Shown piece after piece: positions 1-64,000 of a DNA stretch of 64,000 nucleotides (the first letter of the stretch is position 1; every line of letters begins with the position of its first letter). The translations under genes and the position numbers were made by a program. The DNA is from Coleofasciculus sp. B1-GNL1-01 (GTDB taxonomy: Bacteria; Cyanobacteriota; Cyanobacteriia; Cyanobacteriales; Coleofasciculaceae): assembly GCA_040220235.1 (NCBI GenBank), contig JAVJTO010000044.1. One strand, given 5' to 3'. The notes below the pieces were generated by a model. The model ran no database searches. It was not told the origin of the DNA and was given only the letters and a program-made list of their open reading frames with translations.

Positions 1-107
1 TCCTTCAGTGGAAAAACCTGTGGTGGAACTGCGATGGATTCTGGGTAAACGGATTTGATTCAGGGCGTAAAATGCTTCAATATGATGTTTTCAGATACAC
101 AAAAACT

Positions 108-131
108 GTAGGGGCGCACTGACGTGCGCCC
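108..131 (+). repeat. GTAG-REP palindrome (representative)
   Basis: GTAGGGGCGCAC-TGAC-GTGCGCCC; same family at 1892, 12050 and 54793, with other families at 1697, 8653, 10711, 10797, 10874, 21484 and 55785. Confidence 0.85.
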
Positions 132-182
132 GCTTGAATTTAGTCCTGATTTTTGCGCTTGAGTATTTCTTGGTCGATATAG

Positions 183-1592
183 TCATCTAGATGGGGAATA
201 TATTGCATGGCTTCCGCTTGGAGAACCTGATTGAGGCGGCAGATAATAACTGGCAATAATTGCCACCATCAACCACCATACTGTACTCACCTGAGGACGA
301 TACCAAACTGTGTCCACTAAACCATGAGACAACATTCCCGCCATGGTAGCGATCGCGGCAATTAACCAGAAGCCTTGAGGATTTCGCAGGGTGCGGAGTC
401 GGTTGATCAGTTGTACACCACGATTTACCGTAACCACAAGTAACCAGAGAAAGCAAAACAAGCCAATAAAACCTGTTTCTACCGCCACTTCCAAAAAGAT
501 AGAATAGGCACTCAACGCGGTATATTTAGGACGTTGGTACAAGGGATAAATCTTATTAAACGCATCATTTCCCGAACCAATACCAATAATCGGGCGATCG
601 CGAATCATATCAATCACCGCCGCCCACACATTCATCCGGAAATTATTACTACTATCTTCCCGCCCCGCAAAAATACTTGCCACTCGCACTCGCACCGGTT
701 CAACAAATAGCACCGCCAGAATAATTACCGCCGCACAACTCCCCAGCATCGCAGGCATTGCCCAAGAACGCCATTTTTCTGGTAATTGGATACTATACCA
801 ATACACGACCAGAACGGAGAAGATAAACAGACAGGCGACAAACCCAATCCAGCCGCCGCGACTAAACGTAAGAACCAGACAAGCGGAATTCACCACAAAC
901 ATGGTTAAAGCTAACGCTTTTGGAAGCCATCTCGTCCAAGCAAACACCGCCGCTAAACTCAACGCCACAGCCGGAATCAAATAACCCGCTAATAGATTCG
1001 GATTCCCCAAATAGCTATAAACCCGCGTCAAATCCGCCGCCGCCGAATTAGTATCAGTCCAGGTTGCCAACGCTTCTGCGCCGAAAAACCACTGTCGTAT
1101 CCCGTAAACGCTAACAATTAACGAAATATGCAGGAAAACGCCGATTACCCACGAACGCAGACGGGTTGATCGGAGTACCCGTGCCATTAGCGCAAAGAGT
1201 AATAAGTATAGCGTTAGTTTCACCAACCCCTGACGGGCTGCCACTTTCACCGGGGACATGGCTGTGGCAACAGTGGCAATTGACCAATACAGTAACACCA
1301 ACAGATGAATCGGTGTCACCTGGGGGCGTTCTCTCTCATCCGAGACAGTCAGCAGTAGCCAAAACCCTGCACAAGCAATTAACAACACGCCGATGAGGGC
1401 GGTAGAGACAAAGGGCGCAAGCGCAAACACAATCGCCACAAGCAACGCGCCCAAGGGTTCCGCCCACTGAAGCAGCCAACTTCCCCGCCGCCAAGCTTGC
1501 AGCAATCCCACGACGCGATATAAATAGCTAGCGCCGCGCCACTGATAGAAACGTAAGTTCGATAGAGTAACCTGTTGCCACACTGAATTCAT
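183..1592 (-). CDS. ictB: IctB family membrane protein (O-antigen ligase-like, putative bicarbonate transport associated)
   Basis: 469 aa polytopic membrane protein with RVYSYLGNPNLLAGY, GREDSSNNFRMNVW and HGLVDTVWYRPQV motifs typical of cyanobacterial IctB. Confidence 0.9.
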   Translation of the reverse strand: MNSVWQQVTLSNLRFYQWRGASYLYRVVGLLQAWRRGSWLLQWAEPLGALLVAIVFALAPFVSTALIGVLLIACAGFWLLLTVSDERERPQVTPIHLLVLLYWSIATVATAMSPVKVAARQGLVKLTLYLLLFALMARVLRSTRLRSWVIGVFLHISLIVSVYGIRQWFFGAEALATWTDTNSAAADLTRVYSYLGNPNLLAGYLIPAVALSLAAVFAWTRWLPKALALTMFVVNSACLVLTFSRGGWIGFVACLFIFSVLVVYWYSIQLPEKWRSWAMPAMLGSCAAVIILAVLFVEPVRVRVASIFAGREDSSNNFRMNVWAAVIDMIRDRPIIGIGSGNDAFNKIYPLYQRPKYTALSAYSIFLEVAVETGFIGLFCFLWLLVVTVNRGVQLINRLRTLRNPQGFWLIAAIATMAGMLSHGLVDTVWYRPQVSTVWWLMVAIIASYYLPPQSGSPSGSHAIYSPSR

Positions 1593-2206
1593 AGATTGGT
1601 GATTGGTTGATTGTTTCCGATTTAGCCCACGATCGCACCTAAAAGCGATGGCACTGAAAATTTACATTTGGGAATCGCCGAAACCCCTGATATACCGTAG
1701 GGTGGGCATTGCCCACCAGCCTTAATGAGCCTGCCATTCCACCAAGCGAGCGATGCGTAGTTAAAATCCTGAGTAAGACATTATTCAATCAGCTTACTCC
1801 AGATGAAGTTAATCGACTTCAGGATAAGTTTTGGCAAGAGGCGGTGAAGCCCTGGAATGGTGCAAGATTTCAGGAGATATCACATCTGAACGTAGGGGCG
1901 CATAGACATGCGCCCTGATTGATGACGCCGCTGTGCGCCCTGATTCAATCAACCCTATATCAGGAAAACATCTAACTCTCAAGCAACACTTTCTAAGACA
2001 AAGGGTTGAGTAAAGGGCGACCCGATCAAAGTGAGTGGACGCCGTTGTTCATTTGGGCAAGCGGGTCGCCCCTACAGGAAAACTTATACTCGATCATGAT
2101 GCGATCGCGGATTCTAGATTCTCTGCCTTATCTCCCTGAATCCGGTTACTATAGGCAGATTATATTGATTCGGTAGGGACACGATACTATCGTGCCCTAA
2201 TCTCAT

Positions 2207-4741
2207 CTAATGTCTGACTCGTTCTAATAGCAACGCCTGAGTATCTCGCAACTCAAACGATCGCAGATCACTCACCTCCAATCCCGGAGAGGCGATCGCA
2301 ATCTGCCATTCGTCCAAATCCAGTTGCAGCCAGTCTCCCAGCGTCACGGTAACTGGATCACCACCCATGTGAGACACCATCGCCATCTGATACGGCTGAT
2401 CACTCGCCCCCTCCTCTGTCGGTTGTGTGCGTAAGCCATAGAAAAGGGTATAGTTATCCTCACTAATTCGATTAAACCGATCCAACCCCGATAAATTATG
2501 CCGCAGCCAGGGATGATCATGACGGAAACGCCGCAGGGTTAAATTAAACGCCGCTAATTCTGGCACCAAATACTCCTCATAATTCCATACATTACAAGCT
2601 TGGTGCATATCTTCCATAAACGCCCTAGCAAATACCTTCAGTTTCCCGACATCTAACTCAGTTAATACCTGGGATTTTTCTGGTACATTTAGCTTCTGTA
2701 ATTGTGCCGCTGATTTCCGCTGGGTTGCTTCCTGTTTAACGTCTTCTTTCTCTGACTCCGCCCCCAGATAACGCTGACATAAACTTGCCACTTCTTCTAA
2801 ATCATAATTCGTTTCTTCAATGGCGTCATAAAGTCCCCGCATAAACTGACGTAATTCATCAATCTTGCGGAACCCCATTTGCTTCAGCCGGGGGAAAATA
2901 GTGTCTTGGTCATTGTAAACATATTTTTCCACCTGCCAATCCAAAAATCCGGCTTCTTCCGCCGCCACTTTTACCCCATAGCGATCATCGGTATTGCGGA
3001 AAAAGCCCCAGGCGGATTCCAGGGTACAGTTAATAAAGTCCATCGGTAAACCGGGACTAAACCCATACACCCATAACGTCACCGCCGGATTATTATACGC
3101 CGTATTCAACACTTCCGGTAAACTTTTCCCCAAATTCCAATTAATCGGTAATCCGGGTTCTACCTGAGTTCCTCGGCGTAAGGTGTCATGGTTTCCACAG
3201 CCAGTAATCCAGTTTTCGCCAACCTGCATCACATCACAGACGCGACGCCATTTCTTATCCCAAAACTTCTGCAAACCGGGGGTATTATGGGCAAAGATTA
3301 ACGGACCCCACTGAAATGCATCGGGCATAAATTCAACAATATCCCGATAGGTGGAAATCTCTTCCCACCCTTCAGCGGGCCAGGGGCGTCCATCTTCAAA
3401 AATAGCAAACAGTCGCCGCTGATGTGAGCCAATGTCTTGCACCACTTCGCCCATATCTTTGAGGTAGGCGTCATCATATTCGACTCGCCCGGATAAGGGG
3501 TTAAAAAACTTGAAATCTTGGGCACCATCTACGCGAATCCCATCAACGCCAAAATTATTTTTCCGCCGCTGCATTTCTAATAAGATAGCCCGCACAACTG
3601 GATTTTGATGGTTTACATCTTGACCGTACATATTCGGTCCCTTGAGGAAGCGCCCATTCAGGACATCTAACGCCTGGTTATCTGCATGACCATACACAAT
3701 ATCAAAGATGACTTGGATTGGACCCGTGGGGAAGGTGTGCAGGGTACTAATAAACTCCACTAATTCATCCGGGCGCAAGGTTTCCAGGACAGAGGGATTG
3801 GTCGCTGAAGACCCAAAAATAACGATATCATAACCCCAGTTTTGGATATCCGGTTTTTTCAGAGTGATTTTAATGTCCTCAGTTTCGTAATCTACCTGTT
3901 CAGTTTCCGGGTCGATTTCATCCAAGTCATCTTCATTGAAGATAAAAAAACCTTGTCCCAACTCATGTTCCATCCGATATTCTACCGTGGGTTCAATCGG
4001 GAGAAGTTGCACCGCGTCATAGCCGATGTAACATTGTTCGGCTGGGGTTAAAGCGTCATTGGCGTTAATTTTTTCCGCAATCCGTTGATAGATACGGGTT
4101 AATCCGGCTAGCGTTCCTTCTTTAGCGGCGGTGGTAATATGAATTTGTAAAATATTACGCGGTGGATGAACGCGAATAATCCCGGATTCATCGGCGTCCC
4201 CTTGACCTAAATACTCCAAGTCGCTACGTTTTTCTTGCAACTGATTCAGGTCATAGACTTCGGCGGGGGCGTAAACACCGTAAGGTAAGGAATAGGCTAA
4301 AACATCGCCAATGGTTTGGATTTCATTCTGGAAATCTAAGTATTTTAGCCAATAGAAGGAACCCATCTGGTCTTTGGTTCCCGGACGCATTCCAGAAACG
4401 ACGCCCCAGAAATATTCGCCGTGTTTTTCTAGTTGCAGGTGTTCCCGATGAACTTTGACCTTTTGGTTGGGTAAGGTGGGGTCAATTTTGTTCAGGGGGG
4501 TGAGAACTTCTAGATAAATGTTCTTGGGTTGGAACATATCTGCCCCTAATTCCGGTGCCCAGAAGCCTATTTCGGTAAGTCCATCGGCACGATAATGGGC
4601 ACCGAGACGGGTGGCTAATGTTTTGGCTTTGTGAAATATGGTGTCGTTGGATTGTTGAACGCTATCTGCCCAATCGAGGAGTTTTTGGGTTTCGTCGGCG
4701 ATTAAGGTGATGGGTGTTCTTTTGGTTGCAGTTTTTGTCAT
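2207..4741 (-). CDS. gghA: Glucosylglycerol hydrolase (GH13-like)
   Basis: RLGAHYRADGLTEIGFW, NWGYDIV, GIRVDGAQDFKFFNP, EDGRPWP and CGNHDTLRRG motifs. ATG at 4741 is preferred over the upstream track start at 4807. Confidence 0.8.
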   Translation of the reverse strand: MTKTATKRTPITLIADETQKLLDWADSVQQSNDTIFHKAKTLATRLGAHYRADGLTEIGFWAPELGADMFQPKNIYLEVLTPLNKIDPTLPNQKVKVHREHLQLEKHGEYFWGVVSGMRPGTKDQMGSFYWLKYLDFQNEIQTIGDVLAYSLPYGVYAPAEVYDLNQLQEKRSDLEYLGQGDADESGIIRVHPPRNILQIHITTAAKEGTLAGLTRIYQRIAEKINANDALTPAEQCYIGYDAVQLLPIEPTVEYRMEHELGQGFFIFNEDDLDEIDPETEQVDYETEDIKITLKKPDIQNWGYDIVIFGSSATNPSVLETLRPDELVEFISTLHTFPTGPIQVIFDIVYGHADNQALDVLNGRFLKGPNMYGQDVNHQNPVVRAILLEMQRRKNNFGVDGIRVDGAQDFKFFNPLSGRVEYDDAYLKDMGEVVQDIGSHQRRLFAIFEDGRPWPAEGWEEISTYRDIVEFMPDAFQWGPLIFAHNTPGLQKFWDKKWRRVCDVMQVGENWITGCGNHDTLRRGTQVEPGLPINWNLGKSLPEVLNTAYNNPAVTLWVYGFSPGLPMDFINCTLESAWGFFRNTDDRYGVKVAAEEAGFLDWQVEKYVYNDQDTIFPRLKQMGFRKIDELRQFMRGLYDAIEETNYDLEEVASLCQRYLGAESEKEDVKQEATQRKSAAQLQKLNVPEKSQVLTELDVGKLKVFARAFMEDMHQACNVWNYEEYLVPELAAFNLTLRRFRHDHPWLRHNLSGLDRFNRISEDNYTLFYGLRTQPTEEGASDQPYQMAMVSHMGGDPVTVTLGDWLQLDLDEWQIAIASPGLEVSDLRSFELRDTQALLLERVRH

Positions 4742-4937
4742 GTTTCCCTGGTTATTGATTAACAAAAGATTCGTTTTTATCCTGTAAGCGGTGGCAGGAT
4801 TTTTCAACGCAGAGGTTCGCAGAGGTTCGCGCAGAGGGGCGCAGAGGGTTTTTGGGTAAGGCTACATGACCGTGCGCCTACTGTCCAGTTAAACCTTTAC
4901 AAAGGACAAATGACTAATGACTAATGACTCTCTCCGA

Positions 4938-7202
4938 CTACTTATTCCGATCTAATTTCAGAATTAAAACGCCTAAGGGTGGCAAGCACAAGTCAATATA
5001 ATAAGACCAGCGAGGATGAGACCATTCCCCTGTCCATCGACCCCCCATATTCCCCATATTGCTACCGCCGTAATCTTCAGCATCGCTGTTCAAGACTTCC
5101 GCATAGAAACCGGGTTCGGGGACACCCACCCAATAGTCGGGATGAGGTTGAGGGGTAAAGTTACAGACGGTGACGATAAAGTCATCCGAGTCTTTTGCTT
5201 TGCGAATAAATGAGACGACGCTATTGTCGGCATCGTTACAGTCAATCCACTCAAACCCTTGATGGGAAAAGTCTTGGCTATAGAGGGCGGGTTCACTTTT
5301 ATATAGGTGATTTAAATCCGCCATAAATCGCTTCAGTTGTTGGTGGGGTTCATGTTGCAACGCGCCCCAATCTAAGTCTGCCCAAGCATTCCACTCATTC
5401 CGTTGTCCAAATTCCATGCCCATAAATAGGGTTTTCTTACCGGGATGGGTGTACATGTAGGCATATAAACAGCGGAGATTGGCAAATTTCTGCCAGTCAT
5501 CTCCTGGCATTTTACTCAATAGGTTGCCTTTTCCGTGGACGACTTCATCATGAGATAGCGCCAGCATAAAGTTTTCACTGAAGGCATACATGATGCTGAA
5601 CGTGACATTATTTTGGTGGTAGGGACGATACAGGGGATCTTTGGCAAAATAATCCAACATATCGTGCATCCAGCCCATATTCCACTTGAAGCTGAAGCCT
5701 AAGCCGCCCAAATAGGTGGGACGAGAGACGAGGGGCCAAGCGGTGGATTCTTCAGCAATGGAGAGGATACCGGGATAATAGCCGAATATCTGATAATTCA
5801 GATAGCGCAAAAAGTCGGCGGCTTCTAGGTTTTCGTTACCCCCATACTGATTCGGTACCCATTCCCCATCTTTGCGATCGTAGTCCAGGTATAACATGGA
5901 CGCCACCGCATCCACGCGAATCCCGTCAATATGATAGCGGTCAAACCAGAACAGGGCATTGGCAACCAAAAAGTTGCGAACTTCATTCCGGGCGTAGTTG
6001 AAGACTAAGGTTCCCCATTCCTTATGTTCCCCTTTGCGGGGATCAGCATGTTCGTAAAGATGCGTACCATCAAAGAAGGCTAACCCGTGAGTATCTTTGG
6101 GAAAATGACCCGGAACCCAATCCACAATCACGCCAATATCATTTTGGTGACATTGGTCGATGAAATACATCAAGTCTTGAGGCGTGCCATACCGGGAGGT
6201 GCAGGTGTAGTATCCGGCAACCTGATACCCCCAAGACCCATCATAAGGGTGTTCGGCAACGGGGAGAAGTTCGACGTGGGTGAATCCCAGTTCTTTGACA
6301 TAAGGAATTAGGCGATCGGCTAATTCCCGATAGGTGAGGAAGCGTCCTTCGGGTTTCTGGGAGACTTTCACCACGGGGCGAGTTTCCCCATCCGGGAATT
6401 CGGGCGGCGTCTCGGCACTCTCATGCAACCATGAACCCAAGTGAACCTCATAAACAGAAATGGGTTGTTCTTGGGGGTCAGTATGGCGACGCCGTTCTAG
6501 CCAGTCTTCGTCGTGCCAAGTGTAGTCTAGGCTATTGACAATTGACGCGGTTTGGGGTCTAATCTCCTGTTCAAAGCCGTAGGGGTCGGATTTGTGATAA
6601 ATATGTCCGACGTGGTTTTTCACTTCATACTTATAGTGTTCTCCGACACCAATTTCCGGGATAAACAGTTGCCAAATCCCGTTCCCCAGTTGGCGCATCT
6701 GATGTTCGCGTCCATCCCAGTTATTGAAATCACCGATAACGGAAACATTACGGGCGTTGGGTGCCCAGACGGCAAAGTGAACCCCTTGGACGCCATTAAA
6801 TTCTGTAGGGTGAGCACCCAATTTTTCGTAAATGCGATGATGATTGCCTTCGGCAAATAGGTGAATATCAAAATCTGTCAAACGCGGTGAACGAAAGGCG
6901 TAGGGGTCATAGATGACTCGTTCATGTTCGCCTTCTTTAATCCGCAGTTGGTAGTTGGCTAATTCCGGTATCTCAATCTCACATTCAAATAAATGAGGAT
7001 GACTGACAGCCTGCATCGGGTATTCTTCCCGTTCCGTGGGACGAATCACCCAAGCGGCGTCGGCTTTCGGCAGGTAAGCCCGCACAACCCAGCTTGTTTT
7101 ACCCTCCCGTTCAACGGGATGAGACCCAAGAATTTCAAAGGGATCATGGTGTCGATTACTCACAATCCGATCGATTTGATCTGGGGAGATGGTTATTGTC
7201 AT
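4938..7202 (-). CDS. glgB: 1,4-alpha-glucan branching enzyme
   Basis: 754 aa; WAPNARNVSV, YEVHLGSW, GSWGYQ, GIRVDAVASMLY, AEESTAW and LSHDEVVHGK motifs. Confidence 0.97.
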   Translation of the reverse strand: MTITISPDQIDRIVSNRHHDPFEILGSHPVEREGKTSWVVRAYLPKADAAWVIRPTEREEYPMQAVSHPHLFECEIEIPELANYQLRIKEGEHERVIYDPYAFRSPRLTDFDIHLFAEGNHHRIYEKLGAHPTEFNGVQGVHFAVWAPNARNVSVIGDFNNWDGREHQMRQLGNGIWQLFIPEIGVGEHYKYEVKNHVGHIYHKSDPYGFEQEIRPQTASIVNSLDYTWHDEDWLERRRHTDPQEQPISVYEVHLGSWLHESAETPPEFPDGETRPVVKVSQKPEGRFLTYRELADRLIPYVKELGFTHVELLPVAEHPYDGSWGYQVAGYYTCTSRYGTPQDLMYFIDQCHQNDIGVIVDWVPGHFPKDTHGLAFFDGTHLYEHADPRKGEHKEWGTLVFNYARNEVRNFLVANALFWFDRYHIDGIRVDAVASMLYLDYDRKDGEWVPNQYGGNENLEAADFLRYLNYQIFGYYPGILSIAEESTAWPLVSRPTYLGGLGFSFKWNMGWMHDMLDYFAKDPLYRPYHQNNVTFSIMYAFSENFMLALSHDEVVHGKGNLLSKMPGDDWQKFANLRCLYAYMYTHPGKKTLFMGMEFGQRNEWNAWADLDWGALQHEPHQQLKRFMADLNHLYKSEPALYSQDFSHQGFEWIDCNDADNSVVSFIRKAKDSDDFIVTVCNFTPQPHPDYWVGVPEPGFYAEVLNSDAEDYGGSNMGNMGGRWTGEWSHPRWSYYIDLCLPPLGVLILKLDRNK

Positions 7203-7401
7203 GGCGTTACCTTGTTTAACTTCCCAGACTTAATAGTAATCAAGATTTCTCCACTGGTACAATTTTGGGGGATTGGGGAAGGTGAGAGAATTATACCAAA
7301 TCCGAGGACAGAAACCCCCCTTATCCCTTGGCGGCTCTTGCCTGTTGCCTGTTACCTGTTGCCTGATAAAATCAGATAAAACACCATTTCCCAGGTCAAC
7401 A

Positions 7402-7749
7402 TTGAAACAACTCGTTGAATTTTCCCTAGACGATGACTCTACGTTCTTAGTCGAGGTAGATGAACCCGAAACGACGGCGGTTGAACGAGTCGCGTTACCC
7501 TCAGGACGTTTAGCCCTCAAAGCCCAACGTTCCTTTGATCAAGCACTAGATACGATTAAGCCTGTCGCCTCTAAAATTATTTCTAAACTAAACGATCTCA
7601 ACACGCCCGCCGATGAAGTGGAAGTCAAATTTGGACTAAAGTTAACCGCTGATGCAGGGGCAGTCTTTACCTCAGTCGGCGGCGAAGTCAGCTATGAAAT
7701 TACATTGAAGTGGAATCAGTCTCAGTCAAGGAAACGCGATGGCAGATAA
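7402..7749 (+). CDS. Trypsin-co-occurring (Trypco1 / CU044_2847-like) small protein
   Basis: LVEF..DD..FLVEVDE and PADEVEVKFGLKLTADAGAV..S.GGE..YEITLKW pattern; overlaps the downstream trypsin gene. TTG start at 7402 is inferred. Confidence 0.75.
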   Translation: MKQLVEFSLDDDSTFLVEVDEPETTAVERVALPSGRLALKAQRSFDQALDTIKPVASKIISKLNDLNTPADEVEVKFGLKLTADAGAVFTSVGGEVSYEITLKWNQSQSRKRDGR

Positions 7750-8605
7750 CTCCGCTTACCTAAATGCCTTTAAAACCGGGATTATTCGCATATCCCACGC
7801 CAATGGAGTTGTGGTTGGGGCAGGGTTTCTGGTATTTCCTAATTATGTGCTAACCTGCGCCCATCTGGTAGCTCAAGCGCTGACAATTCCCCCAAATACT
7901 CCCGATATGCCAACGGGTTTGATTGATCTAGATTTTCCTTTAATTGCACCGGGAAAGAAAATTAAAGCAAGGGTAGAGTTTTGGCAACCCGTGAATCCTG
8001 CGGTAGCTGGAGAAGATATTGCCGGATTAAAGTTGGAGGATAAATGTCCGCCGGGAGTGCAACCTGTGCGATTGGTTACAGCAGACGATGTTTGGCAACA
8101 TTCAGTACGGGTGTTTGGCTTTCCCAGTGGACATCCTGATGGCGTTTGGGCGACAGGGGTACTGCGCGGGGAATTAGGCAATGGATGGATACAAATGGAA
8201 GCGGTTAATGTCCCCGGTTATCGAGTAGAACCGGGCTTTAGTGGTGCGCCCGTGTGGGATGAAACCTTGTCGGGAGTTGTCGGGATGGCGGTGGCGGCGG
8301 AACGACAACGGGATGGGGTTAAGGCAGCGTTTATGATTCCCACAAAGGTGTTGAGTCAAGCTTGGTCGATGCTCGGTCAATTTGTTCACACGGCAATGAA
8401 ACCTAAACCCGCATTGAGTTTAGTTCAGCAAGCAAAAGCTAGAACTCGACAGAAAACTTTGGAAAGTTTAATAGCTGATTATGAAAATACTTATAATCAA
8501 TTGAATTATACATCAAATGCCGCTGAGCGCAACATGATTAAACGACAGTGTGATGTTCTTGAGCAGGAAATGACCGAAGTCGCCAACGTACTTGATGCAT
8601 TATGA
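7739..8605 (+). CDS. Trypsin-like serine protease with C-terminal helical effector-associated (EAD9-like) domain
   Basis: Catalytic triad motifs LTCAH, DIAGL and GFSGAP. The C-terminal ~60 aa resemble the N-terminus of the next ORF. Confidence 0.85.
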   Translation: MADNSAYLNAFKTGIIRISHANGVVVGAGFLVFPNYVLTCAHLVAQALTIPPNTPDMPTGLIDLDFPLIAPGKKIKARVEFWQPVNPAVAGEDIAGLKLEDKCPPGVQPVRLVTADDVWQHSVRVFGFPSGHPDGVWATGVLRGELGNGWIQMEAVNVPGYRVEPGFSGAPVWDETLSGVVGMAVAAERQRDGVKAAFMIPTKVLSQAWSMLGQFVHTAMKPKPALSLVQQAKARTRQKTLESLIADYENTYNQLNYTSNAAERNMIKRQCDVLEQEMTEVANVLDAL

Positions 8606-8728
8606 ATCATGAATTAAAATTTTCTATTCCCTGTATTTCGACCAGCCTGTTGGTAGAGACGTTGCAGGCAACGTCTCTACAATCTAGGAAAAAATGGTTC
8701 TATAATAATGTCAGATTGGGTATGATCA

Positions 8729-9739
8729 ATGACCAATGCCATAAGCACTAAGAAAAAGATGCTTCAGGCTCGGCTTGACCAATTAATAGTGGATTATGAG
8801 AGTCTATATCAGCAATTAAATTACACCCAAAATCAAGCCGATCGCAATCAGCTTAAGCGACAAGCAGAGGATGTATTTCATGAGATGGAAAGGGTGGAAG
8901 CCCAACTGAATCAATGTCAGTCATCTAATACAACTTACAACGACAATTATAAGAACTGGGAAAACCATTTACCTAAGATTAATTATTCTCAAGCCAGTAA
9001 ACTGTTTAATCGCATTTTTGACCACTTTGGCGAAAAAGGGGGCGCTGTCTTTTTCTTACTCCAGAATTGTCATCCCATGGGTGGAAAGTGGTGCATGGAA
9101 AAGATTAAAACTTCTCTCAAGGATAAAGGGGTGTGGAGTCCCCGTGCGGTCGGCTTTGCCGCCTGGGAACAGCCGAATCCCACAGATTTTATCCAGCGCT
9201 TGGGGGCTAGCTTTAACCTGGAAGATAATACCAGTCCGGTAGAAGTCGCGACTCAACGCCTAATCGATAAAATTTATAACTCTTTGCAAATTGACAGCAC
9301 CGTATTTCTGGAGATTCGACTCTTCTCCCTGGATAGCCAATCTGACTTTTTAGCCTGGTTAATTCCTCAATTCTGGATTCCTTTAATCAGCCGCTTACCA
9401 TTAATTCGCCAAGACCTTCCCTTGGTTAAATTTGTTACCGTTATGGTGGTGGAGACGAAAATTCCTCAAACTTGTCGGTCTCCCGCTCTATTTTGTCAAG
9501 GGGGTAAGTTGAGTAGCAAGAAGATTATTGAACTAAAATTAGGCAACTGGACGGAGAAAGAAATCAGAACTTGGTTATATCGATACTCCGGTTTGGCGAC
9601 GCCTAATATAGGGCGGACGCCAAGGGAAATTGAGCAGATGTCTCGTATGGTTTACCAAGTGAGCCAAGGTAGACCGATTGATGTTTATAGTTACCTTATG
9701 AACGAGTTGACTCGGGCTTTCGGAGTTGGAGGGAATTGA
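8729..9739 (+). CDS. EAD9-like + inactive STAND (iSTAND) domain protein
   Basis: N-terminal helical domain shared with the upstream protease. The rest has an NTPase-like layout with degenerate Walker motifs, and the gene lies directly upstream of a MoxR gene. Confidence 0.65.
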   Translation: MTNAISTKKKMLQARLDQLIVDYESLYQQLNYTQNQADRNQLKRQAEDVFHEMERVEAQLNQCQSSNTTYNDNYKNWENHLPKINYSQASKLFNRIFDHFGEKGGAVFFLLQNCHPMGGKWCMEKIKTSLKDKGVWSPRAVGFAAWEQPNPTDFIQRLGASFNLEDNTSPVEVATQRLIDKIYNSLQIDSTVFLEIRLFSLDSQSDFLAWLIPQFWIPLISRLPLIRQDLPLVKFVTVMVVETKIPQTCRSPALFCQGGKLSSKKIIELKLGNWTEKEIRTWLYRYSGLATPNIGRTPREIEQMSRMVYQVSQGRPIDVYSYLMNELTRAFGVGGN

Positions 9740-9743
9740 TGTC

Positions 9744-10676
9744 ATGAATTCGACCACTGAATATAAGTTTCAAGGGAATCCTAACGCTCGACCGAAATCA
9801 GCTCATCCGGATTCTCCCCAAACCCCTGAACCGTATATTGCCCCGGATGAATTGATTCAGGCGGTAAATTTGGCAATTTATTTGCGGCGACCGTTATTAT
9901 TAGAAGGAGAAGCCGGGTGTGGGAAAACGCGATTGGCTCGTGCGGTAGCCTATGAATTAGGATTACCATTTTATCGTTGGGATGTGCGTTCGACGAGTAA
10001 AGCTCAAGAGGGTCTTTATCACTATGATGCTATTTTACGTTTGCATGATGTCCAGATTCAGCAGTTAGAGACGCTGGACAAGAGTGACCAAAGCCGCAAT
10101 CCCAGTAATCCCAAATACTATCGCAAATTGGGCGCATTGGGGAAAGCGTTTATTCTGAAATCCTGTCCGGCGGTGGTTTTAATTGATGAAATTGATAAGG
10201 CAGATATTGATTTTCCCAATGATTTGCTTGCGGTTTTAGATGAGCCGTGGGAATTTACGATTCCGGAGACAAGGGAAAAAGTTCAGGCTGATTATCCGCC
10301 TATTGTGATGATTACCAGTAATAAGGAAAAGGGGAATTTACCTGCACCGTTTTTACGCCGTTGTTTATATTATTTTGTTGAATTTCCCAGTCAAGAGCGC
10401 TTAAAAGAAATTGTCGCGATTCACTACCAGATGCAGCAAATGACGGCTCCGGCGAGGGAATTAGTGGAGACGGCAACAGAACGATTTATTCAAGTGCGTC
10501 AGGAGGGAGGGTTGTTCAAGCTTCCCGGAACGAGTGAATTTTTAGATTGGTTGAAAGCACTGCAAACCTTTGAAAAGACGCCCTATAAGGCGGAAAAATT
10601 AGCCAAGGAGAAGCGGCTTCCTTATCGGGAATTGTTATTTAAGCTGCGGGCAGATTGGCAAAACTATGCTGTGTAG
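9744..10676 (+). CDS. MoxR family AAA+ ATPase
   Basis: RPLLLEGEAGCGKT (Walker A), VLIDEIDKADIDFPNDLL (Walker B) and ITSNKEKGNLPAPFLRRC. ATG at 9744 follows a GGAGG. Confidence 0.92.
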   Translation: MNSTTEYKFQGNPNARPKSAHPDSPQTPEPYIAPDELIQAVNLAIYLRRPLLLEGEAGCGKTRLARAVAYELGLPFYRWDVRSTSKAQEGLYHYDAILRLHDVQIQQLETLDKSDQSRNPSNPKYYRKLGALGKAFILKSCPAVVLIDEIDKADIDFPNDLLAVLDEPWEFTIPETREKVQADYPPIVMITSNKEKGNLPAPFLRRCLYYFVEFPSQERLKEIVAIHYQMQQMTAPARELVETATERFIQVRQEGGLFKLPGTSEFLDWLKALQTFEKTPYKAEKLAKEKRLPYRELLFKLRADWQNYAV

Positions 10677-10710
10677 GGTCATTTATCTTATGTCATGTAT
10701 ACGCAAAATC

Positions 10711-10983
10711 GTAGGGTGCGTTAGCGTTCGCGCAGCGTTCCCGAAGGGTAGCGTAACGCACCATTTTTCTAAAAACGATAGGTAAAAATCAACCCTGTAG
10801 GGGCGACCCGTTGCATCAATTAACAACACCAATCCACTCAATAGGCTTGGGTCGCCCTCTCTTCTCGCAATGGGTAGCGAGCAAGATGCAAAGCCTGCGG
10901 CATGGCTTCGCTTAACGCACTACAATGAAACGGGTAAACTCACCCCGACAATTGACGACAGACGTGCCATGGTACGTCTCTAC
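10711..10983. repeat. Cluster of four different GTAG-REP elements between moxR and vWA
   Basis: GTAGGGTGCGTTA..TAACGCACC; GTAGGGGCGACCC..GGGTCGCCC; GTAGCGAGC..GCACTAC; AGACGTGCCATGGTACGTCTCTAC. Confidence 0.8.
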
Positions 10984-10988
10984 ATGAT

Positions 10989-12053
10989 GTGAAAAACGAT
11001 ACCATTCAGCCCATCCTATCTCGCCTATTTAACCGCTTACGCCAAAGCGGATTCAACTTGGGTGTGGGTGAATATCGGGCAGCGCTAGAGGCAATTGAAG
11101 GGGGCTATGGGTCAAGTAGCTTAGAAGAACTCGAACGGGTGTTAACATTACTCTGGTGTCATTCCCGCGCCGAACAAAGCCAGTTTCAGTTCATTTGGGA
11201 ATCGGTAATCGCAGACACCTCAACGGTGGAACCGAAACCACCACGCCGCACCTCTAAACCGGAACCCTCACCAGAACCCCAAGATAAACCGCTAGCCGCT
11301 CCCTCACCTCAACCTGTAGAATCCGTGCAACCCCAACCCGCTCTAGAGTTAGCGCCGTTGCCGATTCGCGCTCCCTTTACCCCGGTTGAAACGGAAGATA
11401 CCCCCCAACTACAAACCGATAGACCCATTTCCCGCCGTGCGATGGTGTATAGTTGGCGTTATCTGCGCCGTCCGATTCTAGATGGTCCAGAGGATGTTGT
11501 GGATGAGCGGGCGACAGTGGAAACCGTGGCGCGTCAGGGATTTTTTCTCACCCCGGTTTATCGGCGTCGGGAACGGAATGCGGCTCATTTGCTGTTGTTA
11601 ATCGACCAAGATGGGTCAATGACACCCTTCCATCGCTTTACCCGTGACTTGGTGGAAACGGCGCAATATGAAAGTTCGATTGGGCAAGTGGATGTTAGCT
11701 ATTTTCACAATATTCCGGCAAAAAGCGTCTATCATGACCCCTATTTGACCCAACCTGTCCTGTTGGAGCGGGTGTTAGCCACCTGTGATAATAACACCAG
11801 TGTTTTCATCGTCAGCGATGCAGGGGCGGCGCGGGGATATCGGCGGTTAGAGCGAATTCGAGCCACGACGGAGGTATTATTTCAAATTAAGCAACAGACC
11901 AATCTGATAGCCTGGTTAAATCCCATGCCCCAAGAGCGTTGGGGGAGTACCTCAGCTCAACTCATTGCCCATCTTGTGCCAATGTATCCCATGGATAACG
12001 ATGGATTAAGTCATGCGATCGATATTGTACGCGGACAGCCGTTGTCACCGTAG
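10989..12053 (+). CDS. vWA domain protein (CoxE-like partner of MoxR)
   Basis: LIDQDGSM MIDAS-like motif, SDAGAARG and WLNPMP..RW, with a Pro-rich linker; follows moxR. Confidence 0.85.
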   Translation: MKNDTIQPILSRLFNRLRQSGFNLGVGEYRAALEAIEGGYGSSSLEELERVLTLLWCHSRAEQSQFQFIWESVIADTSTVEPKPPRRTSKPEPSPEPQDKPLAAPSPQPVESVQPQPALELAPLPIRAPFTPVETEDTPQLQTDRPISRRAMVYSWRYLRRPILDGPEDVVDERATVETVARQGFFLTPVYRRRERNAAHLLLLIDQDGSMTPFHRFTRDLVETAQYESSIGQVDVSYFHNIPAKSVYHDPYLTQPVLLERVLATCDNNTSVFIVSDAGAARGYRRLERIRATTEVLFQIKQQTNLIAWLNPMPQERWGSTSAQLIAHLVPMYPMDNDGLSHAIDIVRGQPLSP

Positions 12054-12171
12054 GGGCGCACCGACGTGCGCCCTTTACCGACGTGCGCCCTTTGCTGACG
12101 TGCGCCCTTGTACCCATTACCATGCCGCTATGGTGTGTTACCGTTTGCGAGCCAGTAGGATAAGGAAAACA

Positions 12172-12381
12172 ATGATTAAATCAGGAACGGGTGACTCCTT
12201 GGATTATGACCCAACTAAAGAAAACGTTCACGCAGCAACTGATCCAGATAAATGTAGGGACATGGAACGCAGAAATGGGTGGAGATTAAAGAAAATCAAG
12301 CCAACACGCGATCCGACATTGAAAGTTGATTGCGTATTCTATGGTGAACAAACAACATTTGAAGATGAACGCTATGACTAA
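12172..12381 (+). CDS. Small hypothetical protein (module gene A, copy 1), 69 aa
   Basis: AAGGA RBS before ATG 12172; clearly similar to 59089..59310. Confidence 0.75.
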   Translation: MIKSGTGDSLDYDPTKENVHAATDPDKCRDMERRNGWRLKKIKPTRDPTLKVDCVFYGEQTTFEDERYD

Positions 12382-12760
12382 AGTTAAAGCTGAAACCTGG
12401 ATTGTTTACAAAACCGAGACAATGAGCGCTCCCGGATGGGAAAATCGTCAACTGCTACCAGCCGGATCGATGACCGACATAATCAGCGAAGAATGGGATA
12501 GTTCCGGTCATCTCCCCAAAATAGGCGATCGCATCCGCGAGTATACAAATTTAGACAATCCAGAACAAGGCGGAATTACCCATAGTCGGGATGGAGACTG
12601 GGTTGTCACCACGATTCACCAGTTTTCTTCCCCCGACACTCCTACTCATATTGTTGTTTGTTACTGTTCTTACCAACCCATCACACCTAACTGGGTCAAA
12701 CTCAAGCGCGGGAAACCGGTAAATGACATGCTCGAAACGGTTAGCACTGGGGTTGAGTGA
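12374..12760 (+). CDS. Hypothetical protein (module gene B, copy 1), 128 aa
   Basis: ATG overlaps the gene A stop (ATGACTAA); clearly similar to 58699..59085. Confidence 0.8.
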   Translation: MTKVKAETWIVYKTETMSAPGWENRQLLPAGSMTDIISEEWDSSGHLPKIGDRIREYTNLDNPEQGGITHSRDGDWVVTTIHQFSSPDTPTHIVVCYCSYQPITPNWVKLKRGKPVNDMLETVSTGVE

Positions 12761-12860
12761 ACTATCACAAGAGAGCATGTCAAGGAAAGCAGATAATGTT
12801 TAGGCGTTGGGTGATTCACCTAAGAAGGCTGACGCTGCTTACGTCGCGATCGCGCTATAT

Positions 12861-12990
12861 AGTTGTAGGTTGGGTTGACGCTTGTTACCCAACAGAATCT
12901 AGGGCTAAAGCCCTGACTACGAACGAGTTGTAGGTTGGGTTGACGCTTGTTACCCAACGGAATTTAGGGCTAAAGCCCTGACTACGAACG
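12861..12990. repeat. 2 x 65-bp tandem repeat, each unit containing two oppositely oriented GTAG-REP palindromes (BIME-like)
   Basis: agttgtaggttgggttgacgcttgttacccaac(a/g)gaat(c/t)tagggctaaagccctgactacgaacg occurs at 12861 and 12926 with 2 mismatches. Confidence 0.9.
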
Positions 12991-12993
12991 AAC

Positions 12994-14583
12994 ATGAATA
13001 CCGCCACTGTAGCTAACCGAGATAAGGAAATTGCCAGACAACGGGTGAACCAATTTGTCCGGCGATTTGAGGAATCTTATCGGCTTTTGGCGTATCATGC
13101 GGCACTTCCTTTGGTGCTAACCCCGGAACTGCTCAATTATCTGCGGAATCAATTTCTGCGCGGACAAGTGCCTTGGCTGGCGGAAGTGGATTTGTTGCTG
13201 TCGGATTTGTGTAGTCCGGTGGGGTACGAACTCTATGCTATGGATACCGCCGTTCGTGCCTATTTGCTGGAGGAAATGCATAATGATGCGGCACTCTCCA
13301 GCCAACGGATGCAGGAGGTGGCTCGATTATTATTGGGGTATGTTCGCCATCTGGCACAGACGAATCCGTTTATTAGTAAACAGGAATTAGAGGCGCAACA
13401 GTGGGCGGCAATGGTGTACCTTGATAACCAGCGAGAAAATGCTGTGCGTCAGATTGTGCAAGCGTTTCAAGAGAGTCGGGCAATCGGGGGAAGTCGCTGG
13501 CAAACTGAAATGGCGCGTTTGTCCCGAATTACGCAGGAACTTGCCCCTCAATTAAGGGCTTACCCAAATCTGTTGGAGTATGCTGAGTTAATTACTCGCT
13601 TTGTGGCTGAACCTGAATCAGTGAATCCCGAAGCTGGGACGCATTCCTACTCAGTTCTAGGGGAAAATCTGGACATCCCGGAGGAATGGATTGCTGAAGG
13701 TACGGGTTCATTTCCTCCCTTGCAGGTGTTTGAGTTTGAGGTGGTGACGGTTGATAAACAGGGTAATATCATTGACAAAACTCAGGAGCAAGGGCAATAT
13801 TTTCGGGAAGATTTGGGCAATGGTGTCACCTTGGATATGGTGGCGATTCCAGGAGGGTCATTTCTGATGGGTTCTCCCGATACGGAAGCAGGACACAGAG
13901 ATAGTGAAAGTCCCCAGCATTCGGTAACGGTTCAACCCTTTTTCATGGGGAAATACCCGGTAACTCAGGCACAATGGCAGGCGATTGCTAATCTACCTCA
14001 AGTCGATAAAGAACTTGACCCTGACCCGTCTAATTTTAAAGGATCAGATCGACCCGTTGAGCAAGTATCGTGGTATGATTGTGTAGAGTTTTGTGCGCGG
14101 TTATCGCAGTACACAGGACGAGACTACCGACTTCCTAGTGAAGCCGAGTGGGAATATGCCTGTCGTGCGGGAACAACAACGCCGTTTCATTTTGGTGAAA
14201 CGATTACTACGGATTTAGCCAATTACGACGGCAATTATACTTATGGTGAAGGTCATAAGGGTAAGTATCTTAAAAAGACTACCCCGGTCGGGAGTTTTCA
14301 GGTAGCGAACCCCTTTGGCTTATTTGATCTGCATGGAAATGTGTGGGAATGGTGTGCTGACCATTGGCATGATAGTTATGAAGGTGCGCCGCCGGATGGT
14401 CAAGCTTGGTTATTGGATGAGGATGAGGATGAAAATGATAATCATTCTCGGCTGTTGCGCGGTGGTTCGTGGATCCTCAATCCCAGGTACTGTCGTTGTG
14501 CTAGTCGCGACAGGGATACCCCTGTCATCAGGTTCAACTACTTCGGGTTTCGGGTTGTCTGTGGTGCGGCGTGGACTCCTTAG
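12994..14583 (+). CDS. FGE-sulfatase/SUMF1 (CLec-fold) domain protein; probable DGR target
   Basis: [39 protein letters not shown] and RGGSW...GFRVVC motifs; N-terminal HAALPLVLTPELL domain of the kind found after vWA genes. Confidence 0.92.
   Translation: MNTATVANRDKEIARQRVNQFVRRFEESYRLLAYHAALPLVLTPELLNYLRNQFLRGQVPWLAEVDLLLSDLCSPVGYELYAMDTAVRAYLLEEMHNDAALSSQRMQEVARLLLGYVRHLAQTNPFISKQELEAQQWAAMVYLDNQRENAVRQIVQAFQESRAIGGSRWQTEMARLSRITQELAPQLRAYPNLLEYAELITRFVAEPESVNPEAGTHSYSVLGENLDIPEEWIAEGTGSFPPLQVFEFEVVTVDKQGNIIDKTQEQGQYFREDLGNGVTLDMVAIPGGSFLMGSPDTEAGHRDSESPQHSVTVQPFFMGKYPVTQAQWQAIANLPQVDKELDPDPSNFKGSDRPVEQVSWYDCVEFCARLSQYTGRDYRLPSEAEWEYACRAGTTTPFHFGETITTDLANYDGNYTYGEGHKGKYLKKTTPVGSFQVANPFGLFDLHGNVWEWCADHWHDSYEGAPPDGQAWLLDEDEDENDNHSRLLRGGSWILNPRYCRCASRDRDTPVIRFNYFGFRVVCGAAWTP
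14452..14570 (+). other. Putative DGR variable region (VR)
   Basis: Codons between GGSW and GFRV (ATC CTC AAT, TAC, AGT, GAC, GAT ACC, GTC ATC, TTC AAC TAC TTC) end in C/T and are derivable from AAC/AAT by changes at A positions. Confidence 0.75.
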
Positions 14584-14634
14584 CCCTTGACACTTTTGCC
14601 CTTTTCCCCTCTGTCCTTTATTCTTTTCCCTTTT

Positions 14635-14664
14635 CCCGCCTGCGGCGGGTCGATTTTTTTTTTT
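14635..14664. promoter_or_regulatory. GC hairpin CCCGCC-TGC-GGCGGG plus T-tract (DGR target cruciform and/or intrinsic terminator)
   Basis: Perfect 6-bp stem with a 3-nt loop (GCA on the - strand), 51 nt after the target stop and preceded by a pyrimidine-rich tract. Confidence 0.65.
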
Positions 14665-14739
14665 GAGATTTATACGCAAGGGTGGCAATAATCGTCTGCC
14701 AGAATACCTCCTGTAACTTTTTAATGTACGATTGAGTCT

Positions 14740-14875
14740 GTGAGCGATTTACCGATTATCCAGAAAACCTACGATTTAATTCGCTGGTACATCCCGATTC
14801 TTAACCGCCTGCCGCGAAATCATAAATTTCTGTTAGGTACTCGGGTCATTAGCAGATTGTATGATCTCTTAGACA
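14740..14875 (+). pseudogene. avd: Truncated DGR accessory variability determinant Avd
   Basis: [44 protein letters not shown] matches the N-terminus of cyanobacterial Avd. Similarity stops after ~45 aa and runs into repeat DNA. Confidence 0.8.
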
Positions 14876-14940
14876 GACCGAGCATAAATTATAGCACGGT
14901 AATTTGTAAGGGTATGGCAATGCTGTACCCCTACCATTGG

Positions 14941-15156
14941 TAATACCAAACCGCCTTTGATATCATGTCCGGTCAAACACCCCTAATAAAAACGCCTGAA
15001 ACCCCTGTTATTGCAGCATTGCAATTATGGGCAATCGTTAGGACATGATATGAAACCCCCTTTTTGCCTTGGCGACTGGAAGTCGCAGCTACACAAGCAA
15101 AGTCCGCCTGCGCGGACTAGATTATAAAGGGGGCGGCTAACCCGGATTTGGTATTA
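14941..15156. mobile_element. MITE-like element with a nested second MITE (14961..15050)
   Basis: Outer ends TAATACCAAA...TTTGGTATTA; inner ends TATCATGTCC...GGACATGATA; a related inverted copy starts at 17905. Confidence 0.6.
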
Positions 15157-15435
15157 GATATCGGGGTATTTTCTCGCGTTATGAAGAACACGGAGGATAT
15201 GTACCTGATTGTTTTTAACTCGGTAGACCACAAAATAGGGTGTCTTTGAGATAACCAACTCCCTTGTCCCTTCAACGCGCCCGGTTCTTCCCATATATGG
15301 GAATTTTGCTAACTGCTCAACCGCTGCTTGTATTTTTAAAACAGTATTTGTTGCAGCGTCTGGGTTATCTTCGCAAATGTAGGCATGAAGCTGCTCAAGG
15401 TTGCGTAGTGCTTTGCGTAACCATCTAACTTTCAT
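15154..15435 (-). CDS. RelE/ParE family toxin
   Basis: MKVRWLRKALRNL...FPYMGRTGRVEGTRELVI...YRVK..VHILRVLH; overlaps its antitoxin. Confidence 0.9.
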   Translation of the reverse strand: MKVRWLRKALRNLEQLHAYICEDNPDAATNTVLKIQAAVEQLAKFPYMGRTGRVEGTRELVISKTPYFVVYRVKNNQVHILRVLHNARKYPDI

Positions 15436-15667
15436 GGGTCAACCGAGCAAAGACGGCGGTTACCTCGTCTTCACTGGCAAAATCCCCAGCATCAGCTTCA
15501 GCGATACCCTGCTGAATCTCTTTGAGTTGCCACTGATGCATTTCCAGGTAAGTATTAATTGCCTGATTCAATACGTAGGTTAAATTACGATCCATACCAG
15601 CAGCAATAGCATCCAGTGCAGCTCTTTTATCAGGATCAAGTCGAAAGGTTACATTTTCCTTGCTCAT
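15425..15667 (-). CDS. CopG/RHH antitoxin
   Basis: MSKENVTFRLD...LDAIAAGMDRNLTYVLNQAI...IQQGIAEADAGDFAS. The real start is ATG 15667, inside the longer track ORF. Confidence 0.85.
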   Translation of the reverse strand: MSKENVTFRLDPDKRAALDAIAAGMDRNLTYVLNQAINTYLEMHQWQLKEIQQGIAEADAGDFASEDEVTAVFARLTHES

Positions 15668-15716
15668 CAGACAGGTCCTTCGTTGAGGGTTGGTTGAAAT
15701 GCAGCGGCACTCTTTT

Positions 15717-15745
15717 ATCATGCACTGTATTGCATTGCATTGCAA
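15717..15745 (-). promoter_or_regulatory. Putative TA promoter (TTGCAA-17-CATGAT) overlapped by TGCA repeats (possible RHH operator)
   Basis: The - strand reads TTGCAAtgcaatgcaatacagtgCATGAT, ~50 nt upstream of the antitoxin ATG. Confidence 0.5.
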
Positions 15746-15883
15746 GAAGAACGTTACCTGACTGGATTCGGGTACGAACCGAACACCTGCGCCGCGCCAG
15801 ACGTCGCATCCGCTTACAAAGGGACTGCAATCAGGGTAACTTGAGAGGGCGCAGGTCCTTGCGCCCCTACCCAAGATACGATG

Positions 15884-16366
15884 TCACTCTTGAACGGTAG
15901 AAGTCACCGCATCCGCATCAAAAACTACCTCGAACTGTGCATCAGGTATCCACTTTGCCAGAAAGCGCTGGTGATTTTGGGCTTCTGTGCGACTGTAGAA
16001 GCGAGCAACCGTATAATGTTGAGCATTCGGCAAAAGCCTCACCAGTGTCCAAGGATAATACTGTTGACTCCAAAAGCTGTGGTTAGACTTGGGTGATGGT
16101 TCGGCTGTGCGCCCACATCCCCGATGCTCCAAAATAGAACGAATCATCGCTAAAAGTCGCTCTCGCTGTGGCGTTCCATCATTGGGTAACAAACTCCACT
16201 CGTTGATTGGTGTGGGTAGCCAAGTCAAGCGATAGGTCATCGAATCTTTGCGAATATGCCAAGACAGGCGGCGTGGCTGTTTGCGACAGTTGAACCCATC
16301 GGCGCGAAAAGACGCAACAATCCTGTCGCCTTCAGCTTGCAGGCGAAGCCATTGAGAATGTTTCAT
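15884..16366 (-). CDS. Hypothetical protein (C-terminal PWxxVRLLPN..VARF..R.EA..H..FL..FEVVFD domain)
   Basis: Start at MKHSQW is inferred. The C-terminal motif resembles small cyanobacterial proteins I recall from mobile regions, divergent from XRE genes. Confidence 0.6.
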   Translation of the reverse strand: MKHSQWLRLQAEGDRIVASFRADGFNCRKQPRRLSWHIRKDSMTYRLTWLPTPINEWSLLPNDGTPQRERLLAMIRSILEHRGCGRTAEPSPKSNHSFWSQQYYPWTLVRLLPNAQHYTVARFYSRTEAQNHQRFLAKWIPDAQFEVVFDADAVTSTVQE

Positions 16367-16435
16367 TGTTATGATGATTGTGATTGTTTTTTGAGAAAGG
16401 GCGATCAGGCACAAAACATAAGCGATCGCCCCTTA

Positions 16436-16614
16436 TCTATGGAAGGCTTTCTCAAAACTTACACACGAGGCGATTGAAATCGCAGCTACACATAACATAA
16501 GTTTGTATAGCTCCATGATGGAACATGAGAGCAACGTGCTTCGTGTGAGAAACTACACCATAGAGAGACAGGGAAACAAGAAGTATCGGGACTTCTAATA
16601 GCGTTTCCCCCGTC
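16436..16614 (-). ncRNA. Candidate structured RNA / 5' leader (copy 1)
   Basis: Nested hairpin 16567..16614 shows compensatory changes relative to copy 2. A second long-range pairing is possible between 16541-16563 and 16437-16468. Confidence 0.45.
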
Positions 16615-16628
16615 AGTTTTTTGCTGTT

Positions 16629-16649
16629 AATGCACCACTGTGGTGCATT
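16629..16649. promoter_or_regulatory. Perfect palindrome AATGCACCAC-T-GTGGTGCATT, putative operator of XRE-1
   Basis: Lies immediately upstream of the XRE-1 start, in the divergent promoter region. Confidence 0.55.
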
Positions 16650-16656
16650 GCTAAGT

Positions 16657-16905
16657 ATGATAATAGACGATCAGAATCCAGATTTCAACCCCAATGTGCC
16701 AACTCTCAAACAAGTTCGTGAACGCTTAGGTATGACCCAAGAGCAGTTTGCAGATGCACTAGGATTATCGCGAAACACGATTAATCGGTACGAACGCGGT
16801 ATACACCAGCGCATTGCTCTTTCTGTGGGTCAGATCAAACGACTTGTCGAACTCATGAAGCAAGCAGGATTATCAATAGAAGACTTACCCGACGATATCG
16901 AATGA
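16657..16905 (+). CDS. XRE-family HTH regulator (paralog 1)
   Basis: LKQVRERLGMTQEQFADALGLSRNTINRYERG; start is inferred. Confidence 0.85.
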   Translation: MIIDDQNPDFNPNVPTLKQVRERLGMTQEQFADALGLSRNTINRYERGIHQRIALSVGQIKRLVELMKQAGLSIEDLPDDIE

Positions 16906-16970
16906 GTTAGCATCAGCTAGAGGCTTGAACTATAACTCGTTGTCTTTCCCATCACCTCCTAGTCTTGGCG

Positions 16971-17043
16971 TCGTGTGAGAAACTTACCCATAGACAGATA
17001 GGGAAACAGGAAGTATGGGGACTTCCCCAAACGTTTCCCCATC
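16971..17043 (-). ncRNA. Candidate structured RNA (copy 2, partial)
   Basis: Same nested hairpin and TTTCTCACACGA motif as copy 1, offset by 430 bp. Confidence 0.45.
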
Positions 17044-17092
17044 CTTTTTGTTTTGTTGTCCAATTAGGACAAGTTGTCCTTTGCTGATTAAA

Positions 17093-17335
17093 ATGGTAGA
17101 CGATACAGATTGGAATAGCAACCCTCACTTGCCAACTCTTAGACAAGTTCGTGAACGCCTGAATATGACTCAGGAAGAATTTGCGCGTGAACTGGGGACA
17201 ACAACCAGAACCATTGGACGTCACGAACGAGGGGAACACAAGCTGAGGCTGACTTTAGGGCAAATCAAACGTTTGAAAGAACTTCTCGAACAAGCAGGAA
17301 TGTCAATCGACGACTTACCCGACGATATAGATTGA
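17093..17335 (+). CDS. XRE-family HTH regulator (paralog 2)
   Basis: LRQVRERLNMTQEEFARELGTTTRTIGRHERG; shares the C-terminal LPDDI(D/E) with paralog 1. Confidence 0.85.
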   Translation: MVDDTDWNSNPHLPTLRQVRERLNMTQEEFARELGTTTRTIGRHERGEHKLRLTLGQIKRLKELLEQAGMSIDDLPDDID

Positions 17336-17468
17336 GACAATATCAGTTCATCCGGTGTCTCAAGACTAGGCAGAAACAGGGATAGAGCAAGACTGAGAGA
17401 CGGTATGCGATCGCGTGTTTTGGGGTGGAGAATGCGATCGCACATCCAGCCTTCCCTCGTTTAAGTGT

Positions 17469-17494
17469 GACAGATAGTCCGTAGACTGATCGTC
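17469..17494 (+). promoter_or_regulatory. C-box-like operator (GACAGATAGTC-CGTA-GACTGATCGTC)
   Basis: Two GAC..GTC half-sites separated by CGTA, ~24 nt upstream of a C-protein-like ATG. Confidence 0.7.
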
Positions 17495-17517
17495 AACTTT
17501 AGATGATCATAATTTTT

Positions 17518-17766
17518 ATGAAAGACTCTAAAGTAAAAATCTTGAAAGCTTTGGGATTATTGATTAGACAGCACAGGGCATCTATGGGAATTTCTCAGGA
17601 AGAGTTGGGATTACGTTGCCATCTTGATCGAACATATATATCAGGATTGGAGCGTGGTGTGAGAAATCCTTCTCTGACTGCACTTGTTACTCTTGCCAAC
17701 GGTTTGAACATGACCGTCGCTCAACTTTTAGAAAATATAGAAGTAGAAGCAAGGAATATCCAGTGA
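17518..17766 (+). CDS. Controller (C)-protein-like XRE regulator
   Basis: GISQEELGLRCHLDRTYISGLERGVRNPSL is the typical restriction-modification C-protein HTH pattern. Confidence 0.8.
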   Translation: MKDSKVKILKALGLLIRQHRASMGISQEELGLRCHLDRTYISGLERGVRNPSLTALVTLANGLNMTVAQLLENIEVEARNIQ

Positions 17767-17904
17767 ATCCAGAGTCAGCGGAGAACTTCAGAGCAAAGTT
17801 AAAAGTATGTAGGGTGGGCAAGAATGATAAATAGGGAAAGGTTTATATTATCATTTATTGCTTTTGCCCACCTCACGGGAACCGAAAATTATCCCCCGTC
17901 ATTT

Positions 17905-18006
17905 TATACCAAATCCGGGGAACGCTACCCCCGTTAAAACCCAGTCCGCGCAGGCGGACTTTGTTTGTGTAGCAGCGATTTCAATCGCCATGGCAAAAGG
18001 GGGTTC
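17905..18006. mobile_element. MITE-like repeat, inverted relative to 15053..15156
   Basis: ataccaaatccggg...agtccgcgcaggcggactttg.ttgtgtagc.gcga...ggcaaaagggggtt aligns with the reverse complement of 15053..15156. Confidence 0.65.
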
Positions 18007-18461
18007 CTTTATTTATCTCATATTGGCAGAAGTTGATAGATGAATAAGTTTTTTTAAGATTCTCAATACATCACCTAAACCATTTTTGCGATTGCCAATT
18101 CCAAACAAATCAGACATGGCATACATAGGGGTAGCGGCTTTGACTAATTTGAGGAATAGAAAACTCCCCTCAGGCAGAGAGAAGTCTAGAGAAAATCTGC
18201 TGTACAATGTGCCTATGATTCAACAGGCGATCGCACTCCTTAATCGGCTTCTGTGGGCGCACGTCGGTTATGGGTGTCAAGTTAAGCTACAGCCGCCACG
18301 CCTATGCCTGTTTCCCAAGGGTGACAGAGGAGGGCAATAGGGCAGACGTAGCCTCATTCTCAGGTTTGAGAAGGGAATGAATCGCCGCCAAATCATTGCA
18401 TTTGTTTGCCTGGTAATTTTAAGCTTACAATAAACCCAGAAAGCCGTTCTATGAGCAGAAT

Positions 18462-18650
18462 ATGGAAGCCATCAATATAAAAGAAGAGGCACGACGATTG
18501 ATTGATAGATTGCCAGAGAATGCGACATGGGATGACTTAATGTATGAAATTTATGTCAGAGTCGCGATAGAAGCGGGACTTGCTGATAGTCAGGCGGGTA
18601 GAATAACCTCTGTGGAAACAGTGCGTCAGCAATTCGGATTACCAACGTGA
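18462..18650 (+). CDS. Putative antitoxin, 62 aa
   Basis: IKEEARRLIDRLPENATWDDLMYEIYVR.AIEAGLADS.AGR; its stop overlaps the GTG of a RelE/ParE gene. Confidence 0.75.
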   Translation: MEAINIKEEARRLIDRLPENATWDDLMYEIYVRVAIEAGLADSQAGRITSVETVRQQFGLPT

Positions 18651-18953
18651 AGGTTTTTTGGACAGACACAGCCGTCAAGCATCTTTCCGGGATTTATGCC
18701 TACATCGCCCAAAATTCACCTCAATATGGGCGTCGAATGGTTGATCGTCTGACGAGACGAGACGTTTGAACAGATTGCTGCGTTTCCGGCTTCAGGTCGA
18801 ATGGTGCCAGAGTTTGAGAGGGAAGAAATTCGTGAAATGATTGAGGGGTCTTATCGGATGATTTATTACATTAAACCTGAGCAAATCGATGTACTTGCTG
18901 TGATCCATGGTTCACAACAAATCACTGAAGATTATCGCCCATCATCGGAGTAA
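18647..18953 (+). pseudogene. RelE/ParE toxin, frameshifted
   Basis: MKVFWTDTAVKHLSGIYAYIAQNSP...LTRR, then in the +1 frame FEQIAAFPASGRMVPEFEREEIREMIEGSYRMIY..DVLAVIHG. The shift falls in gacgagacgagacg near 18750-18765. Confidence 0.8.
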
Positions 18954-18962
18954 AATATTCTG

Positions 18963-19333
18963 ATGATTCAACAGGCGATCGCACTCCTCAATCAGGTTGG
19001 CTTAGAACTTACGGCAGAAGAGATGCGCGGTTATCGCAGTACACAGGACGAGACTACCGACTTCCTAGTGAAGCGGAGTGGGAATATGCCTGTCGTGCTC
19101 GAACAACAAAACCGTTTCATTTTGGCGAAACGATTACTACGGATTTAGCCAATTACAACGGCAACTCTACTTTTGGTGAAGGTCATAAGGGTGAGTATCG
19201 TGAACAGACTACCCCAGTTGGGAGTTTTCAGGTAGCGAACGCCTTTGGCTTATTCGATATGCATGGAAATGTGTGGGAATGGTGTGCTGATCATTGGCAT
19301 GATAGTTATGAAGGTGCGGCGTGGACTCCTTAG
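18963..19333 (+). pseudogene. Decayed second FGE/CLec target gene: N-terminal stub fused out of frame to a copy of 14094..14388 + 14569..14583
   Basis: Near-identical to the 3' part of 12994..14583 (offset 4930) but lacking 180 bp. The 3' UTR is also duplicated to ~19380. Confidence 0.85.
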
Positions 19334-19865
19334 CCCTTGACACTTTTGCCCTTTTGCTCTCTGCCCTTTATTGTTTTCCTTAAAACTGATAGTTTAGCAT
19401 ACGCTTGTCCGGAAGACCCAAAGTTAGTCGTCACGCATAAGTCAAAAGGAACAAGTCAAAAGATGGAAGATTTAATATCTAAGTGTTATTGGTTTTGGAG
19501 AATTGCAGCGGATGATTCGATTACTGGGCTGGTGTTCTAGTTCCTCCGCGTACCTCTGCGCCACCCTCTGCGTCCTCTGCGTTAAAAAATATAATTCTGA
19601 TACCAACAGATTTGATATCACCTAATGTGTGGATGAGCAAAACCTAGGAAAAGGGCGGGTTTTGTTGAAAAGTTATCAGTGATATGTTTATTGAATCCCT
19701 AAACCCGCCCCTACAGTATTTCTAAACTAATAAACCCTGGCAATACTTCCTCCACTGAGTCTGGCAATTCCAGATGACTACTTTAGCAATTAAGCTGGCT
19801 TCTCGGATACCATCTTCTCCACCAAAATGCCAAACCGCTTATTGTTTACACTCCCCCACAACTAA

Positions 19866-21356
19866 CTACGAATCTAACTTAGGCAAACTGATGATATAAC
19901 GATCGCCTGATTCCGACAAACCCTGTACCGACAGTTTCCCGTGGTGGAGTTCGGCTAAATGACAACTGAGAAATAAGCCCAAACTTTCACGCGAATCGGT
20001 TTTCAGTAGCATTTCCCTCCCATTCACCATCAAGGTTTTGGACATGGAGACACTGGACAGAATGGGCGTTTTCAATGTCGCTGCACCGGGGGACTCAGCC
20101 TTACCGTTTTGCTTGTGCTTCTCGCTGTCTCGCCCCATTAAGGATACATCAGTTAATTCCTCATACACGGTGGGAACGCCTTCTCCTAGCCATGGATGAG
20201 ACACCCAAACCGCAATATTGAGCCTGTTTATTTTACGAGAAACATGAAGGCGAATTTCTCCTCCCGCTTCCGCCGAATAAATAACGCTGAGGATGACGTA
20301 GTACAGCATTTGCTGGGCTTTTTCCTTATCCAGCACCCAAAGCCGAGTTCCTGGTTCTATGGTCAAACGAATCTGTTGCTGATTTTGCTCAGCGGTTTCA
20401 ACCAGAGAATGAATTGCCTTTTGACAAAGCATTTCGATATCGACTGGACTCAAATTCAGATACGGTGGATTATTAATTTCATCGAACACATCCAGAGCCA
20501 TAATTTCCTCAACCAGGGAAACCAGATGCTGACCACTTTGATGGATAATTTCTAAATATTCTTTTTGTTTATCCGTTAGTTCACCATAAATTTGGCGATT
20601 GAGAACACTCGCCATGCCCATAATTGAGGTTAATGGTGTGCGGAGTTCTTGGGTTAGATGGGTGAGCAGTTGCAGCTTGATTGAGTGAGTTGAGCAGAAA
20701 GGAACAGAGGATTCGCTAACCCTACTCTGAGGGAAATTGGACTCATTGGGGGTTAGGGATTCACTCGAATGAGGAAAATCAGGTAGAATCGGGGTGTGCG
20801 ATCGCAACATCTTATTTCGCTCAAATTCACTCAGACACCATCGAGCAGTCATTGCCAGAAACTCACTATCTCTAGGGGTAAAAGAGCGAGGGACTAAATC
20901 CATCACCGCCAACGTCCCCAAGCACAATCCATCGGCTGTGAATAAAGGCGCTCCTAAATAAGCGCGGATACCGTAGTAACCCACAAGCAAACTTTGGGCA
21001 AAAACCGGATTACTTGCTGTATCGTGAATCGCTAAAACCTGCTGACTCTCGACAACATAGGTACAAAAACTTTCCTGACGTAACAATTGACGAGATTGGG
21101 CAAGGGGATTCATCAAACCCACCCTCGATAAACCCACGGCGGATTGAATTAAAAGTTGATCACTTGTCAGAAAACCCAACCAACCGATAGGAACCTCTAA
21201 AAATCGCACCGCCGTCTGAGTCGCTTCCTGGAAAACGGCGATCCCTTCAGCTTCCAGTAAACCGAGTTCGTGGAGAGTCGCAAGCCGTTTCTGGTCTTGT
21301 GCGGTTGAGTTCAAACCATTCAGATGACAACCAAGTCTCGTTTCCAACTCTGCCAT
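19866..21356 (-). CDS. GAF-domain sensor histidine kinase-like protein (degenerate H-box TQELRTPL)
   Basis: GAF motifs (RLATL..LGLL, SFCTYVV, GIRAYLGAPL), HisKA-like ELRTPLTSIMG and a degenerate HATPase. Start at MAELE is inferred. Confidence 0.8.
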   Translation of the reverse strand: MAELETRLGCHLNGLNSTAQDQKRLATLHELGLLEAEGIAVFQEATQTAVRFLEVPIGWLGFLTSDQLLIQSAVGLSRVGLMNPLAQSRQLLRQESFCTYVVESQQVLAIHDTASNPVFAQSLLVGYYGIRAYLGAPLFTADGLCLGTLAVMDLVPRSFTPRDSEFLAMTARWCLSEFERNKMLRSHTPILPDFPHSSESLTPNESNFPQSRVSESSVPFCSTHSIKLQLLTHLTQELRTPLTSIMGMASVLNRQIYGELTDKQKEYLEIIHQSGQHLVSLVEEIMALDVFDEINNPPYLNLSPVDIEMLCQKAIHSLVETAEQNQQQIRLTIEPGTRLWVLDKEKAQQMLYYVILSVIYSAEAGGEIRLHVSRKINRLNIAVWVSHPWLGEGVPTVYEELTDVSLMGRDSEKHKQNGKAESPGAATLKTPILSSVSMSKTLMVNGREMLLKTDSRESLGLFLSCHLAELHHGKLSVQGLSESGDRYIISLPKLDS

Positions 21357-21688
21357 AACTCCCCTTTGCCTATAGACTCTAGAAATAGACCAATTCAACG
21401 TATCTAAGCCAACCCCTAGTGTTACGCTTCATACATAAGGTTCCCCTGTGAGGTAGAAAAACCAACATAATTTGTAAAAGCATGTAGAGACGTGCCATGG
21501 CACGTCTGGGGACAGGGGAAGCGGGGGAAGCGGGGGGAGTAGGCGAAGATAAGGGAGAGGGAGATAGGTAATATGAGGGCGCTAACTCAAAACCAAGAAG
21601 CGAAAAGTCAAAACCAGGTTCCCTTGAGCCAAGCGAAGGGTCAAAACTCAAAACTTCCCCAATCCCCTTAAATGGCAAACTGGAAATA

Positions 21689-23431
21689 ATGCAAGTCCAG
21701 AACTTTCTCACTCGTTATCGCCAAGGAGACCGTGATTTTGCCCAGGTTGACCTGAGTGGTGTTAACCTGAAGGGGGCAGATTTGCGGACGATTAACTTAA
21801 GTGGGGCTAACCTGACGAATGCGAACCTCAGTTGGGCATCCCTTGACTACGCGAATCTCAGTGGTGCTTGTCTGCATCAGACAGATTTACATAACGCGAT
21901 CCTAAAACATAGTAATCTTAACCAAGCCATCTTGACCCGTGCAAATCTCAGCAAGGTGGATGGGCAATCCGCTAGTCTTTGCCAAGCCAATTTAAGTTGG
22001 GTAGAAGCCCCCTATTGTAACTTGAGTGGTGCAAACCTCCAGGCAGCCCAGTTGAATCATAGTAATCTTACAGAGGCTACCCTGGATAAAACTCAGCTAA
22101 TTAGCACACAGTTAATGGCGGCTAACCTCTACCAAGCCAGTCTCATTGCTGCCAATCTTACCACAGCCAACCTGCGGGAAGTTCTACTAGAGAGAGCCAA
22201 TTTACGAGACGCGATATTAGTCGGTGCGACATTAACCGAAGCGAACCTGCGTCAGGCTTGTTTGCGCTGTGCCAACCTGACTCAGGCAGAACTCTATCGA
22301 GCTATTTTAACCGATGCCGATCTCAGTGAAGTCACAGGCGATCGCGTAAATTTGAGTCGGGCAAATCTGATGGGGGCGTATTTACTCAGAGCCAGCTTAG
22401 TGAACGCTAATTTGCGACGCACGGTTCTCCAAAATGTTTATTGTTTACAGACGAATTTGACATCGGCTAATCTGCAAGGGGCGGATTTACGACAGGCTGA
22501 TTTAAGTGGGGCTTATTTAAATGAAACGATTTTAACCGAGGCAAATTTAACCGATGCCTATTTGATTGGTAGTTATTTAATTCGCCCCCAACTTGAGCAA
22601 GCCCAACTCACTGGATGCTGTATCCACAACTGGCATTTAGAAGAGGTAGATTTGACAAACGTGAATTGTCGTTACCTCTTTACCCAGTTTAATTGGGAAA
22701 CGAAAACCCCGAATAAACGCTATCCGCCTACAGGTGATTTGATACCGGGACAACTGAGTCAAGAGAAAACGACTGATTTGCTCTTAATCGAGGTTCCTTT
22801 CTTAGAAATGCCAAATAGAGAGGTATTGGTATTTACTCTCGCCCAAGTGGAGCAGGAATATCCTGATCTAAAACTGTCGCTGAAAGCCTTGAGTAGAGAA
22901 TTCGATCACTATATTCTTCACCTATCGGCAAAACAGGGAGTCAATCCCCAAGCGGTGAACCAACGCATCCTGCAAGTTTATCCCCAGATGTACCAACGTT
23001 TTGCCCATCACCGTCACAGAATTTGGCAATTACTAGAGATAGATAAGTCAGGAGCCTCCCAGGTCAACTCGTCGTTAAATTCGGCTACTTCACCCAATCC
23101 AACTCAAGTTTTAGCCAATAATCGCCGCCGTATCTATAAGGAAGTTATTCATCAAATCCAACAAATTATTCTATTCCAGCCGCCTGATAAATGCGCCGAA
23201 GGTATACAGCGACTGTTAGATTTTTTACGTCAACAGAATATTCCCACCCAAGATATTGTGCAAAAAATCATTCGTCAAGCCATGCTCAGGCGGGCGAAAC
23301 GCGATCCTTTATTTCAAACCCAGTTATTAGCATGGGAAAAAACGGCGGATCAATCGGCTCGTCTGTCTTTAACCGGGCAAGCCATGCATAGTGCGATCGC
23401 GCTGATCCTGTCTCAAGTCCAGCCCCCTTAG
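21689..23431 (+). CDS. Pentapeptide repeat protein
   Basis: Long A(D/N)LxxA repeat array followed by a LTGCCIHNW cap and a C-terminal domain. Confidence 0.92.
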   Translation: MQVQNFLTRYRQGDRDFAQVDLSGVNLKGADLRTINLSGANLTNANLSWASLDYANLSGACLHQTDLHNAILKHSNLNQAILTRANLSKVDGQSASLCQANLSWVEAPYCNLSGANLQAAQLNHSNLTEATLDKTQLISTQLMAANLYQASLIAANLTTANLREVLLERANLRDAILVGATLTEANLRQACLRCANLTQAELYRAILTDADLSEVTGDRVNLSRANLMGAYLLRASLVNANLRRTVLQNVYCLQTNLTSANLQGADLRQADLSGAYLNETILTEANLTDAYLIGSYLIRPQLEQAQLTGCCIHNWHLEEVDLTNVNCRYLFTQFNWETKTPNKRYPPTGDLIPGQLSQEKTTDLLLIEVPFLEMPNREVLVFTLAQVEQEYPDLKLSLKALSREFDHYILHLSAKQGVNPQAVNQRILQVYPQMYQRFAHHRHRIWQLLEIDKSGASQVNSSLNSATSPNPTQVLANNRRRIYKEVIHQIQQIILFQPPDKCAEGIQRLLDFLRQQNIPTQDIVQKIIRQAMLRRAKRDPLFQTQLLAWEKTADQSARLSLTGQAMHSAIALILSQVQPP

Positions 23432-23519
23432 ACAACCATCCCTGACTTAATTACGAATTAGGGCTTGTTGCCAAAACCGGAAAAAAAAGCATTTGTCTAA
23501 GGAAAAGCTTAACTAACAC

Positions 23520-23548
23520 TTGACAAATAAGCGAATTTTCAGTATAAG
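23520..23548 (+). promoter_or_regulatory. Sigma70-type promoter candidate TTGACA-17-TATAAG
   Basis: Near-consensus hexamers with 17-nt spacing, upstream of the IS and metK. Confidence 0.5.
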
Positions 23549-23703
23549 AATGATCAGTCTTAGGTGAGAGAGGCGGTAAAGTTTTTTTAACATTCAACAG
23601 TTCTGGATGGAGAATAGAGCAAATTCTGTTAAAGTTCTGTGATCAGTGGGTAATCCCCTCTCTGTATCGTGTATGATAACAAGCTACAACCCTCAGGAAC
23701 TAT

Positions 23704-25260
23704 CAAAACCGAGGCTGAGAACCCCCGTGTTTTAACCGGGGGATGAAAGCCTCGACAAGGTTTTAACCTTGCGTCTCCTGTGGCTTTCCTTGTGCAGATT
23801 CCTATTTTATAGGAAATAATAAAGGGGGTGATTAAACTGTATAGAACCATTCCAATTAAAGCCAAGTTTACTGATGAAGAGAAAGCGTACCATCTAGACC
23901 AATGCCAGAATGCTAATAGCTTAATTAATTGTGCAATTTATCACACCAGGCAGACTCATTATCAGTGGAGAGAGGAGCAATCTAACGCTTTTTCTGTCTA
24001 TTGGCGGGGTGATGAGTTGCGTTGTGGGTGGAAGCTGTACAAATGTCGTACAACTTACCCAGAGTTAGATAAGGCGCTTAAACTTAACCCACATTACAAA
24101 GCGTTAGCCGCCCAAGCTGCACAGCAAACATTAAAGTCTGTAGGTGAATCAATCAAAAGCTACAACAGCTTGGTTGACGCCTATTACCAGGGGGAGGTTA
24201 ACCGCCCATCGTTACCTGGCTACAGAAAGAAAGGTGGCTTGGCTGCGGTAACTTTTCCCAGGCAGGCTCTAACTTACAAAGATGGGTGTTTTAGCCCGTC
24301 CATTAGCCGAGAAACTAAGCCTGAACTAATCACTCAGATTGAGTTACCATTGCCAGAGTTTATTGACTCAGATTGGGTTAAAGAGGTAACGATTCGTCCT
24401 TGCTTAGGTGAGCTTTGGATTGATTGGATAATAGATGACGGGAAGGAACCCATCAAGGTCAACCCTAACTTGGATTACTCTCAAGCCTGGGGATTTGACC
24501 ACGGTGGCACTAATTGGTTAACCGGAGTATCAACCCACGGGGAAAGTCTGATCATTGACGGGCGTAAGCTCAAGTCGATGAATCAAGGGTATTGCCGCTT
24601 AGTTGCCAAGTATAAGCATGGCAAGTCCGAATTTTACTGGGATACCAATTTAGACCGAGTGCAACGTAAGCGAAATAACCAGATGAGGGATGCCATTAAC
24701 AAGGCAGCTAGATTTATCGTTAATCGGTGTTTGGTTGACGGCATTGGTAATCTGGTTATCGGCTGGAATGAGGGACAAAAAAACGGTTCCCAGATTGGGA
24801 AACGGGGAAACCAAAACTTTATGCCCATTCCCACGGGGAGGTTAATTGAACGCCTCAAACAGCTTTGTACAGAGTATGGGATTGTGTTGACCCTGACAGA
24901 AGAAGCATATACCAGCCAAGCATCATTCTTAGATGGTGATTCGTTACCGAAACACGGTGAGAAACCCCAAAGGTGGACACCATCGGGGAAAAGAGTGAAA
25001 CGTGGACTGTATAAAGCATCTGGCAATCAGCTAGTTAACGCTGATTGCAATGGGGCGGGGAATATACTCAGAAAAGTAGCCACACAGCTAGGGTTAAATC
25101 TAGCCAAGGTGGGTAGAGGTAGCTTGACACTGCCAAAACGGTATGACTTGTTTTCTAAGCTAAAACGATCATATCGTGAGAAATGTGAAGCGACAGTCTT
25201 TCAAGCTGTCGCGTAGCATCAACTCAGAATCCACTCTCTTTTAAGGAGTGGAGATGTCAA
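23704..25260 (+). mobile_element. IS200/IS605-family TnpB-only element (IS1341-like)
   Basis: Left subterminal hairpin CGAGGCT..CCCCG..CGGGG..AGCCTCG (23710-23754); right hairpin TCCACTC..GAGTGGA followed by TCAA (25260); no tnpA. The left boundary is approximate. Confidence 0.8.
23828..25216 (+). CDS. tnpB: RNA-guided endonuclease TnpB
   Basis: AQAAQQTLKSVGES, RuvC-I GFDHGGTNW, LVIGWN, TEEAYTS and RuvC-III NADCNGAGNI motifs. Confidence 0.92.
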   Translation: MIKLYRTIPIKAKFTDEEKAYHLDQCQNANSLINCAIYHTRQTHYQWREEQSNAFSVYWRGDELRCGWKLYKCRTTYPELDKALKLNPHYKALAAQAAQQTLKSVGESIKSYNSLVDAYYQGEVNRPSLPGYRKKGGLAAVTFPRQALTYKDGCFSPSISRETKPELITQIELPLPEFIDSDWVKEVTIRPCLGELWIDWIIDDGKEPIKVNPNLDYSQAWGFDHGGTNWLTGVSTHGESLIIDGRKLKSMNQGYCRLVAKYKHGKSEFYWDTNLDRVQRKRNNQMRDAINKAARFIVNRCLVDGIGNLVIGWNEGQKNGSQIGKRGNQNFMPIPTGRLIERLKQLCTEYGIVLTLTEEAYTSQASFLDGDSLPKHGEKPQRWTPSGKRVKRGLYKASGNQLVNADCNGAGNILRKVATQLGLNLAKVGRGSLTLPKRYDLFSKLKRSYREKCEATVFQAVA

Positions 25261-25310
25261 CCTAAACCCTTAATTCAGTGTAGCTGCCGTTTCTTAAGGA
25301 GATTAGTCCA

Positions 25311-26567
25311 TTGCCTCGTCGCTACCTATTCACGTCTGAATCGGTTACAGAAGGTCATCCCGATAAAATCTGTGATCAGATTTCCGATACGATCTTAGAT
25401 GCTCTACTCACCCAAGACAACCGCAGCCGTGTTGCCGCAGAAGTGGTAGTTAATACCGGATTGGTCTTGATTACGGGTGAAATTACCTCCCAAGCCAATG
25501 TAAATTACGTTGATATAGCCCGCAAAAAAATTGCCGAAATCGGCTATACCGACGCAGATAACGGCTTCTCAGCCAATAGCTGTTCTGTCTTAGTCGCCCT
25601 GGATGAACAATCTCCAGATATTTCCCAAGGTGTCACCACCGCCCAGGAAACGCGAGAAAAGTTGAGTGACGATGAACTCGATGCGATTGGTGCCGGGGAT
25701 CAAGGGTTGATGTTTGGTTTTGCCTGCAACGAAACCCCCGAACTTATGCCCATGCCCCTGAGTCTGGCACATCGCTTGTCTCGGCAGTTAACCGCTGTCC
25801 GTAAGTCAGGACAGTTGCCTTACCTGCGTCCCGATGGCAAAACCCAAGTGACGGTACTCTACGAAGATGGCAAACCCATCGGTATTGATACCATCTTAAT
25901 CTCGACCCAACACACCGCCACCATTGGTGAGATTACCAGTGAAGCGGCTGTCCGAGACAAAATTAAAGAGGATCTCTGGTCAGCAGTGGTTGAACCCGCG
26001 TTTGGAGATATTGAGATTAAGCCCGATAATAATACCCGTTTCTTAGTCAACCCCACCGGGAAATTTGTGATTGGTGGACCTCAAGGGGATTCAGGTCTCA
26101 CGGGGCGAAAAATCATTATTGATACCTACGGTGGCTATTCCCGTCACGGCGGCGGCGCATTTTCGGGCAAAGACCCCACCAAGGTAGACCGTTCGGCAGC
26201 CTATGCTTGTCGTTATGTTGCCAAAAATATTGTGGCAGCCGGTTTAGCCGAAAAGTGCGAAGTTCAACTCAGTTATGCCATTGGTGTTGCCCACCCTGTC
26301 AGTATTATGGTGGAAACCTTTGGTACGGGTAAAGTTGAAGAAGAAAAATTGCTAGAACTGGTACAACAGCATTTTGAACTGCGTCCAGCCGGGATTATTC
26401 AAGCCTTTAATCTGCTGGAACTCCCTAAATTAAGAGGGGGTCGCTTCTATCAAGATGTCGCGGCTTATGGTCATTTTGGACGTCCTAATTTGGATTTGCC
26501 TTGGGAACATACCGATAAAGCGGAACTCCTTAAAGAAGCCCTCAAACCATCGTTAGCCAGCGTGTAA
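25311..26567 (+). CDS. metK: S-adenosylmethionine synthetase
   Basis: [35 protein letters not shown] motifs. Confidence 0.99.
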
Positions 26568-26586
26568 GCCGATTAATTTAATAGTT

Positions 26587-26618
26587 AGATCCCCGATTCT
26601 TGAAGAAGTCGGGGATCT
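26587..26618. terminator. Inverted repeat after metK (terminator or dispersed repeat)
   Basis: AGATCCCCGA...TCGGGGATCT stem, 20 nt after the stop codon. Confidence 0.5.
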
Positions 26619-26762
26619 GAAGAAGTTGGGGATATGTGCAAGAGTAGGAATTGATTTTTTAGGCTCTATCAGAAAAGATTTCCATCTATTGATAGATGCG
26701 TCTTCGCAACGTTTCAACTAGCTTGAGAGTGAGAATTAAAGAAAAGAAGGACAAGTTAAAGT

Positions 26763-27017
26763 ATGGCAGCTTCAAATCCGCTCAAAGGCACTGATTTAGT
26801 TGATTGTGCTAAAGCGAACGCCAAGCAAGGACCCGAAACAGCAGCGAAACTCTGTGGCTACGGAGACGATATCTCAACCTTTACAGCGGAACTCAAGAAA
26901 GCCTGTGAGGGTATGGGTATCGAAATTGATCAAGTCAGCGATTTAATGACTGAGCAGCAGGCTCGAATTAAAGGTGACACTGAAGTTATTGCTCCGGAAA
27001 CACCAACCAACCTTTAA
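26763..27017 (+). CDS. Small hypothetical protein
   Basis: 84 aa with AAGGA upstream; PLKGTDLVDCAKANA...AAKLCGYG looks like a real conserved protein. Confidence 0.7.
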   Translation: MAASNPLKGTDLVDCAKANAKQGPETAAKLCGYGDDISTFTAELKKACEGMGIEIDQVSDLMTEQQARIKGDTEVIAPETPTNL

Positions 27018-27258
27018 GAGTGGGAGAGTGGGAGAGTGGGTGCATAGTGTAGATTTTTTACTGTATGGCGGCGACGCTTACTTAGTGGACAAGATGACTT
27101 GCTGGCGAAAAACGTACAAAAGTCGGGGGAAGGTGACAAAAATATAAATGGAAGCTTAGTTGTTCCCGAAAAATCTTCCTAGTCTACTTTCCTTGTTTGT
27201 CTCATGCTTATCCCTCTCACCCCATCACCCCATCACCCCCTCACCCCATCTCTAAACC

Positions 27259-28446
27259 TTAAACCTTCGCCGTTTCTGCAAAGCGAATCTTGAGATAATC
27301 TTCCTCAATCTTGGCACCAGCAGGTTTCAGTGCAGCTAAGGCTTGCGGGAGGACAAGATTGCGGCGGTGATTGCCAATCCGTACATTTAGCTCATCGCCT
27401 GTTTTATTCAATTGGATATGGTCTTTCGGTATACCGGGTAGATACAGTTCTAAACTATACTCGTTTTCGTTTTGAACAACCCGAATTGTGTTTTCCTGGT
27501 AGTAAACCTGAGTTGGGTCTTCGTCTGCATACAAGGTTTGCTTGAGTCGTTCTAGCGCCTCAAGTCCGCACATCTCTTCCGCAAAGAGGGGAACTTCTTT
27601 AACCGGAAGCGGACTAAAGTTTTGGTGGATTTCCTGGCGATATTCTTGCTGATGTTCTTTCCAATGTTGGAAGAAGGGGTCGGTTACTTGGTCGGGGATA
27701 ATCCGATTGGCAACGACTAAATCGGTGGAAACATTGTACAAGCTGAGGTAGGCGTGGGCGCGGAGGGATTCTTTAATCACCATTTTTTCCGGATTGGTGA
27801 TTAAGCGGACTGAGGTTTTGGTGTTATCAGTAAGAACCTTTTCAAGCTGTTCAATTTGCTCGTAGAATTCATAAGGAGCATCCATTACCTCATTATCAGG
27901 TAACGAAAATCCCGCGATGGGTTTGAACAGGGGTTCAACCAGGGGTCTCAACGCCACGGACATTTTTTGCAGGGGTTTATAAAAGCGACGCATATACCAC
28001 CCTCCCACTTCCGGTAAGCTGAGAAGCCGCAGTGCGGTTCCCGTGGGTGCTGAATCAATAATTAGCACCTCGTACTCCCCTTCGTCATAGTGACGCTTCA
28101 TCCGCACCAGACCGAAAATTTCATCCATTCCCGGAAGAATCGCTAATTCTTCCGCCTGAACCCCTTCTAGTCCCCGTGCTTGCAGTACCTGGGTAATATA
28201 GCGCTTCACCGCCCCCCAGTTTCCTTCCAATTCCATCAGCGCATCCAGTTCCGCCCCCCAAAGGTTAGGATGAACGAGTCGGGGTTCGTGACTGAGTTCC
28301 AGGTCGAAACTATCAGCGAGGGAATGAGCGGGATCTGTACTCAGCACTAAGGTTTTATAACCCAATTCGGCACAACGCAGACCTGTGGCTGCGGCTACGG
28401 AGGTTTTACCGACTCCGCCTTTGCCTGTCATCAAAATTACTCGCAT
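27259..28446 (-). CDS. ArsA/GET3/TRC40 family ATPase with C-terminal HSP20-like domain
   Basis: [24 protein letters not shown] and a C-terminal alpha-crystallin-like segment. Confidence 0.92.
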
Positions 28447-28499
28447 AGATAATTTCGCTCACCTGAGAAACCTTTACATTTATTTACTGTATCGGGTTT

Positions 28500-28883
28500 T
28501 CACCGAAACAGTTGCTTGAGAACATTCAAGCGGGGGATATCCCAATAATCGATATGGGAAGAAATTAGTCCATCTGCATTTAGACGTAATTCGCTCCAAC
28601 CGGGGATAGAAATTCGTGGTTTCCAGGGGAGGGGTGTTGTCCAGCTTAAAGTCCAGCGCGTTTTGATGGTATCGCCGGATTGGGAAATGTCGTGTAGGTC
28701 GAGTTGGGGATTGATGAACCAGGTTTGGATGAATCCCAGCATTTGTTTGTAGCGATCAAGTCCCCGGAACTCGTTGAGGGGGTCTTTGAAAAAGACATTG
28801 TTGGCGTAGATGCTGTAGGTTTGGTCAACGGGAAAGCGTTGATAGTCCTGTTTGAGGATTTCAATAATGTCTCTATTTGTCAT
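28500..28883 (-). CDS. DUF2358 / SnoaL-like (NTF2 fold) protein
   Basis: YA.NVFFKDPLNEFRG..RY, TRWTLSW..PLPWKP and SHIDYW motifs. Confidence 0.8.
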   Translation of the reverse strand: MTNRDIIEILKQDYQRFPVDQTYSIYANNVFFKDPLNEFRGLDRYKQMLGFIQTWFINPQLDLHDISQSGDTIKTRWTLSWTTPLPWKPRISIPGWSELRLNADGLISSHIDYWDIPRLNVLKQLFR

Positions 28884-28966
28884 TTATTATCGCTGAGATG
28901 TTATTTTTTTTACGATACCATACGTAGTCGGACACAATTCAACTTAAGCGTGAGGACAAGAGAACA

Positions 28967-28992
28967 GGGAATAGGGAATAGGGAATAGGGAA
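28967..28992 (+). repeat. Heptamer tandem repeat (GGGAATA)n, STRR-like
   Basis: gggaatagggaatagggaatagggaa; similar short tandem repeats at ~4910 (TGACTAA), ~27220 (CCCCATCA) and ~41555 (CCCCCATCT). Confidence 0.8.
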
Positions 28993-29113
28993 CAGTTAGG
29001 ATTTGCTCTTAGTCCAGCGCACCGAATGCATATCCAGATAATTCCGATAATAGTAAACTCATCCCACTGAGTCTTTGATGTGGAATGAGTTTAAAAGTTG
29101 ACTAAAGGTTTAT

Positions 29114-29533
29114 TTAGGGGGTCGTGCCAAAAATTTGTTCCTTGAAAGACTTCACTTGTAAAGCTAAGTCTTCACGGTGGGCAGCATTGAGCAAATAGCG
29201 GCAAATAAACCAACTTACATAAGCAATGCCAATTATCTCTAGGAATAAGCCTAAGAAGGGAATCGTATTAATCGCATTCAGGACAGCCAGACTTAGCTTG
29301 AGACTGGTTAGGGCAGCTATAATCCAAGCAACCGCGATAAAAATTTGCTTGGTGTTCGTAACTCGGTCGTTTAGGTGATCAGAGAGAGTCTCTATCGTCT
29401 CGATCAAGGTGGAAATGAGTTGAACCCAAGGCTGTTTTTTTTCTTCTGTGAGAATTTCGCTGGTGATTTCCGGATGGCAGGTTTCCGAGTTGGAGTTAAC
29501 TGGCTGTTCAGGGATTGCCATTTTAGCAGTCAT
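29114..29533 (-). CDS. CAAD / CurT-like thylakoid curvature domain protein
   Basis: Two TM helices with AVLNAINTIPFL..FLEIIGIAY..WF..RYLL...R.DL. Confidence 0.8.
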   Translation of the reverse strand: MTAKMAIPEQPVNSNSETCHPEITSEILTEEKKQPWVQLISTLIETIETLSDHLNDRVTNTKQIFIAVAWIIAALTSLKLSLAVLNAINTIPFLGLFLEIIGIAYVSWFICRYLLNAAHREDLALQVKSFKEQIFGTTP

Positions 29534-29906
29534 TTTTTTATTTGGAGAACGACAATGCGCGAATGATGGAAGTGAGGGAATGTCGAGAACAAGGAGAGCG
29601 TCTTAAAGTTAAGACTTAAACTCTGATTTTGCTCAATCTATTACTTTACCCCTCGCTTTTCTTTAGTGTATTTATGAGAAGTGGTACGGGTCAATATTAT
29701 TGCTAAATCAACATAAAAGCTTAGCTATTTATTTATCATTACTTCAAAGTATTATGCTGCAATTTAATCTCTCTTGAATGGTTATAAGTAGTCGGACAAA
29801 ATTTATGTCCAGGTACTTACTCAGATCTTGTGTCCTTGGCGTTAAGTTGTTGGGTTTCGTCCCTCAACCCAACCTACAACGTTGACATGTACCCTGTAGG
29901 AGGGCT

Positions 29907-30034
29907 TAAGCTGTCATGCATTTAAATTGGGAATGGGTAGCGAGCAAGATGCAAAGCCTGCGGCATGGCTTCGCTAAACGCACTACACGGCTTTCGCCAT
30001 TATTGACATTAAGGTTTAAATGCCGAACAGCTTA
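29907..30034. mobile_element. MITE with imperfect TIRs and flanking TA, carrying an internal GTAG-REP
   Basis: TAAGCTGTcatGCATTTAAA...TTTAAATGCcgaACAGCTTA; an identical left end starts at 63947 and the internal part recurs at 10869..10924. Confidence 0.75.
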
Positions 30035-30297
30035 GTCTTCTACAATGTCTAAGTATTGAATAGTCTTGTGGGGGGGTAAGGAGCAGGGGAAGCTGAGGGA
30101 GCTTCGTCCCTTCCTTCACTAGGATTAACGCTACGTCTGGTGTCAAGTTACTTACACAAATCTTAATGGAAAAACCTAGCTGTCAATCATGGCGATCGCG
30201 AATCGCTATCATCGATTAGTTCTGCTACTGCAAGTCATCATAGCCATAATAATCAAAAACCGAATAACATACCATTAGTCATTCCCACTTCTCAACT

Positions 30298-31179
30298 ATG
30301 ACGTTCTATCGCTGGCTGCCTATCCTTTCCACCGTGATTTGCCTGGTTGCCCCAATCTCCAATCCAGCAACGGCACAATCATCCTCACCGTCTGAAAATA
30401 CCTGTCCAGCACCTGCCCTTTCGCGCTTGCAGAAACACAAAGTCGCGCCGGGTGAAACATTAGATAGTATTGCTGAACGATACAGTCTAATCCCAGAAAC
30501 CTTAGCAGAACTCAATCCTAGCTTGTCAGGGAAATCCATGCCCGTGGGTCGAGAGATTCTGATTCCTCCCTTTAATGGAATTCAGGTGCAAGTTCCGGCG
30601 GGGGCTAGCTGGCAAGACTTAGCTGGGGCTTATGGTATCCGTGCTGATATTTTATTTGAGGTCAATGGCTGTGTGCTACAACCACCAGGAGTTGTTTTTG
30701 TCTCAGGGGTGAATTGGGTACTGGCAAATCGCAAGCCTGTGGAAAACTATACTGGATTTTCTGGTTATCCCTTGCCCCAGTTAGCGCCCATGGGGTTTAA
30801 TTACGGTTGGCATCAAAATGGCGATGGACAAACTCAGTTTCACAGTGGTATTGATCTATTGGCAGACCCTGGAACCACGGTGTTAGCGGTAGATTCCGGT
30901 ACAGTTGCCTTTGCGGGTCAACAAGGAACCTATGGTAATTTAGTTGTGATCAATCACCAAGGTGGACGCCAAACCCGGTATGCTCATTTAAGTCGTCTTT
31001 CGGTGAGAACGGGTCAACGGATCAAACCGGGAACACCCTTAGGGGCGGTGGGTACTACAGGAAGTCCAGACATTGACCAACCTCATTTGCATTTTGAAGT
31101 TCGCTTCAACGCGCCTGCGGGTTGGGTAGCCCAAGACCCGGAGTTACATTTGACGGCAAGACCGATAAATGACGAATGA
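30298..31179 (+). CDS. LysM + M23 metallopeptidase
   Basis: Signal peptide, LysM (GETLDSIAERY), HSGIDL, YAHLS and PHLHFEVR motifs. Confidence 0.92.
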   Translation: MTFYRWLPILSTVICLVAPISNPATAQSSSPSENTCPAPALSRLQKHKVAPGETLDSIAERYSLIPETLAELNPSLSGKSMPVGREILIPPFNGIQVQVPAGASWQDLAGAYGIRADILFEVNGCVLQPPGVVFVSGVNWVLANRKPVENYTGFSGYPLPQLAPMGFNYGWHQNGDGQTQFHSGIDLLADPGTTVLAVDSGTVAFAGQQGTYGNLVVINHQGGRQTRYAHLSRLSVRTGQRIKPGTPLGAVGTTGSPDIDQPHLHFEVRFNAPAGWVAQDPELHLTARPINDE

Positions 31180-32306
31180 CGAACTTTATCATATCATTAC
31201 GTCGCAGCGGAGCATTGTTGCTGTCAGTGGGTACGGTCAGCTTCTTGTGTGGTATGGGTTATGGTGTTGTCCAAAGCTATCCTGAACCCCCAGCAGAACC
31301 AATCATTCAACCTCAATCGGATATCCCCACAGAACCCCCGCCGCCGAATGTGACGGTTCAGATTAAAGCCGTGGGGGATATTATTCCGGGTACGAATTAT
31401 CCTCAGAATAAACTGCATCCCAATAAAGCGGTTCTTTTCCAAGCCGTTCAACCCAGCCTGCAAGGTGCTGATTTATTATTTGGTAATTATGAGAGTACTT
31501 TAACGAATTATCCCTATTCTGCTAAGTCGATAGGGGGATTAATTATCGCCTTTCGCACGCCGCCTGATTATGCCTCTTTGTTAAAAGAGGTGGGCTTTGA
31601 TATTATGAGCGTTGCCAACAACCATTCTTATGATTTCTCACGTCAAGGATTTGCAGATACTATTAATAATTTGGAACAGGCTGGAGTTAAAGCATTAGGC
31701 GAAAAGAATCAGATTTTATATGCTAACATTAATGATCTATGGATTGCTTGGATTGGTTTTAGTTATTTTAATTATCACAATTCGTTGAATGATTTGCCTG
31801 CCGCTATAGCATTAGTGGAAGAAGCCAGTCAAAATGCTCATATCGTGATTATTTCCGTTCATGCAGGGGCAGAAGGTACTGGGGCAATGCACGTTCGCAA
31901 TCAAACGGAGTATTTTTTTGGCGAAAATCGTGGCAATCTGGTTAAGTTTTCCCGGACGATGATTGACCATGGCGCTGATTTAATTCTCGGACATGGACCT
32001 CATGTTCCTAGAGCTTTGGAGCATTATCAAGGGAAGTTAATTGCCTATTCTTTAGGTAATTTTATGGGATATCGGACGCTCTCGACTCAAGCTCAATTGG
32101 CGTATTCTTTGGTATTGGAGGTAGAGTTGGATAACCAAGGTGATTTGGTTTCGGGTCAAATTATTCCAATTCTGCTCAATCGTCAGGGGATTCCTTACCC
32201 GGATTCCCAAGGGCGCACGATTCGACTGATGCGCCAGCTTACTCAGAGTGATTTTCCGAATACTCCTTTACAGATTGATTCAACGGGTAAAATTATGCCC
32301 CAGTAA
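31176..32306 (+). CDS. CapA / PGA_cap family metallophosphoesterase
   Basis: AVGDI, GNYES, SVANNHSYD, SVHAGAE, GHGPHV and YSLGNF motifs. Confidence 0.9.
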   Translation: MTNFIISLRRSGALLLSVGTVSFLCGMGYGVVQSYPEPPAEPIIQPQSDIPTEPPPPNVTVQIKAVGDIIPGTNYPQNKLHPNKAVLFQAVQPSLQGADLLFGNYESTLTNYPYSAKSIGGLIIAFRTPPDYASLLKEVGFDIMSVANNHSYDFSRQGFADTINNLEQAGVKALGEKNQILYANINDLWIAWIGFSYFNYHNSLNDLPAAIALVEEASQNAHIVIISVHAGAEGTGAMHVRNQTEYFFGENRGNLVKFSRTMIDHGADLILGHGPHVPRALEHYQGKLIAYSLGNFMGYRTLSTQAQLAYSLVLEVELDNQGDLVSGQIIPILLNRQGIPYPDSQGRTIRLMRQLTQSDFPNTPLQIDSTGKIMPQ

Positions 32307-32469
32307 TTGTCATTGGTTATTGGTCATTGGTCAAATAATTATTCACTTGGAAAGGGCGGGTTTAGTTACATCAGGGTCAAACACAAAGGATTATAGTGAA
32401 ACCCGCCCCTACAAATTAAAAAACTCATGCGCCAGGTTCCCTCGAAGGTCGTGAAGGATCAAAACTATT

Positions 32470-33174
32470 TCATTCTCCATCCTTTTTTTGACTCGAATTT
32501 TTCCCTTCAGAGAATCGTTCTTTGAGTTTATCCCCAGCGGCTTTGGCTTGGTCGGTGAGATTATCTGTAACCTGGGGAACACCTTGTTTTAGGGATTCTA
32601 CATGCTGAAGGGTTTTCTTGTAGTCACGGCGAATAAATTCTGCGGCTTGACTCATGCGTTCATGGACGCCTTCGGTATATTTCTCACTGTTTTTTACTGC
32701 CGCCTCTAGTACAATAATTCGCTTTTTTCCCACACTAGAAACGGCGGCGGGTGCAAGGGTATAAATCCCGTCAATGATTCCTTGCCAACCACTGGAGGAA
32801 TATAAGTAATTCACGATGGCTCCGGTTTGGGGTTCAATTATATAATCAACCAGTTTGCCGACTTGGTTTCCAGCATCTGTCCAGACTTCTACACCAATGC
32901 GAGACTCGAGGGGTTCAGTGGTTTCCGAGGCGGTTTCTTCCTTAAGGCTGTTGACAAGAATGCTATCGCTGCCAATAGTATTGACTTGTTCCCAGGTAAA
33001 GTGGTGTTTTTTGCCGCCGAGAAACCCGGACTTGCAGGTTAACCCAACGACGCAGTGGGCTTGCAAATCAAGCCATAGCTGTGTCACTCGACCGACTTCT
33101 TCAGCGGTATGACGATTTAAGACTAATCGGTTTAGGAGTTCGCTTTGCTTGAGAACTTCGGCTTTTGCGGACAT
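32470..33174 (-). CDS. PRC-barrel domain protein
   Basis: Two PRC-like repeats (SELLNRLVL...EEVGRV; GVEVWTDAGNQVGKLVDY). Confidence 0.8.
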   Translation of the reverse strand: MSAKAEVLKQSELLNRLVLNRHTAEEVGRVTQLWLDLQAHCVVGLTCKSGFLGGKKHHFTWEQVNTIGSDSILVNSLKEETASETTEPLESRIGVEVWTDAGNQVGKLVDYIIEPQTGAIVNYLYSSSGWQGIIDGIYTLAPAAVSSVGKKRIIVLEAAVKNSEKYTEGVHERMSQAAEFIRRDYKKTLQHVESLKQGVPQVTDNLTDQAKAAGDKLKERFSEGKNSSQKKDGE

Positions 33175-33266
33175 CAGATACCTCGCTTGAGCTATTCTTG
33201 AGACAATGTGACTTGCTGTTCGATCAAGTGCTTTGTGTTGTGTATTTAAATTTTAGCTGACAACGG

Positions 33267-33629
33267 ATGCGATTATTTTTAATTTTAGCGGTTGTTATCG
33301 CCATCTTAGCAATTATTTTTGCGTTGCAAAATGCTGTGCCTATCGCCGTTACTTTAGGGATTTGGCGAGTCGAGATATCTTTGGCGTTAGTTCTAGTCTT
33401 AACGCTAGGGGTTGGCGTTGTGGTGGGATTATTGGTATCGGTCCCATCCCTGATGCGGCAAAATTGGAAACTTGCTCATCAGAAGCGACACAACAAAGAC
33501 TTAGAGAAAGAATTAAATGAGCAAACTCAGCAACTGGCGAATCAGCAAAAACGGATTGAATATCTGGAAAATAGTTTAAAGTTCAATCTAGATTCTTCTG
33601 AATCAACTGATCGGGATGTAAATGCATAG
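33267..33629 (+). CDS. LapA (DUF1049) family membrane protein
   Basis: IFALQN..P..V, a second TM helix and a C-terminal coiled coil. Confidence 0.8.
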   Translation: MRLFLILAVVIAILAIIFALQNAVPIAVTLGIWRVEISLALVLVLTLGVGVVVGLLVSVPSLMRQNWKLAHQKRHNKDLEKELNEQTQQLANQQKRIEYLENSLKFNLDSSESTDRDVNA

Positions 33630-33767
33630 GCTATTTATGGGGGAGGTTTTGCCTATAATCCCTTCTTGTGGCATTAGCAAGGAGAGGAAACCAGAAAATC
33701 GAATGGCTTTAGGTTTCCCCCTACAGAGAATACGTGATGCGATCGCGGTATCAGTCTCTTCTGCCTT

Positions 33768-34115
33768 TTACTTTTCCTTGAACAGCGAGTTAAACTGGGC
33801 TTTAAGCGATGGCATATCGGCGATTCGTGACACCAGTACACTGGCGTTCCCGGCATCCTCTAGACGATCTTTCCAATAGCGAATCCGATCCGGGTGATTC
33901 ATCCAGAATTGAATCACGGTGTCCACCGCTCTATCCATATTCCATCCCTTCTGAGTAGGAACGGTTTCAACCGATTCTAAGAAGGCATCCAAGGTACATT
34001 GATAGGTTCCCAAATATTCAACGCCTGGGGGAGTTGCCTTTTCACCGATCCGCTGTTGATGATTAAAAAAGTCCAGGATAGGCGAAACGCCAAGGATATC
34101 AAATGTATAGTTCAT
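33768..34115 (-). CDS. Conserved hypothetical protein
   Basis: 115 aa clean ORF (MNYTFDILGVSPIL.FF..Q...Y.CTLDAFL). Confidence 0.7.
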   Translation of the reverse strand: MNYTFDILGVSPILDFFNHQQRIGEKATPPGVEYLGTYQCTLDAFLESVETVPTQKGWNMDRAVDTVIQFWMNHPDRIRYWKDRLEDAGNASVLVSRIADMPSLKAQFNSLFKEK

Positions 34116-34247
34116 GGAATTTAATCTCTACTTTTACAGCCGTTATCCCCAATTTTAATTAAATAAATTGATTCTAGATTATCATTGTGAACAGTTTTAT
34201 GAAAATTTTATTTAACGGTCGAGGGTAAGTTAAAGTAAGTCGTGAAA

Positions 34248-34274
34248 TTAGCACTCGATGCCATTGAGTGCTAA
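34248..34274. promoter_or_regulatory. CIRCE element (HrcA operator)
   Basis: Exact TTAGCACTC-N9(gatgccatt)-GAGTGCTAA. Confidence 0.9.
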
Positions 34275-34327
34275 TAAAAACCAGAGAAATTCGGTAGTTT
34301 AGCAACAACGAATGACCAAGAACTAAA

Positions 34328-36304
34328 ATGAACATACTCCTGGCGGGTCACTATCAAATCATCAAATACTTAGGCGGTGGCGGTTTCGGTCAAACGTTTC
34401 TGGCTAGAGATAGCCATTTACCGGGGAATCCCTGGTGTGTGGTTAAGCAACTCAAACCTCAGCTAAACCAGCCGCAAGCCCTGGAAACGGCAAAACGCTT
34501 ATTTGAACGGGAAGCGCAAACCCTGTATCGCTTGGGAACCCACGATCAAATCCCCCGATTGCTGGCGCACTTTGAGCAAGATGAGGAGTTTTACTTGGTG
34601 CAGGAGTTTGTCGAGGGTCAACCCCTGAACCAAGAATTTGCTCTGGGTCAAAAAATCACTGAATCAGAAGCGATCGCACTGCTTAACGATATCTTAAAGG
34701 TCTTAGCCTTTGTTCACCAACAGCAGGTGATTCACCGCGACATTAAACCCGCCAACTTGATTCGCCGTCGTCGCGATCGCAAAATTGTGTTGATTGATTT
34801 TGGTGTGGTCAAAGCCGTTAGTACGCCCGCCTCTAACCTTTATGGCGCAACCAGTATCACTGTAGCTGTGGGTTCTCCCGGTTATATGCCCAGCGAACAA
34901 CAAGTCGGTCAACCTTATTTTAGTAGTGATATCTACGCCGTGGGGATGGTGGTGTTGCAAGCCTTAACTGGATTAAGTCCCACCAGTAAGCAAACCTCTC
35001 AGAGACTCCCTCGTGATCAGTATGGAGAATTTTCTTGCACCTTACTGCGCGATCGCATGACGATTCATCCCGGTTTAGCCGCTATTCTAGATAAGATGGT
35101 GCGCTATGACTATCGACAGCGATATCGAGACGCCAGTGAAGCCCTGCAAGCCCTAGATCAATTCCGCCACCATACCCAAGGCGATGAACCCATTACTCAT
35201 CCGCAAACCCTGGTTGTCCCCACCACTCATCCTCAATCACCCATCACTGATCACCAAACCCCCACATTACCCTTTTCCTCACCTCAGACGCTAGATGAAC
35301 CCGAAGGACAGGTAAGTTTGAATTCTAGCTTTTACGTCGAGCGTCCTCCTGTAGAATCAGACTGTTATAATGCTATTCTCAAACCCGGTGCTTTAATTCG
35401 GGTAAAAGCGCCGCGACAAATGGGCAAAAGTTCGTTACTCTCACGGATTCTCAACTATGCCAGTCAGCAAGGCTATCGCACCGTTTGCCTGAATTTTCAA
35501 TCGGCTGATGCAGAGTTTCTCACCAGTTTAGATCAATTTTTACAATGGTTTTGTGCCAGCGTGAGCTGGAATTTAGGCTTAGACGATCGCTTAGACACCT
35601 ATTGGCGAGGAATTTTAGGCAGTAAGAATAAATGTACCGATTATTTTCAACGCTATTTATTATCGCAAACCACTCGTCCTTTAGTATTGGGATTAGATGA
35701 AGTGGATCAAGTTTTCCAATATCCAGACATCGCCACAGACTTTTTTGGACTGTTGCGAGCATGGCATGAGCAGGGGAAGAACCAGGCAATTTGGCAGCGA
35801 CTGCGATTAGTGTTTGTTCATTCTAAAGAAGTTTATATTCCCCTGAATATTAATCAATCCCCTTTTAATGTTGGCATACCGATTGAACTCCCGGAATTGA
35901 ATCCGGTACAAGTCTGGGATTTAGTCCAGCGCCATTCTCTAGATTGGCAACCCAACCAGGTGGAAGAACTGATGAGTATGACTGGAGGACATCCCTATCT
36001 GGTGCGAGTCGCACTTTATCAAATCGCCCGAGGGAAGATGACATTGGAGAAATTGCTGCAAGTTGCGCCGACGGAAGAAGGACCCTTCTATGACCATTTA
36101 CGTCGCCATTTATTAAATTTAGAAGAAAATGCCGAATTGGTGGCAGCGATTCAGCAAGTTGTGGCGGCGAATCAGCCTGTTGAAATTAAAGCCGCCGCTG
36201 CGTTTAAATTACGCAGTATGGGACTGGTGAAGTTTCAGGGAAACGCTGTCACACCCTTGTGTCAGATGTATCGCCGCTATTTTCGCGATCGGCTCAAAAA
36301 TTAA
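34328..36304 (+). CDS. Ser/Thr protein kinase fused to AAA-like (AAA_35/STAND-type) NTPase
   Basis: Kinase motifs LGGGGFG, HRDIKPAN, DFG; NTPase motifs YVERPP, KAPRQMGKSS, LGLDEVD and SPFNVG. Confidence 0.92.
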   Translation: MNILLAGHYQIIKYLGGGGFGQTFLARDSHLPGNPWCVVKQLKPQLNQPQALETAKRLFEREAQTLYRLGTHDQIPRLLAHFEQDEEFYLVQEFVEGQPLNQEFALGQKITESEAIALLNDILKVLAFVHQQQVIHRDIKPANLIRRRRDRKIVLIDFGVVKAVSTPASNLYGATSITVAVGSPGYMPSEQQVGQPYFSSDIYAVGMVVLQALTGLSPTSKQTSQRLPRDQYGEFSCTLLRDRMTIHPGLAAILDKMVRYDYRQRYRDASEALQALDQFRHHTQGDEPITHPQTLVVPTTHPQSPITDHQTPTLPFSSPQTLDEPEGQVSLNSSFYVERPPVESDCYNAILKPGALIRVKAPRQMGKSSLLSRILNYASQQGYRTVCLNFQSADAEFLTSLDQFLQWFCASVSWNLGLDDRLDTYWRGILGSKNKCTDYFQRYLLSQTTRPLVLGLDEVDQVFQYPDIATDFFGLLRAWHEQGKNQAIWQRLRLVFVHSKEVYIPLNINQSPFNVGIPIELPELNPVQVWDLVQRHSLDWQPNQVEELMSMTGGHPYLVRVALYQIARGKMTLEKLLQVAPTEEGPFYDHLRRHLLNLEENAELVAAIQQVVAANQPVEIKAAAAFKLRSMGLVKFQGNAVTPLCQMYRRYFRDRLKN

Positions 36305-36452
36305 TCGCCAATCTGAATACAGCGTTAACATTGCGCCACCCACTGATAACGTGACTCAATCCGCCCATCTCACGTTTACTTTTACCTTCTACCTTTTGCT
36401 AGATTATCAAATTCAGGTTTATCATAGAGAATAAGTCTCTACGAATTAATTA

Positions 36453-37394
36453 ATGGTATCTGCAACCTGTTCTCTATCCATCATGGTGGCGCGAACTGAC
36501 ATCCCCTTCATGATGCATACGATTCCTCATATTGTAAGGATGTGTAATTATCCGTTTACGCAACGCCTTTTAGCTGTAGATACAGCGCCCTTGTCCGGTG
36601 ACAAAGTGAATCGTCCGGGTGTGGGAACAATGGAACAACTCCGGGATTATTGTGATCAACTATTAACAGCAGGTGTAGTTGACAAGGTTGTTGATATTGA
36701 TTACTCTCCAGAGTATCAGAAACGGATTTATCAAAAACATTTTGGCGATCGCATACGCCCGAGTCATAATTACAAAGGGTATCCAATTCTCGGCACAATT
36801 TTCTCCATTGAAGAAGTTCCGGGAGACTATGTGGTTCACTTTGATAGTGATATGCTGATTCATCAGCAACCGGACTACAGTTGGATAGAAGAGGGGATTA
36901 AGTTACTGCAAAACCATCCTGATGTGATGTCCGTTAGACCCCTAACTGGTCCCCCCAAAGAAGATGGAGACATTAATCAACGGGTTCCTTACGAACGAGA
37001 TCCGGCGGGGTTCTATAAATTTAAGTTTTTTAGCAGTCGTGTTTATTTGAGCGATCGCAAACGTTTTGATAGCTTACTTCCCCTCTCCGTTCTCTGGAGA
37101 TCTTACAAAAATAAAGCTTTGAATGGATTACCTAACTCGATAAAAACCAAACTAAATTATTTGACCGGGAAAGGGAAATTAGACTCTTGGGAAATTATGG
37201 TATCACAACGCTTGGAAGAAACCGCCTATGTGCGAGCAGTTCTGGATTCCCCCCAAGCTTGGACGGTTCACCCCAAAAATCGAGAACCCGAATTTATCGC
37301 AGCGCTCCCCAAACTGATAGAGAAGATTGAGCAAGGATGGTATCCACCCGAACAAGCTGGGTATTATGATCTCATTTTTGAGCATTGGTTATAA
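36453..37394 (+). CDS. Putative GT-A fold glycosyltransferase
   Basis: VHFDSDM DxD motif; glycosylation gene neighbourhood. Confidence 0.55.
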   Translation: MVSATCSLSIMVARTDIPFMMHTIPHIVRMCNYPFTQRLLAVDTAPLSGDKVNRPGVGTMEQLRDYCDQLLTAGVVDKVVDIDYSPEYQKRIYQKHFGDRIRPSHNYKGYPILGTIFSIEEVPGDYVVHFDSDMLIHQQPDYSWIEEGIKLLQNHPDVMSVRPLTGPPKEDGDINQRVPYERDPAGFYKFKFFSSRVYLSDRKRFDSLLPLSVLWRSYKNKALNGLPNSIKTKLNYLTGKGKLDSWEIMVSQRLEETAYVRAVLDSPQAWTVHPKNREPEFIAALPKLIEKIEQGWYPPEQAGYYDLIFEHWL

Positions 37395-37464
37395 GTACAA
37401 AAGTTCTGAGAAGTTTATTTTAACCTAATTTACTGCTAAATACTATTGAATTTATGAAAGATTA

Positions 37465-38307
37465 TCATGAAGTAAATCCCGCTTTTATGAAATGCTCTTT
37501 CAATATATCTTTGTGTAAATAAATATTCTTGCTTTCTGGTTGTGCTGGAGCATTACTAGGTACATCTTTAAGCTGATTATTAGCAAATTTATTAAGCTCA
37601 TTTAATAGTTTTTTATTTCCCTTAGCGTTTTTTGTTGCCGTAAATTTCCTGATAATATCATTTCTTTTACTGCCGATGAAAGGAGATTTTAAATTAACTA
37701 ATTTTATTTCATATTCTTGATTAATTTTATCATAAGCTTTCCATAAAGTTAGCTGATCAAGATACTTGCTGTCTTGTGGCTGCTCAAGTAAACGCCAAAG
37801 CTGTCTAACCCACTCTCGAGTTAGAGCTTTAGCTGCTGGAGAATTAGATAAACCTAATACATTCATTGTCAATCTTAAAAATTCATATCTCATGTGCGGT
37901 CTAGCAAAAATCAAGAAATCTCCCCGTTGGAAAAGACAACTAAATTTATTTAAATTTTGATATACAATTAAGTCAGAATCTAATTGAAGTAAGTTTTCCA
38001 CCGAACTATCTTGTCTAAGTTCATCAATTAAAAAAATTCTTCTTGCTAAAGAATATAAACGCTGTTCATAGGCGTGATAGAATTGCCTTTGCTCGTAAAT
38101 AAATTCTATGTTGTCACAATTACTAAACTCTTGGAATTCCTCCTCTGCTATATTGATAGCTAGAATTATCACCTTTACTCGCGGAGAATTTTTTATAATA
38201 GAGCGCAGCAATATTTTTCCATAATCTAAATATTTATTGTCAAAGCTAGTGCTTACTGTGAGTTTAGCATCTTTAGGTTTAAATGCTTGAATTAACTGAG
38301 TTATCAT
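37465..38307 (-). CDS. Putative glycosyltransferase (AT-rich)
   Basis: FDNKYL..G..LLRSI, LQLDSDLIV (DxD) and YLDQ motifs; start at MITQL is inferred. Confidence 0.55.
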   Translation of the reverse strand: MITQLIQAFKPKDAKLTVSTSFDNKYLDYGKILLRSIIKNSPRVKVIILAINIAEEEFQEFSNCDNIEFIYEQRQFYHAYEQRLYSLARRIFLIDELRQDSSVENLLQLDSDLIVYQNLNKFSCLFQRGDFLIFARPHMRYEFLRLTMNVLGLSNSPAAKALTREWVRQLWRLLEQPQDSKYLDQLTLWKAYDKINQEYEIKLVNLKSPFIGSKRNDIIRKFTATKNAKGNKKLLNELNKFANNQLKDVPSNAPAQPESKNIYLHKDILKEHFIKAGFTS

Positions 38308-38512
38308 TTCTACTCTACCATTACTACCCAATTCTAATCAAACAAACTGGCGATCAGTCCTAGATATATCCATAGCATAGGTATTTACCAACGGTCAAGA
38401 GTTTCACAATTACCGATTGAGGAAGGGATAGGGTAATATCATCTGCCAGCCAAATTTGACGCCAGGGATTGTCACCCAATTTTTGCTTAAACTGATAGCG
38501 ATCGCACACCGA

Positions 38513-39875
38513 CTAATACACTCGTTGAGTGCCACGACTACAAGCAAATTTTCCCTGGGAATAGGTCGGTTCTGGAGGTTTTATCTTACCAGAAACATTG
38601 GCTTCACATAGAATTTCTCTGGTTGTCAGAGTACCCGGTGTTTCATGGATATCCAAATCAGTGGTAGGGACGCTAAAAACTCCTCCTACATAACTTTTTC
38701 GGTTATTTTTACGGGAAATGGCGTAATTAAAAACAGAAGAACCTTGATTGTGAGTGGAATAGCGATAGTTCTTCGTCTGATTCGGAATACTTCGATTCAG
38801 TTGAGACAGGGAATCGGCAAAAACTGAATGTTTTAAATAGTAAGCTTGCTGACTGCGGTTCATCGAACTTACATAATCTTTAGCATCCGGTTCAGGAGTT
38901 TTTTGGGTATGCAAAAAATTTGGCACAATCAGGCTGATTGCGATACTGGCAACAATAAACTGAAGGAAGGTCAAGCCAGCAAGACGACCATAGCGCACGC
39001 GATCGCGAAAGGTCAAACCATCTTGATGATCATAACGCACGCCAGACTGCCCCGACTTTCTAATGGAGTCTCCGCCTGATTTTAAAGCCGATAGCGCTTG
39101 ACGCGCCCCCGTAAACCGTCGTTCTGGTGCAGGTTCTGTCAGACATTCCAACCATTGTGCAAAATGGGGAGTGAGATTGACATAATCGCTAAATTGTAAG
39201 CGCATCTGATGTTGGGGTAAATCAGCAGGTGCTATTCCCGTTAATAAATGAATTAATGTCGCCCCTAATGCGTAAAGATCCGAGGCGGGAACGACTTTTC
39301 CCCAAAGTTGTTCTGGTGGTGCATAGCCACTGGTTCCTACTACTGTAAAGGTTACACCTTCTGCGGTAGCGCGGTCTTGTACCGCACCAAAATCAACCAG
39401 ATAAACCTGTCCATCCTGGCTCAAAATTAAATTACTCGGTTTAATATCACGATGAAATACAGGGGGCGATAGTTCATGCAAATCGATGAGAATTTCTAAA
39501 ATACTCTCGGCAATTTGACAAACTTCTGCTTCTGTGAATCGTTTTCCCTGATCCAATAGCGTTTGTAAAGAGTCCCCAGCAATGTAATCTTGGACTAAGC
39601 CAAACCAAGGTAATCCCTCTCCGAATTGCTTTTCAATGGTGAAGAAATCACGATACTCCGGAATTCGGGGATGATTAAGATGCTGAAGCACTTGCGCTTC
39701 TCGTTCAAATAGCTTTAACTCATCCCAATGCATTTGCGGATTAAACGCTAATAGCTTCACCACGACAGGTTGCGGCGGTGACAGGCTAATATCTTGGGCT
39801 AACCAAGTTTGACGCCCCGCATTTTGTCCGAGTTTTCTTTCGAGTTGATAACGTTCGGCTAACATTTGTTTTTTC
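38513..39875 (-). CDS. Ser/Thr kinase with TM helix and type IV pilin-like G/H C-terminal domain
   Basis: HRDIKPSN and DFG; C-terminal AKDYVSSMNRSQQAYYL...KSYVGGVF...ILCE...C pilin-like pattern. Confidence 0.85.
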
Positions 39876-40025
39876 ATTTGCCATTCGTCATTTTCTTCAA
39901 ATATAAACGACGAGAGGGCGGGTTTTGTTGATAAGTTATCGGTAGACCCGTCAATTAAATCTCTAAACCCGCCCCTACAATACCATATAATTTTTTGTTT
40001 ACTACCCTTTTCCCATTCTACCCTC

Positions 40026-41426
40026 CTACCCTTCTACCCATCCTTGAATTTCCTCAACTAACCAGCGCCGCTCGTTTTCGGTTAAGGTTTGCCCAAAGGA
40101 ATAGCAAATCATCCATGTTTCTAACCGTATCTCGGTAAAAGGAATTAACTGGAGTCTTTTGATGTCAGCAATTTCACCAATATGACGCTGATAGGTTAAT
40201 CCCAAGAGTTCTCGTTCAATAATGAAGTGTTCTGGAGTCAAATAAAGACAATAACCTCCGAACAGATGACGCAAATTATAGTCCAATTCATCTTGGACTT
40301 TACCTAATTCCTGATTGGTAGACCGCCAGAGCCATCCCATAAACACAACCAGGGGGAGTAAGACAAGAAATAATGTGCCATTGTTGGATAAGGTGGCAAA
40401 TAGCCCGATACCTAAGCCTAAAAAGATTAACCCGAATAGTAATAAAAGCGGGAGTGAACAAGCAGTGAGTAGTAAGTCCCCCCCTAGTTTTAGAATATCC
40501 CGGAGCGATCGCTTGGGTTGGGGAATTTTCAGGATAAGCTGCTGGGGTGATTGCTTAAGCTGAACACGGCTACCTTTAGGTTGAGAGCGCTTGGTTAGGG
40601 AATGCTGGGGATAACGATGGTGATGCAGCGCCTCTCGCGCCTCCGCCGCGCTACTAAATCGTTGGTCTAAATCCGGTGCAGTCAAGACGTTTATCCAACG
40701 AATTAACTGGGGATCAACCGACACGCGATCGCTCCATTGTATCCGTAAATCTTGTTGGGGTAAGTCAGCCGGGGTAATCCCGGTGAGTAAATGGATTAGA
40801 GTTGCGCCTAAAGCATACAAATCCGAGGCGGGTACAGCCTTTCCCCAAAACTGTTCTAAAGGAGTATAGCCAGTTGTCCCTACTACTGTAAAGGTCACTC
40901 CTTCTGTCACCGCCCGATTTTGCACTGCCCCAAAATCGACCAGATAAATTTGCCCATCATCCGCCAAAATTAAGTTACTGGGTTTGATATCTCGATGTAG
41001 CACTGGCGGTTGTAAGCCATGCAGATAACTGAGAATCTCTAATACTGACTCAGCAATACGCTTCACCTCTTCTTGAGTGAACCGTTTACCTTGAGCCAAT
41101 AATTGCCGTAAGGAAGCCCCCGGAATGTATTGTTGAACTAATCCGAACCAATACAAACCCTCTCCAACCTGGCTATCCAAGGAAAAATAATCCCGATAGC
41201 GGGGGATTTGAGGATGAGTTAGCTGTTGAAGAACCTGGGCTTCGCGTTCAAATAACTTAAACTCATCCCACTGCATCTGAGGGTTAAATGCCAACAGCTT
41301 AACAATCACCGATTCTGGCGGGGATACAGACTGGTCAAACGCCAACCAGGTTTGGCGTCCAGGGTTATTGCCAAAGGGATGATGAAGGTGATAGCGATCG
41401 TATAAGACCTGTTCTGCTTGCAGCAT
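40026..41426 (-). CDS. Membrane Ser/Thr kinase
   Basis: HRDIKPSN and DFG; paralogous to the adjacent kinase; C-terminal TM helices. Confidence 0.88.
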   Translation of the reverse strand: MLQAEQVLYDRYHLHHPFGNNPGRQTWLAFDQSVSPPESVIVKLLAFNPQMQWDEFKLFEREAQVLQQLTHPQIPRYRDYFSLDSQVGEGLYWFGLVQQYIPGASLRQLLAQGKRFTQEEVKRIAESVLEILSYLHGLQPPVLHRDIKPSNLILADDGQIYLVDFGAVQNRAVTEGVTFTVVGTTGYTPLEQFWGKAVPASDLYALGATLIHLLTGITPADLPQQDLRIQWSDRVSVDPQLIRWINVLTAPDLDQRFSSAAEAREALHHHRYPQHSLTKRSQPKGSRVQLKQSPQQLILKIPQPKRSLRDILKLGGDLLLTACSLPLLLLFGLIFLGLGIGLFATLSNNGTLFLVLLPLVVFMGWLWRSTNQELGKVQDELDYNLRHLFGGYCLYLTPEHFIIERELLGLTYQRHIGEIADIKRLQLIPFTEIRLETWMICYSFGQTLTENERRWLVEEIQGWVEG

Positions 41427-41672
41427 TTCCCGTGTAAGTCCTGATCAAGCCTATTTCTCTACTTTAACGGTATTCCTATCGGTTTATCCTTTCTTAGGAG
41501 ATGATATGCTCTCCTAGCTCCCAGACGCGCCATGGCACGTCTCTACATTGCTTCCCCATCTCCCCCATCTCCCCCATCTCCCCCAGCTCCCCCGTGTTTT
41601 TCCCCCATCTGCTTGAAAACGGCTGTAAATCGGTTATCCTAGCGTAGGATATCGTTCACCAGAAAACCCCTT

Positions 41673-42170
41673 ATGAACAGGAAAAATCGTGTTGGCAGTG
41701 GTCATTTTTGGCAAATTTGTGCCAGTCAGCTCGTTACAGCAAGTTTATTTACCCTAGCCTTTCCTGCTAGTCCTGTCAGTGCTGGTGTCGATCAGTTTCA
41801 AATCTGCGCCGCAGAACTCCTACGGGCGGGTATCTCTAGGGAAAATGCAGCCATAACTTGTGCTGAGGCGCTTGAACCCAAGGATTTATCTCTCTGTGTC
41901 CTAAAAATCGAAGAGTTAACGCCTATTGCGGCTGATGATGCGTTATTCGCTTGTATGCGCGTCCGGCGTCCCAAGGAATTGGCAAGCTGTACTGTTGATA
42001 TTAATCAGCATACTCAAGGTTCTGATCCGGTTTCGGTGCTGGCAAACTGTCGTCGCAGTCTTCTACCCTTGCGTTTTTCTGAATGCGTAATTGGTTTGAG
42101 TCGCGAAATTGATTTTTCTGTAGAGGGTGCGCTAGCTACTTGTATTGATGCTGAGGATTTCCCCCGATAA
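41673..42170 (+). CDS. Secreted Cys-rich hypothetical protein
   Basis: Signal-peptide-like N-terminus and repeated C...P..L..CV units. Confidence 0.7.
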   Translation: MNRKNRVGSGHFWQICASQLVTASLFTLAFPASPVSAGVDQFQICAAELLRAGISRENAAITCAEALEPKDLSLCVLKIEELTPIAADDALFACMRVRRPKELASCTVDINQHTQGSDPVSVLANCRRSLLPLRFSECVIGLSREIDFSVEGALATCIDAEDFPR

Positions 42171-42402
42171 AGGATTGGCAAGAAAATAAGATACCAGTCA
42201 ACCGGGGACAATCGTGATATCCCATTTGGGTAAGGTCTCAGAAGGCTGACAGAAGGGCTGGTATCTCCTGAACAGGCTGGTTAACTATGACCTAAATAAA
42301 ATACTGGTTATAATTATAAGTAAAAAATTGACTGCTTTTTTAAGCTTTATCTAAATCTAATTTTTGTGCTGAGTAAAGTCCCCTCTCCTCCCAGATCTTG
42401 TT

Positions 42403-43476
42403 ATGCTAAGAAAACTGCCACCCATTTACTTTTATTTGCCTCAGTCTGATTGGCAAGACAAGATGCCACAAAAGGTAGATGGCTATTGGTCAGGGTTCAG
42501 ACGCGGGATTTACTGCTGGACTCTACAAACTTATTTAAGGCTAAAAGCGGATGGCTTTCCCTGTGAGTTAGTTGGTACTATACCTACCGAAGGCATTATT
42601 TTAGCTCATTGGGATTCTCTGCCAACAGATTTACAGCCGAGTTCAAAGCAACTTATTGTTTGTTTTCAGGCAGACCGAGCAAGACACCCCTATGCCCAAA
42701 TTCATATCGTGCAAAATCCTCAAGGATTGCTAACACAACTCATGGTGCTGGGAGATAAGTATTTACTTCCCGGACTAATATGTTATATGCCACATTGGCC
42801 ACAGCCAGGGTTGATTCCACGCTGTCTGGAACGAGGCAATCACTTTGAAAACATTGCCTTTTTTGGACTTGAAGAGAACTTATTACCAGAGTTACAAGGC
42901 ACAGCTTGGCGGGAACAGGTTAATACCCTAGGCTTGCAGTGGAATATGGTGAGCGATTTCAAGCATTGGCACGATTATAGCAATGTTGATGCAGTCCTGG
43001 CAGTACGCAGTTTCACCAAACGGGATTATACCTGGAAACCTGCTACGAAGTTATACAACGCATGGCACGCAGGTGTACCAGCCATTCTGGGTTGTGAGTC
43101 GGCATTTCAAGCTGAACGAAAAAGTGAACTTGACTATATAGAGGTCACTTCGATTCAGGAAGTGGTATCGGCACTAAAACGGCTGCGTGATGAACCAAAA
43201 TTGCGTCGAGCAATAGTTGAAAACGGGCGAATTCGCGCTCAGGAAACTAGCCCTGAAAAGTTGACGAAACGGTGGAGTACGCTAATAATTGATACAATAG
43301 TGCCAGCCTACGACCGATGGTGTAAAGCATCAAGCTTGACTCGGCAATCGTTTATACGACGACGCTCTCTGGCAATTCAAACCAGAGAAACTCGTAAAAG
43401 TTTGCAGAAGTGGAGAAATCAGATTGGGTTTCGCACAAGGGTGCGATCACTTTTATCTCAATCTAGAGGTTCCTAA
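42403..43476 (+). CDS. Putative GT-B glycosyltransferase-like protein
   Basis: KPATKLYNAWHAGVPAILG and L..A...NG..RA C-terminal pattern of GT-B enzymes. Confidence 0.6.
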   Translation: MLRKLPPIYFYLPQSDWQDKMPQKVDGYWSGFRRGIYCWTLQTYLRLKADGFPCELVGTIPTEGIILAHWDSLPTDLQPSSKQLIVCFQADRARHPYAQIHIVQNPQGLLTQLMVLGDKYLLPGLICYMPHWPQPGLIPRCLERGNHFENIAFFGLEENLLPELQGTAWREQVNTLGLQWNMVSDFKHWHDYSNVDAVLAVRSFTKRDYTWKPATKLYNAWHAGVPAILGCESAFQAERKSELDYIEVTSIQEVVSALKRLRDEPKLRRAIVENGRIRAQETSPEKLTKRWSTLIIDTIVPAYDRWCKASSLTRQSFIRRRSLAIQTRETRKSLQKWRNQIGFRTRVRSLLSQSRGS

Positions 43477-43515
43477 AAGTTCAAGCTAGGATGCAAATCT
43501 ATAAAAAATCGAAAA

Positions 43516-44640
43516 ATGGATATCTCATCTCCGGATAAAATTAGAGACATTCTTCATAAAAATTTAGGAGAAATAGGCAAATTTGAGCAGTGCGCTCTTC
43601 TAGACTATCCTGACAATCGCAATCCTGGCGACCAGGCCATCTGGCTGGGAAATGTACTGTACTTGACTGATGTGTTAAAGGTAAAGATTAATTATGCTTC
43701 AAGTCCTGCGGATTTTTCCGAAGCAGAGATGGAAAAACGGATTGGTCAAGCTCCGATTCTTCTCCATGGTGGTGGAAATTTAGGTGATATTTGGTCATAT
43801 CATCAGAAGTTCCGAGAACGCATCATTGCTAACTACTCAGACCGTCCAATTTTTATACTACCACAAAGTATTTATTTTGAAAGTTTAGAAAATGCCCAAA
43901 AAGTAGCAGATATCTTCAATTCTCATCCAAATTTGACTATATTTGCCCGAGATAATTATAGTTATGATTTAGCCAACCAATACTTTGGAAATTGTCGCAT
44001 TCTCAAAAGCCCTGATATAGCTTTCCAAATGGCAAATATGCCAAATTTACCCTTCACGCCTCAGCCAAAGTTACCCATTTTATATCTTTGTAGAAGTGAC
44101 AAAGAGTTAAATCAAGATTATGCATCTCAATTTATCGATATACCAGATATTGTTGTCAATGATTGGAAAGCTTTTAAAGGTAAGGTGCTTTTAGAAGATC
44201 GAGTTTCTTATAAATACGAGGGAAGTCCTAAAAATTGGTCACTTCGTAACCGCTGGAATTTAACTAGAGAATTATTTCAAAGAAATGGTTCTCAAAAAGC
44301 TGCTAACTCTACTGAAATAATATCTTGTTATCTAGCACAAACTTTACATCCCTATGTCAGCAAAATTAGTACTTTGTATAATCCTTATATGCATCGTCGA
44401 TCGTGGGGATTGGTGCATAGTGGAATTTACCAGCTTAAGCAATATCGTTTAGTAATTACAAATCGCTTGCACGGACATATCCTTTGTACTCTATTAAATA
44501 TTCCTCATATATTTTTACCAAATTCCTATCACAAAAACGAAGAATTCTATAAAACATGGACTTACCAAATCCCTTTTTGTAGATTTATAAAAGATGCTTC
44601 AAAAATCAAAAATGCCGTGCTAGATTTATTAGAAATTTAG
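43516..44640 (+). CDS. Polysaccharide pyruvyl transferase
   Basis: NPGDQAI, HGGGNLGD, LPQSIYF, ARD..SY, PDIAF and ITNRLHGHI motifs. Confidence 0.9.
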   Translation: MDISSPDKIRDILHKNLGEIGKFEQCALLDYPDNRNPGDQAIWLGNVLYLTDVLKVKINYASSPADFSEAEMEKRIGQAPILLHGGGNLGDIWSYHQKFRERIIANYSDRPIFILPQSIYFESLENAQKVADIFNSHPNLTIFARDNYSYDLANQYFGNCRILKSPDIAFQMANMPNLPFTPQPKLPILYLCRSDKELNQDYASQFIDIPDIVVNDWKAFKGKVLLEDRVSYKYEGSPKNWSLRNRWNLTRELFQRNGSQKAANSTEIISCYLAQTLHPYVSKISTLYNPYMHRRSWGLVHSGIYQLKQYRLVITNRLHGHILCTLLNIPHIFLPNSYHKNEEFYKTWTYQIPFCRFIKDASKIKNAVLDLLEI

Positions 44641-44749
44641 CCCCTTAGTGAAAATGGGCAATTTTTCCTGAAGTTTAATCAGTTAAATTTCCTTTGTCAA
44701 GCCAACCTAAAACTATTGCTTCCCCCGCTCCCCCTCTACCTGTTCCCTT

Positions 44750-46144
44750 TTACGATTGAATCGGAATCTCAATCACAAACTCTGTACCGTTTCCCCTCTC
44801 ACTCGTGACCCATAATTGACCTCGGTGCTTTTCCACGATGATCTGGTAACTAATCGTCAATCCTAAACCTGTTCCAGAACCGACGGGTTTGGTGCTAAAG
44901 AATGGATCAAATAGCCTCTGACTTACCTCCTCTGTCATTCCTGATCCGTTATCAGCGATGCGGATAATAACCTTCGCCTCGTCTACAGTTTCCGTACTAA
45001 TCTCAATCGTAGGGGTTTGGGAGTGATCGGGAGTGAGTGGCGATCGCACAAATTTTCTCTCTTCTTCCTGATCTCCTCTAACTGACCACATATCACTCTC
45101 TAAATTGAGTTTGCCATACTTCTCATCTAAAGCATCAATAGCATTGGTAAGCATATTCATAAATACTTGATTGAGTTCACTGGCATAACATTTCACAAGA
45201 GGCAAACTACCATAATTTTTGATCACGTTAATTTTTACTCGTCCAGCTTTAGCGTCTAAGTGATACTCTAAAAGCAAGAGCGTGTTATCTATATCTTGAT
45301 TAATATCGACGAACTTCAACTCAGCTTCATGTAAATGGAAGAAATTTTTGAGCAAGGATACAGTTTGGCGAATTCGTTCAGCCCCTACCTGCATTGAGTC
45401 CAAGAGTTTAGGTAAATCAGATTGGATAAAATCTAGCTCAATCGCCTGAATTTTGCGAGTAATTGGCTCGGTTGGATGAGTATAGGTTTGTTGGTAAAGT
45501 TTGATTAACTCAAAGAGTTCTTGAATATATTCATTGGCGTGGTACAGGTTGCCATAGATAAAATTAACGGGATTATTAATTTCATGGGCAATACCTGCCG
45601 CTATCTTGCCAAAGGAAGACATTTTCTCCGCTTGAATTAATTGAACTTCCGTTTGTTGCAGCTTGTGTAATGCCTCTTCAAGTTCTAATGTTCGCTGCTT
45701 CTCTTGCCGTTGGGATTTTAATAAGCGTTCATTTTTGGCTTGCAGTTCCTTTTGCAAATTTCGCAGCGTTAGGTGAGTTTGGATGCGGCTAACAACCTCT
45801 TCCGGCTGAATCGGTTTGGTAATATAATCAACAGCGCCAATCTCAAATCCATGAACCTTGTTAAGAGTATCTGAAAGGGCAGTCATGAAAATGACTGGAA
45901 TATCCCGCATTGAAGGATTTTCTTTAAGTCGTTTACACACCTCAAACCCATCAATCCCCGGCATCATCACATCCAACAAAATCAGATCAGGTTGAGCTGC
46001 TTCAACACGCTGGATCGCGGTTTCTCCATCCGTTGCAACCAGTACCTTGAATCCGGATTTTGTCAAGTAAGTGAACAGAAAACTCAGATTGGTTGGATTG
46101 TCTTCAACAACTAATAGGTTTCCTTTATCTGCTTTTTTATCCAT
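44750..46144 (-). CDS. Hybrid response regulator-histidine kinase
   Basis: REC (PDLILLDVMMPG), AHEINNP, LNQVFMN, DNGSG and GTGLGL motifs. Confidence 0.93.
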   Translation of the reverse strand: MDKKADKGNLLVVEDNPTNLSFLFTYLTKSGFKVLVATDGETAIQRVEAAQPDLILLDVMMPGIDGFEVCKRLKENPSMRDIPVIFMTALSDTLNKVHGFEIGAVDYITKPIQPEEVVSRIQTHLTLRNLQKELQAKNERLLKSQRQEKQRTLELEEALHKLQQTEVQLIQAEKMSSFGKIAAGIAHEINNPVNFIYGNLYHANEYIQELFELIKLYQQTYTHPTEPITRKIQAIELDFIQSDLPKLLDSMQVGAERIRQTVSLLKNFFHLHEAELKFVDINQDIDNTLLLLEYHLDAKAGRVKINVIKNYGSLPLVKCYASELNQVFMNMLTNAIDALDEKYGKLNLESDMWSVRGDQEEERKFVRSPLTPDHSQTPTIEISTETVDEAKVIIRIADNGSGMTEEVSQRLFDPFFSTKPVGSGTGLGLTISYQIIVEKHRGQLWVTSERGNGTEFVIEIPIQS

Positions 46145-47348
46145 TGTTTTGCTTGGGTATTCTCACAGTAAAAATACTTCCTTTGTTAAGTTCACTGGTT
46201 ACTTTGATATCCCCCCCAAAACCTTTCAAGATCTGCCTGCAAGTATAAATACCCAGTCCTGTGCCTGTGGGTTGATTTCGCTGTTTTTCCTCACCCTTCA
46301 ATGGTTTAGTGGTATAAAATGGATCAAAAACTTTGGATAGATCTTCTGGGGCTATTCCACACCCTGTATCTTGGACATCAATGTAAAGATTGTTTTCATC
46401 CTGCCGGGTGATAATTGTTAACGTTTGTTCGTCCTTATCCCACATAGCATCTAGGGCATTACCGATTAAATTATCCAAGATTTGGGAGATATCAGTATAA
46501 ACTAAAGGGATTAAGGGAATATGCTCATCCAAAACATATTTTTTTTTAACCTTGTGTTTAAATTGAAGATTAGCCTGCCAAAAATCGAGTTCTTTTTTTA
46601 AGATATCATTAATATTCAGCGGAGTTAACTGCAAGGAGTGATCCATTTTGCTCTTGTGCATGAGATTATCCAGGATTTGACTCATATCCCAGGTTGCTTC
46701 CGCCATCTTTTCAATATAAGCGAATGTCGTTTCTGGAGAAACCGCTTCTTCGGTCATTTCTCCCGTAGCCAAACATTTATACGATAAAATAAGCTGAATA
46801 CGATTTCGTAAATTATGCACGATTCCCTGAGTCAGCCGTCCGATTAAAGCGGTTTTCTCTTGCTCAATGAGTTGTTGCGTTCTAGCTTGAACAATTTCTT
46901 CTAGATTCTGATTTAAGTGGGCAAGTTCTTCGGTTTTAGTTTGCAGTTGATTTTGCAGATGATATAGCTTGATGTGAGTCTGAATTCGACTCAGCACTTC
47001 TTCTTGGTGAATGGGTTTGGTGATATAATCGACAGCACCTAGCTTAAAGCCTTGAACTTTATCGACTGTGTCTGAAAGTGCCGTCATAAAGATGATCGGA
47101 ATATCTTGAGTGGATGGATTTTGTTTCAATCGTTTACAGGTTTCAAACCCATCAATTCCTGGCATCATCACATCTAAAATAATCAGATCAGGCTTAGTGA
47201 CTTTGGTGCGCTGAATGGCACTTTCACCATCTAACGCCACAAATATTTTGAAGCCAGATCGCGTCAAAAAGTCAAACAAAATACCTAGGTTATGAGGTTG
47301 ATCGTCAACGATCAATAGTTTGGGAGTTTTGGGGGTTGAATTATCCAT
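46137..47348 (-). CDS. Hybrid response regulator-histidine kinase
   Basis: REC, atypical H-box VHNLRN, NALDA, DTGCG and GTGLG motifs. Confidence 0.9.
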   Translation of the reverse strand: MDNSTPKTPKLLIVDDQPHNLGILFDFLTRSGFKIFVALDGESAIQRTKVTKPDLIILDVMMPGIDGFETCKRLKQNPSTQDIPIIFMTALSDTVDKVQGFKLGAVDYITKPIHQEEVLSRIQTHIKLYHLQNQLQTKTEELAHLNQNLEEIVQARTQQLIEQEKTALIGRLTQGIVHNLRNRIQLILSYKCLATGEMTEEAVSPETTFAYIEKMAEATWDMSQILDNLMHKSKMDHSLQLTPLNINDILKKELDFWQANLQFKHKVKKKYVLDEHIPLIPLVYTDISQILDNLIGNALDAMWDKDEQTLTIITRQDENNLYIDVQDTGCGIAPEDLSKVFDPFYTTKPLKGEEKQRNQPTGTGLGIYTCRQILKGFGGDIKVTSELNKGSIFTVRIPKQNNG

Positions 47349-47477
47349 AAATGGTAATTAGTTAAACCTATATTTTATTTAGCCATTGATACAATATATG
47401 AATTACTTTAACATAAGCAATAGTATTTCGTTTATACCTTATGGCTGATTAATTATGCCTTATAAGTTAAGTTTTAT

Positions 47478-50400
47478 TTACGAGGTATATTGATTAATAA
47501 GTTGCTCTATTTTTTTTAGCTGAAAACCTCTAGCGAGATGATGAATTTGTTTTGCAAAGGGAATCCATTGACTGTTTACATTTTCCCAATGCTGCGCTTG
47601 ATCGATCATGCCTTGAATATCCCCCATTACCAACAATTCTGACAAAATAGCTAGTTCTGAAGCCGGTGGAGGAACCAGCGGTATCGTATTGGTTTCCAAT
47701 TTACCCGTTTTTGAATCTCTGGGTTCTTCATAAATGCCTTCCACACCTAAATGGACAATCAATAATTCCAGGAGTTGCTGGATTGGCACAGGTTTTGATA
47801 GAAAGTCTTGGCATCCAGCCGCTAAACTCTCCTGCTGGGTCGTCTCGAAAACATTAGCGGATATGGCAATAATAACCGTCTTTTCGAGCTGAGGCAATTG
47901 GCGTAGTCGCCGCGTTGCAGTCAAACCATCTAGTCCCGGCATGATTAAGTCCATTAAGATCAGATCAGGCTGAATCTCAACTGCCTTTTGTAAACAATCT
48001 TGACCATCCACGGCTTCAAAAATGTTCAAGTCGAACGGTTTGAGTAATTCTTGTAAGAAAGACCGATTAATCGCATTATCATCAACAATGAGAAGAGTTT
48101 GCTGTTGTCCTTTTACGCCAATGAGTCGGCGATCGCTTAATGGATTTGAGGCTTGTCCGCCGGACACATCAGACAACTCTAAATCGAACCAAAATATACT
48201 GCCTTGACCCAAAGTACTACTAACCTGAATCGTGCTACCCATCAGTTGAACCAACTTCTGGCTGATAGCAAGTCCCAATCCAGTCCCTTCAACAGCATGG
48301 GTGAGATCGCTTACTTGATGGAAGGGTAAAAAGATTTCGCTTAATTGTTGCGGATCGATGCCAATTCCTGTATCTTCGACTTGAAAACGAATCCTGCGAG
48401 TTGGAGAAGTGTTGTTCCTTCGCTTCCTAGAGGATGATTTTGATTGATCTTCCCCATCTTCTTCATTAACCTCAATGTCCACATCACCAACTGTAAACGT
48501 CACGCTACCCTGATCCGTAAACTTCACTGCATTACTAAGTAAATTGATCAGAACCTGTCGCAACCGTTTCTCATCAGCGATAACAGTCTGGGGAAGAGGA
48601 GATAAGAGTTGGTATGTAAAGTCAATCTCTTTTTGGCTAGCACGCAGACGGAAAAGACTGCCGATGCTGCTGAGAAAGGTTGGCAAATGAAACTCAGTGG
48701 GGTTAAGTTCTAATTTCTGGGATTCAATCTTAGAAAAGTCTAAAATATCATTAATTAACGTGAGTAAATGTTCACCACATTGGTAAACAATCGTTAAACT
48801 CTCGCGTTGAGTTTCAGTTAAATTAGTATCGTTTTGCAGGAGTTTAGCATAGCCTAAAATGCCGTTGAGAGGGGTTCTGAGTTCGTGACTCATCGTTGCC
48901 AAAAATTCGCTTTTCGCCCGATTTGCGACTTCGGCGGCGTCTTTGGCGTGTTGGAGTGCCACTTCTATCTGTTTATGCGCCGTAATGTCTCGGGTAACAC
49001 TTAACACAGACCGAATTGTGCCATCGGCATTAAATTCAGGGACGATGCGAGAGTGAAAAAATTTCATCCCCTTGCTGGTGGCAAAGTCAAACTCAATCAG
49101 TTGTTCTTGTCCAGTTGTCAAGACAGATCGTAGGGCTTCATCCCAAAACTGGACTTTATCTGGCGGCATTCCCAACTCCCCATTGGTTTTACCGATAAAA
49201 GTTTGAGGGGAACATTTTGTGACTTGTTCGATTGCTGGATTTACATAGAGATGACGCAATTGGTGATCGAATCGGGCAACAATATCCGGTGAATTTTCCA
49301 CCAACGCCCTAAATTGTTGTTCGCGGTAATAGAGGGCTTCTTCCGCTTGCTTGCGATCGCTAATATCACGGTTACTGGCTCGTTGACCTAGCCATCGTCC
49401 ATCCTCACTATAAACAGGTTGGCAAGCATGGGCAATCCAACGGATCGATCCGGTGCGAGTAATGATGCGAAAGTCGGTTGAGTAGATATGGGGATTGTCT
49501 AGCTGTTGGCGTATATGTTCAGCAATTCTCTGGCGATCATCGGGATGAACAATTGCCTCAAACAAGCGAGGATTATTGAGGAATTCCTCAGCCTGATAAC
49601 CTGTGATCCGTTGACAAGAGGGAGAAACATAAATAAAGCTGCCATCGGGATCTCGCCAATATTCCCAGTCATAAGTAAAATCGGCTACGGTGCGAAAGCG
49701 CTGTTCACTTTCTTGTAGGGCTTGTTCTGCCTGTTTACGTTCTGTAATATCGTGAGCAACAACATAAATTAACTGCTCTTCCAGAAATGGCACGCCAGTC
49801 CAAGACAACCATTTGTATGACCCATCTTGACAACGATACCGATTCTCAAAGGACTTAACTGTAATCCCAGATGCCAGTTTTTTCATTTGCGCCTGAGTTG
49901 CGAGGCGATCCTCAGGATGAACCCATTGGATAAAGGGTTGGGTGGTTAACGTTTCAGAGGTAAAACCCAGGGTTTTCTCCAAAGCGGGATTGACATCGAT
50001 AAAGTACCCCTCAAAGTTGGCAATCGCCAGGATATCCAGGGAAAGGTTAAACAAGCGATCGCGTTCTTGTTGGATGTGTTGACGTTCCCTTAATTCGGCT
50101 TGAAGTTGGGAATAGAGTTGGGCTTGTTGGATGGCGATTGTGACTTGAGTCGTTAATGAACAGAGGAGTTCAGCTTCCCACGGTTGCCATTTTCTGGTGG
50201 TATAGTGATGAGCAATCAGTAATCCCCACAGGGTTTCATTCTCCAGAATCGGCATCACGAGTTTGGATTTAACCCCAAACTGCCTGACAGTATCAGCTAA
50301 ACAGTATCCGATGTCATCCCGTTCAACATCCGCAATGGTATGAATTCCGCCGCAACAGTAAAATTGATGACAAGCTGGAGGAAAGATTAAGTCAGGGAGA

Positions 50401-51551
50401 GAATGGTCTTGGGGAACCGAACAGTCTGAGGCTAAGGCTTGGGCGACAAGCTTTCCCGTACCATCGCCATGAGTTTGGTAAATCACCACCTGATCACAAG
50501 CCAACAATTGCTGCACTTGGCTTACGGTCGTGTTCAGAATCTGATTTAGATCTAAAGACTGACGAATCTGTTGCGCGATCGCACTGATTAACCGTTCTTG
50601 TTGAGCTTGCAAATGCACCGCAGCTTCAGCGCGTTTGCGTTCCTGAATTTCATGTTTTAAGTTGTCATTAGTACGCTGAAGTTCTTGGGTACGCTCAATG
50701 ACTCGTTGTTCTAACTCAGCATTCAAGCGATAGATTTGGGTTTCAGCTTGTTTGCGATCGCTAATATCGATCACTGTACCGATCATCCGCACCGCTTGAC
50801 CCATTTGGTTATAGATATATTTTCCCTTTCCCTCAATCCAGTGAATACTCCCATCTGACCACACTACCCGAAATTCATGATCATACTCATGTTGTTCTAA
50901 CCGAGAACGGTTCACCGCTTGCTTAACGGCTTCTCGGTCATCCGGATGAATACAAGCCTCAAACGTCTTGTATGTGCCATCATAAGTCCCTGGAGTCAAG
51001 CCAAACAGCAGTTCATGATACTCTGACCAACAAATCTGATTTGTCAACAGATTCCAGTCCCAAATTCCCATTTGAGCCGTATCGAGAGCCAGGTTGAGGC
51101 GTTCTTCACTTTGGCGCAACTCGGCTTCTACCTGTTTGCGTTCGGTAATATCTCGCAAAATGGATAAATGGCGATGGGGGATCACATTAGCGGTTGCTGA
51201 ATATTCCGTCTCCCGGATTGTCCCATCCCGGCACCGGAGACGAAACTCCCCCTTTACGTGTCCCTGTTCCAGAAAAATACGCCACGCCTCTTGGAAATCA
51301 AACTCCAAGTCAGCAAAGTCTGAGATGCGGCATCCTAAGAGTTCCTCACGAGATACACCAAATAGGCGACAAGCCGCTGGATTGACCTCAACATACTGTC
51401 CTTGATCATCCGCGATCGCCATGGCGTCGAGTGCTTGATTAAACAGTGCCTGAAATAGCGATAAAGAGTGACTGTCACTGTGGCTATACATAGCGTATAC
51501 TATTGATTGACTCTCATCAGTTGGGATGTGATGTGAACAACCGCTGCTCAT
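47478..51551 (-). CDS. Multi-PAS / GAF hybrid histidine kinase with C-terminal REC
   Basis: About 5 PAS/PAC units, a CBCR-like GAF, SHELRTPL, NAVKFT, GTGLGL and a REC domain. Confidence 0.93.
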   Translation of the reverse strand: MSSGCSHHIPTDESQSIVYAMYSHSDSHSLSLFQALFNQALDAMAIADDQGQYVEVNPAACRLFGVSREELLGCRISDFADLEFDFQEAWRIFLEQGHVKGEFRLRCRDGTIRETEYSATANVIPHRHLSILRDITERKQVEAELRQSEERLNLALDTAQMGIWDWNLLTNQICWSEYHELLFGLTPGTYDGTYKTFEACIHPDDREAVKQAVNRSRLEQHEYDHEFRVVWSDGSIHWIEGKGKYIYNQMGQAVRMIGTVIDISDRKQAETQIYRLNAELEQRVIERTQELQRTNDNLKHEIQERKRAEAAVHLQAQQERLISAIAQQIRQSLDLNQILNTTVSQVQQLLACDQVVIYQTHGDGTGKLVAQALASDCSVPQDHSLPDLIFPPACHQFYCCGGIHTIADVERDDIGYCLADTVRQFGVKSKLVMPILENETLWGLLIAHHYTTRKWQPWEAELLCSLTTQVTIAIQQAQLYSQLQAELRERQHIQQERDRLFNLSLDILAIANFEGYFIDVNPALEKTLGFTSETLTTQPFIQWVHPEDRLATQAQMKKLASGITVKSFENRYRCQDGSYKWLSWTGVPFLEEQLIYVVAHDITERKQAEQALQESEQRFRTVADFTYDWEYWRDPDGSFIYVSPSCQRITGYQAEEFLNNPRLFEAIVHPDDRQRIAEHIRQQLDNPHIYSTDFRIITRTGSIRWIAHACQPVYSEDGRWLGQRASNRDISDRKQAEEALYYREQQFRALVENSPDIVARFDHQLRHLYVNPAIEQVTKCSPQTFIGKTNGELGMPPDKVQFWDEALRSVLTTGQEQLIEFDFATSKGMKFFHSRIVPEFNADGTIRSVLSVTRDITAHKQIEVALQHAKDAAEVANRAKSEFLATMSHELRTPLNGILGYAKLLQNDTNLTETQRESLTIVYQCGEHLLTLINDILDFSKIESQKLELNPTEFHLPTFLSSIGSLFRLRASQKEIDFTYQLLSPLPQTVIADEKRLRQVLINLLSNAVKFTDQGSVTFTVGDVDIEVNEEDGEDQSKSSSRKRRNNTSPTRRIRFQVEDTGIGIDPQQLSEIFLPFHQVSDLTHAVEGTGLGLAISQKLVQLMGSTIQVSSTLGQGSIFWFDLELSDVSGGQASNPLSDRRLIGVKGQQQTLLIVDDNAINRSFLQELLKPFDLNIFEAVDGQDCLQKAVEIQPDLILMDLIMPGLDGLTATRRLRQLPQLEKTVIIAISANVFETTQQESLAAGCQDFLSKPVPIQQLLELLIVHLGVEGIYEEPRDSKTGKLETNTIPLVPPPASELAILSELLVMGDIQGMIDQAQHWENVNSQWIPFAKQIHHLARGFQLKKIEQLINQYTS

Positions 51552-52134
51552 CCTATTGACTACAGCACCATCACCCTACATATCGGATAAGGTCTAATTG
51601 AGTTGATTTCAAACGTTGGTAGAAAAATACTCCCCAAAAAATGATTCAGTCGGTAAAGACAAAAAATTGGGGGTGTCCAGTCCTCGTTTCCCTGCTCCCT
51701 TATGTCTCCCTAGTGCAAGAGCGAATTTATCTCCCCGGTGTCCCCAGCTTGAACAGCTAGCTACAATGGTGAGAGTTTTCCTCGATTTGAGGGAAAACAA
51801 ACCCTTATTTGTAATCTACTATACAGTAACTTAGCAACGTATGAATTCAGTCTTGCACCATCCCCAGGCAAGTCGATTTATATAGGATGGGCAAGGGTGG
51901 TCAGGATTAAAACGTTTGTACTATAGGCTGGGTTTGGCTAATCACAGTCACATTCTCATCCAAGGAATCCCCAGTGTGGGAACACAACAGGCGCTATCGA
52001 GTAAAATTTTACTGAAAAACTTTTCCCTTGGACTTTGAGAGCAGGTGATCGCGCAAAACTGCCACACATCCAGCGTGTTCTACTTAGTCTCAAGTCCAGA
52101 TGGTGAATAGCAAACTCTGAGGGTTGACGGATTG

Positions 52135-52809
52135 ATGATCAGCAAAGACTTACCAAAGCCAGAGAAGATGAAGATCCTTGTCGTTGAAGACCACGAATTA
52201 ACCATGGGTGGCACAATCGAGGTGTTGCAACGGCAATACCCAGAGGCTCAAATCCGAACCGCTCAAACGCAACAAAGTACTCTGGAGCAAGTGGAAACAT
52301 TTCAGCCTGACCTGGTTATTATGGATCTTTCTATTCCAGAAGTCTCTGGAAAGACAGCTAAAACTGAGACGGGCATTAAACTCCTGCGGACAGTGATGCA
52401 TCAGTACCCCGATCTCAATCTCGTCGTGTTAAGTACCTATGTCAATGCCTTGGTGCGGATTAACCATGAAATTGACGAGCATAAAGGGGGTTTCACCGTG
52501 GTTGATAAAGGTTTCTCCAGTCAGGATATGTTAACCCGAGTTGATTGGGCATTCCAGGGATTAACCCATACCAAAGACCTAAATATGCCAGGAGGAGAAG
52601 TCAAGCCAGAGTGGCTGGAGGTACTCATCCTAGCATTTCAAGAGGGATTGCAAGATAAGGCAATTGCTGAGCGGATGCAGATAACAACCCGAACCGTGCT
52701 TCACTACTGGACGAAGATTCGAGACGTTCTGGGTGTTTATCCGGAAGAGGGGAAGAATCTGCGAATTCAAACCGAGATGCGAGCGAGAGAAGAAGGGTTT
52801 ATTGATTGA
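52135..52809 (+). CDS. NarL/LuxR-type response regulator
   Basis: KILVVEDH, PDLVIMDL and C-terminal HTH GLQDKAIAERMQITTRTV. Confidence 0.88.
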   Translation: MISKDLPKPEKMKILVVEDHELTMGGTIEVLQRQYPEAQIRTAQTQQSTLEQVETFQPDLVIMDLSIPEVSGKTAKTETGIKLLRTVMHQYPDLNLVVLSTYVNALVRINHEIDEHKGGFTVVDKGFSSQDMLTRVDWAFQGLTHTKDLNMPGGEVKPEWLEVLILAFQEGLQDKAIAERMQITTRTVLHYWTKIRDVLGVYPEEGKNLRIQTEMRAREEGFID

Positions 52810-52832
52810 TCACTTAAGCAAGGAAGAAGCTG

Positions 52833-54773
52833 TTGCGGCGAAGTCTTTGGCAAAAAATAAAAAAGGAAATTGTCATCTGGCGTGGAGGATCACTGCCAGG
52901 AATTGTGGTGACTGGACTGGTAATACTCGCTCGTCTCAATGGTTCACTTCAAAGTCTAGAGTGGATAATGCTCGATACCTTCCTGCGTCTGCGTCCTGCT
53001 GAACCTATCGATGAACGGATCGTCATTATTGGAATTGATGAAGCGGATATCCAGGATGTAGGAAGCTATCCCATACCGGATCAAGAAATTGCCAGATTAT
53101 TTAGAACATTGCAAACCTACAAACCCAGAGCTATCGGTCTTGATATCGTTCGGGATTTACCAGTTAATCCGGGTCACGATGAACGGGTTGCGGTTTTTGA
53201 GGAGTTCAAAAATATTATTGGGATTGAAAAAGTATTACCCGTTCAAATTGCGCCACTTCAAATTGCACCACCTCCCGAATTACCCCCTAAGCAAGTTGGT
53301 TTTTCAGATACTATTCTCGATAAAGATGGTAAGATCAGGCGCTCTCTTCTAGTAACGCCTACTTCCCCAGGATACCAGTTTTCTTTATCTCTGCGTCTGG
53401 CAGAAATTTATTTAGCCTCTGAAGGCATTTCTCCAGAAAATGACATTCATGATCCTCATGCGATCAGGTTTGGTTCAACGACACTCCCTCGCTTTTTGCC
53501 CAATTCCGGTGGATATGTGGGAACGGATGCAGGGGGGGTTCAAGTCTTGCTTAATTTTCGGAGTGGTCGAGAACGGTTTCGGACTCTCTCACTTAATCAG
53601 ATCAAAACCGGGAATTTTAATCCCAGTTGGATTCGCGATCGCATTGTTATTGTTGGTATAACAGCTCCCAGCGTCAAAGATATCGTCAAGACTTCTGCCA
53701 TTACCAATCTCAATCCTCCTGGGCAGATTTATGGCGTGGAATTTCATGCTCATTCTACGAGTCAAATTCTCAGTGCTGTTCTGGATGGGCGATCGCTGTT
53801 AAGGACTTGGTCAGATGGGTGGGAATATTTATGGATTTTAGGTTGGGGTTTTGTCGCAATTAGTCTGGGGCGGCTGACTCAATCCCCTTGGAAAAGTCTG
53901 TTTGGTTTTGGCATTGTTAGCCTGGGGATCGTTGGAATTGGTTATGTGTTTCTAGCTTGGGGGTGGTGGATTACCGTAGCACCTGTTTTATTAATTTTGA
54001 CCCTCAATGGTTTAGGACTGAGTGCTTTTGCCTTTTATCAACATGACCAAGTTTTGAGGTCTGAGATTTACGTTCGCCAAGGCACTATTGAACACACATT
54101 TAATGTCATTCATAATGGTCCTTTGCAAACACTGGCTAATGTTTTGAGGGATATTCGAGAAGACTCACCACAAAACCCCTTTCTCTCAGAATTAGAGAAT
54201 CTTAACCAGGAAATTCGGGGAGTTGGTGAATACCTGCAACGAGAAGCTCTCACTCAAGAAGAAAGCCTTCTCCTAGGAAGCGGCTTCAAACTCGACTTAA
54301 AGCTGCCAATTCACGAACTGTTCTATAAAGTCTATAGGGAGACGCTTCAGCGAGATAACTTTCCCAACTTTAAGACTCTCAAGGTTAAAGTCCGCACATT
54401 TGCTCCAATTGAGTCTCAATCCCTGAGCCTTGAGCAAAAGCGGGAACTCTGCCAGTTTCTCGAAGAGGCGCTGTGCAATGTGGGAAAACATGCCAAAGGA
54501 GTAACTCGCCTCAGTGCTATTGGCAAGCCCAATCAGGGCTGGTACAGTTTGAGTATTAAAGATAACGGCTCCGGCATCTGTTCATCCTCTGAAAACCGAG
54601 GGACAAAGCAATGTAAAAATCTGGCGAAACAACTAGGGGGGACATTTAAGCGAGAGCCTCTTTCTCCCCGAGGAACTCTATGCGAGTTAACCTGGCCCCT
54701 CGTAAGTCGGTACTGGAACCTGGGTAAAGTTGGAGATAGCGTTAAATCCTTTTTCTTGAGAAAAATAAGATGA
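52833..54773 (+). CDS. CHASE2 domain sensor histidine kinase
   Basis: RIVIIGIDEADI, PRAIGLDI, GVEFHA, three TM helices, IHNGPLQ, EEALCNVGKHA and DNGSG. Confidence 0.9.
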   Translation: MRRSLWQKIKKEIVIWRGGSLPGIVVTGLVILARLNGSLQSLEWIMLDTFLRLRPAEPIDERIVIIGIDEADIQDVGSYPIPDQEIARLFRTLQTYKPRAIGLDIVRDLPVNPGHDERVAVFEEFKNIIGIEKVLPVQIAPLQIAPPPELPPKQVGFSDTILDKDGKIRRSLLVTPTSPGYQFSLSLRLAEIYLASEGISPENDIHDPHAIRFGSTTLPRFLPNSGGYVGTDAGGVQVLLNFRSGRERFRTLSLNQIKTGNFNPSWIRDRIVIVGITAPSVKDIVKTSAITNLNPPGQIYGVEFHAHSTSQILSAVLDGRSLLRTWSDGWEYLWILGWGFVAISLGRLTQSPWKSLFGFGIVSLGIVGIGYVFLAWGWWITVAPVLLILTLNGLGLSAFAFYQHDQVLRSEIYVRQGTIEHTFNVIHNGPLQTLANVLRDIREDSPQNPFLSELENLNQEIRGVGEYLQREALTQEESLLLGSGFKLDLKLPIHELFYKVYRETLQRDNFPNFKTLKVKVRTFAPIESQSLSLEQKRELCQFLEEALCNVGKHAKGVTRLSAIGKPNQGWYSLSIKDNGSGICSSSENRGTKQCKNLAKQLGGTFKREPLSPRGTLCELTWPLVSRYWNLGKVGDSVKSFFLRKIR

Positions 54774-54951
54774 TTCGTTTAGCTGCGAAACCGTAGGGGC
54801 GCACCGACGTGCGCCCGATTCAATGGTAAAATCTATTCCAAAATTTTAGCTGTGTCAGTCCGCCATAGTGGGTTTGGCGATAGCCGTAACCCGCCAACAT
54901 CCAGGAATGGATTGTGTTACAGTTTAACCCAAATTGCTAGCACCAGAGATT

Positions 54952-55701
54952 ATGAAAACTAAAACCCTGGAATTTCTGAGCAACCCCATCAACACTAGAC
55001 TGGTAACTAGCTGTGTTTTAGGCTTATCGCTGGTCATAACTCCGGCGGCTCTAGCTAATTATGTACCCCCTGCTGATCAGGAGCCTCCAAGTGACTATAC
55101 AGGACAAGCAGGTCCCAGAGGTGGGTGTGAAGGTAAAGGGATACCCCTAACAGCCCTAGCGCCTCAGAGTCATGTTGGACAAACAGCTTCAACTCGCCCG
55201 ACTTTTGCTTGGTTTGTTCCTGACTCGACCACCAAACCGATGGAATTTAGGCTCTTTGAATATGACTCGAACGGTAACCTCCAATTAATCGGTGAGCCAA
55301 TTTTATGGGAGAGTTCGCCAGGGATTATGACATTGCCCTTGCCAGAGGACAGACCAAAACTTAAAGTAGGCCACACTTATCTTTGGCAAGTCACCATCTT
55401 ATGTGACCCAGATAACGCATCGAGTGATTTGATTGCTACGGCAGATATTAAGGTTGTAGAGATGCCTTCGGCTTTGGAAGGTATGTTTGTCGATAGCTCA
55501 AACAAATCCGATTTCTATGCCAAGGCAAGTTTATGGTACGACGCTTTAGGTGAAGCGCTCAAGTTGGCTGACAAATCCAGGCTGGGAAAGGTGGGTTCAA
55601 CCTTGCTAGAGGACCTAGCTGAATTAGAGGCAGCAGAACTAATTGACGAGGAGTATGAACGGATTGAGAACTTAAGCCAAATCGCCAGTAACCTGTGGTA
55701 A
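54952..55701 (+). CDS. DUF928 domain protein
   Basis: GPRGGC, LTALAP...GQT...PTFAWFVP, YLWQV..C and LWYDAL motifs. Confidence 0.85.
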   Translation: MKTKTLEFLSNPINTRLVTSCVLGLSLVITPAALANYVPPADQEPPSDYTGQAGPRGGCEGKGIPLTALAPQSHVGQTASTRPTFAWFVPDSTTKPMEFRLFEYDSNGNLQLIGEPILWESSPGIMTLPLPEDRPKLKVGHTYLWQVTILCDPDNASSDLIATADIKVVEMPSALEGMFVDSSNKSDFYAKASLWYDALGEALKLADKSRLGKVGSTLLEDLAELEAAELIDEEYERIENLSQIASNLW

Positions 55702-55868
55702 TTGGGGCTTGCTGCACAAAACCGAAACCATTAGCTATCAAGGCTTGGAGTGGCATTAATATTTGCTCTAGTCTAGAAACTATTGTAGAGACGCGCCATG
55801 GCGCGTCTGGGCGGGTTTAGTCACATCTGGATGTAACTCACCTCACAACTCCCGACAGCAACCCTTAG

Positions 55869-58538
55869 TTAAAGCCAATTGCCGATGAGGATAAACGGTG
55901 CCCAGTAGGCGGGGTGGGCATATTGGTCATTAATTTCTTCTGTGTCCTTCGCCTCAATCAGTTTTCGCTGAGCTGCACGTAAAGCCTCGGCTTTGCTCAC
56001 GCCGGGACGGCGCAAGTTGGCATAAAACTCTGTCACCAACTCGGCTGTGGAGGCATCATTGACAAACCAAAGGGAAGCTAAGGCACTGCTGACACCGGCT
56101 TGCACGGCAATGCCAGCTAAACCCAGAGCAGCTCGGTCATCTCCGACTGCTGTTTGACAAGCTGTGAGGGCAAGCAAGTCGCCGGAGTCGGGTTTACGAC
56201 TAACGCGGCTGATGATGTTTTCTAGATCATTGAGGGTGAGTTTGTCGTTATTGCCAGTGACGAGAAAGGTGTCCTCTCGAATCGCACTAAACTGACCGTG
56301 GGTGGCGATGTGAAGAATTGGGTAAACGGTTTGACTCAGTTCTTTTTCCATGCTCTCTTGGATAAAATCCTCATTCAAGAGTGTTTTGCTACCGGGAAAT
56401 TGAGTCTCGATTTCCTTGAGTTCAGTTTTAACATTGGTCAACGCTGAAAACGTTTGCCCATTGACTTCACTTTCTTGGGTTAAACCTAAGGCTAAAACGC
56501 GAAGGTTTTGACGGTTCAAAGCTTGCGGATTGGTCAGGTTAAGACTGGGGGTTGTGGCAATGGCATAGTTTTCCACCAAGAATTTCTCACCGTCGTGAAG
56601 GGCAGCCATTGGGATGCTGCGTAAGATGCCATCCTGGATGAAAACGAGAGTGTCTATCGGTGCTGAGTTTAAATCATTGGCAAAAGGGGCAATAATCCTG
56701 TTGTACAGCTCCTGGGCTGGTTTTGGGTTATAGATAATGTCACGTCTGCGCTCTAGTCCCCGGCGAAATTGGTTAATGTCTTCCCGAAGCTTCTGACTAT
56801 CAACGTCGATCCACTTCAGCCGCTTTTCACCGTTGGGAAGACTGACCAGAATCGCGGTGCGATCGCTTAAAATAATCGAGCTAAAGACAGCGGTGTTTTC
56901 CCCAACCAGTTCGTCAACCCGTTCCTGACTGATGAGTGTTAAGGCACAATCATTCCCGAAGTAATTTTGCAGTTCTGCGAGTTTTAGGGAATCAATGGTT
57001 TCGAGGGCAGAGTCTAGTTCCTTTTTATAATCTTGACTATCTCTTGGTTTCAAAACAGCACGCTCTAACCTTAACTGAGCCAACTCCCGGTGGAGAGGAT
57101 TAATCGCATCCCGAAAGTCAAACTGTAAGTCTCGCTCGGCAATCAGAAGCTCATTTCGGATATCGTTGAGTGTCGCGATCGCTTGTTCATAAGCTTTGAG
57201 AGCCTCAGTTTCATTCCCTTGGGCGTTGAAGATGCGTCCTGCCTGCCACTCCCACAAATACAGACTATCTTTAGCCGATTGATTGTTGTCCGCCACCCAC
57301 TGTGCCTTGCGAGTGAATTCTTGGGCGTTCTTATAGTCTTGGCGGCATTCATAGAGATGACCCAATTCACCCAAGGCAAATGACTCGGAACGGGAGTCCT
57401 GAAGACGTTGAGCAATTGAGACGGCTTGATTGAGGAGTTCTTCTGCCTGTCCTTCTAGCAGACGCTTACCGCAGGGACTAACTGGGGTCATTGGCTGCTC
57501 CAGTTTAGCTAATTCGATGGCGGCATAGACTTTATCTTGAGAATCCGGTAGCTGCTTGAGTAAGTCCTGAGCTTGTTTGAGGGTTGTTGCTGCGTTGTTT
57601 GCGGCGTTGGGTAAGGTTGATTCTTTCGGGCGGTAATAAAGTTTAATTAAATTGCGTAACACCCGCATTTGAGCAAATTGGTCGTTTTGAGCAAGTTGGA
57701 GACTCTGTTGAAAATGGGTTTGAGCTTGCTGGTAATATTCAATCGCCTCTTGTCGAAATTCTGATGCCTTAGTGTTAGCACCGCGTTGCTGGGCGGAGTT
57801 GGCATAACCCTCTGTGAGTTGAGCTTGAGCCATGTAGACGTTGCCTATATTGTTTAGAGTAGAAGCGGCAGAGGCTGGGTGATTAAGCTCTTGGGCAATT
57901 TTTAAGCTCCTGTTTAAATGGGCGATCGCTTGGTCGTAATCCCCTCTGAGGCGATAGGCTTCTCCTAGACTCCCGTGGGCGGCTATTTCTCCGTCTCGAT
58001 CGTGATGCGCTTGGGCAATTTGCACAGCACTGCCTTCAGGGCAACTCTCCTGTTGGCGAGAATCAGGGACGCCACATAAAAGCGCGATCGCTTTTCTGGC
58101 TTGTCCAAAGCGGCTGTAGGCTTGAGCCAGTTCGGTTTTCGTTCGCCCTATTTGCTGCCAGTCACCTAGTTTTTGATAGTCAGCCATGGCTTGTTGCCAA
58201 TAGCTGATTGCCTGCTCAATGTGACCGATTTTTTGATAGGTTCTTGCTAGGTTTTCCCGGATAATGGCGGCGTTGGCGCGATTATTGGTCCTTTGGTAGA
58301 GTTCTAAGGCGTTTTGCCAGGGTTCAATCGCCCCTTGATAATCTCCTGTCCGGTAGGACTCAACCCCTTGTTGCACGAGTTGACTGGCATTGCCAGATTG
58401 GGTTGTTGCTACATTTCCCGGTGCAGCCGGTTGAGCAATGGAGGGAAGATGACCGAGCCATAGGGAAAGGGTAAGGCTACTGAGAAAGAGAAATCCTAAA
58501 AGGCGATGGACGCTGGTTTGATGATGTTGACTGGGCAT
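55869..58538 (-). CDS. TPR + CHAT (caspase-like) domain protein
   Basis: TPR repeats, HIATHGQF and LTACQTA (His-Cys dyad), LASLW.V.D and HPAYWAPFILIGNWL. Confidence 0.93.
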   Translation of the reverse strand: MPSQHHQTSVHRLLGFLFLSSLTLSLWLGHLPSIAQPAAPGNVATTQSGNASQLVQQGVESYRTGDYQGAIEPWQNALELYQRTNNRANAAIIRENLARTYQKIGHIEQAISYWQQAMADYQKLGDWQQIGRTKTELAQAYSRFGQARKAIALLCGVPDSRQQESCPEGSAVQIAQAHHDRDGEIAAHGSLGEAYRLRGDYDQAIAHLNRSLKIAQELNHPASAASTLNNIGNVYMAQAQLTEGYANSAQQRGANTKASEFRQEAIEYYQQAQTHFQQSLQLAQNDQFAQMRVLRNLIKLYYRPKESTLPNAANNAATTLKQAQDLLKQLPDSQDKVYAAIELAKLEQPMTPVSPCGKRLLEGQAEELLNQAVSIAQRLQDSRSESFALGELGHLYECRQDYKNAQEFTRKAQWVADNNQSAKDSLYLWEWQAGRIFNAQGNETEALKAYEQAIATLNDIRNELLIAERDLQFDFRDAINPLHRELAQLRLERAVLKPRDSQDYKKELDSALETIDSLKLAELQNYFGNDCALTLISQERVDELVGENTAVFSSIILSDRTAILVSLPNGEKRLKWIDVDSQKLREDINQFRRGLERRRDIIYNPKPAQELYNRIIAPFANDLNSAPIDTLVFIQDGILRSIPMAALHDGEKFLVENYAIATTPSLNLTNPQALNRQNLRVLALGLTQESEVNGQTFSALTNVKTELKEIETQFPGSKTLLNEDFIQESMEKELSQTVYPILHIATHGQFSAIREDTFLVTGNNDKLTLNDLENIISRVSRKPDSGDLLALTACQTAVGDDRAALGLAGIAVQAGVSSALASLWFVNDASTAELVTEFYANLRRPGVSKAEALRAAQRKLIEAKDTEEINDQYAHPAYWAPFILIGNWL

Positions 58539-58558
58539 TTAATAGAACCCTCCAGTGC

Positions 58559-58654
58559 TACAGCACTTTCTAACACGGTGTAGTACAGTAACGATGAGAC
58601 AGTGCTTTTCTACTCTTGGAAATGGTGTATCACATTGAGTCTGAAAACGCTGTA
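58559..58654. mobile_element. Short MITE-like element
   Basis: Imperfect terminal inverted repeats TACAGCACTTTC...GAAAACGCTGTA. Confidence 0.45.
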
Positions 58655-58698
58655 AATACCTGGACACAAATCTTGCACTGATTTGTCGTGTGGCTGTA

Positions 58699-59085
58699 TC
58701 AACCTTTTGCGTCTTGCAACTGCTGCGGAACCCGAATTTCTGGTAAGGGTTCTAGGGGGGTGGAGACGGGGGAGTATTGGCAGTAGCAGATGACAATAGA
58801 GTCAAAATCAACGCCAGGGATTTTTGATTCATACTCCTCAACCCGGATTACTTGCCAATCTCCCACTCGGCTGTGGGTGCTAGCAGCCAAGAAATGTTCT
58901 TTGGCAAATTTTTCAATCCGATGGTACTCTCTAAGTCTGTAACCTGGGGTAGGAGAGGACTGACCAGAAGAGTCAAAGTGTTCGGCAAGAATATCGGTGA
59001 TTGCGCCTGTATGTGCCAGTATCCTGTTTTCGGCTCCCTGCTCCTCACTCCAGTCTGCACGAAAGATGATGTACTTTCTACCCAT
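58699..59085 (-). CDS. Hypothetical protein (module gene B, copy 2), 128 aa
   Basis: Homologous to 12374..12760; GGAGGA RBS within the end of gene A. Confidence 0.8.
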   Translation of the reverse strand: MGRKYIIFRADWSEEQGAENRILAHTGAITDILAEHFDSSGQSSPTPGYRLREYHRIEKFAKEHFLAASTHSRVGDWQVIRVEEYESKIPGVDFDSIVICYCQYSPVSTPLEPLPEIRVPQQLQDAKG

Positions 59086-59088
59086 TGA

Positions 59089-59310
59089 TTAGTCCTCCAT
59101 CATGTAATTCGGAAATTCGGTTTGACCCTCAAACACACAATTGTATTTCAGGGTTTTGTCTCCAGTTGGCTCTATTCGCAGCAATGTCCACCTGTATTTC
59201 TCCTCCATTTCGTAGCACCGCTTGCGTTCGGCTACAGCGTGACGAGATTCGGGCTGTTCGTTGCGATTGGTTGGGTTACCAGCCGAAGGGCGATCGCTTG
59301 AATCCGTCAT
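59089..59310 (-). CDS. Small hypothetical protein (module gene A, copy 2), 73 aa
   Basis: Homologous to 12172..12381; start at MTDSSD is inferred. Confidence 0.75.
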   Translation of the reverse strand: MTDSSDRPSAGNPTNRNEQPESRHAVAERKRCYEMEEKYRWTLLRIEPTGDKTLKYNCVFEGQTEFPNYMMED

Positions 59311-59481
59311 GATGTGATTCTCGTTTCCCGAAATATGACCTGAAACTATGCTTATGTACCTGCTGGTCAGTATAATTGTACAATTATTCACCTGACTCCT
59401 CCTGTTTTTATTTTCGGAAAATTTTGATGGCATGAATTGCCGTGAGCGCTCAAGTGAGCTGTCCCAAAGGAGATAAAGCCC

Positions 59482-62400
59482 ATGATGACTCAACTTATGT
59501 ACCGTGGATGCTGGATGTTAGGGCTAGCCAGTGGTTTAACCCTAAGTGGGACAATCACTCTCATGGGGTTGTTCGCCAGTGCTTTTTGGGGAAAATGTGC
59601 TGTTGCTCAGATTACACCAGATACAAGTTTAGGGGCTGAGAGTTCTCGTGTCACGCCTGATGCTGAGGTGAAAGGGAAGCCAGCGGATTTGATTGAGGGG
59701 GGAGCAGCGCGAGGTGTCAATCTGTTTCACAGCTTTACTGAGTTCAATGTTGAGGAGTTACAACGGGTTTATTTTGCCAATCCAGCAGGGATTGAGACTA
59801 TTCTGTCGCGGGTAACTGGGGCAAATCCCTCGAATATTTTGGGAACCTTGGGAGTTGATGGTGCTGCCAATCTATTTTTACTCAATCCCCATGGGATTTT
59901 GTTTGGGTCGAATGCTCAACTGGATGTTGAGGGTTCGTTTGTGGCAACTACTGCTCATTCTATAGGGTTTGAGGATGGCTCATCGTTTAGTGCAGCAAAT
60001 CCAGAGGACTCATCGTTGTTAACGGTGAGTGTACCTTTGGGGTTGCAGTATGGGGCGAATCAAAGTGGAGAGATTGCCAATGCTGGAAATTTGGCAGTAG
60101 GGCAGGATTTGACGCTCTCGGCTGGAAATTTGGATTTACAGGGTCAACTCTATGCTGGGGGAGATTTGACCCTGGAAGCGCAAGATACGGTGCGGATCAG
60201 GGATAGCGTGGATGCACCTTTTATGGCAGCAGCGAGAGGACAGTTGTGGGTGCAGGGGAATCAAGGGGTGGATATTTTTGCCCTCAATCATCCCGATAGT
60301 GGGTTGTTTTCTGGTGGGAATATGGTGCTGCGAAGTGCGGCTCAAGTGGGGGGAGATGCTCACTATTGGAGTGGGGGCAGTTTTCGCATAGAGCGGTTGG
60401 ATGGGAGTTTGGGGGATTTGGAGAGTCTCAATGACCCGGTGATTCGGACGATGGGAGATGTGTTGATTGGTGCTTACCAGGGAAGTTCTCTGCATATTGT
60501 AGCTGGGGGTAAGGTGGAGATTCCTGGCTTTGTCTTTATTACTGGGGCAGACCCCACCAATGGTTTACAGGAAACTGTTACCTTATCGGATGGCACGACT
60601 ATAAATATTGACGGTAGAAGCGAACCGACGTTGGATATTCGGGCGGGAGTAGACCCAAGTGCGATCGGAGTTCCATTTTTCTCTGGAACTGGTAATGATT
60701 TTTTCTTCCCTCCTTTAGATTTTCCGAATACCCCAACCAGTGCAGACATCACTATCGGCGATATCTTGGTCTTTGACCTCACCGATGGGGGCAAAGTTTT
60801 GTTGACGAATCAGTATCAGCCGAACTTAGCACTAGACACCCCCAACGGTATTACTGTTGGCTCGATTGACGCAAGAGATATTTTTGGCGGGGGTTCTGTC
60901 TTTATTGATTCTCGCAGCAGTATTACTCTTAATGGCACAGTTAGTGCCTCTGCCTTTGAGCTTTCTGATACTTACTTTGGCGATGGTGGCGATGTCAGGC
61001 TAAAGGCTGAGGGTGATATTACTCTCAATCGGGGGGCTAATGTCTTTTCCAGTGGTTTATTGGGAGGGAATATCACCTTCAACAGCGAGGGGGACATTTC
61101 TATTGCAGAAAGTGTGGGGACCGCGAGCTTTACCAATGTAGCGGGTGTTACAGGGGGTGAGATTCAGGTGACGGCTAAGTCCCTCTTCTTGACCGAGGGG
61201 GCGACACTAGGTACCCTTACCTTTGGGGCTGGGAATGCGGGTGTGGTGAAGATTACCACGACTAATTCAGTGCGCTTGGATGGGCAATCGAGCGATGGAT
61301 CTGCCAGTGGTGTCTTCAGTCAGGTGCTTCCTGGAGCTGAGGGGAACTCGGAAGGGATTGAGCTGACCACTGCCTCCTTGGAACTAACTAATGGCGCTCA
61401 AGTGAGTGCTTCTACCTTCGGGGTTGGGGATGCGGGTGCAGTTAAAATTACCGCTACCGATTCGGTGCGCTTGGATGGGGAATCGAGTGATGGAATTATC
61501 AGCAGTGGTATATTCAGTCAGGTGGCTCCTGGAGCTGAGGGGAACTCTGGGGGGATTGAGCTGACAACTGTCTCCTTGGAACTGACTAATGGTGCTCGAG
61601 TGAGTGCCTCTACTCTTGGGGTTGGGGATGCGGGTGCAGTTAAAATTACCGCCACTGATTCGGTACGCTTGGATGGGGAAAAAAGCAATGGATTTTCCAG
61701 TCGTGTAGTCAGCCAGGTAACTTCTGGAGCTGAGGGGAATTCTGGGGGAATTGAACTAACAACTGCCTCCTTAGAACTGACCAATGGCGCTCAAGTGAGT
61801 GCTTCTACCTTCGGGGTTGGGGATGCGGGTGTAGTTAAAATTACCGCCACTGATTCAGTGCGCTTGGATGGGGAACCAAGCGATGGAATTCCCAGTGGTG
61901 TATTCAGTCAGGTGGTTTCGGGAGCCGAGGGGAACTCTGGGGGAATTGAGCTGACAACTGCCTCCTTGGAACTGACCAATGGTGCTCAAGTGAATGCCTC
62001 TACTGGCGGAGTTGGAGATGCGGGTGCGGTGAAGATTACCGCTACCGATTCGGTGCGCTTGGATGGGCAAGACAGCGATGGATTTACCAGTAATATATCC
62101 AACCAGGTGATTCCTGGAGCTGAGGGGAACTCTGGGGGAATTGAACTAACAACTGCCTCCTTGGAACTGACTAATGGTGCTCAAATGAGTGCTTCTACCT
62201 TCGGGGTTGGGGATGCGGGTGCGGTGAAGATTACCGCTACCGATTCGGTGCACTTGGATGGGGAATCAAGCGATGGATTTCCCAGTAATATATCCAACCA
62301 GGTGGCTCCTGGAGCTGAGGGGAACTCTGGGGGAATTGAACTAACAACTGCCTCCTTGGAACTGACTAATGGTGCTCAAATGAGTGCTTCTACTCTTGGG

Positions 62401-63879
62401 GTTGGGGATGCGGGTGCAGTTAAAATTACCGCTACCGATTCGGTGCGCTTGGATGGGGAAGACAGCGATGGATTTTCCAGTCGTGTATCTAGTACGGTGG
62501 AGCCGGGAGCTGAGGGGAATTCGGAGGGGATTGAACTAACAACTGCCTCCTTAGAACTGACCAATGGTGCTGGAGTGGCTGCCTCTACCTTCGGGTTGGG
62601 GAATGCGGGTGCAGTTAAAATTACCGCCACTGATTCCGTCCGATTGGATGGAGAATCAAGCGATGGAATTCCCAGTGGTGTATTTAGTACAGTGGAGCCG
62701 GGAGCTAAGGGGAATTCGGAGGGGATTGAACTAACAACTGCCTCCCTGGAACTCACCAATGGCGCTGTAGTGGATGCCTCTACCGATGGGGTTGGGAATG
62801 CGGGTGCGGTGAAAATTACCGCCACTGATTCGGTGCGGCTGGATGGGGAATCGAGCGATGGAATTATCAGCAGTGGTGTCTTCAGCGCGGTGGCTCCTGG
62901 AGCTGAGGGGAATTCAAAAGGGATTGAGCTAACAACCCCTTCCCTAGAACTGACCAATGGTGCTCAAGTGAATGCCAGTACCTTTGGAGGAGGAAATGCT
63001 GGTGATATCTCGGTGCGAGATGCTCAATCGGTCTTCCTAGACAACAATAGCTCTATTTCCACGGCGGTCAACCCTGATGCCAAAGGCATTGGTGGCGATA
63101 TTGATATCCAAACCGACTCCCTTTCCCTGGAAAATAATTCCCAGATATCGGCTCAGAGTCAAGGACAAAGCAGAGCTGGCAACATTACCCTCAAAGTCTC
63201 AGACACCTTAACCGCGACTGACAGCGATATTATTACCGCCACCACGCAATCTGCTGGAGGCGCTATCGACATCACAGCTCAAGACATTCGTCTGCGCGGT
63301 GACAGTGACATCACTACCAGTGTCTTCAGTGGTGCCGACAATGGTGGTAATATCACCATCACCACCGACTCCCTGATTGCCTTCGCTGACAGCGACATCC
63401 TCGCCTTTGCCCGTGATGGTCGAGGCGGCGATATTACCTTCAAGACCCCTGTTTTCTTCGGCTTTGCCTTCCGTCCAGCCCCCAAAGGCACCGACCCAGC
63501 TACTTTAGATAATAATAATCGAGTTGATATCAATGCCAGTGGAGCAGTCGATGGAGTCATCACCTTACCCAACCTTGACTTTATCCAAAACAGCCTGACT
63601 GAGTTACCCGAAAATCTAATTGATACCGACAATCTGCTTGCCAATAGCTGCATTGTCCGAAGCGATGAACAAGAGGGAACATTCATCATAACGGGTGCTG
63701 GGAACTTACCCACCCGTCCTGGTGACGCTTCAGCCTTACCTTATCCCACTGGAGAGGTACGCGCTGTACCGAGTGAGAGTTCCTCTCGTCCTTGGCAGAA
63801 GGGGGACCCAATTGTAGAACCAACTGGGGTGTATCAACTGCCAAATGGACAGTTAGTGATGGCGCGGGAGTGTTCGTGA
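59482..63879 (+). CDS. Filamentous haemagglutinin / TpsA-like exoprotein
   Basis: AQITPD, NLFHSF.EF, NLFLLNPHGILFG secretion domain; beta-helix repeats; cyanobacterial C-terminus (SC...F..TG.G.LP..P; IVEPTG.Y..PNGQLV). Confidence 0.92.
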   Translation: MMTQLMYRGCWMLGLASGLTLSGTITLMGLFASAFWGKCAVAQITPDTSLGAESSRVTPDAEVKGKPADLIEGGAARGVNLFHSFTEFNVEELQRVYFANPAGIETILSRVTGANPSNILGTLGVDGAANLFLLNPHGILFGSNAQLDVEGSFVATTAHSIGFEDGSSFSAANPEDSSLLTVSVPLGLQYGANQSGEIANAGNLAVGQDLTLSAGNLDLQGQLYAGGDLTLEAQDTVRIRDSVDAPFMAAARGQLWVQGNQGVDIFALNHPDSGLFSGGNMVLRSAAQVGGDAHYWSGGSFRIERLDGSLGDLESLNDPVIRTMGDVLIGAYQGSSLHIVAGGKVEIPGFVFITGADPTNGLQETVTLSDGTTINIDGRSEPTLDIRAGVDPSAIGVPFFSGTGNDFFFPPLDFPNTPTSADITIGDILVFDLTDGGKVLLTNQYQPNLALDTPNGITVGSIDARDIFGGGSVFIDSRSSITLNGTVSASAFELSDTYFGDGGDVRLKAEGDITLNRGANVFSSGLLGGNITFNSEGDISIAESVGTASFTNVAGVTGGEIQVTAKSLFLTEGATLGTLTFGAGNAGVVKITTTNSVRLDGQSSDGSASGVFSQVLPGAEGNSEGIELTTASLELTNGAQVSASTFGVGDAGAVKITATDSVRLDGESSDGIISSGIFSQVAPGAEGNSGGIELTTVSLELTNGARVSASTLGVGDAGAVKITATDSVRLDGEKSNGFSSRVVSQVTSGAEGNSGGIELTTASLELTNGAQVSASTFGVGDAGVVKITATDSVRLDGEPSDGIPSGVFSQVVSGAEGNSGGIELTTASLELTNGAQVNASTGGVGDAGAVKITATDSVRLDGQDSDGFTSNISNQVIPGAEGNSGGIELTTASLELTNGAQMSASTFGVGDAGAVKITATDSVHLDGESSDGFPSNISNQVAPGAEGNSGGIELTTASLELTNGAQMSASTLGVGDAGAVKITATDSVRLDGEDSDGFSSRVSSTVEPGAEGNSEGIELTTASLELTNGAGVAASTFGLGNAGAVKITATDSVRLDGESSDGIPSGVFSTVEPGAKGNSEGIELTTASLELTNGAVVDASTDGVGNAGAVKITATDSVRLDGESSDGIISSGVFSAVAPGAEGNSKGIELTTPSLELTNGAQVNASTFGGGNAGDISVRDAQSVFLDNNSSISTAVNPDAKGIGGDIDIQTDSLSLENNSQISAQSQGQSRAGNITLKVSDTLTATDSDIITATTQSAGGAIDITAQDIRLRGDSDITTSVFSGADNGGNITITTDSLIAFADSDILAFARDGRGGDITFKTPVFFGFAFRPAPKGTDPATLDNNNRVDINASGAVDGVITLPNLDFIQNSLTELPENLIDTDNLLANSCIVRSDEQEGTFIITGAGNLPTRPGDASALPYPTGEVRAVPSESSSRPWQKGDPIVEPTGVYQLPNGQLVMARECS
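61220..63000 (+). repeat. ~9 intragenic tandem repeats of 195-198 bp (65-66 aa)
   Basis: The GA(E/K)GNS unit recurs at 61333, 61531, 61726, 61921, 62116, 62311, 62506, 62701 and 62899. Confidence 0.95.
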
Positions 63880-63946
63880 AGTACCCCAACTTGCGAGAGC
63901 TCTTATTTGGGGCTTCCAACCCTCTTGAGCATCGTGCCTTAGAAGG

Positions 63947-64000
63947 TAAGCTGTCATGCATTTAAATTGGGAATGGGTAGCGAGCAAGATGCAAAGCCTG
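63947..64000. mobile_element. Left end of MITE identical to 29907..29960 (cut by the window edge)
   Basis: taagctgtcatgcatttaaattgggaatgggtagcgagcaagatgcaaagcctg. Confidence 0.8.

Follow-up and report, generated by a model that had tools for sequence, protein, structure and literature searches.

We analysed a 64,000-nucleotide stretch of contig JAVJTO010000044.1 from Coleofasciculus sp. B1-GNL1-01 (hereafter the window), in which Pfam and NCBIfam profile searches placed seven features on the + strand between positions 7402 and 14877. They follow one another in the order Trypco1, trypsin-EAD9, EAD9-iSTAND, MoxR-like AAA+ ATPase, CoxE-type vWA protein, a 529-aa FGE-sulfatase (FGS/CLec) protein and a 46-codon Avd stub. 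A preliminary description had proposed such a co-oriented run, and both the run and its domain assignments were borne out by the scans, in agreement with Kaur 2020 (PMC7159879) and Dore 2024 (PMC10907252). The six ORFs are open and co-oriented, with intact catalytic and ATPase motifs. These features and the further elements discussed below are as follows.

7402..7749, + strand: Trypco1 gene (PF19493, E 5e-25; NF041216, E 6e-21)
7739..8605, + strand: trypsin-like serine protease with C-terminal EAD9 (Trypsin_2, E 1e-13; EAD9, E 5.6e-16)
8729..9739, + strand: EAD9 plus inactive STAND NTPase module (EAD9, E 4e-20; iSTAND PF19995, E 1.4e-13)
9726..10676, + strand: MoxR-like AAA+ ATPase (AAA, E 4.8e-8; AAA_5, E 3.2e-7; both above cut-off)
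10989..12053, + strand: CoxE-type vWA protein, 354 aa (VWA_CoxE, E 4.7e-10; 39.7 bits against a cut-off of 26.4)
12054..12993, + strand: 940-bp insertion between the vWA and X-FGS halves (absent in G001, present in G003)
12994..14583, + strand: X-FGS gene, 529 aa, separate from the vWA gene
12994..13668, + strand: X module, residues 1-225 of the FGS protein (conserved helical module with a winged-helix start)
13834..14583, + strand: FGE-sulfatase / C-type-lectin-fold domain, residues 281-522, plus stop codon (PF03781, E 2.3e-59)
14476..14547, + strand: variable region (VR), codons 495-518, putative former DGR target site (orthologue variation, VR/TR homology)
14635..14665, + strand: GC hairpin with T-run, terminator-like, 50 nt past the X-FGS stop
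14740..14877, + strand: Avd stub, first 46 codons (NF033474 positions 1-43 of 104, E 3.4e-13)
19024..19379, + strand: FGS C-terminal fragment without VR (180-bp deletion between GGTGCG repeats)

The Trypco1 ORF (7273-7749) is open from 7273; its predicted start is the TTG at 7402, where the conserved part of the protein begins, and homology to the sister species begins at 7362. It overlaps the trypsin gene by 11 nt. The latter encodes a predicted protease with Trypsin_2 at residues 27-183 and EAD9 at residues 227-287, in which the His-Asp-Ser triad occurs in order as TCAH (H42), EDIAG (D93) and GFSGAP (S168). In a weak alignment with granzyme M (E 0.04), H42 and D93 fall on catalytic residues of that enzyme. 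Compared with the EAD9 of the iSTAND protein in this locus, the effector EAD9 is identical at 24 of 49 positions (45% in a separate comparison), no closer than to the VMAP EAD9 of the sister species (25/58).

That other EAD9 copy forms residues 4-63 of the iSTAND protein. The P-loop behind it is degenerate, the Walker A lysine not being conserved among 71 homologues, and no Walker B motif of the form hhhhD[DE] was found in these sequences. The protein ends about 20 residues past a conserved S-x-G-x-P motif; both stops in the G001 orthologue fall past this natural end, and we therefore rejected the idea that it is a pseudogene. The AF2 model is confident (pLDDT 94.7); in fold comparison, the part from residue 69 to 336 resembled the AAA+ base and lid found in Cdc6/Orc1 (Z 14.7) as well as in MalT, Dark and NLRs. 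The next protein is an ATPase with intact Walker A (GEAGCGKT, 61-68) and Walker B (LIDEID, 152-157) motifs. It scored below the cut-off of the specific MoxR models (bpMoxR, 17.8 bits; MadB, 92 of the 475 bits needed) and matched short stretches of midasin among PDB sequences, and its assignment to the MoxR clade is based on gene neighbourhood; two paralogues in the genome, each beside other iSTAND/vWA genes, are 51-55% identical to it. The vWA protein carries a MIDAS-like motif (DQDGS, 206-210) and no cargo domain of its own.

The cargo instead lies on the separate X-FGS gene. In G022, from another cyanobacterial family, a single 913-aa vWA-X-FGS protein aligns to the vWA gene over residues 6-367 and to the X-FGS gene over residues 364-910, so that the two genes here are the halves of what the G022 family makes as one fused protein. 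Since X-FGS is orthologous to the C-terminal part of that fusion, the vWA-cargo arrangement is present at this locus only in split form. This detached half had been overlooked in the preliminary description, as had the 940-bp insertion between the two halves. The region of the insertion contains dispersed repeats (12040-12110 and 12840-13000; 30-62 copies in the genome), and the insertion itself holds a small ORF (12326-12760, 144 aa) of no family and gave no match in Pfam, NCBIfam or PADLOC.

For the X module, a Pfam search at E up to 10 returned only noise, a Foldseek search against the PDB gave no match at E up to 0.001, and the ESM Atlas offered only unnamed cyanobacterial clusters. Its homologues, found in 544 + 79 proteins, are always followed by varied cargo: FGS, CHAT, caspase, TIR, GUN4, sigma region 4, or iSTAND or STAND NTPases. 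Two more iSTAND systems in the genome have the module behind vWA, and the arrangement in which X heads a gene split from vWA is common to the relatives and to most of the X-bearing proteins. In the AF2 model (pLDDT 92.9), residues 28-83 form three helices and a beta-hairpin. The top VIA-align matches of the module are winged-helix/arm regions (MalT 246-397, Z 10.2; plant NLRs, 8.5; a STAND-TPR protein, 8.2), although its fold matches, at Z 6-10, fall in a range that VIA-align calls common for helical proteins. Six solved chains occur in the top-50 lists of both X and iSTAND, and in these the X match starts near the end of the iSTAND match.

2qby_A: iSTAND match 17-267, X match 275-389
8bob_D (MalT): iSTAND match 12-235, X match 246-397
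8y6p_Q: iSTAND match 118-336, X match 346-579
6j5t_G: iSTAND match 20-378, X match 362-537
7tjf_D: iSTAND match 46-353, X match 373-529
7tjh_I: iSTAND match 53-348, X match 399-512

The models thus suggest that X may be the winged-helix/arm part missing from the truncated iSTAND protein. In some proteins (P0024, P0025, P0026, P0103) X itself precedes an iSTAND or STAND domain, an order that is not the simple split of one STAND gene.

Variation between orthologues is concentrated near the C-terminus of the FGS domain. Across the 24 codons of the VR, three orthologues differ at 12/24 first and 12/24 second positions (50%, 50% and 33% for codon positions 1, 2 and 3), whereas in the X module of the same three species only 7%, 5% and 15% of the columns vary. 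The VR stretch is homologous to the VR/TR pairs of the intact DGRs in G017 and G022 and aligns with their adenine-specific differences; the adenine-specific test at this locus is limited to the comparison of orthologues, as no TR was found for direct comparison. Gene conversion among FGS paralogues found no support as the source of the differences, since across nine genomes of the genus no other VR exceeds 85% identity to it. The VR therefore seems, from its pattern of substitutions and its homology, to carry the scar of past DGR diversification.

The remaining DGR is a relic, and its mutator was not found in the assembly of this genome. The Avd ORF continues to 14943 in unrelated sequence after its 46 codons, which share 70% identity with the first 46 residues of the intact G022 Avd (the bAvd match, E 6e-6, was below its cut-off), and a profile search found no full-length Avd in this genome. 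A four-helix-bundle gene on contig C101 was rejected as an Avd acting in trans (25.6 bits against a cut-off of 80; it lies beside cmr4). No TR was detected in the 8.66-Mb assembly by blastn at word size 7, an unassembled copy being possible given its 172 contigs; with the VR region as query, blastn found only other VRs (contigs C100 and C55) and the local FGS fragment at 19024-19379, which was rejected as a TR because it is a gene fragment without the VR stretch. No DGR-type RT was found in the genome: it has eight RVT_1 matches, three pieces scanned with NCBIfam were group II or Drt-like, and the DGR RTs of G022 and G024 as queries yielded nothing above 28% identity. The G022 RT also found no DGR RT in nine genomes of the genus, where the best match had 34% identity and 79 bits; in G005, a 345-aa RT-like frame is 34% identical to the G022 DGR RT, and no VR of this type is present there. 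Intact DGR counterparts exist in G017 and G022. Avd was above cut-off in 18 of 81 sampled genomes of the order and in none of the three other genomes of the family in that sample, while G017, of the same family and outside the sample, has an intact Avd and RT. The same avd truncation occurs in G001 and G003, making three species with the stub arrangement. The preliminary description had called the sensor DGR-hypermutated and adaptive-immunity-like. With avd reduced to 46 codons and no TR or DGR-type RT found, these labels are not supported as they stand: the VR retains its apparent scar, but no machinery for present mutation was found.

The genes are conserved as a unit: the set recurs in the same order in G001 and G003, congeneric species whose proteins are 84-98% identical to those here, and is therefore not a chance run of ORFs. 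MoxR/vWA and the X module are 96-98% identical to the sister species, with changes mostly at third positions. EAD9-iSTAND, MoxR, vWA (357 aa) and X-FGS (535 aa) also stand in this order in G017 and G013, two other genera, where a TIR-EAD9 gene takes the place of Trypco1 and trypsin-EAD9. The backbone is thus conserved across genera, with the EAD9-tagged effector swapped between trypsin and TIR. Within G017 and G013, effector and scaffold EAD9 are identical at 43/53 and 45/53 positions.

The surroundings have changed more. In G001 and G003 a VMAP system with EAD9 lies directly downstream of the iSTAND locus; here it has been deleted, a loss also missing from the preliminary description. Positions 18225-19024 of the window are 98% identical to G003 DNA that runs from just upstream into the vWA-FGS gene of its VMAP system, and the fragment at 19024-19379 is the remnant of the deleted neighbouring VMAP-type system. 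Another VMAP system of this genome lies on contig C97. The upstream flank is rearranged relative to the sister species, and dispersed repeats occur in every spacer of the locus. Toxin-antitoxin genes and other conflict systems cluster around it. The hairpin at 14635 is the only strong terminator-like site on the + strand within 6900-15300 and is kept 3' of the VRs in G001, on contig C100 and in G017. In a metatranscriptome of a relative (X1; 90-99% alike; Logan contigs), five of the genes appeared on short contigs at depth 2.4-4 and the neighbouring glycogen genes on long contigs at depth 233-391, while in X2-X4 (runs of unrecorded kind) both regions had similar depth (in X2 about 60-74 vs 100-115), figures to be read in the light that contigs cannot reveal transcripts, strand or level and that RNA libraries may contain DNA.

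Taken together, the locus belongs among the MoxR-vWA ternary conflict systems of the iSTAND class, which Kaur 2020 (PMC7159879) described and Dore 2024 (PMC10907252) tied to DGR-diversified lectin targets; the kind is therefore known, and the class named in the preliminary description (a MoxR-vWA ternary system whose effector is a trypsin, with an FGS/CLec protein beside DGR remains) was correct. PADLOC, which has no model for iSTAND systems, gave no system-level match at the locus and only weak protease and AAA matches. As in the iSTAND class (vWA-MoxR subsystem 2) of Kaur 2020, an inactive STAND that begins with an EAD serves as third component, the adjoining effector bears another EAD copy, MoxR lacks VMAP-type extensions, the vWA is of CoxE type, the cargo is FGS (the commonest), Trypco1 accompanies trypsin, and the host is a multicellular cyanobacterium; unlike in that class, the cargo is on a separate X-headed gene rather than fused to vWA, the DGR is lost and 940 bp are inserted between the halves. 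As in the targets described by Dore 2024 (cyanobacterial RT clade 5E), the VR lies at the FGS/CLec C-terminus, beside MoxR, vWA, adaptor and peptidase/TIR genes and with avd directly downstream, but TR, RT and full Avd were not found here or in the genus. With the VMAP ternary systems (vWA-MoxR subsystem 1) the locus has in common the MoxR-vWA core, EAD9, the Trypco1/trypsin effector and the FGS cargo, but their third component is VMAP-M/VMAP-C where this locus has iSTAND. What is new here is the DGR relic, the split vWA/FGS, the X module, the TIR/trypsin swap and the VMAP deletion.

We consider it somewhat favoured that this is an intact iSTAND operon in which the FGS protein senses, the MoxR-vWA pair and iSTAND transmit, and the EAD9-docked trypsin responds, with the diversifying retroelement not found in the assembly. 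The lectin-fold FGS protein would be the likely ligand sensor, and the signal would run from it through MoxR/vWA to the protease, a direction that Dore 2024 proposed. Hairpin docking between the two EAD9 copies may join the protease to the iSTAND scaffold, as Kaur 2020 proposed, while X would provide the winged-helix/arm that the truncated iSTAND lacks, so that scaffold and sensor would combine into one NLR-like unit. Trypco1 could restrain or partner the protease, and the outcome of an invasion might be proteolytic damage to the cell itself or the activation of a target. Our literature search found no bench experiment on any iSTAND-type ternary system. The only experimental support that it found for a sensor-MoxR-vWA logic comes from the actinobacterial Esr pathway, in which, according to a bioRxiv preprint (10.64898/2026.09.08.750141), a MoxR-vWA pathway with a variable sensor is required for the response to threat. 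Esr of oral Actinobacteria resembles the present locus in that a variable sensor domain triggers a defensive output by way of a conserved MoxR-vWA pair; it differs in its beta-propeller sensor and kinase/FHA and Esx secretion output, and in lacking iSTAND, EAD and protease.

The fold matches invite a further, tentative idea, to which we give a minor share of the probability: iSTAND systems could be dismantled NLR-like receptors, with iSTAND as NBD and lid, X (heading the sensor or cargo protein, or behind vWA in fused forms) as winged-helix/arm and MoxR-vWA as the switch in place of the dead NTPase. In this genus the hypervariable loop of the sensor would have outlived its retroelement, and a once adaptive receptor would now be germline-fixed. 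STAND/NLR receptors (MalT, Apaf-1/Dark/CED-4, plant NLRs, Avs) share the predicted NBD and lid folds, a winged-helix and arm followed by a variable ligand-binding domain, and an N-terminal adaptor that recruits the effector; this likeness is at the fold level only (Z 6-15, identity about 10%), and here the NTPase is dead and the parts lie on two polypeptides, with an active MoxR ATPase and vWA encoded between them.

What has been proposed in print for the class runs the other way: Kaur 2020 (PMC7159879) and a 2026 BREX paper (PMC12839542) have iSTAND/VMAP sense and FGS act as effector. Applied here, iSTAND with its EAD9 would sense, MoxR-vWA would set an ATP-dependent threshold, FGS would bind and block invader molecules and the protease would process or release components. 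The rapid evolution of iSTAND (88% identical within the genus but 27-28% when genera of one family are compared, where MoxR has 67-68%) fits this assignment, as does the presence of X at the head of CHAT, caspase and TIR effectors in other proteins, which means that the cargo position is not specific to sensors. Yet FGS is already a separate polypeptide, so that proteolytic release from vWA would be unnecessary; the sole targeted hypervariation lies in the ligand-binding loop of the lectin, as expected of a receptor; and a lectin fold without a catalytic partner makes a weak effector. We regard this arrangement as rather unlikely, though a serious contender. Decay is less probable again. A remnant that no longer works, having lost its mutator and VMAP neighbour, would account for the truncated avd and the RT and TR that were not found, for the deleted VMAP system with its VR-less FGS fragment, for the repeats in each spacer and the insertion parting vWA from X-FGS, and for the rearranged upstream flank. 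Moreover, in G016 the Trypco1/trypsin-EAD9 pair directly adjoins an EAD9-VMAP system, so that the protease here may have belonged to the deleted system and be its orphan. A decayed locus would nevertheless hardly be expected to keep six open ORFs with intact motifs, the near-identity to the sister species described above, or the truncated-avd arrangement in three species.

We give very little credence to the idea that the locus serves a filamentous mat former for signalling directed at itself or for programmed cell death, for instance in the recognition of kin or surface glycans, rather than against invaders. Multicellular bacteria are enriched for the class (PMC7159879, Table 1), lectin-fold sensors could bind self glycans and a frozen VR would suit a fixed ligand, but conflict systems are typically marked by DGR diversification, here in the past, and by effector swapping, and toxin-antitoxin genes and other conflict systems surround the locus.

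This compact and intact six-gene copy offers a workable entry point to which end of such systems senses and which acts. Natural comparisons are provided by TIR and trypsin on the same adaptor, by fused and split vWA/cargo, and by DGRs that are present or lost. With many distinct VRs and no DGR RT found in nine genomes, the genus presents a clean case for following a receptor repertoire after loss of its mutator. More than 600 proteins carry the X module ahead of widely differing cargo, and the module bears no family name; if it truly completes a truncated STAND, the coupling of cargo to scaffold would be explained throughout the class.

Seven features in one orientation were located on the + strand between 7402 and 14877 by ORF reading and by Pfam and NCBIfam domain calls, which, with the motifs in place, bore out the co-oriented run of Trypco, trypsin, iSTAND, MoxR, vWA, FGE-sulfatase and avd fragment given in the preliminary description:

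7402-7749, +, Trypco1 (ORF open from 7273)
7739-8605, +, trypsin-like protease with a C-terminal EAD9 adaptor domain
8729-9739, +, EAD9-iSTAND protein
9726-10676, +, AAA+ ATPase of the AAA_5/MoxR kind
10989-12053, +, CoxE-type vWA protein, 354 aa
12994-14583, +, FGS (FGE-sulfatase, C-type-lectin fold) protein, 529 aa, with the FGE-sulfatase domain at residues 281-522
14740-14877, +, codons 1-46 of a DGR avd gene

As read in the sequences, the protease has TCAH (H42), EDIAG (D93) and GFSGAP (S168) all present, and the ATPase has a Walker A (GEAGCGKT) and a Walker B (LIDEID) motif; the P-loop of the iSTAND protein is degenerate, the lysine of its MGGKW varying in an alignment of 71 sequences. 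There is an overlap of 11 nt between the Trypco1 and protease genes and of 14 nt between the iSTAND and MoxR ORFs. The + strand of 6900-15300 has a single strong terminator-like hairpin, at 14635, 3' of the FGS gene. A putative promoter-like site was seen upstream of Trypco1 (7345-7372), a kind of match that alone is no evidence of function. Every operon spacer also holds short dispersed repeats (8630-8690, 10790-10930, 12040-12110, 12840-13000 and 14944-15149; about 30 to 170 copies of each genome-wide). The repeat at 14944-15149 is polymorphic, because it is missing in X2-X4, sequencing runs of unrecorded kind, where a joint skips 206 bases.

An identical gene set and order was found in two species of the same genus (G001 and G003), with proteins 84-98% identical, and the closest named proteins are from Coleofasciculus. 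DNA homology to these species begins at 7362. The synteny break lies at 7203-7362: the upstream flank common to G001 and G003 sits on another contig of the strain's genome (C65:517-3406), and glgB is the neighbour in the window. The backbone of EAD9-iSTAND, MoxR, vWA (357 aa) and an FGS protein (535-550 aa) headed by the same module (X, residues 1-225 of the FGS protein) was kept in two other genera of the family (G017 and G013), where a TIR-EAD9 protein stands in place of Trypco1 and trypsin-EAD9. Within these two genomes, effector EAD9 and scaffold EAD9 are identical at 43 of 53 and 45 of 53 residues, and both are far less like the EAD9 copies from other genomes; for the window pair of trypsin and iSTAND EAD9 the count is 24 of 49. 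The close within-genome pairs are in keeping with the idea of homotypic adaptors in Kaur 2020 (PMC7159879), on iSTAND/VMAP MoxR-vWA ternary systems.

Because both align to one 913-aa protein of a genome from another family (G022; residues 6-367 to the vWA gene, 364-910 to the FGS gene), the vWA and FGS genes are, judged from sequence, two halves of one component. The split is common to G001, G003, G013 and G017. In the window, the spacer between the halves measures 940 bp and is mostly an insertion absent from G001, with dispersed repeats and a 144-aa ORF without a family. Two further copies of this ORF (12326-12760, +) lie elsewhere on the contig (window 58762-59292, -, and C44:42219-42551; 37-41% identity) and form with it a small family without a match in Pfam, NCBIfam or PADLOC; the G003 copy at the same site is 98.6% identical, above the flanking genes.

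Module X, which hardly varies between the three species of the genus, had no match in Pfam or NCBIfam. It is also found 3' of the vWA gene in the strain's two other iSTAND systems (contigs C151 and C82), with different C-terminal parts. The C151 system (L023:5590-10577) reads HTH-iSTAND, MoxR, vWA, X (213 aa) and an AAA_35 ORF, and the C82 system (L024:5123-11138) EAD8-nucleoside phosphorylase, EAD8-iSTAND, MoxR, vWA and X with a 586-aa cargo without a Pfam match. A search with X returned 544 proteins of 290-926 aa and 79 longer ones, purple sulfur bacteria being among the hosts; in all ten proteins scanned, the Pfam-recognised domains lie beyond about residue 230. As compiled from these ten and from the precomputed domains of the other matches, the cargo after X is FGS, CHAT, caspase, TIR, GUN4, sigma region 4, an iSTAND domain or STAND NTPases; a precomputed VWA_CoxE domain occurs in only 3 of the 79 longer proteins. 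X may be the "N-terminal extension without predicted domains" mentioned in Dore 2024 (PMC10907252), on DGR-diversified lectin targets.

In the AlphaFold2 model of X (30 sequences, mean pLDDT 92.9) a long helix comes first, residues 28-83 form three helices and a beta-hairpin, and a helical bundle follows. Foldseek gave no match at E up to 0.001. With an exhaustive aligner, residues 246-397 of MalT came top (Z 10.2), followed by two plant NLRs, matched in their winged-helix regions (Z 8.5), and a STAND-TPR protein (Z 8.2), with the winged helices of Dark, CED-4, Apaf-1, ZAR1 and Cdc6/Orc further down the list; these Z values are within the range that the tool calls common for helical proteins. 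In the model of the iSTAND protein (71 sequences, pLDDT 94.7), residues 69-336 match the AAA+ base and lid of Cdc6/Orc1 (Z 14.7), TnsC, MalT 12-235, Dark 118-336 and NLRs, and the protein ends about 20 residues beyond a conserved S-x-G-x-P motif. Six chains are common to both top-50 lists, and since the X-matched stretch starts near the end of the iSTAND-matched stretch in each of them, the models suggest that X is the winged helix and arm missing from the truncated iSTAND. Two caveats bear on reading this as a split STAND: X stands in front of an iSTAND or STAND domain in some proteins, and it carries effector domains in others. This complementarity of folds is not mentioned in the searched passages of Kaur 2020 or, on iSTAND, in those of a 2026 BREX paper (PMC12839542).

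Two relatives have an intact counterpart of the DGR. Downstream of the X-FGS gene of G017 come Avd, an RT of 352 aa and a template repeat (TR), which differs from the variable region (VR) at adenines; downstream of the fused gene of G022 come Avd, an RT of 356 aa and a 133-nt TR with 87% identity to the VR. For the window locus, three of the four defining DGR features were not found. Its Avd match ends after codon 46, with the same truncation in G001 and G003. In the whole assembly of the strain (172 contigs, 100% complete by marker genes) no TR was found, the matches being only paralogue VRs on C100 and C55 and a local fragment, and no DGR RT was found either: RVT_1 matched eight times, NCBIfam placed the three scanned pieces as group II or Drt-like, and the RTs of G022 and G024 are at most 28% identical to the RT genes of the strain. 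Across nine genomes of the genus, the G022 RT as query found no DGR RT (nothing above 34% identity or 79 bits), and Avd was above the cut-off in none of five. The VR paralogue on C100 lies in a gene for a 610-aa protein kinase-FGS protein (C100:14530-16362; L026:8530-10362), with a VR 80-83% identical to that of the window, the same downstream hairpin, no adjoining DGR genes, and orthologues in four other genomes of the genus.

Among three orthologues, VR codons 495-518 differ at 12 of 24 first, 12 of 24 second and 8 of 24 third positions; the corresponding values for X are 7%, 5% and 15%. No VR more than 85% identical to that of the window was found in the genus. The earlier reading of a DGR-hypermutated CLec sensor thus stands as regards past diversification, by VR codon positions 1 and 2, and is not supported as regards a current DGR target: with avd truncated and no TR or RT found, yet with this VR divergence, the sensor loop is probably a scar of hypermutation. 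Because the avd truncation is common to the window, G001 and G003, we infer that the VR was diversified in trans by a later-lost cassette or that the differences are ancestral polymorphism.

A second loss adjoins the operon. In G001 and G003 a VMAP system and an array of short FGS genes lie just downstream of the iSTAND system. The array of G003 (C51:348820-357154, L038) has at least four intact FGS-only genes (278-289 aa), with a different VR in each, and FGS fragments, 3' of the 894-aa FGS gene of the VMAP system; RT was not found in the G003 genome. The VMAP system is absent from the window, where homology to G003 breaks off at 15839 and resumes at 17791; 18225-19024 has 98% identity to the stretch of G003 that runs into its vWA-FGS gene, and 19024-19379 is a C-terminal FGS fragment from which 180 bp with the VR were removed between two GGTGCG repeats. 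In another genome, G016, the Trypco1/trypsin-EAD9 pair directly adjoins an EAD9-VMAP, MoxR, FGS system. Because the VMAP system is deleted here and the trypsin pair lies beside VMAP in G016, the window protease may have worked with two scaffolds, or it may derive from the lost system.

In place of the EAD9-VMAP and MoxR genes of the sister species stands 15884-17790, with a tandem duplication of a unit of about 430 bp bearing an Xre-type HTH_3 gene (16538-17346, +; 73-82% identity) and a third HTH_3 ORF (17503-17766, +). A ParE toxin gene (15154-15435, -; PF05016, E 1.8e-20) overlaps a small upstream ORF without a family match (15425-15667, -), likely its antitoxin; G001 and G003 have this pair between their iSTAND and VMAP systems (94-97% DNA identity). 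A second ParE-like gene (18647-18950, +) lies in two frames (18647-18760 and 18768-18950), and is 93-100% identical to the intact 100-aa ParE of G001; a frameshift has probably made it a pseudogene. A TnpB-like ORF is found at 23828-25216 (+; OrfB_IS605, E 1e-7; Cas12f1-like TNB domain, E 1.4e-4). Elsewhere in the strain's genome, C97:441-9610 (L025) encodes a separate VMAP-type ternary system with a CHAT peptidase, VMAP-M12/VMAP-C, MoxR and a 1030-aa protein with a C-terminal FGS domain.

We propose that a ligand would be bound by the FGS loop and that this sensor would be coupled through X to both the vWA protein and the iSTAND scaffold, with MoxR providing an ATP-driven conformational switch beyond the reach of the dead NTPase. 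The EAD9 hairpin of the scaffold (two long helices in the model, residues 2-66) would then recruit the EAD9 of the protease, which Trypco1 may partner or restrain until recruitment. The direction of signalling in these steps is that of Dore 2024, and, with FGS on a polypeptide of its own, it is a better fit than "cleave and release". The reverse assignment, with iSTAND as the sensor and FGS as the effector, is that of Kaur 2020 and is a serious rival to FGS as sensor.

The window locus belongs to a known class, as predicted from its genes, and agrees with the iSTAND ternary class in the features compared, its ATPase being placed in the MoxR clade by gene neighbourhood, except that its cargo is not fused to the vWA. 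Three twists make it useful: its mutator is lost, one component is split, with an unnamed module at the head of one half, and the effector is swapped.

Follow-up and report, generated by a model that had tools for sequence, protein, structure and literature searches.

A ~50-residue domain common to export-type proteins and free-standing two-gene cassettes of cyanobacteria: a putative toxin and its candidate immunity partner

HicAB and HigBA are toxin-first type II toxin–antitoxin modules and omega-epsilon-zeta is a three-component system; to our knowledge, the toxins of classical toxin–antitoxin systems are not fused to export signals. Polymorphic toxins, as presented by Zhang et al. (2012; PMC3482391), combine an N-terminal export part, including Sec-type export, with a C-terminal domain and a downstream partner, and also occur as stand-alone cassettes. 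Orphan Rhs toxin–immunity modules are described as acting as type II toxin–antitoxin systems (Starsta et al., 2020; PMC7043789), and SitA/SitI of myxobacteria as a polymorphic lipoprotein toxin with a cognate immunity gene (Vassallo et al., 2017; PMC5562445), whilst a survey of toxin families, by its own account, found very few new polymorphic toxin families in cyanobacteria (10.1101/2021.10.19.465003). Here we compare with these systems a pair of adjacent genes, A and B, present twice in a 64,000-nt stretch (the window) of the genome of Coleofasciculus sp. B1-GNL1-01, as follows.

Gene A1: 12172..12381, + strand, 69 aa, free-standing putative toxin domain
Gene B1: 12374..12760, + strand, 128 aa, putative cytoplasmic immunity protein, mostly beta, without a signal peptide
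Gene A2: 59089..59310, - strand, 73 aa, second free-standing A, of another subtype than A1
Gene B2: 58699..59085, - strand, 128 aa, cognate partner of A2

As the initial annotation had proposed, the two pairs are homologous, coupled and in the same gene order, with open reading frames at these positions, and the A and B motifs that it cited were found in the sequences. The stop codon of A1 lies inside B1 (an 8-nt overlap), A2 and B2 are separated by 3 nt, and both the A and the B proteins share 36.5% identity, over 63 aa (E 1.6e-7) and 104 aa (E 1.9e-14) respectively (tblastn against the 8.7-Mb genome). Values of dN/dS from 21 non-overlapping pairs of loci were 0.18 for A and 0.15 for B, i.e. 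purifying selection, so that both are real coding genes. Conserved positions in A are His20, Cys28, Trp37, Cys54, Phe56 and Phe63; its structural model has a strand-helix-strand-strand core (mean pLDDT 75.5, core 86–91) with one cysteine in the helix and the other in the last strand. The model of B (pLDDT 89.5) is mostly beta, and B proteins are acidic (median net charge -7.5) with no signal. Elsewhere the source genome holds a third B with no A beside it (G000:C44:42210-42581), and a 59-aa A-like gene without either cysteine, coupled to a 105-aa gene whose product had no match to the B or C profiles (G000:C96:43244-43741).

The initial annotation recognised no family for A or B, and profile and sequence searches agreed. 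Pfam assigned no family to the four window proteins or to 140 B and 51 A sequences, with scattered weak matches, and PHROGs (140 B sequences), NCBIfam, PADLOC and PDB sequences likewise gave nothing beyond scattered weak matches; none of the Pfam Ntox, Tox or Imm models matched A or B. A HicA-like RNase (dsRBD-like fold with a catalytic His) had no Pfam match in the 51 A sequences and was absent among the 50 structural matches listed for A. Foldseek of B against the PDB gave no match at E<=0.001 and its fold search gave weak matches to phage proteins of 60–100 aa, A had none at E<=0.001 in BFVD, and no fold match of A or B to any toxin or immunity protein appeared in the searches run. As the best Z values were 5.3 for B (VIA-align, a streptokinase domain, rmsd 3.0, 67 residues aligned) and 4.0 for A, neither a known nor a new fold is shown. 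Literature searches using PCC 7120 accessions, two presumed locus tags, and terms for cyanobacterial toxin–antitoxin systems and toxins returned no description of the family. By these searches, A and B are an undescribed pair of families.

Of 201 genomes from the order 41 carry B, as do 47 of 401 from the phylum, at up to nine matches per genome; B is also present on four Nostocales plasmids and in 180 clusters at 50% identity for which taxa are not given. The family is patchy, multi-copy and found only in cyanobacteria, phyla beyond these having been covered by plasmid, phage and motif scans; the ESM Atlas held only unnamed clusters, of which those with a recorded phylum were mostly Cyanobacteriota, and neither 50,697 phage records nor, by one pattern, IMG/VR yielded B. 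For neighbourhood analysis we used 80 genomic B loci from the order and phylum genome scans and four plasmid loci, 84 in all; A lay upstream of B in 64, plus one later find (L098). A coupled two-gene operon that is patchy, multi-copy and plasmid-borne is what is expected of a type II toxin–antitoxin system, and like HicAB and HigBA the pair has a small upstream gene coupled to a downstream partner, whilst some loci resemble omega-epsilon-zeta in having an RHH/HTH third gene. Unlike in all three systems, A and B had no profile match and B has no DNA-binding domain. Plasmid alpha of Nostoc PCC 7120 carries an A-B pair (WP_010999845.1 and WP_010999846.1), which is adjoined by seven annotated ORFs of 43–44 aa, possibly a repeat array, between two bacteriocin transporter genes (L031:15233-18170).

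Relatives of A with export-type N-termini occur elsewhere in the cyanobacteria. A word-index search for longer A proteins returned only two N-terminal over-calls, and the true long forms were traced from weak genome matches. The first was a 162-aa protein with a signal-peptide-like start, a Gly-rich hydrophobic segment and the A domain at its C-terminus; a B homologue (E 3e-14) comes next. Database relatives of this protein number 27; a profile of these 27 long proteins matched the free-standing A profile (probability 96.8, E 3e-10), and the long-form profile recovered A1 (E 2.9e-4). A long-form locus on plasmid pNOS7524.01 (WP_015116116.1 and WP_015116117.1) is one example. The long forms are of about 120–190 aa, and across 20 of them identity was 68% in the hydrophobic segment and 24% in the C-terminal domain, nearly all C-termini keeping the two cysteines; they may be one fold. 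Cyanobacteria accounted for 19 of the 20 GTDB loci, and a coupled downstream gene followed in 17 of these 19, one being broken and one at a contig edge; two of the 17 partners are clear B homologues and 15 are tentative, two partner clades resembling B weakly (hhalign probability 4 and 12). At the twentieth locus, a Kribbella RHS protein has the motif CAGTAG.GC, common to it and the cyanobacterial long forms, just before a papain-fold toxin domain that is followed by Imm35, and three IMG/VR contigs hold long forms whose partners belong to other families.

A broader profile matched 75 of 401 class genomes at E<=0.01, some of the weakest matches probably by chance, and 20 of its weaker matches were fetched, chosen mostly for long open frames. 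Sixteen of these had a hydrophobic N-terminal segment and three were free-standing; a clear lipobox was present in five by pattern and three by eye, and two looked like membrane anchors, signal peptides and lipoboxes otherwise being read by pattern. Twelve of the 20 scored above 15 bits on a profile of free-standing A only, where shuffled sequences reached 6.9 at most; of the partners, 11 exceeded 10 bits on the B profile, against a maximum of 3.9 after shuffling. A partner gene lay directly downstream in 19, the remaining one being at a contig end. In profile comparisons, ten of them, from a second clade mostly of lipoprotein type, matched A (98.2%, E 4.5e-14), and their partners matched B (97.2%, E 3.3e-11). 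In the source genome the form with signal and hydrophobic segment was not detected, nor were lipoprotein forms by the A profiles, the sole route able to show them. Longer B homologues of 150–230 aa, apparently with two tandem B-like domains (P0038, L162, L239-L255), are typical as partners of the lipoprotein clade. Distant free-standing A-like genes are followed by an unrelated 80-aa protein or by further families; at L159-L168 an RHH gene, a distant A-like gene and the 80-aa partner, the latter two without a Pfam match, lie beside primase-helicase or integrase genes.

The layout of these relatives is that of the polymorphic toxin systems as set out by Zhang et al. (2012; PMC3482391): relatives of A carry an N-terminal trafficking module, the window copies being the stand-alone form, a signal-less cognate gene lies directly downstream, and stand-alone cassettes and orphan immunity genes both occur. 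Compared with the systems presented there, the A C-termini seem to be one diverging small fold with varying N-termini and partners, and the stand-alone form is the commonest in the A family. Like the orphan Rhs modules described by Starsta et al. (2020; PMC7043789), the window cassettes would be a toxin–immunity pair without a delivery part, expressed inside the cell; unlike those modules as described, they have no RHS remnant, are unrelated in sequence and are scattered, with no full-length gene adjoining and no long form detected. The lipoprotein-plus-partner loci L239, L243-L245 and L248-L251 can be likened to SitA/SitI, as portrayed by Vassallo et al. (2017; PMC5562445), by layout only, and the window copies differ in having no lipobox.

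From these comparisons we consider it fairly probable that A is a ~50-residue toxin and B its cytoplasmic immunity protein, the window copies being signal-less, toxin-first toxin–antitoxin modules. Export-type ends, a signal-less cognate partner and one-sided loss of A (below) together fit a toxin with its immunity protein, and the polarity follows from the exported forms, as an antitoxin would not be exported. B would bind A and neutralise it in the cytoplasm. Elsewhere in cyanobacteria the A domain would arm the C-terminus of exported proteins whose N-termini are interchangeable (a Sec-type signal plus Gly-rich hydrophobic segment, a lipoprotein signal or a membrane anchor), each forming with its coupled immunity gene a small polymorphic-toxin system against neighbouring cells. 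The window copies would come from a lineage without the export part, A having its own start codon and thus presumably being made in the cytoplasm with B, and such cassettes may act as toxin-first type II toxin–antitoxin modules, spread by horizontal transfer, that protect against sibling toxins. The suggestion in the initial annotation of a toxin–antitoxin, immunity or defence pair is supported as regards toxin/immunity character and not supported as regards its tie to conflict-type loci.

A and B diverged together (Mantel rho 0.705 over 45 pairs, 0 of 2000 permutations), and the nearest neighbour of B was within the top three for A in 31 of 45; this is as for cognate pairs, and also follows from simple co-transfer. 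An intramolecular disulfide between the two cysteines, formed during export, is plausible for exported A. A metal site or an A-B disulfide, as first suggested, is not supported: the CxC motif of B is absent in the tentative distant partners, and one A-like gene has no cysteines. Exported tips are neutral to basic and B is acidic, which is consistent with charge-based neutralisation, if weak evidence for it. Nuclease tips are typically far larger than the A domain. Free-standing A and the ten aligned lipoprotein-clade sequences retain His20, and since not every clade does, and little beyond the two cysteines is common to the distant C-terminal domains, no catalytic signature is shown and the target of A is a guess: that A binds and blocks an essential cytoplasmic protein or the ribosome is our leading guess, held at a little under an even chance, a His-dependent RNase is possible and somewhat more doubtful, and any other activity is unlikely.

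Export-type N-termini, cognate partners and adjacent regulators could also be the marks of signalling or kin recognition, with A a non-toxic exported ligand or tag and B its cytoplasmic receptor or adaptor, the pair controlling the adjoining HTH/RHH regulator of a mobile element and an orphan B listening silently. The lack of a catalytic signature in A and the location of several pairs on plasmids or prophage-like contigs are also in keeping with this. We nevertheless regard it as improbable: purifying selection acts even on the commonest form of A, which lacks an export signal; no DNA-binding or other output domain is recognised in B; and A-like genes are followed by several partner families that seem unrelated, as is usual for immunity genes.

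Of similarly low probability is an anti-phage or entry-exclusion role, in which anchored A blocks or senses phage or plasmid in the producer and is restrained by B, the free-standing pair acting in abortive infection; this would fit a toxic A, though not its delivery to other cells. The hydrophobic segment, with the aromatic and basic residues that follow it, could be a single membrane anchor, and may instead hold A in the producer's own membrane, and pairs or their relatives occur on plasmids, on integrase- or primase-bearing elements and on the three IMG/VR contigs, often behind a repressor-like gene. Against this, there was no PADLOC match and no enrichment beside the conflict genes tested, an A of lipoprotein type would sit outside the cytoplasm, unconnected with the B of its own cell, and a motif is common to the long forms and the RHS toxin.

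A toxic A restrained by cytoplasmic B would also account for the way in which the pair decays. In 401 genomes, 72 of 74 full-length A matches had B just downstream, bearing out the linkage that the initial annotation had proposed, whereas 56 of 75 full-length B matches had a full A and 19 did not, 21 weaker A matches and 33 weaker or broken B matches having been set aside before counting. Of the two exceptions for A, one has a divergent B and the other is a decayed A, such that no intact A without B was found among the 74. Where B was broken (two cases), A was truncated or had lost Cys54, and a third B flagged as broken proved intact. Among 21 candidate orphan-B loci that were inspected, one had an A frame and the others showed at least 12 distinct lesions, mostly deletions ending 1–57 nt before the B start and often keeping the purine-rich ribosome site of B; 15 of the 19 orphan B genes come from one genus and so are not independent. 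The third B of the source genome is among those with deletion lesions (L158, G000:C44:42210-42581, 31 nt behind lysS); at this site a relative (G136) has a full A-B cassette, with the deletion junction in a shared purine-rich stretch. Since all 19 orphan-B genomes hold a full A elsewhere, B may need A in trans. This last point, a small first gene with a larger second, and a same-strand RHH/HTH gene immediately upstream at 12 of the 84 loci (no window copy among them) would suit the canonical order, with B the toxin and A an antitoxin whose copies elsewhere neutralise orphan B. Such an order is highly unlikely given that no intact orphan A was found, that A was repeatedly deleted with the ribosome site of B kept, that in one genome (G141) a 128-aa B frame occurs with no A match, and that a cytoplasmic toxin would be beyond the reach of an antitoxin with fused export signals. 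The test first put forward, with B toxic and A rescuing, had this polarity; the loss pattern and the exported forms reverse it and point to A as the toxin.

Both window copies are insertions, for which empty sites exist in genomes of the same genus (G153 for copy 1 and G098 for copy 2), and together with the plasmid copies these support the initial view of the pair as mobile. The features of the two sites and their host loci are as follows.

12050..12109, no strand: repeat array, presumably REP-like, at the left edge of the copy-1 insert; its first unit has 74 exact occurrences in the genome
12865..12989, no strand: tandem pair of hairpin-type repeat units bounding the copy-1 insert on the right
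58665..59374, no strand: extent of the copy-2 insert, about 710 bp, from comparison with G098
58561..58652, no strand: 92-bp dispersed element with TA on both sides, MITE-like, absent in G098
7739..14583, + strand: host locus of copy 1 (context), with trypsin-EAD9, EAD9-iSTAND, MoxR-type AAA, vWA and FGE-sulfatase-domain genes
55869..63879, no strand: host locus of copy 2 (context), with a TPR-CHAT gene and a TPS-domain gene

Between its vWA and FGE-domain genes G153 has a spacer of short repeats only, with one unit related to the hairpin repeats directly after the left array, and in G533 the cassette is present at 98% identity. Copy 1 was first described as splitting the vWA gene from a DGR-target gene; it does lie between both and interrupts neither, the two genes being likewise separate in the relative without the insert and the cassette sitting in a repeat-filled spacer. 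In G098 about 85 bp of unrelated DNA replaces the 710 bp. Neither target duplication nor shared terminal repeats were seen at the two empty sites, so that insertion-sequence-like movement is not supported. The MITE-like element lies outside the cassette and has copies in the source and related genomes. After the FGE-domain gene lies a truncated frame at 14725-14943 (+), recognised by eye and presumably Avd-like, and no reverse transcriptase was recognised near that gene, such that any DGR there looks decayed; a partial, internally deleted duplicate of the FGE-domain gene 4.5 kb further on (19024-19379, +) is 93% identical, with differences not confined to adenine positions. Between these, 15154-18953 holds a cluster of small toxin–antitoxin-like and XRE-like genes, read by eye as RelE/ParE-like frames and two similar HTH genes.

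Neighbours of the pair vary and include the 3' ends of housekeeping genes (leuS by Pfam and, identified from their sequence, ATP synthase gamma, pnp, lysS and prfC), small toxin–antitoxin-type genes, integrases and ParA, and intergenic hot spots are common to A-B, Uma2-type, XisH/I, PIN, MazF and DUF4160/DUF2442 genes. The site behind the ATP synthase gamma gene is a hot spot in one genus (L041-L050), holding, by strain, A-B, B alone, DUF4160/DUF2442, Uma2-type genes or tandem XRE genes. The domains of a vWA-MoxR ternary system (cf. PMC7159879) are present in the host locus of copy 1. One or more of seven conflict-type neighbours from the window were found at 11 of 84 loci, compared with 15% of random sites taken from one genome, the source genome, which makes the conflict-locus setting of the window copies incidental and leaves the tie to such loci that the initial annotation had drawn unsupported. 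That A and B serve vWA-MoxR or CHAT/TPS conflict loci, whether as accessory subunits or as a metal-binding heterodimer, recalls the setting of both window copies and the conserved Cys and His of A and B but is scarcely credible and largely refuted by the neighbourhood count, as such loci occur without the pair in same-genus genomes, vWA (0), MoxR (1) and iSTAND (0) homologues across the 84 loci give no conserved ternary association, a conflict-type gene lies within 1.5 kb at 2 of 84 against 5.3% of the same background, and the Cys pair of B is not kept in tentative distant partners.

If A is a toxin and B its immunity protein, they would represent a new toxin family and a new immunity family, and a candidate killing or kin-discrimination system for filamentous and mat-forming cyanobacteria. 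The hypothesis is directly testable, the genes being of 200–500 bp and a pair being present in Nostoc PCC 7120. A wider picture is conceivable, which we put at rather less than an even chance: one disulfide-stabilised domain of ~50 residues that is secreted, lipidated or anchored, finds an as yet undescribed way into sister cells, and is neutralised by several unrelated immunity families, with signal-less copies domesticated as toxin–antitoxin cassettes and with orphan immunity genes that, behind housekeeping genes, would record selection for protection. What is notable in A-B is that one tiny domain is common to exported and intracellular forms, and it would then be a domain moving between an exported weapon and an intracellular toxin–antitoxin module.
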